A DNA stretch of 64,000 nucleotides, from positions 1,364,001 through 1,428,000 of the forward strand of contig JBNJNM010000006.1 in the NCBI GenBank assembly GCA_052426225.1, read 5' to 3'. Shown here piece by piece: positions 1 to 64,000 of the stretch (positions are counted from its first letter, which is position 1; each line of letters starts with the position of its first letter). This DNA is from Zancudomyces culisetae HAW-14-8. Lineage: Eukaryota; Fungi; Kickxellomycota. The notes under the pieces were generated by a model. It worked only from the letters and a program-made list of their open reading frames with translations. It ran no database searches and was not told the DNA's origin. Made by a program: the position numbers and the translations under genes.

Positions 1-116
1 ATATATCTGATTAAGAAGTTTTACTTTCCTTCGTTAAACGCTTAAAATTTGTGATTAATACCTATACATCTTATAACCCAGTGTTGTATTTAAAAAGAAA
101 AAAAAAGTTTAAAATA

Positions 117-641
117 ATGTTTGTAAAGAGATTGGCAATCGTTTCCTGTGTCCTACTTTTTGCTTCAACAATCAGTGGTCAAGAAACACCAATGCCAGAT
201 TCGGTACAAGAGCCAATGTCAGAACCAATGTCAGAGCAAGCTTCAGTTGCTACAGAAGCTCCAGGCTCCGTTGGTGATGAATACCCAGGAAATGTGTATG
301 ATAAACATGAATCCGAAGGAAATTCTCAAACTTTTGAACTTGGTAGTGCGCTTTCCAAAGTCAACAAGTCGGTGGGTGACAGATACACGATTGTTAGATT
401 TGACAACAGCCATCTGATGACCCATTTTGGCCCCAGTGGGATTAAAACCATGGAGGAAAAGTCAATGGACGTGTTGGAAATTGAGCTGAATAAGCCAATG
501 GAGCAGGAGACCCCAGCTGAAGTTGAGGGTAGTGAGGCGGAGGTAGCAGAGCAGAGCAGTGAAACTGTAGAACATGAACAACAGGGATATGGGCAGGAAA
601 ATGCGACATCACAGGAGTTTGAATTGACAGAATCTATGTAA
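117..641 (+). CDS. Small secreted acidic (E/S/Q-rich) protein, unknown function
   Basis: ATG at 117 is in frame with ORF 51..641. Signal-peptide-like N-terminus MFVKRLAIVSCVLLFASTISG-Q; low-complexity acidic body. Confidence 0.65.
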   Translation: MFVKRLAIVSCVLLFASTISGQETPMPDSVQEPMSEPMSEQASVATEAPGSVGDEYPGNVYDKHESEGNSQTFELGSALSKVNKSVGDRYTIVRFDNSHLMTHFGPSGIKTMEEKSMDVLEIELNKPMEQETPAEVEGSEAEVAEQSSETVEHEQQGYGQENATSQEFELTESM

Positions 642-1356
642 ACCCGAAGCACAACCCGAGACCTTATGTGGCTTGTCATTTTTGATGATGTTTAGGTTCT
701 ATTTCCTTATTTTGTAGAACTAATTTTATTTTTTAAAATCTTCGAGTTTGCGAATTAATGGCAACGCCTGCCACCTTTGTCTAATAAAAAACCAAAATAA
801 CCAAAAAGTTAAAGGAATGGCTATACTTGTAAATACACACAAAGTGGTAAATCTGGCGATACACATATCCTATGCACTCGTTTATCGTTTTGGTTAAAAA
901 ATGTAACTTAAGTTTGATATTTTTCCGCAAGTAATAAATTTATCAGTGGTATTCTTGATGAATTAAAAATGATCAGTATTTCTAGATTTTTAACCTGTGT
1001 AAAAGCTGAATATGAAAAGTAGATAAAATCAATAATATAATAAGAATCGTTTGATTGGCATTTAAATTAGAACCACCAACATATTTATAAAGGATAAACC
1101 CCCAAGGATAAGAAATGAATCCGATTTAAAGATAACAAAGGCCATATAAAGTAACCAAAATTTTGAAAAAGGAACAGTATATTTAACGAATATACCTGTT
1201 CATTCTCAAAATCCAATATCCTGACGTTGAAAACGCAAAAAAAAACAACAGTACAATATAATAATAGTAGAGCGAAAAAACTCGGTAGCTTAGTGACGGA
1301 GTAAAGGGAGTAGGTAGAATTGAAAAAAGTGGAGTTGCGGTACGAAAACGAAAGGG

Positions 1357-4125
1357 ATGGAACAAAGCCAACAAACGCAGGCTACCCAATTGGACGCAGA
1401 TACTCAAAATTATTGGCCCCTTGGGTATTTTGAAGGTCAAGATAGTATTCGACTCGAGGGGGTACAAAATGATGGCGATTTTGAAATGAAATATGGAGGG
1501 ATTGAGGGTAGACTAGTACGGGAATACAGACGAAAAACAGAGAATGCCGAGCTATTAAATCTACCCATGTACAAAAACATTCTTGAATCAATGGGTAAGC
1601 CCAAAGACAGCGAGTGTTAAAAAAATATCATTGTGTTTGTATATGATGATTACCAAAGAAAAAATAACTACAAGAGAAGGTTTACTTTATGTTTTTATGT
1701 AAACAAATAGAGGGATATCTACTTGGTAGCGGAGAACAATGTCATTTGCGACTGGAAGAGAGTGGAGGGAATAAAATACAGTGTACTATAAAAATGCAGC
1801 ACGAGAAGATTATGGATAAAAAGGAAATTTCAATGTTTGTGATATACAATGAATGTTGCAAAGCTCTTTTAGTCAATGGAGTGAAAATAGAACCCAATGA
1901 AAGGCGGTATATATTTGACAAAGATAAACTGAAAATAGGAGATATGGAATATAATGTGGAAATAATAAGCCAGCGAAGCTTATCAACTGAGGGCGAGCAG
2001 CAGCAATTTTCAGAAAAGGTTAGGGGAGAATATAAATTCATCGAACGGATCGGGAGCGGGAATTTTGCGGTGGTATGGTTGGCAATCGAGCTATGCTCAG
2101 GAAGAGAGTGTGCAGTTAAAGTTATAAACAAAAAGAAACAAATGCTGAAAACGGGACTAAACAAGGTGTTTGAACGAGAAATGTCGATAATACAGAAGCT
2201 CAGGCACAAACACATAGTCGAGTGTTACAAAGTAGAAGTTGATGATCATCGGATATATATTTTTATGGAATGCGTAAAAGGCGGTGATCTTCTAAGCTAC
2301 ATACTAGAAAATGGGTCGTTTAACGAAAAAGATAGCAGGAAAATGTTTGTCATGATTGCGAGTGCGGTTCGCTATTTACACCTAAACAATATTACTCACA
2401 GAGATATAAAGTTGGAAAACATTTTGGTAGATGTTAAAGACGACAAGGTGGCATCATTGAAGCTTGCAGACTTTGGGCTTGCAAAGCTGCTGGGAAACAA
2501 CGAAATGATGAAAACTATGTGCGGAACTCCGAGCTATTTGGCCCCCGAAATATTCTGTAACACAGGTAACACAGCTTATACAAAATCTGTGGATATATGG
2601 GCTGTTGGTGTCATTCTATATGCGTTAAACACAGCAGAATTTCCCTTCAGCAAAGTAAACATGACTGGTACAATGTCGGTATCTACCTTTTTGGCCCATT
2701 CGCAGTTGGTTTCATCAAATCCCAAGTATGCTAGAATGTCCGGACCACTAAAGGAACTAATAAATGGAATGCTCAACACAGATCCGATTGGTCGATTCAC
2801 AATAGATCAAACGTTGAAACACAGCTGGGTCGTTGGGGAGTTTGCATCTGAACAAGTTTATTACGCTGATTTAGTAACTACCGCAAAAAGCTCCCTTCAG
2901 TTCACTGTGAGAGTTTTTGGCGATTCCTGTACATTTGGGCGCAGCAAAACCAATAACATAACCCTTGATCATCCTAAAGTCAGTGCTCATAGTTTTATCT
3001 TGTTTTACGACAAGCCAGTATTATCAGATATATTTAGGAGCAGGGTCGTTGCCAAGTTTATGCGAACCGGGTAAGTTTTAAACATTCTCTATACTTTTTG
3101 TGGACTCAATATCCTTCAATTCATAACCTTTATTCTTTGGTTGTTACTTTTACAAAGTATTTCGCTATAAAAAATTAGTGGTGCGTCAATTTGGATAAAC
3201 GACAAACATATCGATGTAAACACAGTAGTTGATCTATTCAACAATGATATTCTCACCATTCTAAAATCTTCCAAACCAAATCGGCCTTGCATCGAGTTTC
3301 AGGTTAAAGCAAAACATCCACCTTCTAATATATTGGTATCGCACCAGAAATCTGTTTCAGCTTCAAACCAACAAATCCTTTCTGGTACCAGTGCTTCTCG
3401 CCCCGGATTGTGTTATACTTTCAGTCAGGACATCGTCGCTGTGACTTCTCGGCACGCCTCCGAGTCAAAGCCTTGGGCACAGTTGTATCTTATTGAAAAT
3501 GGTGCCCGTACTATAAACTGGTTACTCGTCAAATCATCATATCGTATTGGCCGACATGCGCACCCAGCAAACGATATTGTACTACCATTTAACATTATTA
3601 GTAACTATCATTTAACTATTTCCAAACCCACGGACCCAGTCTTTTTTTGCTGTGTAGCCGATAAATCTAGGTAATGAATTATATTTTTATATATTTTTAT
3701 ATGCTTGTAAAGTACAAAAAAAAAAGCGGGGAGGGGGGGGGGGAGGGAAAGGGTTAAACCGTGAGTACTTTTATTACTATTCTCTGTGATAATTTACTAA
3801 TACTGTAAATAACTAGCTAAATGTTGTCAATACTTTATATATTTATTTAAAAAATAGCACCAATGGAATTTGGTTAGACGGGACCTTGCTGGATCAAAAT
3901 GTTGATATCTTTTTGTCAAAAAGCGAGTATTTGGTTTTTCAATATCTGGATGATACGAATTCTATAAACTCAAAAACTGTAGTACAAAATAGTAAGAATC
4001 TCACCCTAATTGTGTATTTACCATGTTCTTGATAGCAAATCAATACCGATGCTGCTTCAATTTGTTATTATACGTAGGGGATAAAAGTGAGGGTTTTTTA
4101 TCTCATTACTAACTCGAATAATTAA
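1357..4125 (+). CDS. Rad53/Chk2/Dun1-family checkpoint Ser/Thr kinase with SQ/TQ N-terminus and FHA-like domains; multi-exon
   Basis: Kinase motifs GSGNFAVV, AVK, HRDIKLEN, DFG, CGTPSYLAPE; N-terminal SQQTQATQ. Frame-preserving GT-AG introns 1595-1710, 3071-3178, 3671-3857 and probably 3992-4077 join FHA motifs (FGR..HPKVS..H; IGR..IS.YH..DKSSTNGIW). 3' end approximate. Confidence 0.85.
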
Positions 4126-5349
4126 AACAAATAGTAAGGCTCGGATTGTATATATCAAACTATTCATTAGACTGAATTTTATACAATTGTTTAGATTTCT
4201 GCTTTCCAAACTATTATAATTATTTCAGACTGGACTCTGCAATCCTCAATCTTTAAGCATTAGAGCTTACGCATTTACTATTGTTTAATTAATAAAAAGG
4301 TGAATAGGCAATTGGTTAGGTAGTTTATATACCCAGACTTGTAAGTTTTGATTGCAGGTAAAAAAGGGAGCATTTAAAAGTATATACTATCTAAATTTTT
4401 GCCATTAGTGATAACTTGAATTGTAATCTTGAAAAAACATTTCTTTTAATATGAGAATCTACATACAATATTGTTTTAAGTCAAAAGAATTGAAATTATA
4501 AAATATTTGTATTATTCAATTCGATTATTATACATTAAATAATCATAATAATACCAATGAAGTCTGAACAGGTATTGGTCATTTAATGTTCTCTATAAGA
4601 TTATTTCTAATAAAAAAAGCGAAAATTCTATGCCAAAGCTAAATTGACGTTTTGCTGAATATGTATGTAAATAAATTTTTAAAAAATGTTTCTATGAGAG
4701 TATCGTGTAGGATTTTTCAAACGAGTCTCTTAGATCATGATTAACAAGTTAATGACATTGATTGAACTTCATTAGTTCCATCATTCTGGGAACTATATGA
4801 TTTAGTAAAATTACTTTTCCTTAGTTGTTTGTTGAGTTTGGACTAAAAAATTCGTCAAAATTTCGAGTTGATTATTACGTATTAACAATGTTAAAAGTTG
4901 CAAGTAAATAATAATTTAAATTTGACAATATCTCTAGTTTAGCTAGTTTAGATTATATATAAATAATGCGAATAATTAATCTACTTTGATTCAGTATCGC
5001 CCAGCAAAAAATAGTATTTTAGTAAATATTTTAATAATTATATTAAAAGAATGTTTTATAATGTTTAAATTATAAAATTTATAATTGATGCTATTATATG
5101 CAGTTTATTGTGAAATTGAAACTAAAGTTCAATTTAAAAATAATTATACTGGTTATATATAATTTTCACTAAACTATAAATAACTTAGTACTAGAAATAC
5201 TAATAAGGTAGGAGAAAATAATAATCTAGAGTTTCGAGTAAACACAGTAGGATGTCCGGGCAATTCTTATTATGATAAGATTTCTTGTAGATCTTAAATT
5301 CTTCCAGGCAAAAGCCGTATTATGTTATTGTTTCTATCTACGACTAAAA

Positions 5350-7385
5350 TATAGTCTATTAAACTTACTTTAAATCTCATTTGATTTATCCGGTATTTTT
5401 ATTGGTATATTATATAGAATAAATAAAATACGTTTGAAATAGACTAAATATTATAATGTCGTTATCCAAAGGTTAGTTAGTTATAAACCAAGTTAGAAAT
5501 TAGAAATTGACCCGTCCCGTGAAGTATTTGGTAGAAAAAGTTACCAAGTATCATGTTAAGGATTTTCACTACACGACACTGTTGTATGCTTAGTTCTATC
5601 CGAGCTAAACTATTGGATGAACAGCATACAGCTTCTCAAACACCGAATAACCACCGTTATCTCGGGTGTTCGAGCTAGTAATCTGGGATTACTAGGGTGA
5701 AATTATCACCCAAAATGTTGGTGAAATAGTTAGTTTAATTGTGTTATTTTAAGTTTTTACTATATAAAGTTCTAATAAAATAGCTAGTCAGGTACTAGTA
5801 TATTACTAGTAACTCCACCACACGTTTGGTAAGTTTATCATTTCGTTTTATAAAGTTAATCGTTAAATAAAATTAAATTAGCTCTAAAATACCATATTTT
5901 ACTCTATAAAATTGAAATTTGTGATTTGAGCAAAAACCTACCTAAAACCAAAAAAAAACATAGGTAGTGAAGCGTAACACAATTTTCAAAGGGTATCAGA
6001 AAGGTATCAGTGTCTAATTTTTGAACCAAAATTAATTGTTTTGTACACCAAATTTTAGGAGTTGGGCGTAATTTTACCCAGTTTTATCGCATTTATTGAA
6101 GTAATAAATACATAAAACTAAATAAAATATAAGCTAAAAAGGTAGGGTTGACTGGTTAAATAAAGTATAACTTTCTCCAGTAACAATCCCCCTCTATTAG
6201 CAGAACTTTTTGTAGGTTTAGTTGCGGAAATTTACTGAGAAATTTTGTGCAATCTAAAATTACAACAAATATTGTCGTATAATAATACGATGGGAACTAA
6301 AATTGATTGAGATTTATCATCTCAATTTTTATCTATCTAGTTATTGATTTTTATAGGTTATCTTTATTTTTAGATTGGACCTTTTTCCCCTTGTGGTTTT
6401 TGTCCAACGATTATTAGTTAGTTAGTTTAAGTTATAGTTTCATAGTTTTAATCAGAAATCGGGGGTAAAAGGAATCCCCCACTATATTCTAAATAAAAAT
6501 TATCTTTCAACAAAATAATATTGTGTCTAGCTACAATATATCTATTAGTACAACATTATAAATAAATATACAATATATAGTAGTATTAAATTCATTAATA
6601 ATCATAATAAGAATAAACAATAGAGAAGGCTGTTTATTCGTCACGACTGTAGTATTTTTATTATTTGTATACTAGTGAATATTTATTTATTAAGTTTTAT
6701 TATATATATAAAGTAATAAGATACTTAAAATAATAGTTCGATGCTTCCTTTCAAAAAGTGAAGAAAAGTTGGGGTTTATATAGTTTTTCTGTATGTCAAC
6801 ATTGTTTTGAAATCACTAACATGTTCTTCTGTTGTTCAAACATGTTTTATTAATTGATGCGTTGTTTATCTTTTCTACCCCTAAATTTCTTATCATGTTA
6901 ACAGTTTACTCAAAACAGCATCGTTACCCCGTGTTAAACACACGTGGTTTGGTGTAATTTATCCGCATGATAAATTACACTGATTTATTTTGAAACATAT
7001 AAATGCGTTAATAAAATTAAATGATATTAATACTAAGAATTAAACAAATGTATGGGGAAAAACCCAGTGGGAAAAAGTGCCCATACATATACTATTAAAA
7101 CTAATATGACACGACTGTTGTATGCAAAATAGAATGTTTGCATACTATTGGTTAATTTTATAGTTAGTAATTTTATTAGTTTTTCTAGTAAAATTTAGTA
7201 TTTAGAAAAATATTATTTTGATTCTTAATTAAATTGTCAAATTTTGACCCATATAAATGTTCCGGTTCCATTTATATGTATGACTAGAAATTGGTAACTA
7301 GTTAAAAGGGATAAACCCAGTCTAGTGATACCACCCCTCTAGTAGAACCAGTTAGAATTGATAATAAATTGAATCTAACACAACA
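5350..7385 (+). repeat. Solo-LTR stack (array 1) upstream of tRNA-Thr 13955
   Basis: Abutting TG...CA units: ~5350-5578 (decayed), 5580-6267, 6273-6643, 6648-7111 (CGAC TSD on both sides), 7116-7385. Several recur elsewhere in the window. Confidence 0.8.
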
Positions 7386-7797
7386 ACTGTGTCGCATTAT
7401 TAACAATTTGTACAATAGCACGTGGATGTGCCTGAAAATGGTACACTCAGTGCGAAAATGCAAATTCATTTTTGTTTACTTTTTTTAAATAAAATAATTT
7501 TGAGCTCAGTATGCAATCAATTTTTCATACTGAGCTAGTTCAATAATGATGAATGTAAAATGTAAAATGATCCCATGCATTTTACATTTATCATTAATAA
7601 CAAGCAAATTAGTAATAATATTATAACAATAGTCATATTTTAGTATTTAGTTTTTATATAGTGGTTTAACATTCGAATAGTATATTTAAGGAGACGTATG
7701 GATGACATATGAAAACATCATCCATGTCTCGATACGGAATACTATAATAAAATAATTAAATAAAATCAAATATAAACCAAAAGATAAATTAGCAATA

Positions 7798-10278
7798 ATG
7801 TTTTTAAACAGTTGGATTGGAACCGAATGTGACTCCAGGAGGGAGTCACACACTTCTACCAGCATGAGCAGGGGCAGCAGCATGGATCAGGATGCAGGGG
7901 TATTAAGTCCCCGCACCCTTGGTGAGTTGACAGAAAGTGTCCGTCAACTCCAGATCCGTAGGAGCCCGGAAGAAATGTCGGTGAGTACAATTTCACCGAC
8001 ACTGTACAGGGGTATTAGCTCACCCGAGCACCCCTCGATGCACATTGCATTACGCAATAGAAGTGCATCAACCATCAGTGATCGTACCAGAACCGGTATA
8101 ACACGTGATGGTAGCGCTAATGGAAGTAGTGATACTTCACATTATGCGACATGGCGTCAGCGACAGGATCATCATTCTACTGATGATCACATGGATAGAA
8201 GACCGATGAGTGCAAGCCCGGAATTGTATGAATCACCAGCACTGTACTTCTCACCTAGAAGTTCTGATAGTGCGAGAACACCGTCACCACCTAGTCCCAC
8301 GACGGCACAAGTTGCGAAAAGATTGTTTGTAAGCGGGGTTAATAAAATAAAGGAGTACGCACCGAAAACCATTGAAATTTTTAATTTTGATACTGCACCA
8401 GGAAAACAAAAAGAAAATACTAAAACAGAAGCGAGTACCAGCAAAATAAGACAACAAGTAATAGGGAGTAAATCAGCTAAAGAAGTGTTGGAATCAAACG
8501 TGAAGGCTACTCAGGAGCGAATGAGGAAAGGTCAAGATAACAATGCACCAGGTTGGTTACCAGTACCACCGGCACCGTTTAGCAATTCATGGGATCAAGA
8601 TCCCGAGGAGTTTTTGAATAAGTTTTGCAAACATGTGAACTCATTGGAGCAGATTTTAACATTAGAGGAAACTTACCAGTACTTGGAAACTTTGTTGGAA
8701 GGCTCGATAAAGAAAACTTTAATGGATCTTATGGTTATAGAAGACAACTGGGAAGATTATTGCAAAATGTTTATAAACACTTGCAATAAATACAGGGATA
8801 CTTCGGAGGCACGGAAACAGTTTGAAAAGTACAATTTATATATTAATAACCCAATAACAACTTTTGCAGATTTAAAGAGATTATTTAAAAATATGAAAGT
8901 TGATGACGAAACTAAAATGACAGAAGAAGTTTTTAAAAAACTAAACCCGTCGGATAAACAGCATTTAAGGAATAATAAGGAAAGTATTACCATGAAGTCA
9001 ATGTTAAAATATATGTTACAACGTGAGGAAGATATATTGGAATCGAAAAAGGCTCAGGGAAAAATAAATACAAAATCAGATAATAACAAAAATACTAAAA
9101 TTACAAATACATATAAAAAACATTTTGAGAATAACACTATTCAGAATGGTAACAAAAGTGATTATTATAACAGTGAAGAGCAGGATAATAACCAGTTTAA
9201 AATTAGAGGGTTAACAAGGAAAATATCGGAAGATAAATACGAAACTCCAACCAAAGCAGGGAAACAGCAGCGGTCAGACATTAGTAAGGTAAAGTGCTAT
9301 AAGTGTCAACAATACGGACATTATGCTAATAACTGTTCGACAGAGCTGGAAGACATAGAGATGAGAACAGCAACACCAATAAAGAGAATTGAGGATAACC
9401 CGAAGGAAATAAATTGGGTCGAAGTACAAGAAGGAACCAATGAACATCCCATATACACCCAGGACGAATTAAGCACCAAGATAAATGCTATCATAGGCAA
9501 AGTAAAAATTAACGGCAATGAAACCAGTTTTCAATACGACAGCGGAGCTGCCACAAACTTGATGAGTCACACCATGGCAGAAACTCTTGGATTAGGGATA
9601 GGAGAAGAAACAGATACTACTTTAGTAGGAATAGGAGGACACCAGTCTAAGCCAAAGTATTACCCATCAGTGAAGTTAAATTTTGATACGTTTACACTAA
9701 ATGCACCTATATATTCTATAGAAAATGGAAAACCAAACTTACTGTTGTTAGGAGTTGACTTAATTGCAAGCTTGAAAGCTAACATAAATTTGAAAGACAA
9801 CCTGATAACCTGCACAATAAAAGGGATAAATCATAAAATACCGATAGCTTTAAGAAAGGAGGATTCGAGCGTAATCAAGGAAAACAAAAAAATTTGTAAC
9901 ACTGTTGAAGTTTTGGCCAAAACGAACCCAAAGTCTAGTAAGAAAAAGATTGGGAAAACTACAAAACATAACTATTACAATAATGAAATGGAACTTACCG
10001 ACTGGAAAAATTCAGGAGAGAAAACCATGATTCAGGACCATAATTGTAAAAATTCGAAATCTAACAAAGTTACAAAGGTCAAATGTGAAAACAGTATACT
10101 GGAAAATTTTAAAATTAAGGACCTACAATTAAAATCTAAAAATATAAATGAAAACGAAAATGAAAATTGGAAATTTGAACATGATACAAAAGACAAATGC
10201 ATATCAAGAGACCTAACCGAAAACAAAAAAATAAAACAACCAACGACAGTTCCAATGATCGAGGACGATCAGACTTAA
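7798..10278 (+). CDS. Gag-aspartic protease polyprotein, copy 1 (ORF starts inside the LTR)
   Basis: CCHC knuckle CYKCQQYGHYANNC; protease motifs YDSGA and LLLGVD; stop immediately before the PPT. Confidence 0.88.
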   Translation: MFLNSWIGTECDSRRESHTSTSMSRGSSMDQDAGVLSPRTLGELTESVRQLQIRRSPEEMSVSTISPTLYRGISSPEHPSMHIALRNRSASTISDRTRTGITRDGSANGSSDTSHYATWRQRQDHHSTDDHMDRRPMSASPELYESPALYFSPRSSDSARTPSPPSPTTAQVAKRLFVSGVNKIKEYAPKTIEIFNFDTAPGKQKENTKTEASTSKIRQQVIGSKSAKEVLESNVKATQERMRKGQDNNAPGWLPVPPAPFSNSWDQDPEEFLNKFCKHVNSLEQILTLEETYQYLETLLEGSIKKTLMDLMVIEDNWEDYCKMFINTCNKYRDTSEARKQFEKYNLYINNPITTFADLKRLFKNMKVDDETKMTEEVFKKLNPSDKQHLRNNKESITMKSMLKYMLQREEDILESKKAQGKINTKSDNNKNTKITNTYKKHFENNTIQNGNKSDYYNSEEQDNNQFKIRGLTRKISEDKYETPTKAGKQQRSDISKVKCYKCQQYGHYANNCSTELEDIEMRTATPIKRIEDNPKEINWVEVQEGTNEHPIYTQDELSTKINAIIGKVKINGNETSFQYDSGAATNLMSHTMAETLGLGIGEETDTTLVGIGGHQSKPKYYPSVKLNFDTFTLNAPIYSIENGKPNLLLLGVDLIASLKANINLKDNLITCTIKGINHKIPIALRKEDSSVIKENKKICNTVEVLAKTNPKSSKKKIGKTTKHNYYNNEMELTDWKNSGEKTMIQDHNCKNSKSNKVTKVKCENSILENFKIKDLQLKSKNINENENENWKFEHDTKDKCISRDLTENKKIKQPTTVPMIEDDQT

Positions 10279-10697
10279 AAGGGGAGGAATGTCGCATTAT
10301 TAACAATTTGTACAATAGCACGTGGATGTGCCTGAAAATGGTACACTCAGTGCGAAAATGCAAATTCATTTTTGTTTACTTTTTTTAAATAAAATAATTT
10401 TGAGCTCAGTATGCAATCAATTTTTCATACTGAGCTAGTTCAATAATGATGAATGTAAAATGTAAAATGATCCCATGCATTTTACATTTATCATTAATAA
10501 CAAGCAAATTAGTAATAATATTATAACAATAGTCATATTTTAGTATTTAGTTTTTATATAGTGGTTTAACATTCGAATAGTATATTTAAGGAGACGTATG
10601 GATGACATATGAAAACATCATCCATGTCTCGATACGGAATACTATAATAAAATAATTAAATAAAATCAAATATAAACCAAAAGATAAATTAGCAATA

Positions 10698-13178
10698 ATG
10701 TTTTTAAACAGTTGGATTGGAACCGAATGTGACTCCAGGAGGGAGTCACACACTTCTACCAGCATGAGCAGGGGCAGCAGCATGGATCAGGATGCAGGGG
10801 TATTAAGTCCCCGCACCCTTGGTGAGTTGACAGAAAGTGTCCGTCAACTCCAGATCCGTAGGAGCCCGGAAGAAATGTCGGTGAGTACAATTTCACCGAC
10901 ACTGTACAGGGGTATTAGCTCACCCGAGCACCCCTCGATGCACATTGCATTACGCAATAGAAGTGCATCAACCATCAGTGATCGTACCAGAACCGGTATA
11001 ACACGTGATGGTAGCGCTAATGGAAGTAGTGATACTTCACATTATGCGACATGGCGTCAGCGACAGGATCATCATTCTACTGATGATCACATGGATAGAA
11101 GACCGATGAGTGCAAGCCCGGAATTGTATGAATCACCAGCACTGTACTTCTCACCTAGAAGTTCTGATAGTGCGAGAACACCGTCACCACCTAGTCCCAC
11201 GACGGCACAAGTTGCGAAAAGATTGTTTGTAAGCGGGGTTAATAAAATAAAGGAGTACGCACCGAAAACCATTGAAATTTTTAATTTTGATACTGCACCA
11301 GGAAAACAAAAAGAAAATACTAAAACAGAAGCGAGTACCAGCAAAATAAGACAACAAGTAATAGGGAGTAAATCAGCTAAAGAAGTGTTGGAATCAAACG
11401 TGAAGGCTACTCAGGAGCGAATGAGGAAAGGTCAAGATAACAATGCACCAGGTTGGTTACCAGTACCACCGGCACCGTTTAGCAATTCATGGGATCAAGA
11501 TCCCGAGGAGTTTTTGAATAAGTTTTGCAAACATGTGAACTCATTGGAGCAGATTTTAACATTAGAGGAAACTTACCAGTACTTGGAAACTTTGTTGGAA
11601 GGCTCGATAAAGAAAACTTTAATGGATCTTATGGTTATAGAAGACAACTGGGAAGATTATTGCAAAATGTTTATAAACACTTGCAATAAATACAGGGATA
11701 CTTCGGAGGCACGGAAACAGTTTGAAAAGTACAATTTATATATTAATAACCCAATAACAACTTTTGCAGATTTAAAGAGATTATTTAAAAATATGAAAGT
11801 TGATGACGAAACTAAAATGACAGAAGAAGTTTTTAAAAAACTAAACCCGTCGGATAAACAGCATTTAAGGAATAATAAGGAAAGTATTACCATGAAGTCA
11901 ATGTTAAAATATATGTTACAACGTGAGGAAGATATATTGGAATCGAAAAAGGCTCAGGGAAAAATAAATACAAAATCAGATAATAACAAAAATACTAAAA
12001 TTACAAATACATATAAAAAACATTTTGAGAATAACACTATTCAGAATGGTAACAAAAGTGATTATTATAACAGTGAAGAGCAGGATAATAACCAGTTTAA
12101 AATTAGAGGGTTAACAAGGAAAATATCGGAAGATAAATACGAAACTCCAACCAAAGCAGGGAAACAGCAGCGGTCAGACATTAGTAAGGTAAAGTGCTAT
12201 AAGTGTCAACAATACGGACATTATGCTAATAACTGTTCGACAGAGCTGGAAGACATAGAGATGAGAACAGCAACACCAATAAAGAGAATTGAGGATAACC
12301 CGAAGGAAATAAATTGGGTCGAAGTACAAGAAGGAACCAATGAACATCCCATATACACCCAGGACGAATTAAGCACCAAGATAAATGCTATCATAGGCAA
12401 AGTAAAAATTAACGGCAATGAAACCAGTTTTCAATACGACAGCGGAGCTGCCACAAACTTGATGAGTCACACCATGGCAGAAACTCTTGGATTAGGGATA
12501 GGAGAAGAAACAGATACTACTTTAGTAGGAATAGGAGGACACCAGTCTAAGCCAAAGTATTACCCATCAGTGAAGTTAAATTTTGATACGTTTACACTAA
12601 ATGCACCTATATATTCTATAGAAAATGGAAAACCAAACTTACTGTTGTTAGGAGTTGACTTAATTGCAAGCTTGAAAGCTAACATAAATTTGAAAGACAA
12701 CCTGATAACCTGCACAATAAAAGGGATAAATCATAAAATACCGATAGCTTTAAGAAAGGAGGATTCGAGCGTAATCAAGGAAAACAAAAAAATTTGTAAC
12801 ACTGTTGAAGTTTTGGCCAAAACGAACCCAAAGTCTAGTAAGAAAAAGATTGGGAAAACTACAAAACATAACTATTACAATAATGAAATGGAACTTACCG
12901 ACTGGAAAAATTCAGGAGAGAAAACCATGATTCAGGACCATAATTGTAAAAATTCGAAATCTAACAAAGTTACAAAGGTCAAATGTGAAAACAGTATACT
13001 GGAAAATTTTAAAATTAAGGACCTACAATTAAAATCTAAAAATATAAATGAAAACGAAAATGAAAATTGGAAATTTGAACATGATACAAAAGACAAATGC
13101 ATATCAAGAGACCTAACCGAAAACAAAAAAATAAAACAACCAACGACAGTTCCAATGATCGAGGACGATCAGACTTAA
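10698..13178 (+). CDS. Gag-aspartic protease polyprotein, copy 2
   Basis: Translation identical to 7798..10278. Confidence 0.88.
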   Translation: MFLNSWIGTECDSRRESHTSTSMSRGSSMDQDAGVLSPRTLGELTESVRQLQIRRSPEEMSVSTISPTLYRGISSPEHPSMHIALRNRSASTISDRTRTGITRDGSANGSSDTSHYATWRQRQDHHSTDDHMDRRPMSASPELYESPALYFSPRSSDSARTPSPPSPTTAQVAKRLFVSGVNKIKEYAPKTIEIFNFDTAPGKQKENTKTEASTSKIRQQVIGSKSAKEVLESNVKATQERMRKGQDNNAPGWLPVPPAPFSNSWDQDPEEFLNKFCKHVNSLEQILTLEETYQYLETLLEGSIKKTLMDLMVIEDNWEDYCKMFINTCNKYRDTSEARKQFEKYNLYINNPITTFADLKRLFKNMKVDDETKMTEEVFKKLNPSDKQHLRNNKESITMKSMLKYMLQREEDILESKKAQGKINTKSDNNKNTKITNTYKKHFENNTIQNGNKSDYYNSEEQDNNQFKIRGLTRKISEDKYETPTKAGKQQRSDISKVKCYKCQQYGHYANNCSTELEDIEMRTATPIKRIEDNPKEINWVEVQEGTNEHPIYTQDELSTKINAIIGKVKINGNETSFQYDSGAATNLMSHTMAETLGLGIGEETDTTLVGIGGHQSKPKYYPSVKLNFDTFTLNAPIYSIENGKPNLLLLGVDLIASLKANINLKDNLITCTIKGINHKIPIALRKEDSSVIKENKKICNTVEVLAKTNPKSSKKKIGKTTKHNYYNNEMELTDWKNSGEKTMIQDHNCKNSKSNKVTKVKCENSILENFKIKDLQLKSKNINENENENWKFEHDTKDKCISRDLTENKKIKQPTTVPMIEDDQT

Positions 13179-13954
13179 AAGGGGAGGAATGTCGCATTAT
13201 TAACAATTTGTACAATAGCACGTGGATGTGCCTGAAAATGGTACACTCAGTGCGAAAATGCAAATTCATTTTTGTTTACTTTTTTTAAATAAAATAATTT
13301 TGAGCTCAGTATGCAATCAATTTTTCATACTGAGCTAGTTCAATAATGATGAATGTAAAATGTAAAATGATCCCATGCATTTTACATTTATCATTAATAA
13401 CAAGCAAATTAGTAATAATATTATAACAATAGTCATATTTTAGTATTTAGTTTTTATATAGTGGTTTAACATTCGAATAGTATATTTAAGGAGACGTATG
13501 GATGACATATGAAAACATCATCCATGTCTCGATACGGAATACTATAATAAAATAATTAAATAAAATCAAATATAAACCAAAAGATAAATTAGCAATAATG
13601 TTTTTAAACAGTTGGATTGGAACCGAATGTGACTCCAGGAGGGAGTCACACACTTCTACCAGCATGAGCAGGGGCAGCAGCATGGATCAGGATGCAGGGG
13701 TATTAAGTCCCCGCACCCTTGGTGAGTTGACAGAAAGTGTCCGTCAACTCCAGATCCGTAGGAGCCCGGAAGAAATGTCGGTGAGTACAATTTCACCGAC
13801 ACTGTACAGGGGTATTAGCTCACCCGAGCACCCCTCGATGCACATTGCATTACGCAATAGAAGTGCATCAACCATCAGTGATCGTACCAGAACCGGTATA
13901 ACACGTGATGGTAGCGCTAATGGAAGTAGTGATACTTCACATTATGCGACAACT

Positions 13955-14027
13955 GCCTTCTTGGCTCAGTTGGCAGAGCGTCTGCCTAGTAAGCAGAAGG
14001 TCGCCGGTTCGATTCCGGCAGAAGGCA
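13955..14027 (+). tRNA. tRNA-Thr(AGT)
   Basis: Full cloverleaf: acceptor GCCTTCT/AGAAGGC, anticodon arm TCTGC-CTAGTAA-GCAGA, T-loop TTCGATT, followed by TTTT. Confidence 0.95.
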
Positions 14028-14142
14028 CTTTTGCAGATTCAAGCATATTTTCTTATGTAACAATACATTTACAAATGTTATATATTTTACTAGAAATTTT
14101 ATTGTATCTACCAAACCGGCATATCTGCTTTTGTAATATATA

Positions 14143-14573
14143 GTAGATGTCTTTAGTTATCTGATATATTTTTCAGCTAATGTGATGGCTGAGTTTGGTA
14201 TAGCACTGATTGTGTCAGTTATACTCAGGTCTCGGATCACTTAACTAGTTCTGTTTGCCGTAATATGAATGTTTTTAATAACTTTTATTATTGTTGTAAT
14301 AATAATAAAACACTAAGTAAACTATCTCAACGTTGTGTTAATTTCAATTACTAAGTATGTAAAAAACGTATATGTAAAGTATATTCTGTTAAGAAAGGCT
14401 AAAGATGTTTATTTTCCTTGTCCGCTTCGCTTTTATTCCCTGATCGTTCAGATATTCAGCTTTACTATTATAAATATTTAAATATAAAATAACTACAAGT
14501 TAATTGGTAGTTATATTATGCTAAGATATCGCAGTTGATTCGCTAGCAAAAAGTATGTAGCCGTTATACTACA
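14143..14573 (+). repeat. tRNA-downstream repeat family, diverged copy
   Basis: Aligns by eye with 24238-24655 (AGTTATCTGATATATTTTT...GTCTCGGATCAC...TGTAGCCGTTATACTACA). Confidence 0.75.
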
Positions 14574-14859
14574 CTTTAACCGAATTCCATTTCGATATTA
14601 TTATTAATTTTATTTCGTCTCTTAATATATTTTATTAAGTGATCAATGTTGTTATGTCTAGATATAGAATAATGTTAAGCAATAAAGAATACGAATAACA
14701 CAAAAAGTCTCGCATAGAAAGTGCTAGTTAATTTAAAGATTTAGTTAAAATCGTCAATCGAAAATATAATAGTGTATATTTAGACACTTTACTATCTGTC
14801 ATTGAAAATAATATGAAAATGTTTAATCAAAATTAATTATTGTGTTACTGTTAATTTTT

Positions 14860-15525
14860 GGGAGCGGGTAAATCTACAGCATTGAATAGATTGCGAAATG
14901 AACTGGGAATTCCCACAGTAAATCTAAAAGCTAGCGCGGCACGAGAAAGAGCAATTATGAAATGGCCGACACTGCAACCATGGATTGCAGATTTAATATT
15001 AAAACTAATATCAAACTGATACAACACTTTGGTTACGGGAACAAAAAAATTAATGAAAAAATATATTGGTTAGGATAAGGAAGAACAGCGGGGAGCGTAC
15101 TATTAGAACGATGCCCTGGTATTTACAAGTCTAAAATCTCGAGATGGTTGTTAGACAATAATCTCGAGGGAATGAGTAATTGGATTTACTACAACTTTTA
15201 TACACTTAGCATAAACAAGGACTTTTGATGATAGGGCGGATAAGAACAGGTAGATTCTGGACAGCAGAGAGGCTAGCAAAGTTGGGGACAATAGACGAAA
15301 AGTTCAAGACTAGGTACCCATTTTGTAAAAAAAACAGCGCAGAAACCATTGAACACATGTTACTGTACTGTAAATACTGGGCTGGAGTTAAGTATAAAAC
15401 TCTGGAAAGTATCCCAGATATGTCAACTGTAGGAAGTGAGGAGAGATGTAGTAGTGAAGGATGGAGGAATTTTTTTGAAGGGCGACTCCTTGGAGGGGAG
15501 TCAAAAAGAATGGTTACTCTCTCCG
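14860..15525 (+). pseudogene. Non-LTR retrotransposon (LINE) ORF2 3' remnant
   Basis: Broken frames encoding LRNELGIPTV...WIADL and a C-terminal Zn-finger-like PFCKKNSAETIEHMLLYC. Confidence 0.65.
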
Positions 15526-16117
15526 TTAATAAGAGAAAAACCTGTTATGAATACACGTGTATCATAACAATATTGTATATTATATACAATATTAATTAAT
15601 TAATATTAATGACAATACATGTGTATCATTAATTTTTTTAACTATAAGTTTAATTTAATTAATTATTATATAATTATTCGTTTAAAACATTAAGATACAC
15701 AATATTAATGATGTATACTACATAATTTATTATAAAAAGTTTTATTACTAGTTTAAGTTATATATTAATATTTATAACAAACTTAATTTTATAAAAGGAG
15801 ATACAAATCCTTTTCATGAACAGTTAAGTTTGCCAATCTCGTTTAACAATAATATAGAAATAATTAACTAATATTATATTATTACTGTGTGTTGTAAACT
15901 AGTATAATTAATAATAGGTTTTATAAATTAACTGTGTTAGTAGTTATTATCAATATTATTGTGTATAATATTGGTATCTAACTTGAAATAGTTAGTTTAT
16001 TTGTGTTATTTTAAGTTTTTACTATATAAAGTTAATCGTTAAATAAAATACAAAATAGCGCTAAAATACTTGATTTTACTCTATAAAATTGAAATTTGTG
16101 ATTTGAGCAAAAACCTA

Positions 16118-17679
16118 CAGTGAGTTTCAAAAATGTCTCAAAATATTGAAAATAATTTGCAAAGTGTAATATCTCGCTCAATAATATCCAGAAATTATAT
16201 GTTTTTTATATTATAAATGCACAAATATTATATTATAATTTTAATTGATATTAATATTATTGGTTAAAAATTCATTATGAAATTATAAATTGAAAAAATT
16301 TTAAAAATGAGACAATTTTGGGAATTTTTCAAAAAAATAATTTAAACTATCATAACTTTAAGATTTCATATTTTAAATTTTTTAAACTTTTACATAAAAT
16401 AATATATATATTGTTATACTAATCAAAATAATAATTTTTTAAAAAATGATATCTGAACAACGTAAACTGGATATAAAAACGCGTTACTTGAAGGCAGTAG
16501 AATTGACCAAATCATTATAGAAAATGGAGTTAGTAAAGCAACAATATACAGAATTAAAGCAGCAATGAATATCAATTTACCGGCTAATAAACGCGGTCGT
16601 CCAGCGAAGCTTTTACCCCAAAGCAAGCGAATATGTACTAGGATGATATTATCTGGAGAGTATCGATCTGCTACTTCGATACAAAAGAAGTTAGAAATGG
16701 ATAATATTGTTAGTGCTAGTAAGTCTACAATATATAGGGCTTTTAATGATCTTAAAGCCGTTGCAAAAAAAAAAACCTCCAAACCGAAACTGAGCCTTAA
16801 AAATATTGCAAAATGGTTGAGATTCGCAAAATCTCATCGCCACTGGACTACTGATGATTGGAGACGAGTTATTTGGTCCGACAAAACTAAAATCAACCGA
16901 TTTGGATCTGATGGAAATGAATGGACTTGGGTTCGTGATGGTGTGAGTCTACAGCCGCACAATATTAACCAGACCGTAAAACACGGTGGAGGATCATTAA
17001 TGATTTGGGGATGCATCACAGCATCTGGAATTGGCTACATGTGCCGAATAGAAGGAATGTTAAACAAGGAAGGTTATTTAAACATTTTAAAAGACGAGCT
17101 TAGCAATACAATAATGTACTACAAGTTGGATCCCAAGTCAATAATATTTCAACATGACAATGATCCCAAACATACCTCAAAGTTAGTTACATGCTGGCTT
17201 GAAAACCAGGAATATAATACATTGGACTGGCCACCACAATCTCCAGACTTAAACCCAATCGAAACTATATGGGCAATCATCAAAAGACGCCTAAATAGAT
17301 ACAGTAAACCTCCGTCCGGGATGATCGAATTATGGGAGCGAATAGAAACGGAATGGAATTTAATTACAGTGGAAACAATACTTGGTCTTATAGATAGTAT
17401 GCCCAAAAGAGTTGAGGCAGTTATCAAGTCTAAAGGAAGGTGGACAGAATTTTAAAGTATTTTTTTGAAAAATTCCCAAAATTGTCTCATTTTTAAAATT
17501 TTTTCAATTTATAATTTCTTAATGAATTTTTAATCAATGAAAATACAGTTTATATAATCTGAATATAACATTGGTGCATTATAAAATATAAAAAACATAT
17601 AATTTCCGGATATTATTGAGCGAGATATTACACTTTGCAAATTATTTTCAATATTTTGAGACATTTTTGAAACTCACTG
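16118..17679 (+). mobile_element. Tc1-family DNA transposon with ~220-bp TIRs
   Basis: TA-CAGTGAGTTTCAAAAATGTCTC...GAGACATTTTTGAAACTCACTG-TA. The empty target AAAACCTACCTAAAACC is seen in sister LTR copies (~5935, ~53975). Confidence 0.95.
16446..17455 (+). CDS. Tc1 DD34E transposase, apparent 1-nt frameshift near the N-terminus
   Basis: Motifs WSD, KHGGGSLMIWGC, QHDNDPKH and WPPQSPDLNPIE (34 residues D to E). The ATG at 16446 is out of frame with 16565..17455 across an A-run. Confidence 0.85.
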
Positions 17680-18938
17680 TACCTAAAACCAAAAAAAAAC
17701 ATAGGTAGTGAAGCTTAACACAATTTTCAAAGGGTATCAGAAAGGTATCAGAGTCTAATTTTTGAACCAAAATTAATTGTTTTGCACACCAAATTTTAGG
17801 AGTTGGGCGTAATTTTACCCAGTTTTATCGCATTTATTGAAGTAATAAATACATAAAACTAAATAAAATATAAGCTAAAAAGGTAGGGTTGACTGGTTAA
17901 ATAAAGTATAACTTTCTCCAGTAACAATCCCCCTCTATTAGCAGAACTTTTTGTAGGTTTAGTTGCGGAAATTTACTGAGAAATTTTGTGCAATCTAAAA
18001 TACAACAACACTTGTTATATAGTAGAAATATATACCTGTATTTCCTTGTATTTTATTGGTTAATTTAAATAGTATTATTTTATGCATTAAATAGTCTAGT
18101 TTTGAATTAATTAATAAATTGTCTTTTTCTCCCACAATAATTATAGACCTAATATATAATAATAAAAGTCCCGTCCTGTATAATACTGGGTAATTATATT
18201 ACTCAGTAGGATCTTAAACATGTAATTATACAACACACTATGTCATATAATAATATGATAGAAACAATTTTAATTATCAGTTATTAGTTTAGAATTATAT
18301 AATTAGCAATATTTTTAGATTGGACCTTTTTCCCCTCGTGGTTTTTGTCCGATGTTATTTTATAGGTATAATTTATTTCAGACTAGTATGAACAATTTTA
18401 GGGGTCAAAAGGACCTCCCACAACAAGAAAAATAAAGAAACACTTTTCTCAAACTATCAGAATAATATTAAGTATACAGTTTATATTGTTAAAACAAATA
18501 TAGTATAGTGATAATAAATAAGTAGAGAAAAATATAGTACAATAATCTTATTTTAACAACTGTCGTATAATAATACGATGGGAACTAAAATTGATTGAGA
18601 TTTATCATCTCAATTTTTATCTATCTAGTTATTGATTTTTATAGGTTATCTTTATTTTTAGATTGGACCTTTTTCCCCTTGTGGTTTTTGTCCAACGATT
18701 ATTAGTTAGTTAGTTTAAGTTATAGTTTCATAGTTTTAATCAGAAATCGGGGGTAAAAGGAATCCCCCACTATATTCTAAATAAAAATTATCTTTCAACA
18801 AAATAATATTGTGTCTAGCTACAATATATCTATTAGTACAACATTATAAATAAATATACAATATATAGTAGTATTAAATTCATTAATAATCATAATAAGA
18901 ATAAACAATAGAGAAGGCTGTTAATTTGACAAAACATA

Positions 18939-21900
18939 TGTCATATAGCAAATTGACAATTGATTCGTAACTGGTTACGAATCCGAAATGCATTAGTTTT
19001 TTTTATCCTAGTGATTTTTCTAATAACATTTCGTTTTTAATTATGATTTTTTAGTAGTATCTTATATAAGAGTTTTTTAGTTAGTTTTTTTTTATAAAGG
19101 TTACACAATAAATAGTTAATTTAGGAATAAAAAGATATACAACTTAGGTCTGAAATAGAACATAGTATTATTTAAAAATAGAATAACATAGTTTTATATT
19201 TAGCATAGTAGTATTAAATATAAGAGATACTAGCATAAAAACGTTAGTATCTGACAGTGGCGATCACGGTGGGACCTATACGTCCTTCAGATTATTTTCA
19301 TTTAAGGATTCGACTAGGAAATAATAATTCTATTATAGAGAGATAAAGAAAATGGTTATAACATCACCAAAGCAATTTGAATCTGGAAAAGGGATAGATC
19401 CAGCAGAGTGGATTGAGGACTTCAAACTGGTCGCAAAGTTGAATAGTTGGCCGGAAGATGACCTTATTGACCTTGTGAAGTTATTTTTAGGGAACAAGGA
19501 AAAGATATGGTTCAAGAAGAACAAAGTAAAATTTACCAGCTGGGAGGAATTAAGCAAAAGATTCAAAGAAAAATATGGTACTACAGATTCAAAGGAGAAA
19601 ATTTGGAATCGGTTGCGATCGATTAAACAGTCTGAATTTGATAGTATAGAAGAACTTGAAGTGGAGTTGAATCATTTACTAAATAAAGCTAACATCAAAG
19701 ATATTGGGAACAGATTCGATTTTTTAGTTAGTACACTTAGAGTAGAATTTAAAGAGAAAGTTGAAGAAAACAGCATAACTGAGTGGGATAAGGTAATTGA
19801 ATTAATCACAAAGGTTGAGGAAGGTTCAGTGGTAAGCCCAAAGAAAGGGGATCACAAGGATTCTAAAGTTCAAGCGAAGGATTATACCACGAACGCTGCA
19901 TCAAAAGGGAAAAGTGTTAAGGAAATTGCAAAAAACTCAGTAGCGTACAGTGACATGATGAAAAGATTCGAGGAAATGAGTGTGAGCCTGATCACAAAAG
20001 TAGAGCAAGTAGTTGATCAAAAACTTAAGGAAGCGTCTACAAGTAATAGAAGAGTACAGCCCTTTGTGGTAAAATGTTATTCGTGTAATGAAATAGGCCA
20101 TCGTAAGTATGAGTGTCCGAAGATAAAAGAAAGCGGTTCAAGCGATGGTAGCAAGGTAGACATTCAAAAGAACATAAATTATATTGAGGTAATTGAGAAT
20201 CATAGTGCAGTGGAAGACGATGCACAGGTGTATGCAATTGATAAAAGAAAGCACAGTGACATAGCCAGTGGAGCAACAGAACAACGCCCTACTAAGTACA
20301 GGACCGCACGCACTAGGGGAGTCCACTCTACACCGGAAGAGACCAGTGGTGTGGCCCATCCGACAGCGGAAGTTGGGGATGAATCGCTGGGAGATGAGAA
20401 TAGGCTAGAATCAAACATTTCAAGAGGTAAAAACTACCAGCTGTTGAAAGGCACCAACAAGACCTTCTCCATTATCGAAGAGTTGCGCAAGGTCTACCCA
20501 AAAATTGATGCTTTACAGTTAATTGAGAATGCCCCAATATACTCAGAAGAGTTGAAGAGCTTCCTCAAAAAGGACAAGGTTATGGAACTAAACGAAATAC
20601 AAGTTCAAGAAAGAAAAACATCTAATTGCAGAATAATGGTGCAAGTATTCGGACAAAAATTGTGGGCAGTGGTGGATACAGGGGCGGCTTGCTCCGTTGT
20701 TACTTACAACCTAATGGAGGGTTGGGGATTGGACATGGATAGTAAAAGTGGGCTAACATTAGTGACGGCGGATGGGAAGAGGCATAACACCCTAGGAAGG
20801 TTGTCGCAGGTGCCGTTAATGATTGCAAGCTTCATATTACCAGTAAATCTGATCGTTATGTCCAGAAATGACGATACTCTTATCCTAGGAACCGATTGGT
20901 TACTACAACATAAGGCTTCGTTGAATCTTAAAGTACCTGAACTAAGGATACCAATCGAAAACGTGGAAGTAGTTACAAGGCTAGAAACATCCGCAGATTT
21001 GAACATGGAAGATGAAAAAGCTGAACTGTACGCTATCTTAAAGCAAGGACCAGTAGGAAGAGGATCGTGCCTGGAGGTGGAGCTTGAAAGTGTAATCCAT
21101 AAGTATAACAACATCTTTGTTAGCGACCTTTCCGAGCTCACTCAAACTAGCGTGATAGAACATCGTATCCAGGTAAAAGATGAGACACCTATCAAGCTCA
21201 GGCCTTACCGGATACCGCATAGGCAGCAAGAGCAGGTATTGCATGAATTAAAGGAAATGGAAAAACAGGGAATTATTTCACCGACAACTTCTGAATGGTG
21301 CGCTCCAGTGGTGATAGTCCATAAGAAAAACGGAAAGATACGCGTCTGCGCCGACTACCGGAGGCTCAATGAGGTGACAAGAAAGGATAGTTATCCGCTC
21401 CCTGTTATCGCAGATCTGTTCATGGCTTTGTCTGGCGCGGTTGTGTTTAGCTGCCTTGACGCCATGAGCGGATTTTGGCAGATCCGTATGCATAGCGCCG
21501 ACAAAGCAAAAACAGCCTTTGCCATCCCAGGGAGTGGCGCTTTTGAATATAACGTCATGCCGTTTGGACTAACGAATAGTCCGGCGACGTTCCAACGCGC
21601 AATGGAAAAAGTACTACAACCTCTGTTATGGAAGTGTGCCGTAGTTTTTGTGGACGATATTATCGTCTTCTCGAAAGAAATCAATAAGCATGCGGAAGAT
21701 TTGGATAAGGTTTTAGCATTATTAGAAAAGAATCAAATACAGCTCCACCGGGATAAATGCGTTATAGGATTTACAGAACTCGAATATCTAGGGCACACAA
21801 TATCCGCCAAGGGGATAGGAACCAGCCCAAAGAAAGTGGAAGCTATAAACAATATAAAGGCTCCGACGTGCGTTAAGGAATTGCAATCGGCATTAGGGAT

Positions 21901-24117
21901 GACTGGATATTACAGGAAATATATTCCTAACTATTCTCGGGTCACCAGTCCCTTAACGCAACTACTGAAGAAGTCTGTAAAATGGGACTGGGGTGACGAG
22001 CAGGAAGAGGCGCTCAGACAATTGAAGGTATTGATGTCTTCTGCACCGGTATTAGGTCATCCAGACTGGACCGTCGAGTTTGTGATCACCACGGACGCAT
22101 CAGCAATAGGAATAGGAGGTGTGTTATCTCAGATTACCAGCGAAGGTGAGAAAATAATAGAGTATGCAAGCCGAACCACCACTCCAGCAGAAAAAAACTA
22201 CTCCATAAGCCATTTGGAAGGCTTGGCCGTGGTTTGGTCAGTTAAAAAGTTCAAATTCTACGTATGGGGTAGAAAGTTCAGAATCAGAACCGACCACAAG
22301 TCGTTAATCCAATTGTTCAATAGCCCAGATATAACAGGTCGTGTTGCACGCTGGGCTATGGTCCTACGTAGTTTTGATTATACCATAGAGCATTTACCCG
22401 GAATTATCAACCCAGCCGATGCTCTGTCTCGACTAGTTACTGAGAATGAGAATGAACAGGATGATGTAGAGCTCGACGTGTTTGCCATGGAAATTTTAGA
22501 ATACGAAGATATAAAACAGTACCTTACGGAAAAGAAGTTACCAGACAATATAGATGTGGAGTACAAAGAAAGGCTAAAGAGAAGATCTAAACTATATAAA
22601 ATCGATAAGGGTAAACTAATGAAAGAAGTAAAAGGATGTTTGAAAGAGGTTTTGCATCGAGGAAATATCCGCCAAGTAGTTGAGTCAATACACAACGAAG
22701 GGCACGAAGGCATAGAAAACACCTGGTTGCGTGTATCACAGAGGTATACCAGTAGGAATATATATAGAGAGGTCAAGGAAATCGTAAAGTGTTGCCCGGT
22801 ATGCCAATTATACAAGGGTAGTAAAAGTAAAAGGCATCCACTGGTTCCAATAGTTACAACGAAACCTTTCCAGATAGTCGGAATTGACGCAATCGGGCCA
22901 ATAGCACCGATTTCCGCTAGTGGAAACAGGTTCATCTTGACGGCTATAGACCTGTTCACGAAATGGCCTATTGCATTAGCTGTACCCAATATACAAAGTA
23001 ACACCGTAATAAATTTCCTTATAAATGAGGTCATAGCACCATTTGGAGTACCTCAACAACTGATTAGTGACCGTGGGTCCAGCTTCCTATCTGAATGTGC
23101 GACTCAAGTGTACGAGTGGTTGGGTATACACCACACTCCCACGACCTCGTACAGGCCTCAGAGTAATGGTCAGACGGAACGACTGAACCAAACTCTCATG
23201 AATGTATTGATTAAGCAATGTCGGAATGATAAACAGAAGTGGGATGCCTACCTATGGAAAACTCTACTGGTAATACGAACTTTGAGAAATAAATCGATTG
23301 GATACAGTCCGGCGGAGATGCTGTATGGCGTTGAGCTTTCACTACCCACTACATGGAAGTACAATGGAGAAATTGAAAACGTAGAGGAATTGATTTTAAG
23401 CAGGGTGAAACAGATAAATGACGACTTACCTGTGTTGAGAAATCTGGCTCATAAGAGTTCTATCGAAGCCAAAAGTTCACAGGCAACAAGGTATAACAAG
23501 GGTGTCACGTACCATAGGTTTGAGGTAGGTGAGAAGGTTCTTAAGTTGGTAGACATGGAGAGGTCAAAACTCGAACATTATTGGGAAGGCCCCTACACGG
23601 TTGAAAGAGCTTTAAGCAAGGGTGCGTATGTTATAAGTGATCAAGAAGGTAACAGAGAATTAGCTCATGGAGATATGCTTAAGAAATACCACACCAGCAA
23701 CTATATGATTCCGGATGTAACAACGACACTGAAGACTAAGTTGAAGCGATTTAAGCAGTCCCGGCGGAATGAGGGCATCCGCGCTTAAAAGGGGGGAGCT
23801 GTCATATAGCAAATTGACAATTGATTCGTAACTGGTTACGAATCCGAAATGCATTAGTTTTTTTTATCCTAGTGATTTTTCTAATAACATTTCGTTTTTA
23901 ATTATGATTTTTTAGTAGTATCTTATATAAGAGTTTTTTAGTTAGTTTTTTTTTATAAAGGTTACACAATAAATAGTTAATTTAGGAATAAAAAGATATA
24001 CAACTTAGGTCTGAAATAGAACATAGTATTATTTAAAAATAGAATAACATAGTTTTATATTTAGCATAGTAGTATTAAATATAAGAGATACTAGCATAAA
24101 AACGTTAGTATCTGACA
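18939..24117 (+). mobile_element. Intact Ty3/gypsy LTR retrotransposon
   Basis: 318-bp LTRs 18939-19256 and 23800-24117, CATA TSD, PBS TGGCGATCACGGTGGGAC (tRNA-Arg-like), PPT AAAAGGGGGGAG. Ends 7 nt upstream of tRNA-Gly. Confidence 0.96.
19352..23788 (+). CDS. Gag-Pol polyprotein (CCHC, PR, RT, RNase H, IN), single ORF
   Basis: CYSCNEIGHRKYEC; VDTGA; MPFGLTNSPATFQ, FVDD; TDAS; HHCC/DDE integrase; WEGPY. Confidence 0.95.
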   Translation: MVITSPKQFESGKGIDPAEWIEDFKLVAKLNSWPEDDLIDLVKLFLGNKEKIWFKKNKVKFTSWEELSKRFKEKYGTTDSKEKIWNRLRSIKQSEFDSIEELEVELNHLLNKANIKDIGNRFDFLVSTLRVEFKEKVEENSITEWDKVIELITKVEEGSVVSPKKGDHKDSKVQAKDYTTNAASKGKSVKEIAKNSVAYSDMMKRFEEMSVSLITKVEQVVDQKLKEASTSNRRVQPFVVKCYSCNEIGHRKYECPKIKESGSSDGSKVDIQKNINYIEVIENHSAVEDDAQVYAIDKRKHSDIASGATEQRPTKYRTARTRGVHSTPEETSGVAHPTAEVGDESLGDENRLESNISRGKNYQLLKGTNKTFSIIEELRKVYPKIDALQLIENAPIYSEELKSFLKKDKVMELNEIQVQERKTSNCRIMVQVFGQKLWAVVDTGAACSVVTYNLMEGWGLDMDSKSGLTLVTADGKRHNTLGRLSQVPLMIASFILPVNLIVMSRNDDTLILGTDWLLQHKASLNLKVPELRIPIENVEVVTRLETSADLNMEDEKAELYAILKQGPVGRGSCLEVELESVIHKYNNIFVSDLSELTQTSVIEHRIQVKDETPIKLRPYRIPHRQQEQVLHELKEMEKQGIISPTTSEWCAPVVIVHKKNGKIRVCADYRRLNEVTRKDSYPLPVIADLFMALSGAVVFSCLDAMSGFWQIRMHSADKAKTAFAIPGSGAFEYNVMPFGLTNSPATFQRAMEKVLQPLLWKCAVVFVDDIIVFSKEINKHAEDLDKVLALLEKNQIQLHRDKCVIGFTELEYLGHTISAKGIGTSPKKVEAINNIKAPTCVKELQSALGMTGYYRKYIPNYSRVTSPLTQLLKKSVKWDWGDEQEEALRQLKVLMSSAPVLGHPDWTVEFVITTDASAIGIGGVLSQITSEGEKIIEYASRTTTPAEKNYSISHLEGLAVVWSVKKFKFYVWGRKFRIRTDHKSLIQLFNSPDITGRVARWAMVLRSFDYTIEHLPGIINPADALSRLVTENENEQDDVELDVFAMEILEYEDIKQYLTEKKLPDNIDVEYKERLKRRSKLYKIDKGKLMKEVKGCLKEVLHRGNIRQVVESIHNEGHEGIENTWLRVSQRYTSRNIYREVKEIVKCCPVCQLYKGSKSKRHPLVPIVTTKPFQIVGIDAIGPIAPISASGNRFILTAIDLFTKWPIALAVPNIQSNTVINFLINEVIAPFGVPQQLISDRGSSFLSECATQVYEWLGIHHTPTTSYRPQSNGQTERLNQTLMNVLIKQCRNDKQKWDAYLWKTLLVIRTLRNKSIGYSPAEMLYGVELSLPTTWKYNGEIENVEELILSRVKQINDDLPVLRNLAHKSSIEAKSSQATRYNKGVTYHRFEVGEKVLKLVDMERSKLEHYWEGPYTVERALSKGAYVISDQEGNRELAHGDMLKKYHTSNYMIPDVTTTLKTKLKRFKQSRRNEGIRA

Positions 24118-24124
24118 CATACAA

Positions 24125-24195
24125 GCGTTAGTAGTATAGCGGTAGAATAGATGCTTCCCAAGCATTTGGCCCGGGTTCGACTCCCGGCTGACGCA
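24125..24195 (+). tRNA. tRNA-Gly(CCC)
   Basis: GCGTTAG/CTGACGC acceptor, GATGC-TTCCCAA-GCATT, CCGGG-TTCGACT-CCCGG, poly-T terminator. Confidence 0.93.
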
Positions 24196-24237
24196 TCTTT
24201 TTTTTCAATTCTCACCTTATTAAAGTATGTAATATAT

Positions 24238-24655
24238 TGTAGAAATTAAAAGTTATCTGATATATTTTTTCACTAATGTGATTGCTGAGTTGGTGTAAGA
24301 CCAATAGATCATATATATTCATGTCTCGGATCACTTCACTGGTTCTGATAGTCATAATATGAATAATTTTATATCTTTATTATTGTTATTTTAATAATAT
24401 AACACTAAGTAAACTATATCAATATCAAGTACTATTTGCTATCAAAAGTAATATTTACGTAAATGTAAAGTATTATCTGTTAAGAAAGCCTAAAGATGCT
24501 ATTTTCGTTGTCCGCGCTCGTTATTTATACTTTGTTATTCACTTTACTATCTTAGATCATTTTTACTATTTATTCTGCTAGCTCTCATTGGTAGTTATCT
24601 TCTGCTAGGAATCGCAATTGATTCGCTAGCAAAACTATGTAGCCGTTATACTACA
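24238..24655 (+). repeat. tRNA-downstream repeat family (TGTAG...CTACA)
   Basis: Nearly identical to the reverse complement of 33336-33761. Confidence 0.85.
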
Positions 24656-24699
24656 AGTAATAAAGTACATATGATTTATAATTCTAGTTATCTGCATTA

Positions 24700-25120
24700 T
24701 TCTTTTTAGTAACTAATAATTATAGATTCTTTGGCTGATTGTAATCATCAATACGCGTTAACGAGTTATATACTAACTTTCAATATAATTCAGCAAAGTT
24801 GAACTTCAGAATGAACACAAAATATAAGCGAGATCGTAAAACGAAAATCTAATCATCTTTAGCCTTTTTTAATGGAATATACTTTACATATACGTTTATA
24901 CATACTTATCAATTGCAACTAATACTTAGTACAATTATAGTTTCTTTTAGTTTATTTATTATTATATCAATAATACAAGTAATAGAATATTCACTTAACG
25001 GCGATCTGAACTAGTAAAGTGATCCGAGACTTGAGTATATATGTACTATTCGTCTTACACCAAACTCAGCAATCACATTAACTGAAAAATATATCAGAGT
25101 AATAATTACACTTACTCACA
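24700..25120 (-). repeat. tRNA-downstream repeat family, inverted diverged copy
   Basis: Reverse-complement matches (CATCTTTAGCC, GTGATCCGAGAC, CTCAGCAATCACATTA); boundaries approximate. Confidence 0.65.
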
Positions 25121-27583
25121 TTACTAATTCGACAGTCACTGCTAGCATAGAGTAGATAATAGTTATTTCTATCTGACAATACAAAGTAGCAAAATAAATT
25201 AGATTTGGCGAATCAAATAGGGGGGCGGACACTGTAATGAGTAATCATTTTTCTCAACGGAACATACTTTATGTGTGTTAGGTAACATTCTTATTGATTA
25301 GTTGTTTTATTTATTAAAATAGTATCAATAAAAGTAGGGGTAATCATTAATTAATTACAAAAACAAATCAGTTGATGATTTGTGGCTTAATCAGATCTGG
25401 ACAAAGTTGTGCCATAATACTCATTCTATGTAAAAAATTTGTGTGGTTGGATATTACATATGCTAAAAATCACCTTGTGTTTTTTATGTGGAGAAATATA
25501 AACTATACTAGTTTTAATTACTCATATAATAGTGATTAAATCAACTTAACTTCCGTATAATATTTTAATTATTACTCTGAAAAAGATAGATCAAGTTTAT
25601 TTATTTTTGCTTTTCATTTAGTAGATTGATATTAACTTTCTTTGCTCATGATATTTAATGATTCCTATTTATTATCTACGAGTAAGCTCCCGCTGACATC
25701 TTATTTCTTCTGAGTTTACTTGATTCGCTTCAAAAAGATATAGCTATTATACTTCATTGGCTGAGCCCATTTAGCACTGCCTCTACCTGTTAAATAAGGT
25801 TAAATATGTTTTGTTTAGCTATTAGTTAAATATAATCAATTTATTTACCCGATTATAATCTTATAACCCTACTATTTATTTTAAACATGAAAAGTTATTG
25901 ATATTTCAGACTAGACATTAAATACAAATTTTAACATTCTCTTATTTTGTGATTATTCCAATTTAAATATTTGGTCTATAAATACATCTGGTTTGTATAA
26001 AGACCTAGTAGGTATTTAGTATTTGCTAATGCAATAGATTAGATTTAATTAGCTCAGGTTAATATATCTCAAGAAAAAATAAATAGATATGTATCTATAT
26101 AAGCCGATTAACACCCCTTTTATTAACTACTCGCCATATATATTCGTGGTATTGACACTTTGTGATAAGATTAGTATTGTGTGATTTTACTAATTGGAGG
26201 TTATTATTTATTCATAGTACATACTTTATAATACGTATAAATCAACACGAGTTAATTTTTTTGGTTTATTTCTTGGTTATTATAAAATTTTATCTACACT
26301 AGTGTTATCCATTCAACTTAAAATCGTAGATCGTTGAACAGACACGTCTAGTATATTTTACAAGTTTAGTTTTATATAAAATGTTTTATCGCCATCCCAT
26401 ATAACCACGTATAGTAGCACAGTATAGTAGTCTTTAATCTACTTTTCTCTGATAAATTGGACTCAACTTTTTATTTCACTTTGTTTTGAATTTTAAATAT
26501 TAAAACTGTTTTTACCTGCGTGATTAAATTGTATAACTTTAATTCACTACGTGTAATTTTTTAAAATTCTCTATATTATTAATTTGTAATGATAGCTTGG
26601 AATCATTTTTATTTGGTAACTTCAATGTTTTTATTTTAATCTGAATCGGTATCAAAAATTTTTACAATCAACTTAGGTGAGCTTTAATTTCTGATTTTTG
26701 AAACATTTTAAATTTCCATACCAACATATTTTTATGCTTTATATAATCGCATCAATTAAATTTTTAAAGCGTGGTTTCTATTTAAAGCACACCGATTGGA
26801 AATTAATACAACCAATGTTGATAAAAGTGTATATCAATTTGAAATAAACGCCTTTATTAATAAATGCTAAAATTAGACTTATTTTTTTGATTTTCAATCT
26901 GAGCTATAATTATTTCAAAGTGGATATGTAATAAAGTTGATAACCAAAAAAAAAACACAAGTTATAAAAATAAATTAATTAAAAAACTACAAAGTTTGTG
27001 GTAATATACGAACAGTTTTTACTTTACTGAATGATAACTTAATAAGAGCTCCTCAATCAAGATTACCCAGGTTCATAATCCCAACTCCTTTGGCTTAAAC
27101 CCAAGTTCTATGGCGATTATGCCCATGATTGTCTATTAAATTTTTTATGTATTTTCAATTTGGCATTTGCTTTGTTATAATTAATGCATATTTGCATGGA
27201 TTTGCAGCGAATTACAGAACCAAACAATTGAGAAGAATGCAGCATTACAAAATATTTGAAAAATCGCAAGTTATTAACATCTGAATGTACCAATGAGAGT
27301 TATCAAAAATTCAACCTTATTTTCTCGTTAATTAGAACAAAACAATCAAAAAAAAAAGTAGAGAAATTACAAGTAAAGAGCATTTGTGGCATAAATGTTA
27401 TTTATTCGATAAATGAGAAAACTTTTGTGGTGGTGGTATTGGAAATATATCCTTAGAAAATAATACTCTTACCTGACGAGCGGACGTTGAACTTCAAAAA
27501 AATCAAGTATACTAGAAAGTATCGGCGTAAATATATTTGGTACACACTATACACAAACGAACGAACTGTAATAGAAAGGATAG

Positions 27584-30500
27584 ATGGAAAGCACAGAGGC
27601 TTTGGTACTAATAAAGCCAAATGGCTTGGTAGAAGCAAAATATAGAACGATATTGGAGTTTCTATCGCTGAATTTAATAGAGGAGGTCGATAGAAAGCTA
27701 GTGTGGCTCAATGATACTCAACTAAAAAACATATACCCAGCCTGTATTGATAGAAAAAACTATCAAACATGGTCAGACAGCATAACTAGTGGAATAAGCT
27801 TGGCATTAAAGGTTAGGGGAGAAGGTATTGTATTCAAACTACTGGAAATTGAAGCTGAACTTAAGGAGTTGTTGGGAGAAGTCGCAAATAAAAGCGGCGA
27901 TGATTCAGTGGAAATCACACAAGAGATTGATGAAGCCTCTCAAGAGCTAGATGCAATCTTTAATAACAGCGTAAAAGAAGTAAAATCGACAGACTATAAA
28001 ATTGATTTTGAGAAATGGAGCAAGACAAGGGCAAAACACACAAAAGTTCAAACAACTGTTGTGATTTTGAAGCCTGATGTTGCACAAAATCCCGACAATG
28101 TTAAGAGAATCAAGGAGATTATTACTAATAGAGGATTTAGAATTTGTTCAAGTCGAGAAAAAAGATTAAGTAGAAAAGATGCGATAAGGCTCTGTAAAAA
28201 CGAAGGGAGAGAGTGGAGTGAAAAAGAAATTATTTTTTTATCGACATCTGATAGTATTATCATGGAGATTGAAGGAGAAGAAGCTGTTTTTTCTTTGAAT
28301 GTTATGGCGGGAACGAGAGATCCTGAGAAGTGTGAGGAAAAACAGAGTTTAAGGTAAGAACCTTCGAATAAATAGTAAGGAGCGTGTTACTCCCCCCCCC
28401 CCCTACTTTGAGATTTTATTGTGTGGAAAAGCTATCTGGCGATTATTAAAACCAAAAGTATCAAATTTTAGGTGCAGATTTGGAACGGATAAAATAAAAA
28501 ATGCGATATATACCAGTCCAAGCAAACGGATAGCAGAGGAGGATATAGAGGCAGTGAAAATTGAGAATGGCTATTCGGAAAAAGTCGATACAGTTGGCAG
28601 AATCAAAGAGGTAAATGAGGTTCAGGACAGGTTTGAAGCAGATGGCTGTAAATACGAAGCTCTTGTGCAAACAGTGATGGTAGTGAAACCATATGCTGTG
28701 AAGTATAACGAGAATATTAGAAACATGATTCTTGCGAATGGATTTAAAATTGAAAATGAGATAACAGCGGATCTAGATAAAGATATTGCAGAAAAACTAT
28801 TTGAATCAGATAAAAAATATCCAGTGTTTCCAAAACACGTAGCATCGATGTTAGAGGGTCCTTCAGTGTGCTATATTCTTAGTAAAGATGATGCAGTTAG
28901 CGATGGGTTATCGCTTGTAGGAGATAAAAATCCCAAAGCAAGTAGGGGAATAGGAACTATACGATCCAAATATGGCTCTAATATTATTAAGAATGTGGTT
29001 TACGTAAGCGAAAATTCATCAGATGCAGCCCGTGATATAGAAACCATAAGAAGTCTACCAGAATTTCTTTCAATGACAGCTTCTGAAGAAGCTGGCAAAA
29101 ATGAGGTAGAAAAAGAATTGGTTGGTAATTCAGGTGCGGATGTAGTAGAAGAAGAAAGGATCGAGGAGCATAAGAGCGCAGATGAACTTGGGAGCGCTAG
29201 TACAAATAGCTCACTACTAGAATCGGGTAATTCACCATCTGATTTTTCAAAAGAAGATTTGAGGTTCAAAGACCACATAATAATTGACCCTGAGGAAAAA
29301 CATAGTGCAGATACAGTGTCGGAAACGGACGTAGATGAAGCTACAGTTTTAGGAGTGGTAACTACTGATAACGTAAGCAATGCACTTGGGAATGCAAATG
29401 TGCATTGTATAGAAGAAATAGAGACTAACCATCGCGATAGATCAATTGAACCTGAGCTAGGAGTAGATAATACCTTGTCCACTTTGAATGATCTTGTTAT
29501 TGTTGCGATTGATGGTAGTATGAAATCTAACTCTCTAAAAAAAACAGTTGGGGGTACTTTGAATCAGAGTGTCGAGAAACGAATAAAAAACCCAATTGAA
29601 GAATCCATTGAAAAGCCAGTTGAGAAGATAGTTGAGAAGATAGTTCAAAAGTCAGTTAAGGAGACAGTTGAAAAGCCGGCTGAAAAATCAGTTGAAAAGC
29701 CAGTTAAGGAGACAGTTGAGAAGATAGTTCAAAAGTCAGTTAAGGAGACAGTTGAAAAGCCGGCTGAAGAGACAGTTGAGAAGCCAATTAAGGAGACAGT
29801 TGAAAAGCCGGCTGAAGAGACAGTTGAGAAGCCAATTAAGGAGACAGTTGAAAAGCCAGTTAAGGAGACAGTTGAGAAGATAGTTCAAAAGCCAGTTAAG
29901 GAGACAGTTGAAAAGCCGGCTGAAGAGAAAGTTGAGAAGCCAATTAAGGAGACAGTTGAAAAGCCAGTTAAGGAGACAGTTGAGAAGATAGTTCAAAAGC
30001 CAGTTAAGGAGACAGTTGAAAAGCCGGCTGAAGAGACAGTTGAGAAGATAGCTCAAAAGCCAGTTAAGGAGACAGTTGAAAGGCCGGCTGAAGAGACAGT
30101 TGAAAAGCCAATTAAGGAGACAGTTGAAAAGCCAGTTAAGGAGACAGTTGAGAAGATAGTTCAAAAGCCAGTTAAGGAGACAGTTGAGAAGATAGTTGAA
30201 AAGCCAGTTAAGGAGACAGTTGAGAAGATAGTTCAAAAGCCAGTTAAGGAGACAGCTGAAAAGCCAGCTGAAGAGACAGTTGAGAAGCCGGCTGAAGAGA
30301 CAGTTGAGAAGATAGTTCAAAAGCCAGTTAAGGAGACAGTTGAAAGGCCGGCTGAAGAGACAGTTGAAAAGCCAATTAAGGAGACAGTTGAAAAGCCAGT
30401 TAAGGAGACAGTTGAGAAGATAGTTCAAAAGCCAGTTAAGGAGACAGTTGAGAAGATAGTTCAAAAGCCAGTTAAGGAGACAGTTGAGAAGATAGTTCAA

Positions 30501-32381
30501 AAGCCAGTTAAGGAGACAGTTGAAAAGCCAGCTGAAGAGACAGTTGAGAAGCCGGCTGAAGAGACAGTTGAGAAGATAGTTCAAAAGCCAGTTAAGGAGA
30601 CAGTTGAAAGGCCGGCTGAAGAGACAGTTGAAAAGCCAGTTAAGGAGACAGTTGAGAAGATAGTTCAAAAGCCAGTTAAGGAGACAGTTGAAAAGCCGGC
30701 TGAAGAGACAGTTGAGAAGCCGGCTGAAGAGACAGTTGAGAAGATAGTTCAAAAGCCAGTTAAGGAGACAGCTGAAAAGCCAGCTGAAGAGACAGTTGAG
30801 AAGCCGGCTGAAGAGACAGTTGAGAAGATAGTTCAAAAGCCAGTTAAGGAGACAGTTGAAAGGCCGGCTGAAGAGACAGTTGAAAAGCCAGTTAAGGAGA
30901 CAGTTGAGAAGATAGTTCAAAAGCCAGTTAAGGAGACAGTTGAGAAGATAGTTCAAAAGCCAGTTAAGGAGACAGTTGAGAAGATAGTTCAAAAGCCAGT
31001 TAAGGAGACAGTTGAGAAGATAGTTGAAAAGCCAGTTAAGGAGACAGCTGAAAAGACAGTTGAAAAAAAAGTATATACAAAGCAAACTGAATCCACTGAG
31101 GATATCATCGAAATACCCAAATCTGACGAAAATGACGAGAAACCAGCTACCATTCCGGAAGCTACGGAGCAACCCCCAGATCAAAAACAGCTCGAACACA
31201 CATTTAAGAAATCCAAACCAGTCTCTCAGTTGCCAAACACACCCTCTGCCGCAACATCACAAAAGCAAAAGGCTGTTGAATCATTATTGGATAAAGGTTC
31301 CAAAAAAGCCGACAGTTCTACTGCTGAGAGTTCAAAGTCTTCACATCACAATCCTAAGCGACCACCTCCCAAAACTCTGAGTGTTTCTGTTCTCAACAAG
31401 GTCAAAAACTCCCCTTTTGTTCAGCGTGATAAAACTTTGCTTTCCGAAGGGCATCAGCCAGTTGTTCTTCCTTCAAACTCTCCAAAAGCCAGCCCAGTTC
31501 CTGGTCCCAACTTTTCTTCAAGCACTAATTCCATTCCTAGCTCAAATTCGCTTAGTGTTCCACCAATTTCCAATATTTTGCCTTCTTCCTCCTCTAGACC
31601 AACCTCTCCGCTTGCTCCTCTCCTGCAAAAACCCTCCTTGATTTCTTCGGTATCTGCTGCTGTTAAGTCTATTAATACACGCTCTGCTGCACCCAGAAAA
31701 AATTTTACAACAACCACAACATCCATAATGGCTTCTCGTGTCCGCCCCCCTCCTGCAAGCTCGGCCCCTAGGCCAAGACCAACTCCTCAATCAATAACTA
31801 CTTTAAAGTCACGACAGTCTTCTCAGCCGAAACCAACCACATTGCCAAAATCAAATCCTGAGTCAAAATCAAAGTCCGCAAGTACAACTGTTCCTTCATC
31901 ATCTTCATCTAATACAAAAACCAAGCCGCCACTTCAAACTACCCCAAGAACAGCTCAGCAACAGCCCGCTTCTTCTACTTCTATATCTACTGCTCGAAAA
32001 ACCAAGCCGCTCCTTCCCAAATTCTCTCCAAAGCACACTCCTTCTACATCTTTTTTCGCCCCTGCCCCACCTCGCACCTCTACTCCCACTAAATCATCAC
32101 ATTCTATCTCTGAACCCACCCTTAACTCTTCCTCTTTGTTCATATCTTCTAAGCCACCTACTCACTCCACGCCCCCAAAAACCACCGTTTCCAACCCCAA
32201 TCTCAATTCCTCGAATTCTGCCAGAAAGACAACGAGAAAACCCCCAATTCCACATTTCTCTAACTCTCCCTCTAAACGCCCCAGAGAAATTCCAAAAGCT
32301 ACAACAACATTACCACCAAATCGCGAAGATCAATCCCATCTTAAACCCTTAATCATCTCAACTTCTAAAACTGGTGAATAG
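27584..32381 (+). CDS. Protein with three degenerate nucleoside-diphosphate-kinase-like domains, a K/E/P/V tandem-repeat region and an S/P/T-rich tail
   Basis: Three NDK starts (LIKPNG, ILKPDV, VVKPYA). Intron 28354-28471 gives SLR|CRFGTDKIKNAIYTS; third domain GTIRSKYGSNIIKNVVYVS. Confidence 0.82.
29600..31070 (+). repeat. Coding minisatellite of 12-nt modules (KPVK/ETVE/KIVQ/KPAE/KPIK)
   Basis: Directly visible repeats such as AAGCCAGTTAAG GAGACAGTTGAG AAGATAGTTCAA. Confidence 0.95.
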
Positions 32382-32889
32382 CGCTTACTACTAATTAGGA
32401 TTTTTTTGAATTATTTTCAATTTTTAAGAAACGTTTGATTTGTATATTGAATAAAATAAAAAATAAATTGTACTATACAGATGTGAATATATAAACAGAT
32501 AAACTTAAGTTATTGATTTCTATATTTGAATAGTAAAACTCATTTAGAGTTTCAGAATGCGAATAATTTAGTCAGCTTGATGCATAAATATTGCCAACCA
32601 CCACTTTTAATAATACTATCTAACATTAAACATTAATTAAATACAGCAATATAAGTATAATTAATTACCGTAAAACATGTATATATAACATAATTACAAT
32701 AAGAAAAGTTTCTTTATCTAATAATACTTAATTCCTAGTTTTAAATGATGTAATTATAAATTATTTCAAATTTTAATGCAAATATAGCATTAAATGAAAT
32801 AATGAATTCAACGGCAGTTCACTTGAGATCTTTATTGTCATTATATCTATTAAAAGATATTGTTATAAATATTAGTTGCTATATTAATC

Positions 32890-33291
32890 CGAAATATTGT
32901 TCAACTAATGCGATGGCTGAGTTATGTATAGCACTATAATGTCAGTTACACTCCGGTCTCGGATCACTTCACCAATCTGATTACCATTAAATGAATATTT
33001 AGATATATTTATTATTGAAATAATAATAAACACCAAGAAAACTAACTTATTTTTTAACACAGGTGTATTGGATATGTAAATAACGTATATGTAAAGTACA
33101 TTCTGTCAAGAAAGGCTAAAGATGTATTATTTCGTTGCTCGCTTCCCTTATTTTCACATGTAGTTCGGGTATTGAAACTATAATAATATAGATATTCTCA
33201 AAATTTATTTACAATGCGCTAATTGGTAGTCGTATTCTGTCACGAATAGCAGTTGATTCACTAGGAAGAAGAATATAACCGTTGTACTACA
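32890..33291 (+). repeat. tRNA-downstream repeat family, diverged copy tail-to-tail with 33336-33761
   Basis: GATGGCTGAGTT...GTCTCGGATCAC...AAGGCTAAAGATG...CCGTTGTACTACA. Confidence 0.72.
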
Positions 33292-33335
33292 ATATTAAAT
33301 ATAAGTAAAGTTAAAAAATAACAATAAATATAAAG

Positions 33336-33761
33336 TGTAGTATAACGGCTACATAGTTTTGCAAGCGAATCAATTGCGATTCCTAGCAGAAGATAACTAC
33401 CAATGAGAGCTAGCAGAATAAATAGTAAAAATGATCTAAGATAGTAAAGTGAATAACAAAGTATAAATAACGAGCGCGGACAACGAAAATAGCATCTTTA
33501 GGCTTTCTTAACAGATAATACTTTACATTTACGTAAATATTACTTTTGATAGCAAATAGTACTTGATATTGATATAGTTTACTTAGTGTTATATTATTAA
33601 AATAACAATAATAAAGATATAAAATTATTCATATTATGACTATCAGAACCAGTGAAGTGATCCGAGACATGAATATATATGATCTATTGGTCTTACACCA
33701 ACTCAGCAATCACATTAGTGAAAAAATATATCAGATAACTTTTAATTTCTAATTAACTACA
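33336..33761 (-). repeat. tRNA-downstream repeat family, directly 3' of tRNA-Gln
   Basis: Near-identical reverse complement of 24238-24655; starts about 10 nt past the tRNA 3' end. Confidence 0.85.
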
Positions 33762-33771
33762 ATTAGCAAAA

Positions 33772-33843
33772 AGGTCCTACCGAGAGTCGAACTCGGGCTA
33801 CTGGATTCAAAGTCCAATGTCATGACCGTTAGACCATAGGACC
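33772..33843 (-). tRNA. tRNA-Gln(TTG)
   Basis: Minus strand: GGTCCTA/TAGGACC, TTGGA-CTTTGAA-TCCAG, CCGAG-TTCGACT-CTCGG, T-run terminator. Confidence 0.94.
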
Positions 33844-33851
33844 ATATATTG

Positions 33852-34272
33852 TGTTAACTTTCGACCCTTTTCTGCTAGTAGTCGTAGTTATTCGTATTTA
33901 GTTGGTTTAAAATTTAATAGAAAAGTTAATTATCTACTTGTTTTGTTCGAAACTCTAACTAACTATTAAGACTTGTTTATTATTTTGGTTATTATTCTTT
34001 TATTTTTTATTGCTAAAAAGTTGTTATTCCTAAAAGTTATTCTTCCAAACTATAAATAAAATTTATATATAAACTATTTTTTTTCCATCTATTTTGTTAT
34101 CTCAATTTTTTTGTGTTATCAATTTTTGTTTTGTAATTTCTTGGCTCATTAAAAAAACCCAAATTGTTAGGGAAAAAAGAGTCCAATTTTTCCACTAATT
34201 TTAATATAGTAATTTATCAGAATTGACTTTGTCAATTCGTATTTTTTATAATATATAATTAATTATGCAACA
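33852..34272 (-). repeat. Solo LTR, tRNA-proximal unit of array 3
   Basis: TGTTAAC...ATGCAACA, 8 nt from the tRNA-Gln 5' end; second copy at 45762-46181. Confidence 0.85.
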
Positions 34273-34274
34273 AT

Positions 34275-35262
34275 TGTTGTGTGTTGCCATGTTTAACGTC
34301 CCATTTAGTGTTTTTTACACCAAATAACACACGGGACGGGTCATTTTACTTACCTTTTACTATATGCTGCGAATTATTATACAGTACTTTGGATTTTGCA
34401 AAAGAGGACATTTATTTAGTTAAACAAAAATTTCAATTTTATACAATAAAATCTACAAAAAATCTAACTAAAAATTACAAAACACAATTAACCAATGGAA
34501 ATGTTTCGCCTATTGTAGGCATACAACACCTCCCCCCCTCAGCTTAAGTACAGGATTCCACCCGCTTTAAGCTTTACAATGTCTACGGACTAACAGTATC
34601 AGAGTTATATGTCCGATTTATGACTACAATGCAGATTCAACTTAGTTGAAACTCTGCCAAAAAATATTGAACATTTGGTTCAATTCCAACAAGGACCGAA
34701 AATTTCTGATTCGAATCCTTAATATATGCAAAAAAAATCATTAGTTTTTTCTTCGAAAAACTGCATATACCTACCGATTATCTTGGTTCAAATTCGTTTC
34801 TGGAGTCGTATATGGTATTACCGATGCTGTAAACTGCTTCACGCTAGGCTCTCTGTCCATTGTGGCGTCCTTCGCTCCCGTTTATCTTGTCGAACCTGTG
34901 AATCCTACGAATTATTTTTTGAATCCAAAAAATAATCTTCTACAAAACGAGCTCCTAGCTCGGTCAAAGGACCCTTCTCAACGGAGTGGGTCCTGGCTGG
35001 ATCACCACTGTTGTGTGTTGCCAAGTTTAACGTCCCATTTAGTGTTTTTTACACCAAATAACACACGGGACGGGTCATTTTACTTACCTTTTACTATATG
35101 CTGCGAATTATTATACAGTACTTTGGATTTTGCAAAAGAGGACATTTATTTAGTTAAACAAAAATTTCAATTTTATACAATAAAATCTACAAAAAATCTA
35201 ACTAAAAATTACAAAACACAATTAACCAATGGAAATGTTTCGCCTATTGTAGGCATACAACA
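34275..35262 (-). mobile_element. TRIM (miniature non-coding LTR element), copy 1
   Basis: 254-bp LTRs 34275-34528 and 35009-35262. Minus-strand PBS TGGTGATCCAGCCAGGAC (tRNA-Val-like) and PPT GAGGGGGGGAGG; 480-bp internal region. Confidence 0.9.
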
Positions 35263-35268
35263 ATATTG

Positions 35269-38200
35269 TGTCGTATAATAAAAAAATTTTATTTATACCT
35301 AATGTAAAAACAATATAATTTGTAACTCTAAGTAAGTATTATCCTTGATAACTAATACCACTTAAAGATTAACTTGTACTGATATATTGAGTGATTAGAA
35401 TCTAATATTTATTAATGTGAACCACAAAATCTGATAGATAAAACTCTCACAAAAACTCTACCAAACCTTAAATAAAAACTAATTACGATTAAAGGGATTC
35501 AATTTTCATTGTTTTTCCTTTACGTAATTTTAGCCAATAAAACCTATCTAAAATAACTTTATAAAATTGAACTAAAAAATATACTAAAATAAACAAAACT
35601 AAACTAAAACATAGTACTATTGTACTATACGACAGCACTCCCCCTTTAGGCGATAATGCCCTCATTATTTTGAGCCTGTTTAAAGGTAAGTAACTTAGGT
35701 CGAAGTCGATTTGAAATTTCGGGAATCATAAATTTAGATTCATGGTACTTCTTTAGCAAGTCTCCGTTGACTAAATCTCTATTTCCGAACTGATCTGAGA
35801 TTAAGTAAGCCCCCTTAGTAAACCTTTTCATAACTGTATATGGGCCTTCCCATAAACTTTCAAGCTTTCCTCTTTCATACTCTACTAACTTTAACACTTT
35901 TTCTCCAACTTGAAATTTTGTAAATTTAACGGTTTTATTATATCTTACTTTTTCAGATTCTTTTGCTGCTACAGCTTTGCGAACCCCGATTTTTCTTATT
36001 TGCGGTAAGTTACTCTTCATTAGCTCCAATCTACTTTTAACTTGTTCAACTTCATCTTCAATTACACCATTAGATTTCCAAGTCGAGGGAATGCACATTT
36101 CGGTTCCGTACATCATCTCGGCGGGTGTATAACCAGTACTCTTGCTCTCCATAGTTCTCATGATGAGTAACACCTTCCACAGGTAACGATCCCAATTATT
36201 TTTGTCTTTCCTACATATCTTCTGTAACAAATTTACTAACGTCTTGTTCAATCTTTCACACTGTCCGTTGCTCTGCGGACGGTATGAAGTGGTAGGACTG
36301 TGGTCCAGCTGTAACCAGTTGAATACCTCGGTAGTAACGTTGCTGACAAAGCTCGAACCCCTATCTGTTATTATCTTCTGTGGTACACCGTAGTAAGTAA
36401 CGATATTGTTTATTATAAAGTCTACTATAGTTTCACTTAACAAGTTGTCTACGGGAATGGCTATCGGCCATTTCGTGCAATAATCTATAGCTGTTAGAAT
36501 ATAACGATTTCCTGACTCTGAAATAGGATTGATAGGACCGATAGCGTCCATACCGAATATTTCGAACGGCTTGACTGCATGCACTGGTACCAACGGGTGT
36601 TTACGACTTCTTCCATCCTTGAAAACTTGACAAACATGACACCGCTTAACATAGTCCACTACCTGCTTGTACAATCCTTTAGCATAATGATTTCTGCTTA
36701 CTCTTACCCAAGTGTTTTCGATACCCTCGTGTGTATCGTCGTGAACCTTCTTGATCATATCTATACTCTCTTCAGCCGTCAAAACTTCTTTTAATTGTCC
36801 CTTAACCCACCTGTATATTTTGCCATCCACCTGCTTGTATGACTTAGATTTTTTCTTTATTTTTTCAGCTAACTCTTCTGAAACGTCTTGTGGCAGTGTT
36901 CCATCTAATAAAAATTGCCTAACTAAATTTTCTTCGTTTACCCAAATGTTGTAGACTTCAATTGATTCTTCCTCAGTTGTTTCTATCAGACTACTTCGAG
37001 ATAAATGGTCAGCAGGATTGACCTTCCCTGGTATATGCTCTATATCGAATTCGTAACTTCTAAGAAACATAGCCCATCTAGCTAGCCTTCCACTTAATTC
37101 TTCGCCGTTAAACATATTTAATAATGCTTTATGATCGGTTTTTATTACAAACTTCCTACCATATAAATAAAACTTAAACTTTTTAACGGCCCAGACAACC
37201 GCCAACCCCTCCAAGTGACTGATCGAATAATTTTTCTCTGCATTACTGGTTGTTCTACTTGCATACTCCACTGGTCTTTCTTTTCCTTCAATAACTTGTG
37301 ATAGTATTGCTCCAACTCCACTAACTGCAGCGTCCGTCGTAACCACAAAAGAATAATCCCAATTTGGGTGCGCAAGCACTGGGGCTTCCGTCATCGCTTT
37401 TTTCAACTCTAAAAATGCTTCTTCTTGAGATTTTCCCCAGTTCCACTTTATTCCTTTCTTTAATAACGCAGTTGGTGGGTTAGCTATTATAGCATATTTT
37501 TCAATAAACTTACGATAATAACCTGTCATCCCCAAAAATGACTGAACTTCTTTTATGCATGTCGGTGACTTTAACTTTGAAATGGCTTCAATTTTTGTTG
37601 AACTAGTTGCAATACCTTCACCCGAAATAACATGACCCAAATAATCAATTTCTGTTAACCCTATATTGCATTTATCTTTATGCAACTGTATCTGGCCTTG
37701 TTTTAATAATTCTAAAACTTCCTTAAGATCTTCTACATGACTGCTTGCACTTTTTGAAAAGACGATTATGTCGTCAACAAAAACAACTGCCTTCTTCCAT
37801 AGAACTTTTTTCAACACAGTTTCCATTGTTCTTTGGAAAGTGGAAGGGCTATTTGTCAAACCGAAAGGCATGACGTTATAGTGGTAACTCCCCCCTCCCG
37901 GCAACGCGAATGACGTCTTTTCTCGGTCTTCTTCTGACATTTTTATTTGCCAAAAGCCGCTGAGTGCATCTAAAGTAGTAAAGATGCACGCACCAGCCAA
38001 GGCCATAAACAAATCCTGAATAATCGGTAGTGGGTATGAATCTTTGACTGTAACTGCGTTTAACTTCCTATAATCTGCGCAGATGCGCAGTTTACCGTTT
38101 TTCTTCTGGACAACCACCACCGGCGAGCACCACTCGGAGTTACTAGGTGCAATTACATTTTGCTCTAACATCCTATCTATTTCTTTTCCTACTTCTTCTT

Positions 38201-40349
38201 GTAGACGAAACGGTATCCTGTACGGTCTTTGCTTAATTGGCCTGTTATCCGTGAGTACTATCCTGTGCTCGGCTACATTTGTTTGCTTTAACTTGTCGAT
38301 ATCATCTACAAATAATTCGTTATAGTCCTGGATCAAGGCCTCTAAACCTGCTACACCATCACCTTGGATTCCTGTTGGTGATTCCGTGAAAAAATATAAA
38401 TCCCAGGTTTCCTCTACAGTATGTGCTTCTTTGGTAGTAACTAGTGGTGTTACCACTTCTGCTCTATCCACAGGTAATCTTAGTTCTGGCACTGCTAGAT
38501 TTAGACTGGCTTTATGTTTTAAAAGCCAATCCATACCTAATATTATTGTTGGTGACATATTTCCCAACACCACCAATGATGCTACGAACTCAATTTTACT
38601 AATCATAATTGGTACACCTGACACCACACCTAGAGTTTCATGACGTTTCCCGTCCGCTGTTATAATAACGTGCGAACTCTTCATGTTAGGCTCCAAACCA
38701 ATCTTGTTCAAAGCACCTGTAGTAATCACAGAGCATGCCGCCCCTGTGTCTACCACCGCTTTCCACTGTAACTGGTAAATCTCAACCGTCATACTACAGT
38801 TTGTAGTAGCTTTTTCCTGGATTCTTATCTCGTTTAGGGCGGTCTGCGGTGAAACTTCAACTATGTTTTTCCAATCCTGTGCAATTTTTTCCGAATTTTG
38901 AAGTAATTGAATCATGCTAATTTTTGGATAGACTTTCTCCAACTCTTCCCTCAAATTGAACTTTTTCACTCTATCAATCGTTCCTGACTCCGGTTGGGTG
39001 ACTCTCTCCGCCCGAAGCTCCTGTGCGTCCATGTCTCCCGTATTTCTAATCTTAGCTGGTCTTCCAACTCGACCAGCCGCATCCGTTGCTTTTCTTTTTT
39101 CTACCATAAGTACTTCGTCTACTTCAGTAGGTTCAGTACCTATGGATAAAAAATTGACTTTCTTTTCCTCGTGCTCCTTTTGAAACCGTGGACATTCAAA
39201 CTTCCGGTGACCTTTCTCATGACAATAATAACACTCCCATGTGCTTGCACGTTCCACCTTTGCTTGACTTCCCCACTTTTTAGTTGAAGCAACCGTTTGA
39301 TCTAACTTTTCCAAGAGGCTGACACTAAGCTCTTGAAAGGTTTTGAGAAACTCTCCAAACTGCCCAGCTTCCGTAGTCAATTCTTTTACCGACTTGCCTG
39401 ACCGGGTAGCAGCGTTCTTAGTAGTTGGCTTACTACTCTTAATTGCTGCCTGTATATCCCTCCTACAATTTGTACTTTGTTCCAACTTAGCCACTAACTT
39501 AAGTACCGCTTCTCTATCTAAACCTTCCTTATCTGAAAGTCTTTCCCTAATATCATCTGAGAACGTACTAACCAGTGAACCAAGTTTAGTCACCTCTTCC
39601 TTGATTCCTACTTGTTTCCATAACTTTTCCAATTCCATTTCTAGCTCCTCCAGACTTTCAAACTCTGCTCGTTTGATTGTTCCAAGTCTGGTCCATGCTC
39701 CACTAGTAGAAAACACTGTACTATATTTCTTTTTGAACTCCTTAGTATATATTTCCCACGACGTGAAACTATTCTTGTTCCTCTTATACCAGATTGTTTC
39801 AGACTTGCCTAGCCACAACTTAACTAACCCGACCCAATCCTCAGGGTCCCACTTGTTAATCTTCGCAATTAGTTGAAAGTCCTCAAGCCAGTCCTCGGCG
39901 TTTATTCCTTTCCCACTTTCGAATATAGTGACTTTGTCCATGATTCAATTAGTATCGATGTAGATTCCGACAGAAGGCACCACTGTCGTATAATAAAGAA
40001 ATTTTATTTATACCTAATGTAAAAACAATATAATTTGTAACTCTAAGTAAGTATTATCCTTGATAACTAATACCACTTAAAGATTAACTTGTACTGATAT
40101 ATTGAGTGATTAGAATCTAATATTTATTAATGTGAACCACAAAATCTGATAGATAAAACTCTCACAAAAACTCTACCAAACCTTAAATAAAAACTAATTA
40201 CGATTAAAGGGATTCAATTTTCATTGTTTTTCCTTTACGTAATTTTAGCCAATAAAACCTATCTAAAATAACTTTATAAAATTGAACTAAAAAATATACT
40301 AAAATAAACAAAACTAAACTAAAACATAGTACTATTGTACTATACGACA
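35269..40349 (-). mobile_element. Intact Ty3/gypsy LTR retrotransposon (second family)
   Basis: 366-bp LTRs 35269-35634 and 39984-40349, ATTG TSD, PBS TGGTGCCTTCTGTCGGAATC (tRNA-Thr), PPT next to 35634. Confidence 0.96.
35646..39941 (-). CDS. Gag-Pol polyprotein (CCHC, PR, RT, RNase H, IN), single ORF
   Basis: CYYCHEKGHRKFEC, VDTGA, FVDD, TDAA, integrase core, WEGPY. Confidence 0.95.
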   Translation of the reverse strand: MDKVTIFESGKGINAEDWLEDFQLIAKINKWDPEDWVGLVKLWLGKSETIWYKRNKNSFTSWEIYTKEFKKKYSTVFSTSGAWTRLGTIKRAEFESLEELEMELEKLWKQVGIKEEVTKLGSLVSTFSDDIRERLSDKEGLDREAVLKLVAKLEQSTNCRRDIQAAIKSSKPTTKNAATRSGKSVKELTTEAGQFGEFLKTFQELSVSLLEKLDQTVASTKKWGSQAKVERASTWECYYCHEKGHRKFECPRFQKEHEEKKVNFLSIGTEPTEVDEVLMVEKRKATDAAGRVGRPAKIRNTGDMDAQELRAERVTQPESGTIDRVKKFNLREELEKVYPKISMIQLLQNSEKIAQDWKNIVEVSPQTALNEIRIQEKATTNCSMTVEIYQLQWKAVVDTGAACSVITTGALNKIGLEPNMKSSHVIITADGKRHETLGVVSGVPIMISKIEFVASLVVLGNMSPTIILGMDWLLKHKASLNLAVPELRLPVDRAEVVTPLVTTKEAHTVEETWDLYFFTESPTGIQGDGVAGLEALIQDYNELFVDDIDKLKQTNVAEHRIVLTDNRPIKQRPYRIPFRLQEEVGKEIDRMLEQNVIAPSNSEWCSPVVVVQKKNGKLRICADYRKLNAVTVKDSYPLPIIQDLFMALAGACIFTTLDALSGFWQIKMSEEDREKTSFALPGGGSYHYNVMPFGLTNSPSTFQRTMETVLKKVLWKKAVVFVDDIIVFSKSASSHVEDLKEVLELLKQGQIQLHKDKCNIGLTEIDYLGHVISGEGIATSSTKIEAISKLKSPTCIKEVQSFLGMTGYYRKFIEKYAIIANPPTALLKKGIKWNWGKSQEEAFLELKKAMTEAPVLAHPNWDYSFVVTTDAAVSGVGAILSQVIEGKERPVEYASRTTSNAEKNYSISHLEGLAVVWAVKKFKFYLYGRKFVIKTDHKALLNMFNGEELSGRLARWAMFLRSYEFDIEHIPGKVNPADHLSRSSLIETTEEESIEVYNIWVNEENLVRQFLLDGTLPQDVSEELAEKIKKKSKSYKQVDGKIYRWVKGQLKEVLTAEESIDMIKKVHDDTHEGIENTWVRVSRNHYAKGLYKQVVDYVKRCHVCQVFKDGRSRKHPLVPVHAVKPFEIFGMDAIGPINPISESGNRYILTAIDYCTKWPIAIPVDNLLSETIVDFIINNIVTYYGVPQKIITDRGSSFVSNVTTEVFNWLQLDHSPTTSYRPQSNGQCERLNKTLVNLLQKICRKDKNNWDRYLWKVLLIMRTMESKSTGYTPAEMMYGTEMCIPSTWKSNGVIEDEVEQVKSRLELMKSNLPQIRKIGVRKAVAAKESEKVRYNKTVKFTKFQVGEKVLKLVEYERGKLESLWEGPYTVMKRFTKGAYLISDQFGNRDLVNGDLLKKYHESKFMIPEISNRLRPKLLTFKQAQNNEGIIA

Positions 40350-40351
40350 AT

Positions 40352-41339
40352 TGTTGTGTGTTGCCATGTTTAAGCTCCCATTTAGTGTTTTTTACACCAA
40401 ATAACACACGGGACGGGTCATTTTACTTACCTTTTACTATATGCTGCGAATTATTATACAGTACTTTGGATTTTGCAAAAGAGGACATTTATTTAGTTAA
40501 ACAAAAATTTCAATTTTATACAATAAAATCTACAAAAAATCTAACTAAAAATTACAAAACACAATTAACCAATGGAAATGTTTCACCTATTGTAGGCATA
40601 CAACACCTCCCCCCCTCAGCTTAAGTACAGGATTCCACCCGCTTTAAGCTTTACAATGTCTACGGACTAACAGTATCAGAGTTATATGTCCGATTTATGA
40701 CTACAATGCAGATTCAACTTAGTTGAAACACTGCCAAAAAATATTGAACATTTGGTTCAATTCTAACAAGGACCGAAAATTTCTGATTCGAATCCTTAAT
40801 ATATGCAAAAAAAATCATTAGTTTTTTCTTCGAAAAACTGCATATACCTACCGATTATCTTGGTTCAAATTCGTTTCTGGAGTCGTATGTGGCATTACCG
40901 ATGCTCTAAACTGCTTCACGCTAGGATCTCTGTCCATTGTGGCGTTCTTCGCTCCCGTTTATATTGTCGAACCTGTGAATCCTACGAATTATTTTTTGAA
41001 TCCAAAAAATAATCTTCTAAAAATCGAGCTCCTAGCTCGGTCAAAGGACCCTTCTCAACGGAGTGGGTCCTGGCTGGATCACCACTGTTGTGTGTTGCCA
41101 TGTTTAACGTCCCATTTAGTGTTTTTTACACCAAATAACACACGGGACGGGTCATTTTACTTACCTTTTACTATATGCTGCGAATTATTATACAGTACTT
41201 TGGATTTTGCAAAAGAGGACATTTATTTAGTTAAACAAAAGTTTCAATTTTATACAATAAAATCTACAAAAAATCTAACTAAAAATTACAAAACACAATT
41301 AACCAATGGAAATGTTTCACCTATTGTAGGCATACAACA
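40352..41339 (-). mobile_element. TRIM, copy 2
   Basis: LTRs 40352-40605 and 41086-41339; slightly diverged from copy 1. Confidence 0.9.
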
Positions 41340-43499
41340 ATATTTTGTTAAGTTTTGAACTTAGTTGTTTACTTTGTCTTATTATTTGATATAATTCTAT
41401 ACTATAATATTTAATTACTATAAACTGTATATACTATATTCTTATTTTTTTGAGTTCAAAAGTTACTTTATTTGTGTTTTTCGGCAATGCCTTTTATCTC
41501 AGCTCATTTCGATAATAAAAATATTATAATAAATTGACTAAGTTATAAATGATGGACAAAAACCACGAGGGGAAAAAGGTCCAATCTAATAATACTGCTA
41601 ATCCTATAAAACCAATAATTAAAAACTATGTAAAATTTGTTCACGTCATATGATTATATGACAATTTGTTGTATAATTACATGTTTAACGTCCTACTGAG
41701 TAATATAATTACCCAGTATTATACAGGACGGGACTTTTATTTTATATATTAGGACCTTAATTATTGTGGGAGAAAAAGACCATTTATTAATTAATTCAAA
41801 ACTAGACTATTTAATGCATAAAATAATGCTATTTAAATTAACCAATAAAATACAAGGAAATACATGTATATAATTCCACTATATAACATATTGTCGTATA
41901 AATGAATTTATTTATACTTTATTTGTTTAATATATATATATAATTGTTCAATAACTAGTATTATCGTTATATTTTAAATACTATATAGTCGTTGAATCGC
42001 GTAATCAATATATACGTTGAATTTCCAAAACCTATTTTTATTGTTATATCTCGAATCTGATATCTCTCTCTTTTCTCCTTCCTCTAAAATAAATACTAAA
42101 TATATTTTGAATCGAAACCGAAATAATTTCACTTATTTACGGTTACGTAATTAAACCAATAAAATTCCTAAAAAATATTATTTCAATTAACCAATAAAAC
42201 TAAGTATTAAAATAACTAAAAATGTTTGAATAAAGTCGTATTTGGCACTATACGACAATATTATTATATTTTTATTTTAACTTAAACTTTTATTAACTTA
42301 AAATATACTTGAACTTTATCCTATTCTCTTACTATACCAAATATCCGTTAATATTGTTATTATTAACTATTGAATATTAGTATACTGAATAAAAGAACTT
42401 ATTACTACTATTTATTTGGATTAAAGATGTGAATTATTTAGTGCTATTTCCCTGCACTTATATACTTTTACTGCTAACTTAAAAAATACTATTAAAACTA
42501 TACAAAGATACATAAACTTTACTACTGAAAGTTAAAGCATAAATTTGTATATACTGTTTAAAACTTGTAATAAAAATCATAATACTAATTAAAAACATAT
42601 GATTACTAAACTAAACTGTTTCAAGGTATGTCTTGGTTTACTATATGACAATATTGTCGTATGAATATATAGATGATAATGTATAGTAGGTTAATCTACT
42701 GTAAATCTCTATTATTCATACTGATTGTCTGATTGTTGCAGATGCTTGCTGATGCTTGCACATCAGTTTTCACCATTGTGGTTTTCCTTTGTGCAGCAAC
42801 AATCAGACAAAGGTTTACTTTATTACTATTAGGATTTTATAGCACTTTATATTACAAACTACTTAAATAGCGACGACAAGGTCTAAGGATACCTTGTTCG
42901 GGATTTTATACTCTTTCTTCTAGCGTTTATTATACCAACGATAACTAAATAAAAGATTCTTAACTACAGTTAACTAGTTATTTTAGGAAGGTCCTGGACC
43001 AATTTTAAACATTAAGTAATAGTGATTACAGCTTCGTCGTACTGTAATACACTCAATATTTTTATACAATATACAATTTTTCATACGACAATATTTTGTT
43101 GTGTAAAAATTTGGTTTACTGGTTCGACACGTATAGCGACACGTTGCCGAACAATTAATGATTGTCGCTGAATCTGATTGTTGAAGGTGCTCGTACAAGC
43201 ATTTTCTCCATTGTGGTTTTTGCTTGTATACAACAATTAGATTCGTATTTACTATTATTATTATATTTACTTTAACATGGTTTATATTTAGTTTTAAACT
43301 CTTATATACAGCGTTAGAGGACACAAGGTACCTCGTCGGATTTTTCTCTTGACATAGCGAATTAGTTCTTTATTTATAAATTAAATAAATAGTAATATAT
43401 CATAAAGTGAACGGTCCTGAACCAAAACATTAGTATATCAGCGTCGTTGCACTGATATATATAAATAAATAATAAAACTTGAAAATTTATGCAACAATT

Positions 43500-44349
43500 T
43501 GTTGTGTAGTAATAATCATAATTCGTGTAACCATGATTATTAAGTTCATCATGTGTCATACCAGTTCGGGTATGACCACTTGATGAAGATGCACCACTAC
43601 CCCGTAGTGTGATGTGCATAATAGGGTGCTCGGGTGAGCTGTTTCCCCTATACAATGTCGGTGAGATACTGCTCACGGACATTGGTTCTGGGCTCCTACG
43701 GATTTGGAGTTGACGGACACTTTCTGTCAACTCCCCAAGAGTCCGAGGGCTTAGAACCCCGGTCTCTTGGTCCATGCTACTAGCCGTGCTCAGGCTGGAG
43801 CTAGTTTCTGAATCCCTCTTGGATTTACTCTTGGTATAAAAGAAATAGTTCATGATGTTTGGTTATTTATTATATGTATATACTTTTAAAGTTTGTTTTA
43901 TTGAGTTTATTAACTATACTATTTAATCCGTAAAGTAGGACATGGATAAAGTTTCCTAATAAACTACTCTATCAATTATATATATGATTAAAACTTAAAT
44001 GCTAACCTAGTTTTTCAATATAATAAATTAACTATACACTATTATTATGCTGTTAAGTATACTAATAGTTTTGTTTCATAATTGCAGCATACGTGCAATT
44101 AAGATTATGTGTGGAAACACATAATCATTAAAATTATTTGATGTTCAGTATGAAAACATATTTCGTACTAGAATCATCATTATTGAATGGACTCAGCATG
44201 TAGAATTTATTTCATGCTGAGTCGAAATTAATTTGAACAAAAATTTAAACGACAATAAAAATTATAAAAATTGGCATTCCGCAATGAGTGTACAACAAAA
44301 TTTCTCGTACACTATTCCAATTTGCATTACAATTCGGCTTATTGCGACA
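43500..44349 (-). mobile_element. Solo LTR related to the gag-PR element, carrying the LTR-encoded ORF start
   Basis: ORF from 43853 encodes SSMDQETGVLSPRTLGELTESVRQLQIRRSPE, nearly the same as the 7798 ORF N-terminus. Confidence 0.85.
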
Positions 44350-46189
44350 GTTGTAATTTTAGATTGCAGAAAATTTCTCAGGAAATTTCCGCAACTAAAC
44401 CTACAAAAAGTTCTGCTAATAGAGGGGGATTGTTACTGGAGAAAGTTATACTTTATTTAACCAGTCAACCCTACCTTTTTAGCTTATATTTTATTTAGTT
44501 TTATGTATTTATTACTTCAATAAATGCGATAAAACTGGGTAAAATTACGCCCAACTCCTAAAATTTGGTGTGCAAAACAATTAATTTTGGTCCAAAAATT
44601 AGACTCTGATACCTTTCTGATACCCTTTGAAAATTGTGTTACGCTTCACTACCTATGTATTTTTTTGGTTTTAGGTAGGTTTTTGCTCAAATCACAAATT
44701 TCAATTTTATAGAGTAAAATCAAGTATTTTAGAGCTAATTTGTATTTTATTTAATGAATAACTTTTAAAAATAAAAAGATAAAACCACCAAACTTGTGGT
44801 GAGGTTACTAGTAATATACTAGTACCTGACTAGCTATTTTATTAGAACTTTATATAATAGAAACTTAAAATAAAACAATTAAAACTGAATATTTCTCCAA
44901 CATTTATGGTAATTTATTACCCAAGAAATCCCAGATTTCTTGCTCGAACACCCGAGATAACGGTAATTATTCGGTGTTTGAGAAGCTGTATGCTGTTTAT
45001 CTAATAGTTTAGCTTGGATAGAACTAAGCATACAACAGTTATTTGTTGTGTTTGCCATGTTTAACGTCCCATTTAGTGTTTTTTACACCAAATAACACAC
45101 GGGACGGGTCATTTTACTTACCTTTTACTATATGCTGCGAATTATTATATAGTACTTTGGATTTTGCAAAAGAGGACATTTATTTAGTTAAACAAAAATT
45201 ATAATTTTATACAATAAAATCTACAAAAAATCTAACTAAAAATTACAAAACACAATTAATAATGGAAATGTTTCACCTATTGTAGGCATACAACAGTGTT
45301 GTTGTATAATTAAATTTTTCTTATATTATTTATTTTTTTCTTATTTATATATGTATAATATGTATCGATAATTATTGTTATAAATTATAAACTTAGTTTA
45401 AACTATTTTAAACTTAATATAAACATCTGGAGTTAATCATAACTATTTATTTACTACTATAAAGCTTGTATGACAGAATGATATTTATTTCCTTATGCAA
45501 TAACTAACCCTTTAAATACTTTTCCTAGTATTATAAATATACTAATAACTAACTATTGAACTAATACTAACTAAATAAACTAATACTGAAACAATTTAAA
45601 TGAGTAATAAACTAATACTCTTAGAAAAAACATCAATGAACCAGTTTCATTGAATACTAAAAAAACTAAAACTGAAAGTATATTATTAATTTAATTATTT
45701 CACTTGATGATAAACATATAATATTAGTTTATCACCAAGGGTTCATGTCACTATATGACAATGTTAATACTTTTGACCCTTTTCTGCTAGAAGTCGTAGT
45801 TATTCGTTATTTAGTTGGTTTAAAATTTAATAGAAAAGTTAATTATCTACTTGTTTTGTTCGAAACTCTAACTAACTATTAAGACTTGTTTATTATTTTG
45901 GTTAATATTATTATTTATTGCTAAAAAGTTGTTTTTCCTCAAAAAATTGTTCTTCCAAACTATAAATAAAATTTATATATAAACTATTGTTTTTTCATCT
46001 ATTTTGTTATCTCAATTTTTTTGTGTTATCAATTATTGTTTTGTAATTTCTTGGCTCATTGAAAAAACCCAAATTGTTCGGGAAAAAAGAGTCCAATTTT
46101 CCCACTAATTTTAATAAAGTAATTTATCAGAATTGACTTTGACAATTCGTATTTTTTATAATATATAAATATTATGCAACAATGTTAAC

Positions 46190-46812
46190 TGTCGCAAATG
46201 GGTACAGGGGGTTACACAATCGCTCTGTAACCTTATCCCCATTTGCGCAGAATGGGGTGACACACACCCCTTTGGAGGTGTAGGGGAAAGTCTGATCCCC
46301 GACGGACTCCCTAGGCTGCTACGGATCTGTATCTGACGCACGCTAGTGGTCAGATCTTTCAAGGTCTGGGGGCTTAATACCCCAGCATCCTGATCCATGC
46401 TGCTGCCGGTACTCCTTCCGGAAGATGATGAAGTGGTACTTATTGCCATCTCCTCATCTTCATACCCATTTGAGTAGTACATTTTGTAGTTTTTTTGTAT
46501 TTGTTATTATTATTAACTAGATTTTTATTAAATACGTCCGTATATTAAGACATGGATGACGCTTTCAAATTCATCTATGTCTTTTATTTATATAAACTAA
46601 CTCTTTACATATAATCACTAAACTATCATCCATAAAAAAATAATATTGCTATATTAATGTTTGCGTTGAAACGTTGGTGTATGAATGTGTTGTTAACAAT
46701 CATTCATACATATCTCAACGTTTCTTGAATGAACAATGTAATTGTTCAGCAACGTGTAATCTGATCCAATACACGTTGCTATGCCGTGATACCCGGATCT
46801 AGTATCTCGACA
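46190..46812 (-). mobile_element. Solo LTR (third ORF-bearing family)
   Basis: TGTCG...CGACA, TAAC TSD; encodes SSMDQDAGVLSPQTLKDLTTSVRQIQIR; near-identical copy at 63226-63849. Confidence 0.88.
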
Positions 46813-48350
46813 TAACTAAAATGTTTATATTTAGTACTTAACTATACTATATAAGTAACTTACTGTATGTTTGGTATTTATACTTATTAAAACTTATATC
46901 TATTTTAATATTCTGTTAAACTTGTTTTATTTAAATTTCAAGTGGGCGTTTGCTTTAACCCCAAAAACTTTTCGGTAATTATTATTCAAAACTCTAAGTA
47001 ATAAATCCATGGACAAAGCCACGGGGGGAAAAAAGTCCAATCTAAAAATAAAGATAACTATACTATAATTTAACATCTATAAAATATTGAGATTTGAAAT
47101 CTCAATGCATTAAGAGTTCTAATCGTATTACTATACGTCAATAATGTCGTGTAGTGAAAATGCTTAACCTCCTACTTGGTAACTTTCGCTACCAAGTACA
47201 ACACGGGACGGTTCAATTTCAATAATATATAAATTTATTATACTATTGTTTATCAGAGAAAAAGGACAATTTATTAATTAATTTCATTCAAATATATTTA
47301 TACTATTTCTATAAAATACATCTATTAAACTAACCAATAAAATTGGGACAACTCTTCAGTATAGTTTACTATACGACAAATTGTTGTATAATTACAGTTT
47401 AACGTCCTACTGAGTAAAATAATTACTCAGTATTATTCAGGACGGGACTTTTATTAATACATATTAGGTCTATAATTATTGTGGGAGAAAAAGACAATTT
47501 ATTAATTAATTCAAAACTAGACTATTTAATTCATAAATTAATCTATTTATATTATCCAATAAAATACAAGGAAATACAAGTAAATATTTCTACTATATAA
47601 CAATATTGTCGTGTAGTGAAAATGCTTAAATTCCTACTTGGTAACTTTCGCTACCAAGTACTACACGGGACGGGTCAATTTCAATATATATAATTTTATT
47701 ATACTATTATATCTTTGAAAAAGGAAAATTCATATATTAATATATTAAAATATATTTATATAAATTCTATAAACTACATAAATATAACTTCTAATATATT
47801 TGGGATAGCTATTATTATTGTTTAACATATGTTAAATTTTGTTGTATGAATAATAGAAAGTTTGTGTTAGATACCAATATTATACACAATAATATTGATA
47901 TTAACTAATTAACACACTGTTAATTTATAAAAGTTAATATTAATTACACTAATTTAAACACACAGTAATATATATAATATTAGATAATAATATCTATATT
48001 ATTGTTAAACGAGATTGACAAACTTAATTGTTCATTAAAAGGATTTGCATCTCGTTTTATACAATTAAGTTTGTACTAAAACTTTAATATAATCTATAAC
48101 TATTAAAAAAACTAATATTAATAAACATTAAACCAATATCATTAATATACACAATATTAATGATGATACATTAAATGTTGATCATGTGTATCAATATTAA
48201 TGTTTTAAACTAATTATTTAATAATAATTAAAAAATATAAACTTATAATTAATTAATATTAATGATACACATTTAATATCATTAATATTAATTAATACCA
48301 TATTGAATTTTAATATACAATATTGTTATGATAATTGTGTATTCATAACA

Positions 48351-50025
48351 CCCGTCTCTGTAGTGCTTGGAATCCAATAGCTTTATAGTAGGACATAAAT
48401 CATATCTACTACAGTCAGCCTGTTATATGTTGAATTATGTAACTGTGTTTCCTTTTATTATATTGGATAATTTAAATAGTATTATACTATGCCATAAATA
48501 ATAGTTTTGAATAAATTAATAAATTGTCTTTATTCTCATAATATTTCTAAATCTAAAATATAATTTTAAAAGTCCCGTCCCGTTTAATACTGGGTAATTA
48601 TATTACTTTTTAGGAGATAAATATGTAGTTTTACAACAAGCCATGTCGTATAGTAATACGATTAGAACTCTTAATGCATTGAGATTTCAAATCTCAATAT
48701 TTCATAGTAGTTAAATTATAGTATAGTTAACTTTATTTTTTGATTGGACTTTTATCACCCCGTGGTTTTGACCAGCGATTTATTTTAGTATAATAGTTTA
48801 TTTAGATATTTATTAACTAATTATTTCGGCGTTTAAGATAACGCCCACAGAATAGAATTAAAGTAACTCTTAACAATCAAATTAAAAGTCTAAGTTTTAA
48901 CATTGTATATGTAAATAATCAAAATATGTCGTTAGTTATATAGAAATACCTAGAAAGTATTAAATAAAATATATTCCTCTCCGGCCATGTCGTATAAAAT
49001 ATTATACGTTATTGTTTTCTCATCTATTGTAATTAATAGTGTTATTTTATTGGTTATTTATTTAATAGTTCTTGTTGATTTTGTAGTATTTATTTAATGA
49101 AATTTTTAGTTTAATAAATTTGTCTCTTTTGAATAAAATTCTAGTACATATAAATATTTATAAATAGTAAATATTAGCGGCCCGTCTCATGTAGTGCTTG
49201 GAAGCCAATAGCATTCAAGTAGGACGTAAAACATTTCTACTACATGACAGCCTGTCGCAAGAATGCTTCCAATGTTAATTCTTACGCATTAATACGAGTG
49301 TATTATTTAATTATAGCTAGTCTACTAAAAGTATATTTAAACTATTATCTTTAAACTTAGATGTTGTTATATCTTATCTATATTGATATATATTTATTCT
49401 AATAAAGTCTAACCTTAATCCTAAAACTGTAAAGTTTTATATTTATACCTAGATAAAATGTTTAAGCTTTAAACCTGTCCAATAACGTATAAAAACCACT
49501 AAGGAGTAAAAACTACTATTATTGTACATAATTCATAAGATATGTTGTCTCGCACGACAAGCCTGTTATATAGTGGCTAGTACTACATCTAGACGCTATA
49601 TAATATCATCTCACCAATAACTAATTCATTTTTATATTAATATTTAGGTTTATCAATTAATTTATATTTTAATTATTATAGGATATTTAGTATATTATGT
49701 GTTGCCTAGTTTTTTTTATCCTTCTGGATTTTTTCTACAGCAACATTCTGGTTTATTATTAATATTTAGTTATGTTTTAAGTTTAAGTATATATTTAGTT
49801 TTCAAGTATATAATAGTCATTTAATTATAAGTATAAATAGGGCTAGGAAACTAACTATGAAAACATCATCAAATAAAAATATAAAAAAAGGTTTGGACTA
49901 TATTCAATAAGTGTATAACTTTTATTTTGAAAACTACAAAGAATAGTAATTATGATAGTTAGTTATAATTAAAATATATTTACAAAAGCAATACAAAAAT
50001 ATTCAATCTGTATTTTTGTCAACTG
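48351..50025 (+). repeat. Solo-LTR stack (array 4) upstream of tRNA-Thr 50032
   Basis: Units 48351-48417 (truncated), 48421-48638, 48644-~48980, 48988-49249, 49253-49559, 49564-~50021. Spacers GCC/AGCCA/GCCA/GCC/AGCC. Confidence 0.82.
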
Positions 50026-50031
50026 CCAATT

Positions 50032-50104
50032 GCCTTCTTGGCTCAGTTGGCAGAGCGTCTGCCTAGTAAGCAGAAAGTCGTCGGTTCGATTCCGACAGAA
50101 GGCA
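50032..50104 (+). tRNA. tRNA-Thr(AGT)
   Basis: Cloverleaf as at 13955, with a compensatory T-stem GTCGG/CCGAC. Confidence 0.95.
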
Positions 50105-50112
50105 CACAACTT

Positions 50113-50184
50113 GCCTGATTAGCTCAGTGGTAGAGCGTTGGTCTTGTAAACCAAAGGTCGGGTGTTCAATCCACCCATTAGGCA
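50113..50184 (+). tRNA. tRNA-Thr(TGT)
   Basis: GCCTGAT/ATTAGGC, TTGGT-CTTGTAA-ACCAA, GGGTG-TTCAATC-CACCC, TTCTTTTT terminator. Confidence 0.93.
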
Positions 50185-51869
50185 TTCTTTTTACAGTATA
50201 TAGTTATCACATAAATATTAATGTATTATAGTAGATATTATAATAACTAATATTTTTTCACAAATCGATATCTGAGTTTGGTTAGCAATAATTATGTAGT
50301 TATACTCTGGTCTTTGTTCACAATAATATTTATATTGCTGTTTTTTCTTTTTAGTTACCACTTATTTTATATTAATATTTTAACCAAAAGATATATGGAT
50401 ATACAATATATTTTATTTATATTGTTTTTAACGTTTAAAATGTATATATTACTTTATAAGTAATTAACATATTTTATATTGCTAAAAGTTGATAGAATAT
50501 AAAACTTTCAGTATCCTAATGATGATTGTGTATAATTTATACTTTTCTTATATAGATAATATATTTAAAGGTTTAGCAATCATGTGATTTAAATATTGTC
50601 ACTTGTAAATTTTATGAACTATTTATCAACAACATTTAATAATTAATCATATGTGAATATAATATTGACATTTGTATTAAATTAAAAAGATTATATGATG
50701 TTATATGGGGTACAAGCGTTATAACACATATGATATGAACTAAACACTCTAATTATCACAAATAGTTTAAAATATGTATTTAGAGTATATTTGTTATAGA
50801 AATGCAAACGTACTGCTTTTTCTTTTCGGTCTCGTTTTATAGCAGATCTTTTTGCCAGATTTAATACCTAAATCACATTTAGTTTAGTTCAGCTTTGTCT
50901 CCTTGATTGTAATAATCTATACGATGTGTATCAAATTTGCTAGAAAATTGGTTGTAGTCATTTTTATAAGATAGTTTCTCTACTATTGATTAGATTATTA
51001 GGTATATTCTTATAGGTTTTCACTAAACTAATAATAATTAAAGGTATATTAATTAAATTATAATATACTTTTGTTTCAAGAATTCATTTATTAATAATAA
51101 TTTAATATTTATCTATAAACGTCCCGTTTCTTGTAACGTGATACAACTGAATTCAACTGTCAATTTATATTTTCCAATCAAATATATCATAACTTTTACA
51201 TTATTGTTTATTATATATTAATTCTTTAAATTTAATTTAAGTATTACATGAAAAATTATAATGCTATATGGGAGTTATATAAAAATCATATTCTAATATT
51301 AATATTTTAATCTCAACTATACTTACAAAGTTTATATAGTATAATACAAGCCTATTAAAACTTTTGTGGCTGCGGTTTAATTAGTTTATAGCTAGTTCTT
51401 TTAAATAAGTTGGTTTAGAATTATTAATATTATTTTGCTATTTAATGTCACTAAAAATAAACAATGTTAATTAATTTCTATTTATGTATTTTCATGTTAT
51501 TGGTGTTATTTAAAACACTTGCAAATTGTTATCTGTTCTAAAACTAAATATTTGATATATACTAATATTAAAATTAATAAAGATAGACATTTCATTCCAG
51601 ATTATTAATTTTAGATGAATTAGTTAAATTCTAATCGATTATTTCAAGTATTTTTCTCTTAATGAAAAAACAAGATATATGGATGATAATCTTTAGTTTA
51701 TTTGAACCTACTGGTATTACTGTGTTATTAACATAAAAGCAATCACAGTTCTATATTAGTTCCTAGTTTCAATTTTATAATTAAACTAGAATAGGATATA
51801 TAATTACAGTTTCGACAATAATATAAAAGTTTATATAATTTACTTTTCGATAATAAAAATTCTGAGATA

Positions 51870-52826
51870 TGTTCTGTTGGGTGAGGTTGGGTGCAGCCTC
51901 ATCCTTTGTCGGGTTTTTCAATTGTAAAAAAACATGATCCATAATATCAGCAAATGGGTCACGTGATTCTTTGGGATCCACTTCCATAGAAGTGGCTCCC
52001 GAACGGTCACTATCAGATGAGTATCTGCCCTCATCTTTTTCTGACTGGATCCATCTGGGTCTAAATTTACTCATGAAGCCTGACATTCTTAAAGTGAGAT
52101 TTTAATAGTTTCTAATATGTCAAAACTTAATATTCATTACTAGCCGTAGCACTATTCCTAATAAACTTCTTAATTATCCTAAACCTGGATTTTAATTCTG
52201 AATTGATATTTATTTATCTTACTTTTCTTTTTCTTATTAAAACTATCAAAAGAGCTGAGGAATCCTCATCGAGTCTTCCTTCGCTTATATATATACTATT
52301 TTATTTAACCTAATGAAAGCTAATTCAAATAACCTATGTTTCTACGGTATATACTGAGTTGTATCGTGTGTTTTCGTTGTTACTTCGTTTTCGTATTCTT
52401 ATTGTTCCTATATTTGAATGTTGATTTCCTATAATCTTTTTAATTGAATTTTTTTTGTTTTATAATTTTTCTTGATTATTAAATTTTTTCCAATTGACTA
52501 AATAGTATTGTTGTATTTTTGATCAACTTTAATTTACTTTAGTTGATTATTATGTGGTAAATAAAATTTTATATAAAATATTTCGAGTGAGGTAAAAATA
52601 TGCGACAAAAGGTAAAGATTAACGTGTTTGATTACTAATCCAATTTGATTAGTAATCAAACAAAAATCAAATACAAATGCTAATAAAATTAAACAAGTGT
52701 AAATTATTACGTAAGAAAAATTAAGAAATAATGTGAATTTTCGGTAATGTTCTAGAATGTTCCCCAACATTCTAGAACATTACTGCGGAATAGAATCAGT
52801 TCATGACACACCCGATCACGTCCGAC
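51870..52826 (-). repeat. Possible long ORF-bearing solo LTR
   Basis: Right end reads ...CCGACA. A GC-richer minus-strand ORF start (MSGFMSKF...SGATSMEVD) lapses into AT-rich DNA near 51870, the same layout as the other ORF-bearing LTRs. Single copy here. Confidence 0.35.
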
Positions 52827-55244
52827 AGCATATTTGCTTGAATTGTATAATTTGGTTAATAGATTACTTTATTTCTCCATCCATATTTGGTTGCATTTTT
52901 ATACTCGTTTTTAAATATTATGATAATTGATAATACTATTTATAATATAATATTTTATGGTGTTTTACATTTAAATTTTTTTATTGAAATCTTAATTAAT
53001 TAATTTCCTCATTATGTTCTTAATAATTGGCTTCATGTTTTATTTATCAAATTTTAGTTAAAATGAATTACATCATATTAAATTTATTAATTCCCTTTAA
53101 ATTCTCTATTGTTACGAAGTAATTGGAATTTTTAGGTCTTATATCCAGAACTCGCGACTTTGTTTAATCAAGCATGCACAAAATATAAACTAATTGTCTC
53201 ACATAAGATGTTGTTTAGTACTAGATGATATTTAAAATAACTTTTTACCAAAAATATTGTCGTGTAAATGTTAAGGTTTATTAACTCTACTACGTGAAGC
53301 ACTGTACTATATTTTTATATACACTAAATTCTAGTTATTATAACTTTTAGAATTATCAAGAACTATTCCAAACCATATTATTAGTATTAATAAACCTTTA
53401 TATAGTAAAAAAATATAATGAATCTAAATTGAAAGATATGATATCACATGATATTATTAAATAGATGTCATAATAGTATATTATAATTATAAATTTGTAT
53501 TATTAATTATAAATATTGTTAATTGTGAATTTAGTTAAAATATTTCCGATTTTTCACATACCACACAGCTATTATTATTAAAAACCGCGTAAAATGACTT
53601 CAGAATATCAACTCAGCGACATGTTGTATGCGTAGTTCTAACCAAGCTAAAATATTAGGTAAACCGCCTACAGAATCTCAAATACTGATAACCACCGTTA
53701 TCTCGGGTGTTCGAGCAAGAAATCTGGGATTTCTTGGGTAATAAATTACCATAAATGTTGGCGAAATCGTTAGTTTATTTGATTATTTTAAGTTTTTACT
53801 ATACAAAGTTTTAATAAAATAGATAGTCAGGTACTAGTAAAATACTATTAACTCTAACACAAGTTTGGTGGTTTTCTCATTTCGTTTTTTAAAGTTATTC
53901 GTTAAATAAAATACAAATTAGCTCTAAAATACCTGATTTTACTCTATAAAAATGAAATTTGTGATTTGAGCTAAAACCTACCTAAAACCAAAAAAAAACA
54001 TAGGTAGTGAAGCGTAACACAATTTACAAAGGGTATCAGAAAGGTATTGGAGTCTAATTTTTGGACCAAAATTAATTGTTTTGCACACCAAATTTTAGGA
54101 GTTGGGCGTAATTTTACCCAGTTTTATCGCATTTATTGAAGTAATAAATACATATAACTAAATTAAATACTCTATAAAGGTAGGGTTGACTGGTTAAATA
54201 AAGTAACTAATTCCAGTAACAATCCCCCTCTATTAGCAAAACTTTTTGTAGATTTAACTGCGGGAATTTCCTGAGAAATTTTGTACAATCTAAAATTACA
54301 ACAAAATGTCGTATAGTAAATTATACTGTAGAGATGTCCTAATTGTATTAGTTAGTTATATTATGTATTTTATAGAATTAGTATAAATATGTTTGAATGG
54401 AATTAATTAATAAAATGTCCTTTTCCACAGATAAATAATAGTATAATAAATTAATATATATTGAAATTGACCCGTCCCGTGTGTTAATTAGTGTAAATAA
54501 CACCTAATGGGACATTAAACATGGCAACACACAACTAAAATGTTAAAATATGATTATTATAAAATATTATTCTCTACAAATTTATTATCACTAAATAATA
54601 TTTGTTTTAGCAATATAAACTGTATACTTAATATTATTCTGCTAGTTTGAGAAAAGAGTTGTCTATATTTTATTTGTTGTGGAAGGTCCTTTTGACCCCT
54701 AAAATTGTAAATACTAGTCAATAATAAATTATACTGATAAAATATCATCAGACAAAAACCACGAGGAAAAAAAGGTCCAATCTAAAAATATTGCTAATTA
54801 TATATACCTAAACTAATTACATTAATTAAATTTGTTCCTATCATATTATTATATGACAAATTGTCGCATAAAATTGCGATATGAAACTGGAAATACCAAA
54901 ATTGGATATTAGACCAATAAAATATATTTTGATTTTTACAAGGAAATTGGACTCTTTTTTCCAATGATTTTACTTGGTGTTTTTAATTTGCTAAATTTGT
55001 ATAGGAAATGTGATTTTGTTATTATTTAGGAGGATCGTAATTACAAAAAATATTCAATATATTTTTACCATATTCGAATACAAGAAGAGGTTCTAAAATA
55101 GAGTTTTAACATTGCTCGAACACTGAATGTAGAGCTTATATAACTTATAAATTTAAAAATCTACAAGAATTAAAATATACTAAAGAGTTTTAGTTGATAG
55201 TGGCGATCATGGTGGGACCGAGAAATAATAATTGGATTCAAAAT

Positions 55245-58200
55245 ATGGTTGATATCAGTAAGTTTAATTCGCTAGAAGATGATCCTGAGGAGTGGATAGA
55301 CATGTATCGGCTACATGAAAGATGAAGAATTGGCAGGAGGCAGATTGGATTGAATTTATGGTTTTCATTTGGGAGAAAGGGAAAGGATATGGTTCATTAG
55401 GAAGATTGCCAAATTTACCGACTGGGTTTCAGTTAAATCTTCTTTCTTTGAAAAGTTCGTTCGTATAATTAATACCCATCAATCTTAGAACACTTGAAAA
55501 ACATAAACCAAAATAAATTTGGTTCTGTGGTTGAGTTTAGTACGCATTGAAAGTAGCCTTAAATAATTGCGGAATAAATGATGAGACTCAAAGAGTTAAT
55601 TGGCTTATTAGTGCTATAAACCATTCATACAGAGTTAAAATACTAGATGCAGGTGTAGGTAATTGGGACGAGATAATTAAAATCCTAAATTCAGGATTGG
55701 AACAACCTACCATTTTAGAAAAACCAGTAGTAGAACCAACAGATTCAGCAATAAAAAATGCCAGACTATCAGGCCCAGGGAAAAGCATAAGAAAGATGAC
55801 GGATGAACAAGAAGGGTATAAAGAAATGATAAACAAGATGGAGGAGTGGGGTGTTAACTTGTTAACAATAGTCGAAGAAGTGGTGGATAAAAAAATTGAT
55901 ACTGCGTTCTCAAAAAAGTATGGCCACTCAACATAAAACCTCCATACTGCGGTAACTGTCAAAAAACAGGTCATAAAAGATACCAATGTCCCGAGTTGCA
56001 TAATATCCGACAGTTGCAATCCGAAACTAAGAAAGAAATAAACACTATTGAGCTATTATCTGAAGAGGATGATGAAGACAAAGATTTATATTTAGTTCAG
56101 CGTACTAACAATTAGAAAAAATTAATAATCCTTATTTAAAAATAAATAACAGCGATATGAATGTTAAGAATTATGACTTATTAAACACTAAAGATATACA
56201 ATATTATGAAAAAGATTAAATACAAAAAAATACAAAAGATTTTAAAAATACAAACAAATTAAATAATTCAAGTAATATAAAAGAAAAAACTAATGAAATG
56301 GAAATGGTGGTGGAAGTTCTTGACGATGAATTAACTCAGAAATCTAAAGTATCTGAAATTGGAGTACAGAAGAAGGCAAAATACGTCACTAAGATTTCAG
56401 AAAATACTACACCATTCAACATGGTCGAAGAGCTGAACCAATTCTATCCTAAAATTAGTTTCACACAATTGTTAGAGGCATCCCCGACGCTTACTGCAGA
56501 GTTAAACACCTTGTGTAAAAAGGTCAAGAAGTTAGACGTTAACGAAATCCGTGTCCTTCCACAAAAAATAAGTAACTGTAAAGTCATAGTTTCAGATTTC
56601 AATAAAAAATACTGGGCAGTTGTCGACACTGGAGCAGCCTGTTCCGTAACTACAACAACGTTAGCCGAACAATGGGGAATTGAACCAGATGAATGGCAAA
56701 GGCAGGTTATAGTGACAGCCGACGGTAGTAGGCATTCAACATGCGGTATCCTTAACAGGGTACCGCAGAAGATAAGTAACTACACACTAGAAGCTGAGCT
56801 AGTAATAATGAACCGAAAGGACGATATGTTGATTTTAGGTACAGACTGGCTTTATAGGCACCATGGTATTGTCGACCCTCGTAGTAGTGAATTAAAGATC
56901 CAGGCTCAATTAAATTTGCTAATTATTACAATGCAAACAATCTCGGAAAAGCCACAGCAAAATACTTATGATTCGGAAATTTATTTAATGGTAAAAGGGG
57001 ATGATAAAGAAAAATCAACAGTTGAAAAATATGATGATGAAAGGTTAACAAAATTCAAAGAAGAATTTAAAGATATTTTTGTAGATGATATCAATGAGCT
57101 TACCCAAACCGATTTAGCAGAACATCGGATTGAATTGAATGACGAAACACCAATTAAGCAACGTCCTTACCGAATTCCCCACCACATGCAGTTGAAAGTT
57201 AGAAATGAACTTGAGATAATGGAAAGAAAAGGGGTTATTTCACCATGTTACTCTGAATAGTGTTCCCGGTAGTTACGGTTTATAAAAAAAACGGCAAACT
57301 CCGTGTTTGCGCCGATTACAGAAAATTGAATCAGGTAACAAAGAAGGACGCCTATCCGCTTCCGACAATAGACGATATTTTTATGACGCTAGCAGGAAGT
57401 CGGATTTTTACAAGCCTAGACGCATTGAGCGGCTTTTGGCAGATTCGTATGGCCAACAAAGACAGACTGAAAACAGCTTTCGCAATCCCAGGTAGCGGCA
57501 GCTACTGTTATAATTTCATGCCTTTCGGCTTGACGAATTCATCTGCCTCTTTTCAAAGGTTGATGGAAGAAGCTCTAGGTCCGGTGCTATGGAAAACAGC
57601 AGTTGTTTTCATAGACGATATTATAATATTTTCCAAATCACTTTCTCAACATATATTAGATTTAAGAAAAGTGTTTGAATTATTAAGGAATTATAAAATA
57701 CAACTACATAACAAAAATGTTTGATAGGGATGAAAAAATTAGGATATTTGGGTCATATGGTTTCAGAGGATGGAATAGGAACGACGGACGAGAAAATTAA
57801 GGCAATTATGAATGCGAAATACCCGACAAACGTTTTGGAGTTACAATCCTTCCTCGGACTAACAGGCTATTATCGAAAGTTTGTTGACGGATATGCATTG
57901 TTAGCGGTTCCTCTAGTTCAGTTGTTGAAGAAGGAATAGGTATGGAAGTGGACTGAACATCACGTAAACGCAGTAAATGAACTTAAAAACAAACTTTGCA
58001 ACGCCCCAATTCTTTCCCACCCCAACTGGGACCTCGAGTTTATATTAACAACTGATGCTTCCGAATATGGAATTGGTGCTATTTTATCCCAACTTACTGA
58101 ACAGGGAGAAAAACCGATATCCTACGCAAGTAAAACAACAAATAAACATGAAAAAAATTACTCCATTACGCTCTTAGAGGCTTTAGCAGTGGTCTGGGGT

Positions 58201-59720
58201 ATAAAAAAATAAAAACATTACCTATGGGGTAAGCACTTTACCGTACGTACCGATCATAATTCATTGTTGAATTTGTTTGATGGGAAAGAAATCACTGGTC
58301 GTGTCGCGAGGTGGGCCATGATTTTACGCAATTATAATTATACAGTGGTACACTGCAAGGGTAAATCAAACCCAGCCGACATGTTATCAAGATTAGAAGC
58401 ACCAAATCCTGTTGAAGAGGTAATAGATATAATTAGTATTGAAGAAATATCTAGTGAAGATATTATAGGGTACTACAGAATAACCTCTTTCCTCCAGATG
58501 TAAACGCTAAATATAAAAAGAAGATCATTACAAAGTCTAAGAAATACAAAGTTATTGATAGTGCTTTATTTAAATTATGCAAGGGAATATATGAAGAAGT
58601 TTTATTAGATAACAACGCACGTAAAGTTTAGAAGAAATACATCAGGAAACTCATGACGGTATCGAGAATACCTGGCGACGAGTGAGCAATAAGTATACGG
58701 GGAAGCGTCTGTTTGAATTAATAAAAACGGTAGTAAGGGAATGTAGTACCTGCCAAATGTATCAAGGAGGACGGGTAAGACGAAACGAAATTCACCCTAT
58801 ACACACGCATAAACCGTTCGGAATCTTTGGGCTCGATGCGATTGGTCCCATTAGCCCAATTACTGCTTCGGGTAACAGATACATCCTAACTGGAGTTGAC
58901 TATTACACCTAATGGCCCGTTGCGGAAGCCGTAGATAATATAAAAACAGACACAATTATAAATTTTATAGTTACTAATATTATTCAGCACTTCGGAACAC
59001 CAGATCAAATCATAACAGATAGGGGTACAGGTTTTGTAAGTGAAGCTGCCGATAATGTATACAAATTTCTAGAGATTAAACATACCCCTACTACCTCTTA
59101 CAGACCGCAAAGTAACGGTCAGGTAGAGAGGTTAAATCAGACTTTAAAAAATGTACTAGCTAGGCAGTGTAAAAAAGACAAGTTAAATTGGGAAACCTAC
59201 CTCTGGAAATCACTTCTTGCAATTCGTACTATGCGGAATCTAAGCACTGGATTTAGTCCAGCTGAATTACTATATGGTGTAAAGCTCACTACACCTTCCA
59301 TTTGGTCACCCCCCGCAGAAATTAGCGATTTGCAAATTGCAATTCAAGAAAGGATCGACGCAATTCGTACTGAATTACCTGAAATTCGCGAGATCGGTCG
59401 AATTCGAAATCTAAAAGCAAAACAAAATATGAAAGAACGCTATGATAAACATGTAGAATTTCGAATTTTGAAGTAAATGATATGGTCATGAAATTGATTG
59501 AACAAGTAACGGAAAAATTTCAAGAGATTTGGGAAAGCCCATACCGTATAGAACAAAAACTAAGATTAGGTACTTATCTCATTTCTGACTCCGAAGGAAA
59601 CCGCGAATTGGTAAATCGAGATATGCTAAAACTTTTTTATTACAGAAAAACATGATTTCCGAAGTAACAACTACGTTAAGGTCAAAATTGAAAATATTCA
59701 AAAAGAGAGTAAGTCCAATT
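55245..59720 (+). pseudogene. Gag-Pol pseudogene
   Basis: PR (VDTGA), RT (FIDD), RH and IN fragments split by many stops and frameshifts. Confidence 0.9.
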
Positions 59721-60012
59721 TGGGTGCCGGGATCTGTCGCATAAAATTGCGATATGAAACTAGAATTTCCAAAATTGGATTTGGACCAATAGTATTTATA
59801 TTGTTTTTAACTAGAAAATTGGACTCTTTTTTCTAATGATTTTACTTGGTTTTTTTTAATGAGCAATTTTGGTTAGGAAAAGGAGATATATATTATTTAA
59901 GGGATGATGAATACAAAAAAGATTCAATATATTTTTACCATATACGAATACAAGAAGTTGTTAAAAAAGAGAGTTATAACATTGCTCGAACACTGAAAGT
60001 TGTGCTTATATA

Positions 60013-61621
60013 CAGATACTCAAAAAATTGTTTAAATGTTTTATAAGTTCATTAAAAAATTAGTATATCTCACGAATATTATATCGTATCACTATAAAAA
60101 TTACATTTATTATACATTATTTTACCATGTATTACCTATCAAAATATCATTATAATTTAACCAGCATATCAACTGTAGTTATAATAAAATAAAATTATTT
60201 TATTTGAACAATTTTTTTGCTAAAAATAAAAAATTATATAAATTTATTAGACAAGTATTTAGTATATCCACCCCTGGATTTCAATACTGCATTAATTCTT
60301 GCAGGTGTGCTAATGATTAGCGACATACTCTAGTCACGTGATATATTATACACTCGTCTTGTACGCGGTCCCAAAGTTCGTTCATCCCTTTTGGTGCATT
60401 TTCGTGATCTGACAGCCGTCTTTTCAAATTGACCCATAGATGTTCAATTGTATTTAGGTCAGGTGACTGCGCTGGCCAGTCAAGCGCCTGAATTGCGTTA
60501 GTTTGCAACCATTCTTTAGTAATTTCCGCGGTGTGTTTTGGATCGATATCATGCTGAAATATTGTACTTTCCCTATCTAAGTCGTACCACTCCATTGATT
60601 TTACCAGTTCGTCTTCAAGAATATCACAGTACAGTTCTGCATTAAGTCCGCAATCATTTTAGTAAGATATCCTGGGCCTTCTCAAGTCATGCATCCCCAT
60701 ATCATGATTGAACCTCCACCATGTTTTATAGTTTTTTTAACATGATTCGGTTTTAACTGGCTCCCTTGTTTTTTCCAGCACCACATGCGCCCATCTGACT
60801 CAAATCTGTTAATTTTTGTCTTATCAGATCATATCACACGTTACCAGTCTTCTACAGTCCAATGCTGATTATTTGTAGCAAATGCAAGTCGTTGTTAAAT
60901 ATGGCCTAATTTTAGCATAGGTTTTTTGACCTTAGGTTTTGCACTTAAACCATTTTTATTAAAGCTATTTCGCACATTTTGAGAAACCACAGTTACGAGG
61001 CCATTATCCTTGAGAAATTTTGTAGAGTCTGTCGCTGTATCAAATTGTCCAGACGTAATTTTCCGAATTATTAATCGCTCATTAGATTTTGTTAATTTAT
61101 TTGGGCTGCCAGGTGATAAATTTTATATTGATAAACGATACTTTTTTTTTATGTTAGATATTGTCCCTTAACTAATAGATAGTTTAGATGCAATTAGGCT
61201 ATATGAATCCATTATCCTGCAGATTTATAACACTCCAAACTTTTCATTATTGAGTTTTTTCATCGTATTTATATTGATCAAAAATTTATATTTTAATAAT
61301 ATAATGTATTGTGTAGATAATTGTGAATTATAACTAGTAATCTATAATTTTTTTAAATGATATCTAACATTATGATAAAGATATCATCAAAATTAATAAA
61401 AGTAATTTAAAACCAATTAATTGTTCAAATAAAATAATATTACAAATATTATAACTACAGTTGATTGGCATGGTTTAAGTATACTAAATAATTTATATGT
61501 TATACATGGTATATGGATGTATAATATTTGTAAAATTTAAATTAATACGATATGGTATACGTGAGATATAATAATTTTTGAATGAACATCAAAAACATTT
61601 GAACAATTTTTTGAGTCACTG
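60013..61621 (-). mobile_element. Decayed Tc1-family transposon with long imperfect TIRs
   Basis: TA-CAGATACTCAAAAAATTG...CAATTTTTTGAGTCACTG-TA. Broken transposase QHDIDPKH/WPAQSPDLNTIEHLW; empty site present in the 5' LTR (~55140). Confidence 0.9.
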
Positions 61622-62425
61622 TAACTTATATTTTTAAAAAACTACAAGAAATATAATAAAGTAAAGAGTTTTAGTTGACAAATATGTAATATTATTTTAA
61701 TTATGTTTGCCTTTTTAGGGGCTTTGTACTCAACTCCGAACTCTATCACACTTGTATAGTTTTTATCCTACACCCTTGCTAATAGTTCGTTTTATGAAGT
61801 TAGTACAGTATATATTTTGTATATCTTATTTTTTTATTTTTCTTTCTTCCTCTCTTCCAAACTATCTAAAAATTATATATATTTTTTGTTATCTCAAAAA
61901 CTAATAAAAAAACTTATCCTGATAACGACTAACCTGTTATCAAGGATAGAAATTGGATAAAACCCTCTATAGGGAGAAAAGTCCAATCTCCAATGAAAAT
62001 AAATATGATAAAATAAATATGATAATTAAACTGCCAATCAAAGCTAGAAGATATGAACTATCATTTTATATAAGACAAATAATGTCGCATCAATGAGCGA
62101 CAGGATGTACATCACACGGGTGCTTTCGTGTGATGTGCTAAGACTTACACGGTGGTTTTCACCTATGAGGTTTTTCCCGTGTACATATCTATTAATTTTT
62201 ATATTTATTTTATATTAATTTTATCAATGTTACTTATATAGTTATAATATAGTTAGTTTATTTAAAATATGAGAGATCAGATATAAGGCTAAGTATCTGA
62301 CCTACTGAATTCAGTATCTTTTTTCTTTAGTTTATAATCGAAAATAAACACATTAAGCCATTGAATCTGGGTCCTACCGTCTTCAGGTAGTTATTAGGTA
62401 ATAGTATAAACTTTCAAAATACTTG

Positions 62426-63216
62426 TTAAGGCGGTAAAGTCGGGTAAAAGGGACAACAAATAAATTTAATTCCGTCAATATGTCGTAGTATTTGAAATTT
62501 TATTTTATTTTCATTACTCCATCCATTGTTTCCAGCGGCTATTTCACATCTTTTCAGCCACTTTTTTGGTTCTAGTTCCTCTGCAGGGTTAAATATATCC
62601 GGTTCCATAGTTATTCTATGTAAACTATTCAGATGTTGTAGTAAGATATTATCTACAGACTTCTTTTCTTCAATTTGTGCCGTTCTTGGCCTAGGCTTAT
62701 TTTCTGGTACTGTCATTATTAATATTGCTTAATAAACTATATTGAATTGATTATTTTGTATTAGCTAAGTTTTTCTAGTGTCCTGGCTGGATCACCATAT
62801 TCTGTCGTAGTATGTGAAATTTTATTTTATAATTTTGTATACCACAGTACGACGAGGCTGTGTATACTATAACTCTTTGGTTCAGAACACTAGTACTAAC
62901 TTTCTTATAATATTTTATATGATATGTTTATTTTAATAGTAATAGATATACTTAAGTAAACGCTAAACTAAAGGATGAAGTTCGAACACTGTTTCCGTGT
63001 TCGAATGTTTCGAATTATATAGGGTGTTGTAAAATGGTAAAAGAAAAATTAAAGTAAAATAAAACAAACTACTTAAAGTATGAACGTTTTTGGGACACAT
63101 TGTAACAAAAACCACAATGGTGAAAAAGTTACGTCGAACAATGCCCAACGTTTTATAATAATTAAAACTATATAATATAAATAAAAGTAGGGTATGATGT
63201 AAAATTGCACACGACA
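62426..63216 (-). mobile_element. Truncated LTR element: 5' LTR, tRNA-Val-like PBS, gag N-terminus
   Basis: LTR 62803-63216; PBS (plus strand GTCCTGGCTGGATCACCA, 62780-62797) same as the TRIMs; gag-like FNPAEELEPKKWLKRCEIAAGNNGW. Confidence 0.75.
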
Positions 63217-63225
63217 AATAACAGC

Positions 63226-63849
63226 TGTCGCAATATGGAATCTGGGGGTTACACAATCGCTCTGTAACCTTATCCCCATTTGCGCAGAATGGGGTGACAC
63301 ACACCCCTTTGGAGGTGTAGGGGAAAGTCTGATCCCCGACGGACTCCCTAGGCTGCTACGGATCTGTATCTGACGCACGCTAGTGGTCAGATCTTTCAAG
63401 GTCTGGGGGCTTAATACCCCAGCATCCTGATCCATGCTGCTGCCGGTACTCCTTCCGGAAGATGATGAAGTGGTACTTATTGCCATCTCCTCATCTTCAT
63501 ACCCATTTGAGTAGTACATTTTGTAGTTTTTTTGTATTTGTTATTATTATTAACTAGATTTTTATTAAATACGTCCGTATATTAAGACATGGATGACGCT
63601 TTCAAATTCATCTATGTCTTTTATTTATATAAACTAACTCTTTACATATAATCACTAAACTATCATCCATAAAAAAATAATATTGCTATATTAATGTTTG
63701 CGTTGAAACGTTGGTGTATGAATGTGTTGTTAACAATCATTCATACATATCTCAACGTTTCTTGAATGAACAATGTAATTGTTCAGCAACGTGTAATCTG
63801 ATCCAATACACGTTGCTATGCCCTGATACCCGGATCTAGTATCTCGACA
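63226..63849 (-). mobile_element. Solo LTR, ORF-bearing family (copy of 46190-46812)
   Basis: Near-identical sequence and the same encoded peptide. Confidence 0.88.
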
Positions 63850-64000
63850 TGTCGTATAATATTTTATACTTTATAAAAGTAGTGTATGGAAATTTAAGAA
63901 ATTCAATGGAAATACTTAATCAAAATTATTTTAGAAATTGGACTCTTTTTTCCTTGGCAATTTTTGTTAGGTTTTTTTGTGAGAAATTTCGATAGTAAGT

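Follow-up and report, generated by a model that had tools for sequence, protein, structure and literature searches.

LTR arrays upstream of tRNA genes in Zancudomyces culisetae are very probably chronological stacks, built by serial insertion just upstream of those genes. We propose that each new LTR element would integrate in a narrow window just 5' of the mature tRNA end, with the Pol III initiation complex presumably anchoring its intasome, as it does in Ty3 and Tj1, and that integration would yield a 4-bp target-site duplication. Older elements would be displaced outward, many collapsing to solo LTRs, and the newest insertion would lie nearest the tRNA. Because each insertion would add a copy of its 4 bp, one extra copy being left each time, the inter-unit spacers would be overlapping copies of the tRNA-proximal flank, at times taking in the terminal A or CA of the preceding LTR. 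Two registers are seen: class II elements have the 3' LTR end 6-9 bp before tRNA +1, always in the orientation of the tRNA, and class I, which is family A, in most cases ends 3 bp short of +1 and occurs in both orientations. What is new here is the -3..+1 register. We lean towards the view that it is a second register used, in either orientation, by the non-autonomous family A and probably also by a related family, with one strand transfer inside the mature tRNA sequence.

Results

The window is the whole stretch of 64,000 nucleotides analysed here; its features are collected in Table 1. tRNAs were the only Rfam matches in it, and ARAGORN and Rfam/Infernal were concordant in placing +1 at 50032, 13955, 24125 and 33843. 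Beyond the window we sampled ~250 kb of genome DNA (20 tRNA loci plus 12 small ones, of 55; loci are numbered L) and then ran pattern searches, with patterns of 35 positions, that showed the flanks. We set the limits of array units from pairwise homology together with TG...CA ends, the counting of HSP boundaries being too sparse in the 250-kb sample.

Table 1. Elements, array units, spacers and tRNA genes of the window.
Feature	Position	Strand	Remarks
Left ACTG, 4-bp duplication of element A	7386-7389	+	
Element A, tandem LTR-internal-LTR-internal-LTR	7390-13951	+	762-bp LTRs, 100% identical
Right ACTG of element A	13952-13955	+	spans -3..+1 of tRNA-Thr(AGT)
tRNA-Thr(AGT)	13955-14027	+	acceptor stem GCCTTCT/AGAAGGC
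Element B, autonomous Ty3/gypsy by domain order (gag-PR-RT-RH-IN)	18939-24117	+	318-bp LTRs, 100% identical; duplication CATA
tRNA-Gln(TTG), array 3 anchor	33772-33843	-	ARAGORN, Rfam/Infernal; upstream flank CAATATAT at 33844-33851
tRNA-proximal part of array 3	33852-41339	-	solo LTR, TRIM1, element C, TRIM2
Solo LTR of 419-bp family	33852-34272	-	array 3
TRIM1	34275-35262	-	array 3
Element C, autonomous	35269-40349	-	array 3
TRIM2	40352-41339	-	array 3
U1, truncated 3' fragment of solo LTR	48351-48417	+	same family end as U4; ends ...CTACAGTCA
Spacer GCC	48418-48420	+	with terminal A of U1, left AGCC duplication of U2
U2, solo LTR (TGTTATAT...TTACAACA)	48421-48638	+	duplication AGCC/AGCC
Spacer AGCCA	48639-48643	+	right AGCC of U2 overlapping left GCCA of U3
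U3, LTR-derived unit (TGTCGTAT...; atypical 3' end ...CCTCTCCG)	48644-48983	+	duplication GCCA/GCCA
Spacer GCCA	48984-48987	+	right copy of U3, left copy of U4
U4, solo LTR (TGTCGTAT...ACATGACA)	48988-49249	+	duplication GCCA/GCCA
Spacer GCC	49250-49252	+	with terminal A of U4, left AGCC copy of U5
U5, solo LTR (TGTCGCAA...GCACGACA)	49253-49559	+	duplication AGCC/AGCC
Spacer AGCC	49560-49563	+	right copy of U5, left flank of U6
U6, solo LTR (TGTTATAT...TGTCAAC+T)	49564-50024 (end ~50024)	+	homology to other copies stops at C50023
tRNA-proximal flank GCCAATT (-7..-1)	50025-50031	+	all array-4 spacers derive from it together with base -8
tRNA-Thr(AGT), array 4 anchor, first of Thr(AGT)-Thr(TGT) pair	50032-50104	+	ARAGORN, Rfam/Infernal
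tRNA-Thr(TGT), second gene of pair	50113-50184	+	ARAGORN, Rfam/Infernal

The spacers of array 4 (48418-49563) read exactly as the original prediction had them, GCC, AGCCA, GCCA, GCC and AGCC, and the anchoring tRNA-Thr does begin with GCC, at 50032. GCC is present in 5/5 spacers of a stretch with ~23% G+C, and the same LTR families have other spacers elsewhere (AAAACA in L002, ATC in L015); the pattern is locus-specific and far beyond chance. The spacers had been taken for copies of the target site beside the anchoring tRNA, which holds, and in array 4 for copies of the first mature tRNA bases, which does not. They copy the upstream flank AGCCAATT (-8..-1), specifically AGCCA at -8..-4, and not GCC at +1..+3: the fourth base of two spacers is A where the tRNA has T, and AATT sits between the last GCC and +1. 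When units are excised from the tRNA outward, perfect 4-bp duplications appear for U5, U4, U3 and U2 (AGCC, GCCA, GCCA and AGCC), that of U2 becoming perfect once the younger units are removed. Reuse of one target, AGCC (-8..-5) or GCCA (-7..-4) of AGCCAATT, would give the whole series GCC, AGCCA, GCCA, GCC, AGCC. Similar flanks are found at other loci: in L015 an LTR end is likewise joined by GCCAATT to the paralogous tRNA-Thr(AGT) (...ACGACA/GCCAATT/GCC), the L014 target before insertion was GCCAAAT (...AAGCCAAAT/GCC), and the L029 flank is GCACAATT.

Homology defines the ends of the units. U1 is 86.7% identical to 49181-49255 and its junction reads ...GTCA then GCC, whereas in L015 a homologous LTR end has ATC after it and not GCC. 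Homologues of U2 lie at 18013-18263 and 41666-41888 of the window and in L014; part of U3 (48647-48784) is 92% identical to 47000-47137 in reverse; U4 is 86% identical to L015 9348-9613; and U5 is about 91-93% identical to its L002 counterpart, where the family has the duplication AAAA. The sole irregular junction of the array is that of U6, with AGCC on the left against T+GCCA on the right and no clean duplication. T50024 occupies the position of the terminal A in its homologues (L015 1813-2272, 95% identity; L002, 93%), both of which end ...CGTCAACA. An extra ACTGCC had been noted before the anchor. It is there, at 50022-50027, but its AC is the LTR end of U6 and not additional junction sequence, because the homologous copies in L002 and L015 end ...GTCAACA. 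ACTGCC AATT GCC could also be split into TGCC-AAT-TGCC and taken as what an element now lost left behind, its duplication covering +1..+3; we rejected this reading, since LTR homology covers the AC and the flanks in L015, L014 and L029 are of GCC(A)AWT type and free of ACT.

Chaining of duplications recurs in other arrays. The spacers of array 3 stand on the + strand as predicted and read AT, CAATAT, AT and AAATAT on the tRNA-Gln strand, where the flank is CAATATAT; the chained duplications are CAAT, ATAT, CAAT and ATAT at d = 8, 6, 8 and 6. The GGT start of tRNA-Gln is absent from all of these spacers. Successive excision in L002 yields ACAA, AACA and AAAA, and at C9:563430-571838 the AATT duplication of the inner element appears only after the GAAT site of the outer element has been rebuilt. 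U5-family and then U6-family LTRs follow in the same order in two arrays. A perfect 4-bp duplication flanks 42/50 LTR units or elements with homology-defined ends, the length being 4 bp and not 5 bp in all 42 clean cases; by our own estimate a matching 4-bp pair has a chance of ~1% at this base composition. The 8/50 units that have no perfect duplication include the full-length L015 element, which is probably a recombinant.

The host genome is AT-rich, and gypsy-type elements insert repeatedly a few bases before its tRNA genes. By their domain order, protease - reverse transcriptase - RNase H - integrase in Pfam matches (window 19352-23788 and 35646-39941(-), L007 3165-7580, L018 1987-6567(-)), the autonomous elements are classified as Ty3/gypsy (Metaviridae). 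The GPY/F module of the integrase is conserved and the proteins end about 70 aa past it; no chromodomain was matched by Pfam in the C-terminus of the integrases examined. All LTRs are of the form TGT...ACA, with a PBS-like TGG directly after the 5' LTR or one base on and AAAAGGGGGGAG-type polypurine tracts just 5' of the 3' LTR. The 988-bp TRIMs of array 3 have no ORF. Class II was scored in 20 copies (from two autonomous families followed across the whole genome, from further autonomous copies and from two TRIMs): the 3' LTR end lies 6-9 bp before tRNA +1, once 12 bp (median 7.5), and the orientation is that of the tRNA in 20/20. Element B, for example, ends 7 bp before the tRNA-Gly(CCC) at 24125.

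Family A behaves differently. The 826-aa ORF of element A, in an internal region of 2138 bp, encodes a zinc knuckle and an aspartyl protease only and has no RT or IN; the element is therefore non-autonomous. Having LTRs (termini TGTCGC...GCGACA) and a gag ORF and lacking RT and IN, family A is of TR-GAG type; like the TR-GAG/TRIM-type non-autonomous elements, it combines LTRs, a PBS and a PPT with a gag(-protease) ORF. The ACTG at 13952-13955 includes G+1 (G13955) of tRNA-Thr, as had been proposed, and the observation extends across the LTR family, in which four verified duplications include +1 (ACTG, TATC, ACAG, ACAG) and none reaches +2. Distances from the LTR end to tRNA +1 are 3, 3, 3, 3, 3, 3, 4, 6, 6 and 10 bp, with 6 copies in the same orientation as the tRNA and 4 in the opposite one. 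Class II and family A differ both in distance (Mann-Whitney p = 5e-4) and in orientation (Fisher p = 0.008). Integration at or inside the tRNA 5' end, and duplication of mature tRNA bases, had been put forward. The first is no general rule, since 20 copies of other families lie 6-9 bp upstream (once 12). The second is borne out by family A, where +1 is included, but not by arrays 3 and 4 or by any element of class II.

In all, 31 tRNA-adjacent junctions were scored, at tRNAs of a dozen or more types, among them those for Thr, Gly, Gln, Lys and Arg. They lie at 3-12 bp, +1 having been set in most of the genome-wide cases by the invariant U8/G10/A14 register in 18-20 visible bases (including the C-starting tRNA 'CCGAGAATAGCTCAG') and confirmed by ARAGORN and Infernal for the window tRNAs only. 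None is closer than 3 bp, so that no duplication over +2 or +3 is observed, although these are positions after selection and deeper insertions into tRNAs would have been lost. About nine sampled tRNA genes have no upstream repeat match within the ~250 kb, and occupancy therefore looks incomplete. The low-coverage contigs of DNA sequencing runs held no empty-site allele or joint.

Discussion

Could integration normally occur at or inside the mature tRNA 5' end, the GCC-type spacers of array 4 being tRNA +1..+3 regenerated by the duplication? The tRNA starts GCC and every array-4 spacer contains it, ACTGCC at 50022-50027 equals -3..+3 of the paralogue at 13952-13957, and family A does duplicate -3..+1. 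Yet AATT intervenes before +1, the spacers have GCCA against GCCT in the tRNA, the AC of ACTGCC is LTR sequence, the array 3 spacers never hold GGT, and the closest of the 31 junctions is at 3 bp with +2 and +3 never duplicated, whereas copying from the flank accounts for four perfect duplications, all placed as far from +1 as is usual for class II. We regard this explanation as very improbable overall, and for array 4 it is already contradicted.

Events between tRNA loci, whether segmental duplication, unequal crossing-over or gene conversion, might also have produced the arrays, whose shared spacers would then be inherited. In favour of this, U6-family LTRs and the GCCAATT flank occur both at the window locus and, 105 kb away on the same contig, in L015; the L015 element has no matching duplication, and identity between its LTRs is only 98.6%; element A has the tandem structure LTR-int-LTR-int-LTR; and a 22-kb duplicate with identical junctions exists on C21. 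Adjacent units nevertheless belong to different LTR families, every unit is flanked by an exact 4-bp duplication of its own that is nested within the following one, and young elements (LTRs 99.7-100% identical) sit at the same positions by many tRNA species, which makes this origin of the arrays very improbable. A preference of new elements for resident LTR termini, with the tRNA merely seeding the first insertion, would account for several young full-length elements that lie far from a tRNA exactly at LTR-LTR junctions (element C 1.4 kb upstream, the L006 element 474 bp upstream), and for duplications that often take in the CA of the older LTR. With the younger inner units excised, however, each such element was 6-8 bp from +1 at insertion; tRNAs without a resident LTR are also hit, as by the L007 insertion, which went into the 6 bp that separate the two genes of a Thr-Thr tRNA pair; the L014 target is unique DNA; and some nine tRNA genes of the ~250-kb sample lack upstream repeats. 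We consider nesting of this kind very improbable. Serial insertion beside the tRNA is the reading that we adopt.

To our knowledge, the known tRNA-targeting LTR elements (Ty3, Tj1, DGLT-A, Tca8 and the Yarrowia elements) come no nearer than 5 bp to the mature end. The register and orientation of family A differ from those of every autonomous family sampled, which sets it apart from the TR-GAG/TRIM type and would be surprising for an element that did no more than use the integrase of one of those families; no close autonomous relative of family A occurs in the ~250 kb of genome DNA sampled. Since the family A duplication spans -3..+1, one of its two strand transfers would fall between tRNA +1 and +2, and gap repair would keep the tRNA gene intact.

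Among described elements, Tj1 of Schizosaccharomyces japonicus, also Ty3/gypsy, inserts 5-11 bp before the mature tRNA end in a fixed orientation (PMC4600332; Guo, Singh & Levin 2015). It resembles class II in always adopting the transcriptional orientation of the tRNA and in building LTR clusters at tRNA genes; the fixed orientation is a trait of class II (20/20) and not of family A (6 same, 4 opposite), and, unlike family A, Tj1 has no reported insertion at <5 bp or in the opposite orientation (PMC4600332). Its duplication is 5 bp against 4 bp here, its gag and pol are two ORFs split by a stop where ours form a single gag-pol ORF, its sites come from de novo assays where ours are deduced from resident copies, and the host here is a non-Dikarya fungus. 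The claim that integration occurs much closer to the mature 5' end than that of Ty3 is correct, and 'closer than Ty3' has a published precedent in Tj1, at 5-11 bp (PMC4600332). The integrase of Ty3 in Saccharomyces cerevisiae is positioned by TFIIIB (PMC8632968). Ty3 is likewise Ty3/gypsy, is exactly positioned at Pol III genes and spares the internal promoter, and it uses both orientations, as family A does; its strand transfers fall at -6 and -2 from the start of transcription and some 15 bp short of the mature end (PMC8632968, PMC5911963), and its duplication is 5 bp and not 4 bp. The chromodomain of Ty3 integrase contacts TFIIIB, whereas those of the present elements stop some 70 aa past GPY/F with no chromodomain detected; a contact with TFIIIB identical to that of Ty3 thus cannot be assumed. 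The Dictyostelium LTR element DGLT-A shares the single ORF, the lack of a chromodomain and a position upstream of tRNA genes, but sits farther away, 13-33 bp upstream (PMC5006619). The only published register that we found to be as close as that of family A is that of NLTR-A, a non-LTR element of D. purpureum, at 2-6 bp before the mature coding sequence; NLTR-A uses target-primed reverse transcription and not an integrase with a fixed 4-bp stagger (PMC5006619). In the literature on transposable elements of Harpellales or Zancudomyces we found nothing relevant.

In this non-Dikarya fungus, the niche just upstream of mature tRNA ends is shared by an entire community of gypsy families. The chained 4-bp duplications allow insertion order to be read directly, and with it the relative ages of families across loci. 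For many tRNA genes, LTR ends provide both the 5' leader and the promoter-proximal DNA upstream, and in annotation the GCC-type spacers should not be taken for tRNA fragments. The presence of two registers at the same genes, 6-9 bp in one orientation and 3 bp in both, is a natural experiment on the placement of the intasome on the TFIIIB/TFIIIC/Pol III complex. If true, the -3..+1 register would be the closest targeting of an LTR retrotransposon to a Pol III gene among the published cases that we found, and would imply either an unsampled helper integrase with another geometry on the Pol III complex or a shift in cis, in which the LTR ends or the Gag of family A itself may move the register of a shared integrase.

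Results

The genome that contains the window is eukaryotic, AT-rich and 27 Mb in size. Both ARAGORN and Rfam/Infernal give five tRNA genes in the window, with the same first base (+1) for each, and every independent tRNA start is preceded, at 3-8 bp, by an LTR end (...ACA). Long ORFs between the LTRs have the domain order gag-protease-RT-RNase H-integrase, and the elements are therefore Ty3/gypsy; a chromodomain was looked for in the integrases and none was detected, the proteins stopping about 70 residues past the GPY/F motif. Compared by eye, the PBS of element C is perfectly complementary to the 3' end, including CCA, of tRNA-Thr(AGT), which is itself among the tRNA species beside which these elements insert. 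No stretch resembling human sequence was encountered.

Features of the window and of other loci in the same genome (L, sampled tRNA loci; slashes in flanks set off the segment before +1)
Feature	Position	Strand	Detail
tRNA-Thr(AGT)	start 13955	+	ARAGORN, Rfam/Infernal
tRNA-Gly(CCC)	start 24125	+	ARAGORN, Rfam/Infernal
tRNA-Gln(TTG)	start 33843	-	ARAGORN, Rfam/Infernal
tRNA-Thr(AGT)	start 50032	+	ARAGORN, Rfam/Infernal
tRNA-Thr(TGT)	start 50113	+	ARAGORN, Rfam/Infernal
Element A	7390-13951
Array-4 spacers	48418-49563		GCC, AGCCA, GCCA, GCC, AGCC
Solo LTRs, U5-family then U6-family	window 49253-50024; L002 1857-2632		same order
PBS of element C	39970-39983	-	TGGTGCCTTCTGTC
Tc1/mariner-like DDE_3 transposase ORF	16565-17455	+	296 aa, amid LTR arrays
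Long ORF	28419-32381	+	nucleoside-diphosphate-kinase domain, many YTV-type repeats
Tandem-repeat array in DNA of that ORF	29587-31066		long, imperfect; units ~80-88% identical
Flank of tRNA-Thr(AGT)	L015		...ACGACA/GCCAATT/GCC
Pre-insertion site, tRNA-Thr(AGT)	L014		...AAGCCAAAT/GCC; duplication CCAA
Flank of tRNA-Thr(AGT)	L029		...CAACA/GCACAATT/GCC
GACA/AGAC-type spacers	L015 1813-2913 and 7994-8000
Full-length 419-bp-LTR element	L007 2601-8073 (G000:C6:847881-853353)		LTRs 100% identical
Pair of 419-bp-family elements	C9:563430-571838
Two family B elements	G000:C21:1465446-1470649 and 1487375-1492578		22 kb apart
Family B solo LTR	G000:C23:334340-334374		preceded by ...ACAAGCCA, AGCCA-type spacer
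L019	G000:C18:1-8081		61-kb contig; 16 tightly packed tRNA genes in ~2.3 kb (5597-7906)

Units were excised one at a time from the tRNA outward, each with its right-hand 4 bp, and in every chain so obtained the target-site duplications are perfect: CAAT, ATAT, CAAT, ATAT in array 3, at tRNA-Gln(TTG); ACAA, AACA, AAAA in L002, a tRNA-Lys array; and AGCC (U5), GCCA (U4), GCCA (U3), AGCC (U2) in array 4, upstream of the second tRNA-Thr(AGT). The array-3 units had inserted 8, 6, 8 and 6 bp from +1, and CAAT takes its CA from the last two bases of an older LTR. Each unit therefore adjoined the tRNA at insertion, and the innermost is the newest. The C9 pair is also newest innermost, the AATT duplication of its inner element being seen only inside the outer element's reconstructed site, GAATTCAA. 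Integration immediately upstream of tRNA genes is serial and position-specific, with a 4-bp stagger, displacement of older copies outward and two registers.

The original prediction had listed the array-3 spacers (ATAT, ATATTG, ATATTT, ATT) and those of array 4, and both read as it described. It had also tied spacers to the anchoring tRNA's site, and this held: adjacent U5- and U6-family LTRs have AAAACA between them in L002 and AGCC in the window, and in L015 ATC comes after the U1/U4-family LTR end. The spacers are thus a property of the site and not of the elements.

Junctions were collected genome-wide with 35-place patterns anchored on LTR termini and showing the flanking bases; outside the window, +1 was placed by the U8/G10/A14 register in 18-20 visible bases. 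L019, whose contig is probably the mitochondrial genome, was left out of all counts. In class II (the sampled autonomous Ty3/gypsy families and TRIMs), the 419-bp LTR family has perfect 4-bp duplications in 14/17 paired copies, and its 13 tRNA-abutting copies, all in the orientation of the tRNA, lie 6, 7, 7, 7, 7, 8, 8, 8, 8, 8, 8, 9 and 12 bp from +1. Family B has perfect duplications in 7/10 paired copies and distances of 6, 7 and 8 bp; the same range fits elements in L001, L007, L014, L015 and L020, and element C and the TRIMs of the window.

Element A is a tandem LTR-internal-LTR-internal-LTR in which 3662 bp are repeated at 100% identity and the 762-bp LTRs are identical (100%). Its ORF contains a zinc knuckle and protease only; the gag ORF begins within the LTR, so that the first 118 codons are present in each LTR. 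ACTG stands on both sides, and the G of the right-hand copy is +1 of tRNA-Thr, as had been proposed. All eight paired copies of its LTR family, family A, have perfect duplications, and the tRNA-adjacent copies (n=10; six in the tRNA's orientation, four opposite) lie 3, 3, 3, 3, 3, 3, 4, 6, 6 and 10 bp from +1. Four duplications include +1: ACTG, TATC, ACAG and a second ACAG, from a reversed copy read on the tRNA strand. Family A differs from class II in distance (Mann-Whitney p = 5e-4) and orientation (Fisher p = 0.008). No autonomous relative of family A, which is itself non-autonomous, was found in the sampled DNA.

The L007 element has inserted between a tRNA-Thr(AGT) and a tRNA-Thr(TGT) gene whose spacer is 6 bp; the duplicated CACT takes in C72-A73 of the upstream tRNA, and the insertion parts these normally adjacent, possibly co-transcribed genes by 5.3 kb. 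The two family B elements on C21 agree exactly in sequence at their 5' and 3' junctions, which indicates that a segment including a retrotransposon was duplicated recently. The tRNA genes at L003, L004, L007 (2601), L011, L012, L013 and L017 have no repeat match, within the 250 kb sampled, in their upstream 400 bp and are possibly unoccupied; common to them is an A-rich flank with CA, such as ACAAAAAAAGTT/GCC, a candidate for the native Pol III start region.

Discussion

Our findings confirm the observation of junction-like spacers and support in part its interpretation, that the duplication includes the first bases of the mature tRNA. This part stands for family A, where four duplications reach +1, and fails for array 4. 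Copying of the array-4 GCC from tRNA +1 to +3 would match the bases themselves, but it requires insertion distances that are never observed; with the flank as source, the array-4 insertions all fall at 7 or 8 bp, which are the distances most common in class II. The last unit is followed by GCCAATT and then by the tRNA, AATT thus parting the last GCC from +1; the fourth base in two spacers is A, as in the flank, and T in the tRNA; and flanks of this kind recur at paralogous tRNA-Thr(AGT) loci. The sequences therefore point firmly to the upstream flank, not the tRNA, as the source. The 'extra ACTGCC' does not represent a copy of -3 to +3: the U6-family LTR homologues end ...CGTCAACA in both L002 and L015, and the window copy remains homologous through ...GTCAAC, so that AC belongs to the LTR, T50024 stands in place of its terminal A, and GCCAATT comes next. 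The U6 junction is the single irregular one in array 4 (AGCC left, T+GCCA right); the unit is old, and its two sides differ by one or two nucleotides. The array-4 pattern is explained by ordinary, repeated use of a target upstream of the tRNA. The family B solo LTR on C23 lies in an array without a tRNA-Thr(AGT) anchor, so that targets of GCCA type also occur outside array 4.

At L015, a U6-family LTR stands immediately after the end (...ATTGCGACA) of a family A-related LTR and before GACA, so that it duplicated the final four bases of the older LTR, as expected of a 7-bp insertion if that LTR was 3 bp from +1. The GACA/AGAC spacers there are likewise copies of these bases. The full-length element at L015 lacks a matching duplication (LTRs 98.6% identical) and is probably recombinant. 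The contrast between these spacers and the present flank, GCCAATT, together with the absence of a matching duplication, suggests recombination or gene conversion with the window tRNA-Thr locus, 105 kb away.

Known elements were compared from a review table and two further papers: Ty3 lies about 15 bp, and Tj1 5-11 bp in fixed orientation, before the mature tRNA end; the positions given for Tca8, DGLT-A and NLTR-A (a non-LTR element) are 6-30, 13-33 and 2-6 bp; and for the Yarrowia elements the start site is some 5 bp away, downstream (PMC5911963, PMC5006619, PMC4600332). Class II resembles Tj1 in behaviour, but its duplication is 4 bp. Ty3 IN binds TFIIIB and transfers strands at -6 and -2 relative to the start site (PMC8632968). 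By parallel with Ty3 (PMC8632968) and Tj1 (PMC4600332), the Pol III initiation complex would position the intasome, and class II sites would coincide with the Pol III start site if the fungus has short pre-tRNA leaders. We found in the literature no LTR element that lies most often at 3 bp and whose duplication extends to +1.

The shared U5/U6 order in unrelated tRNA-Thr and tRNA-Lys arrays suggests successive genome-wide bursts, datable across arrays. Family A appears to cut about 4-5 bp further in than class II, with one strand transfer probably falling between +1 and +2. This -3 to +1 register deserves a genome-wide check, and the duplication made in it would keep the tRNA gene intact.
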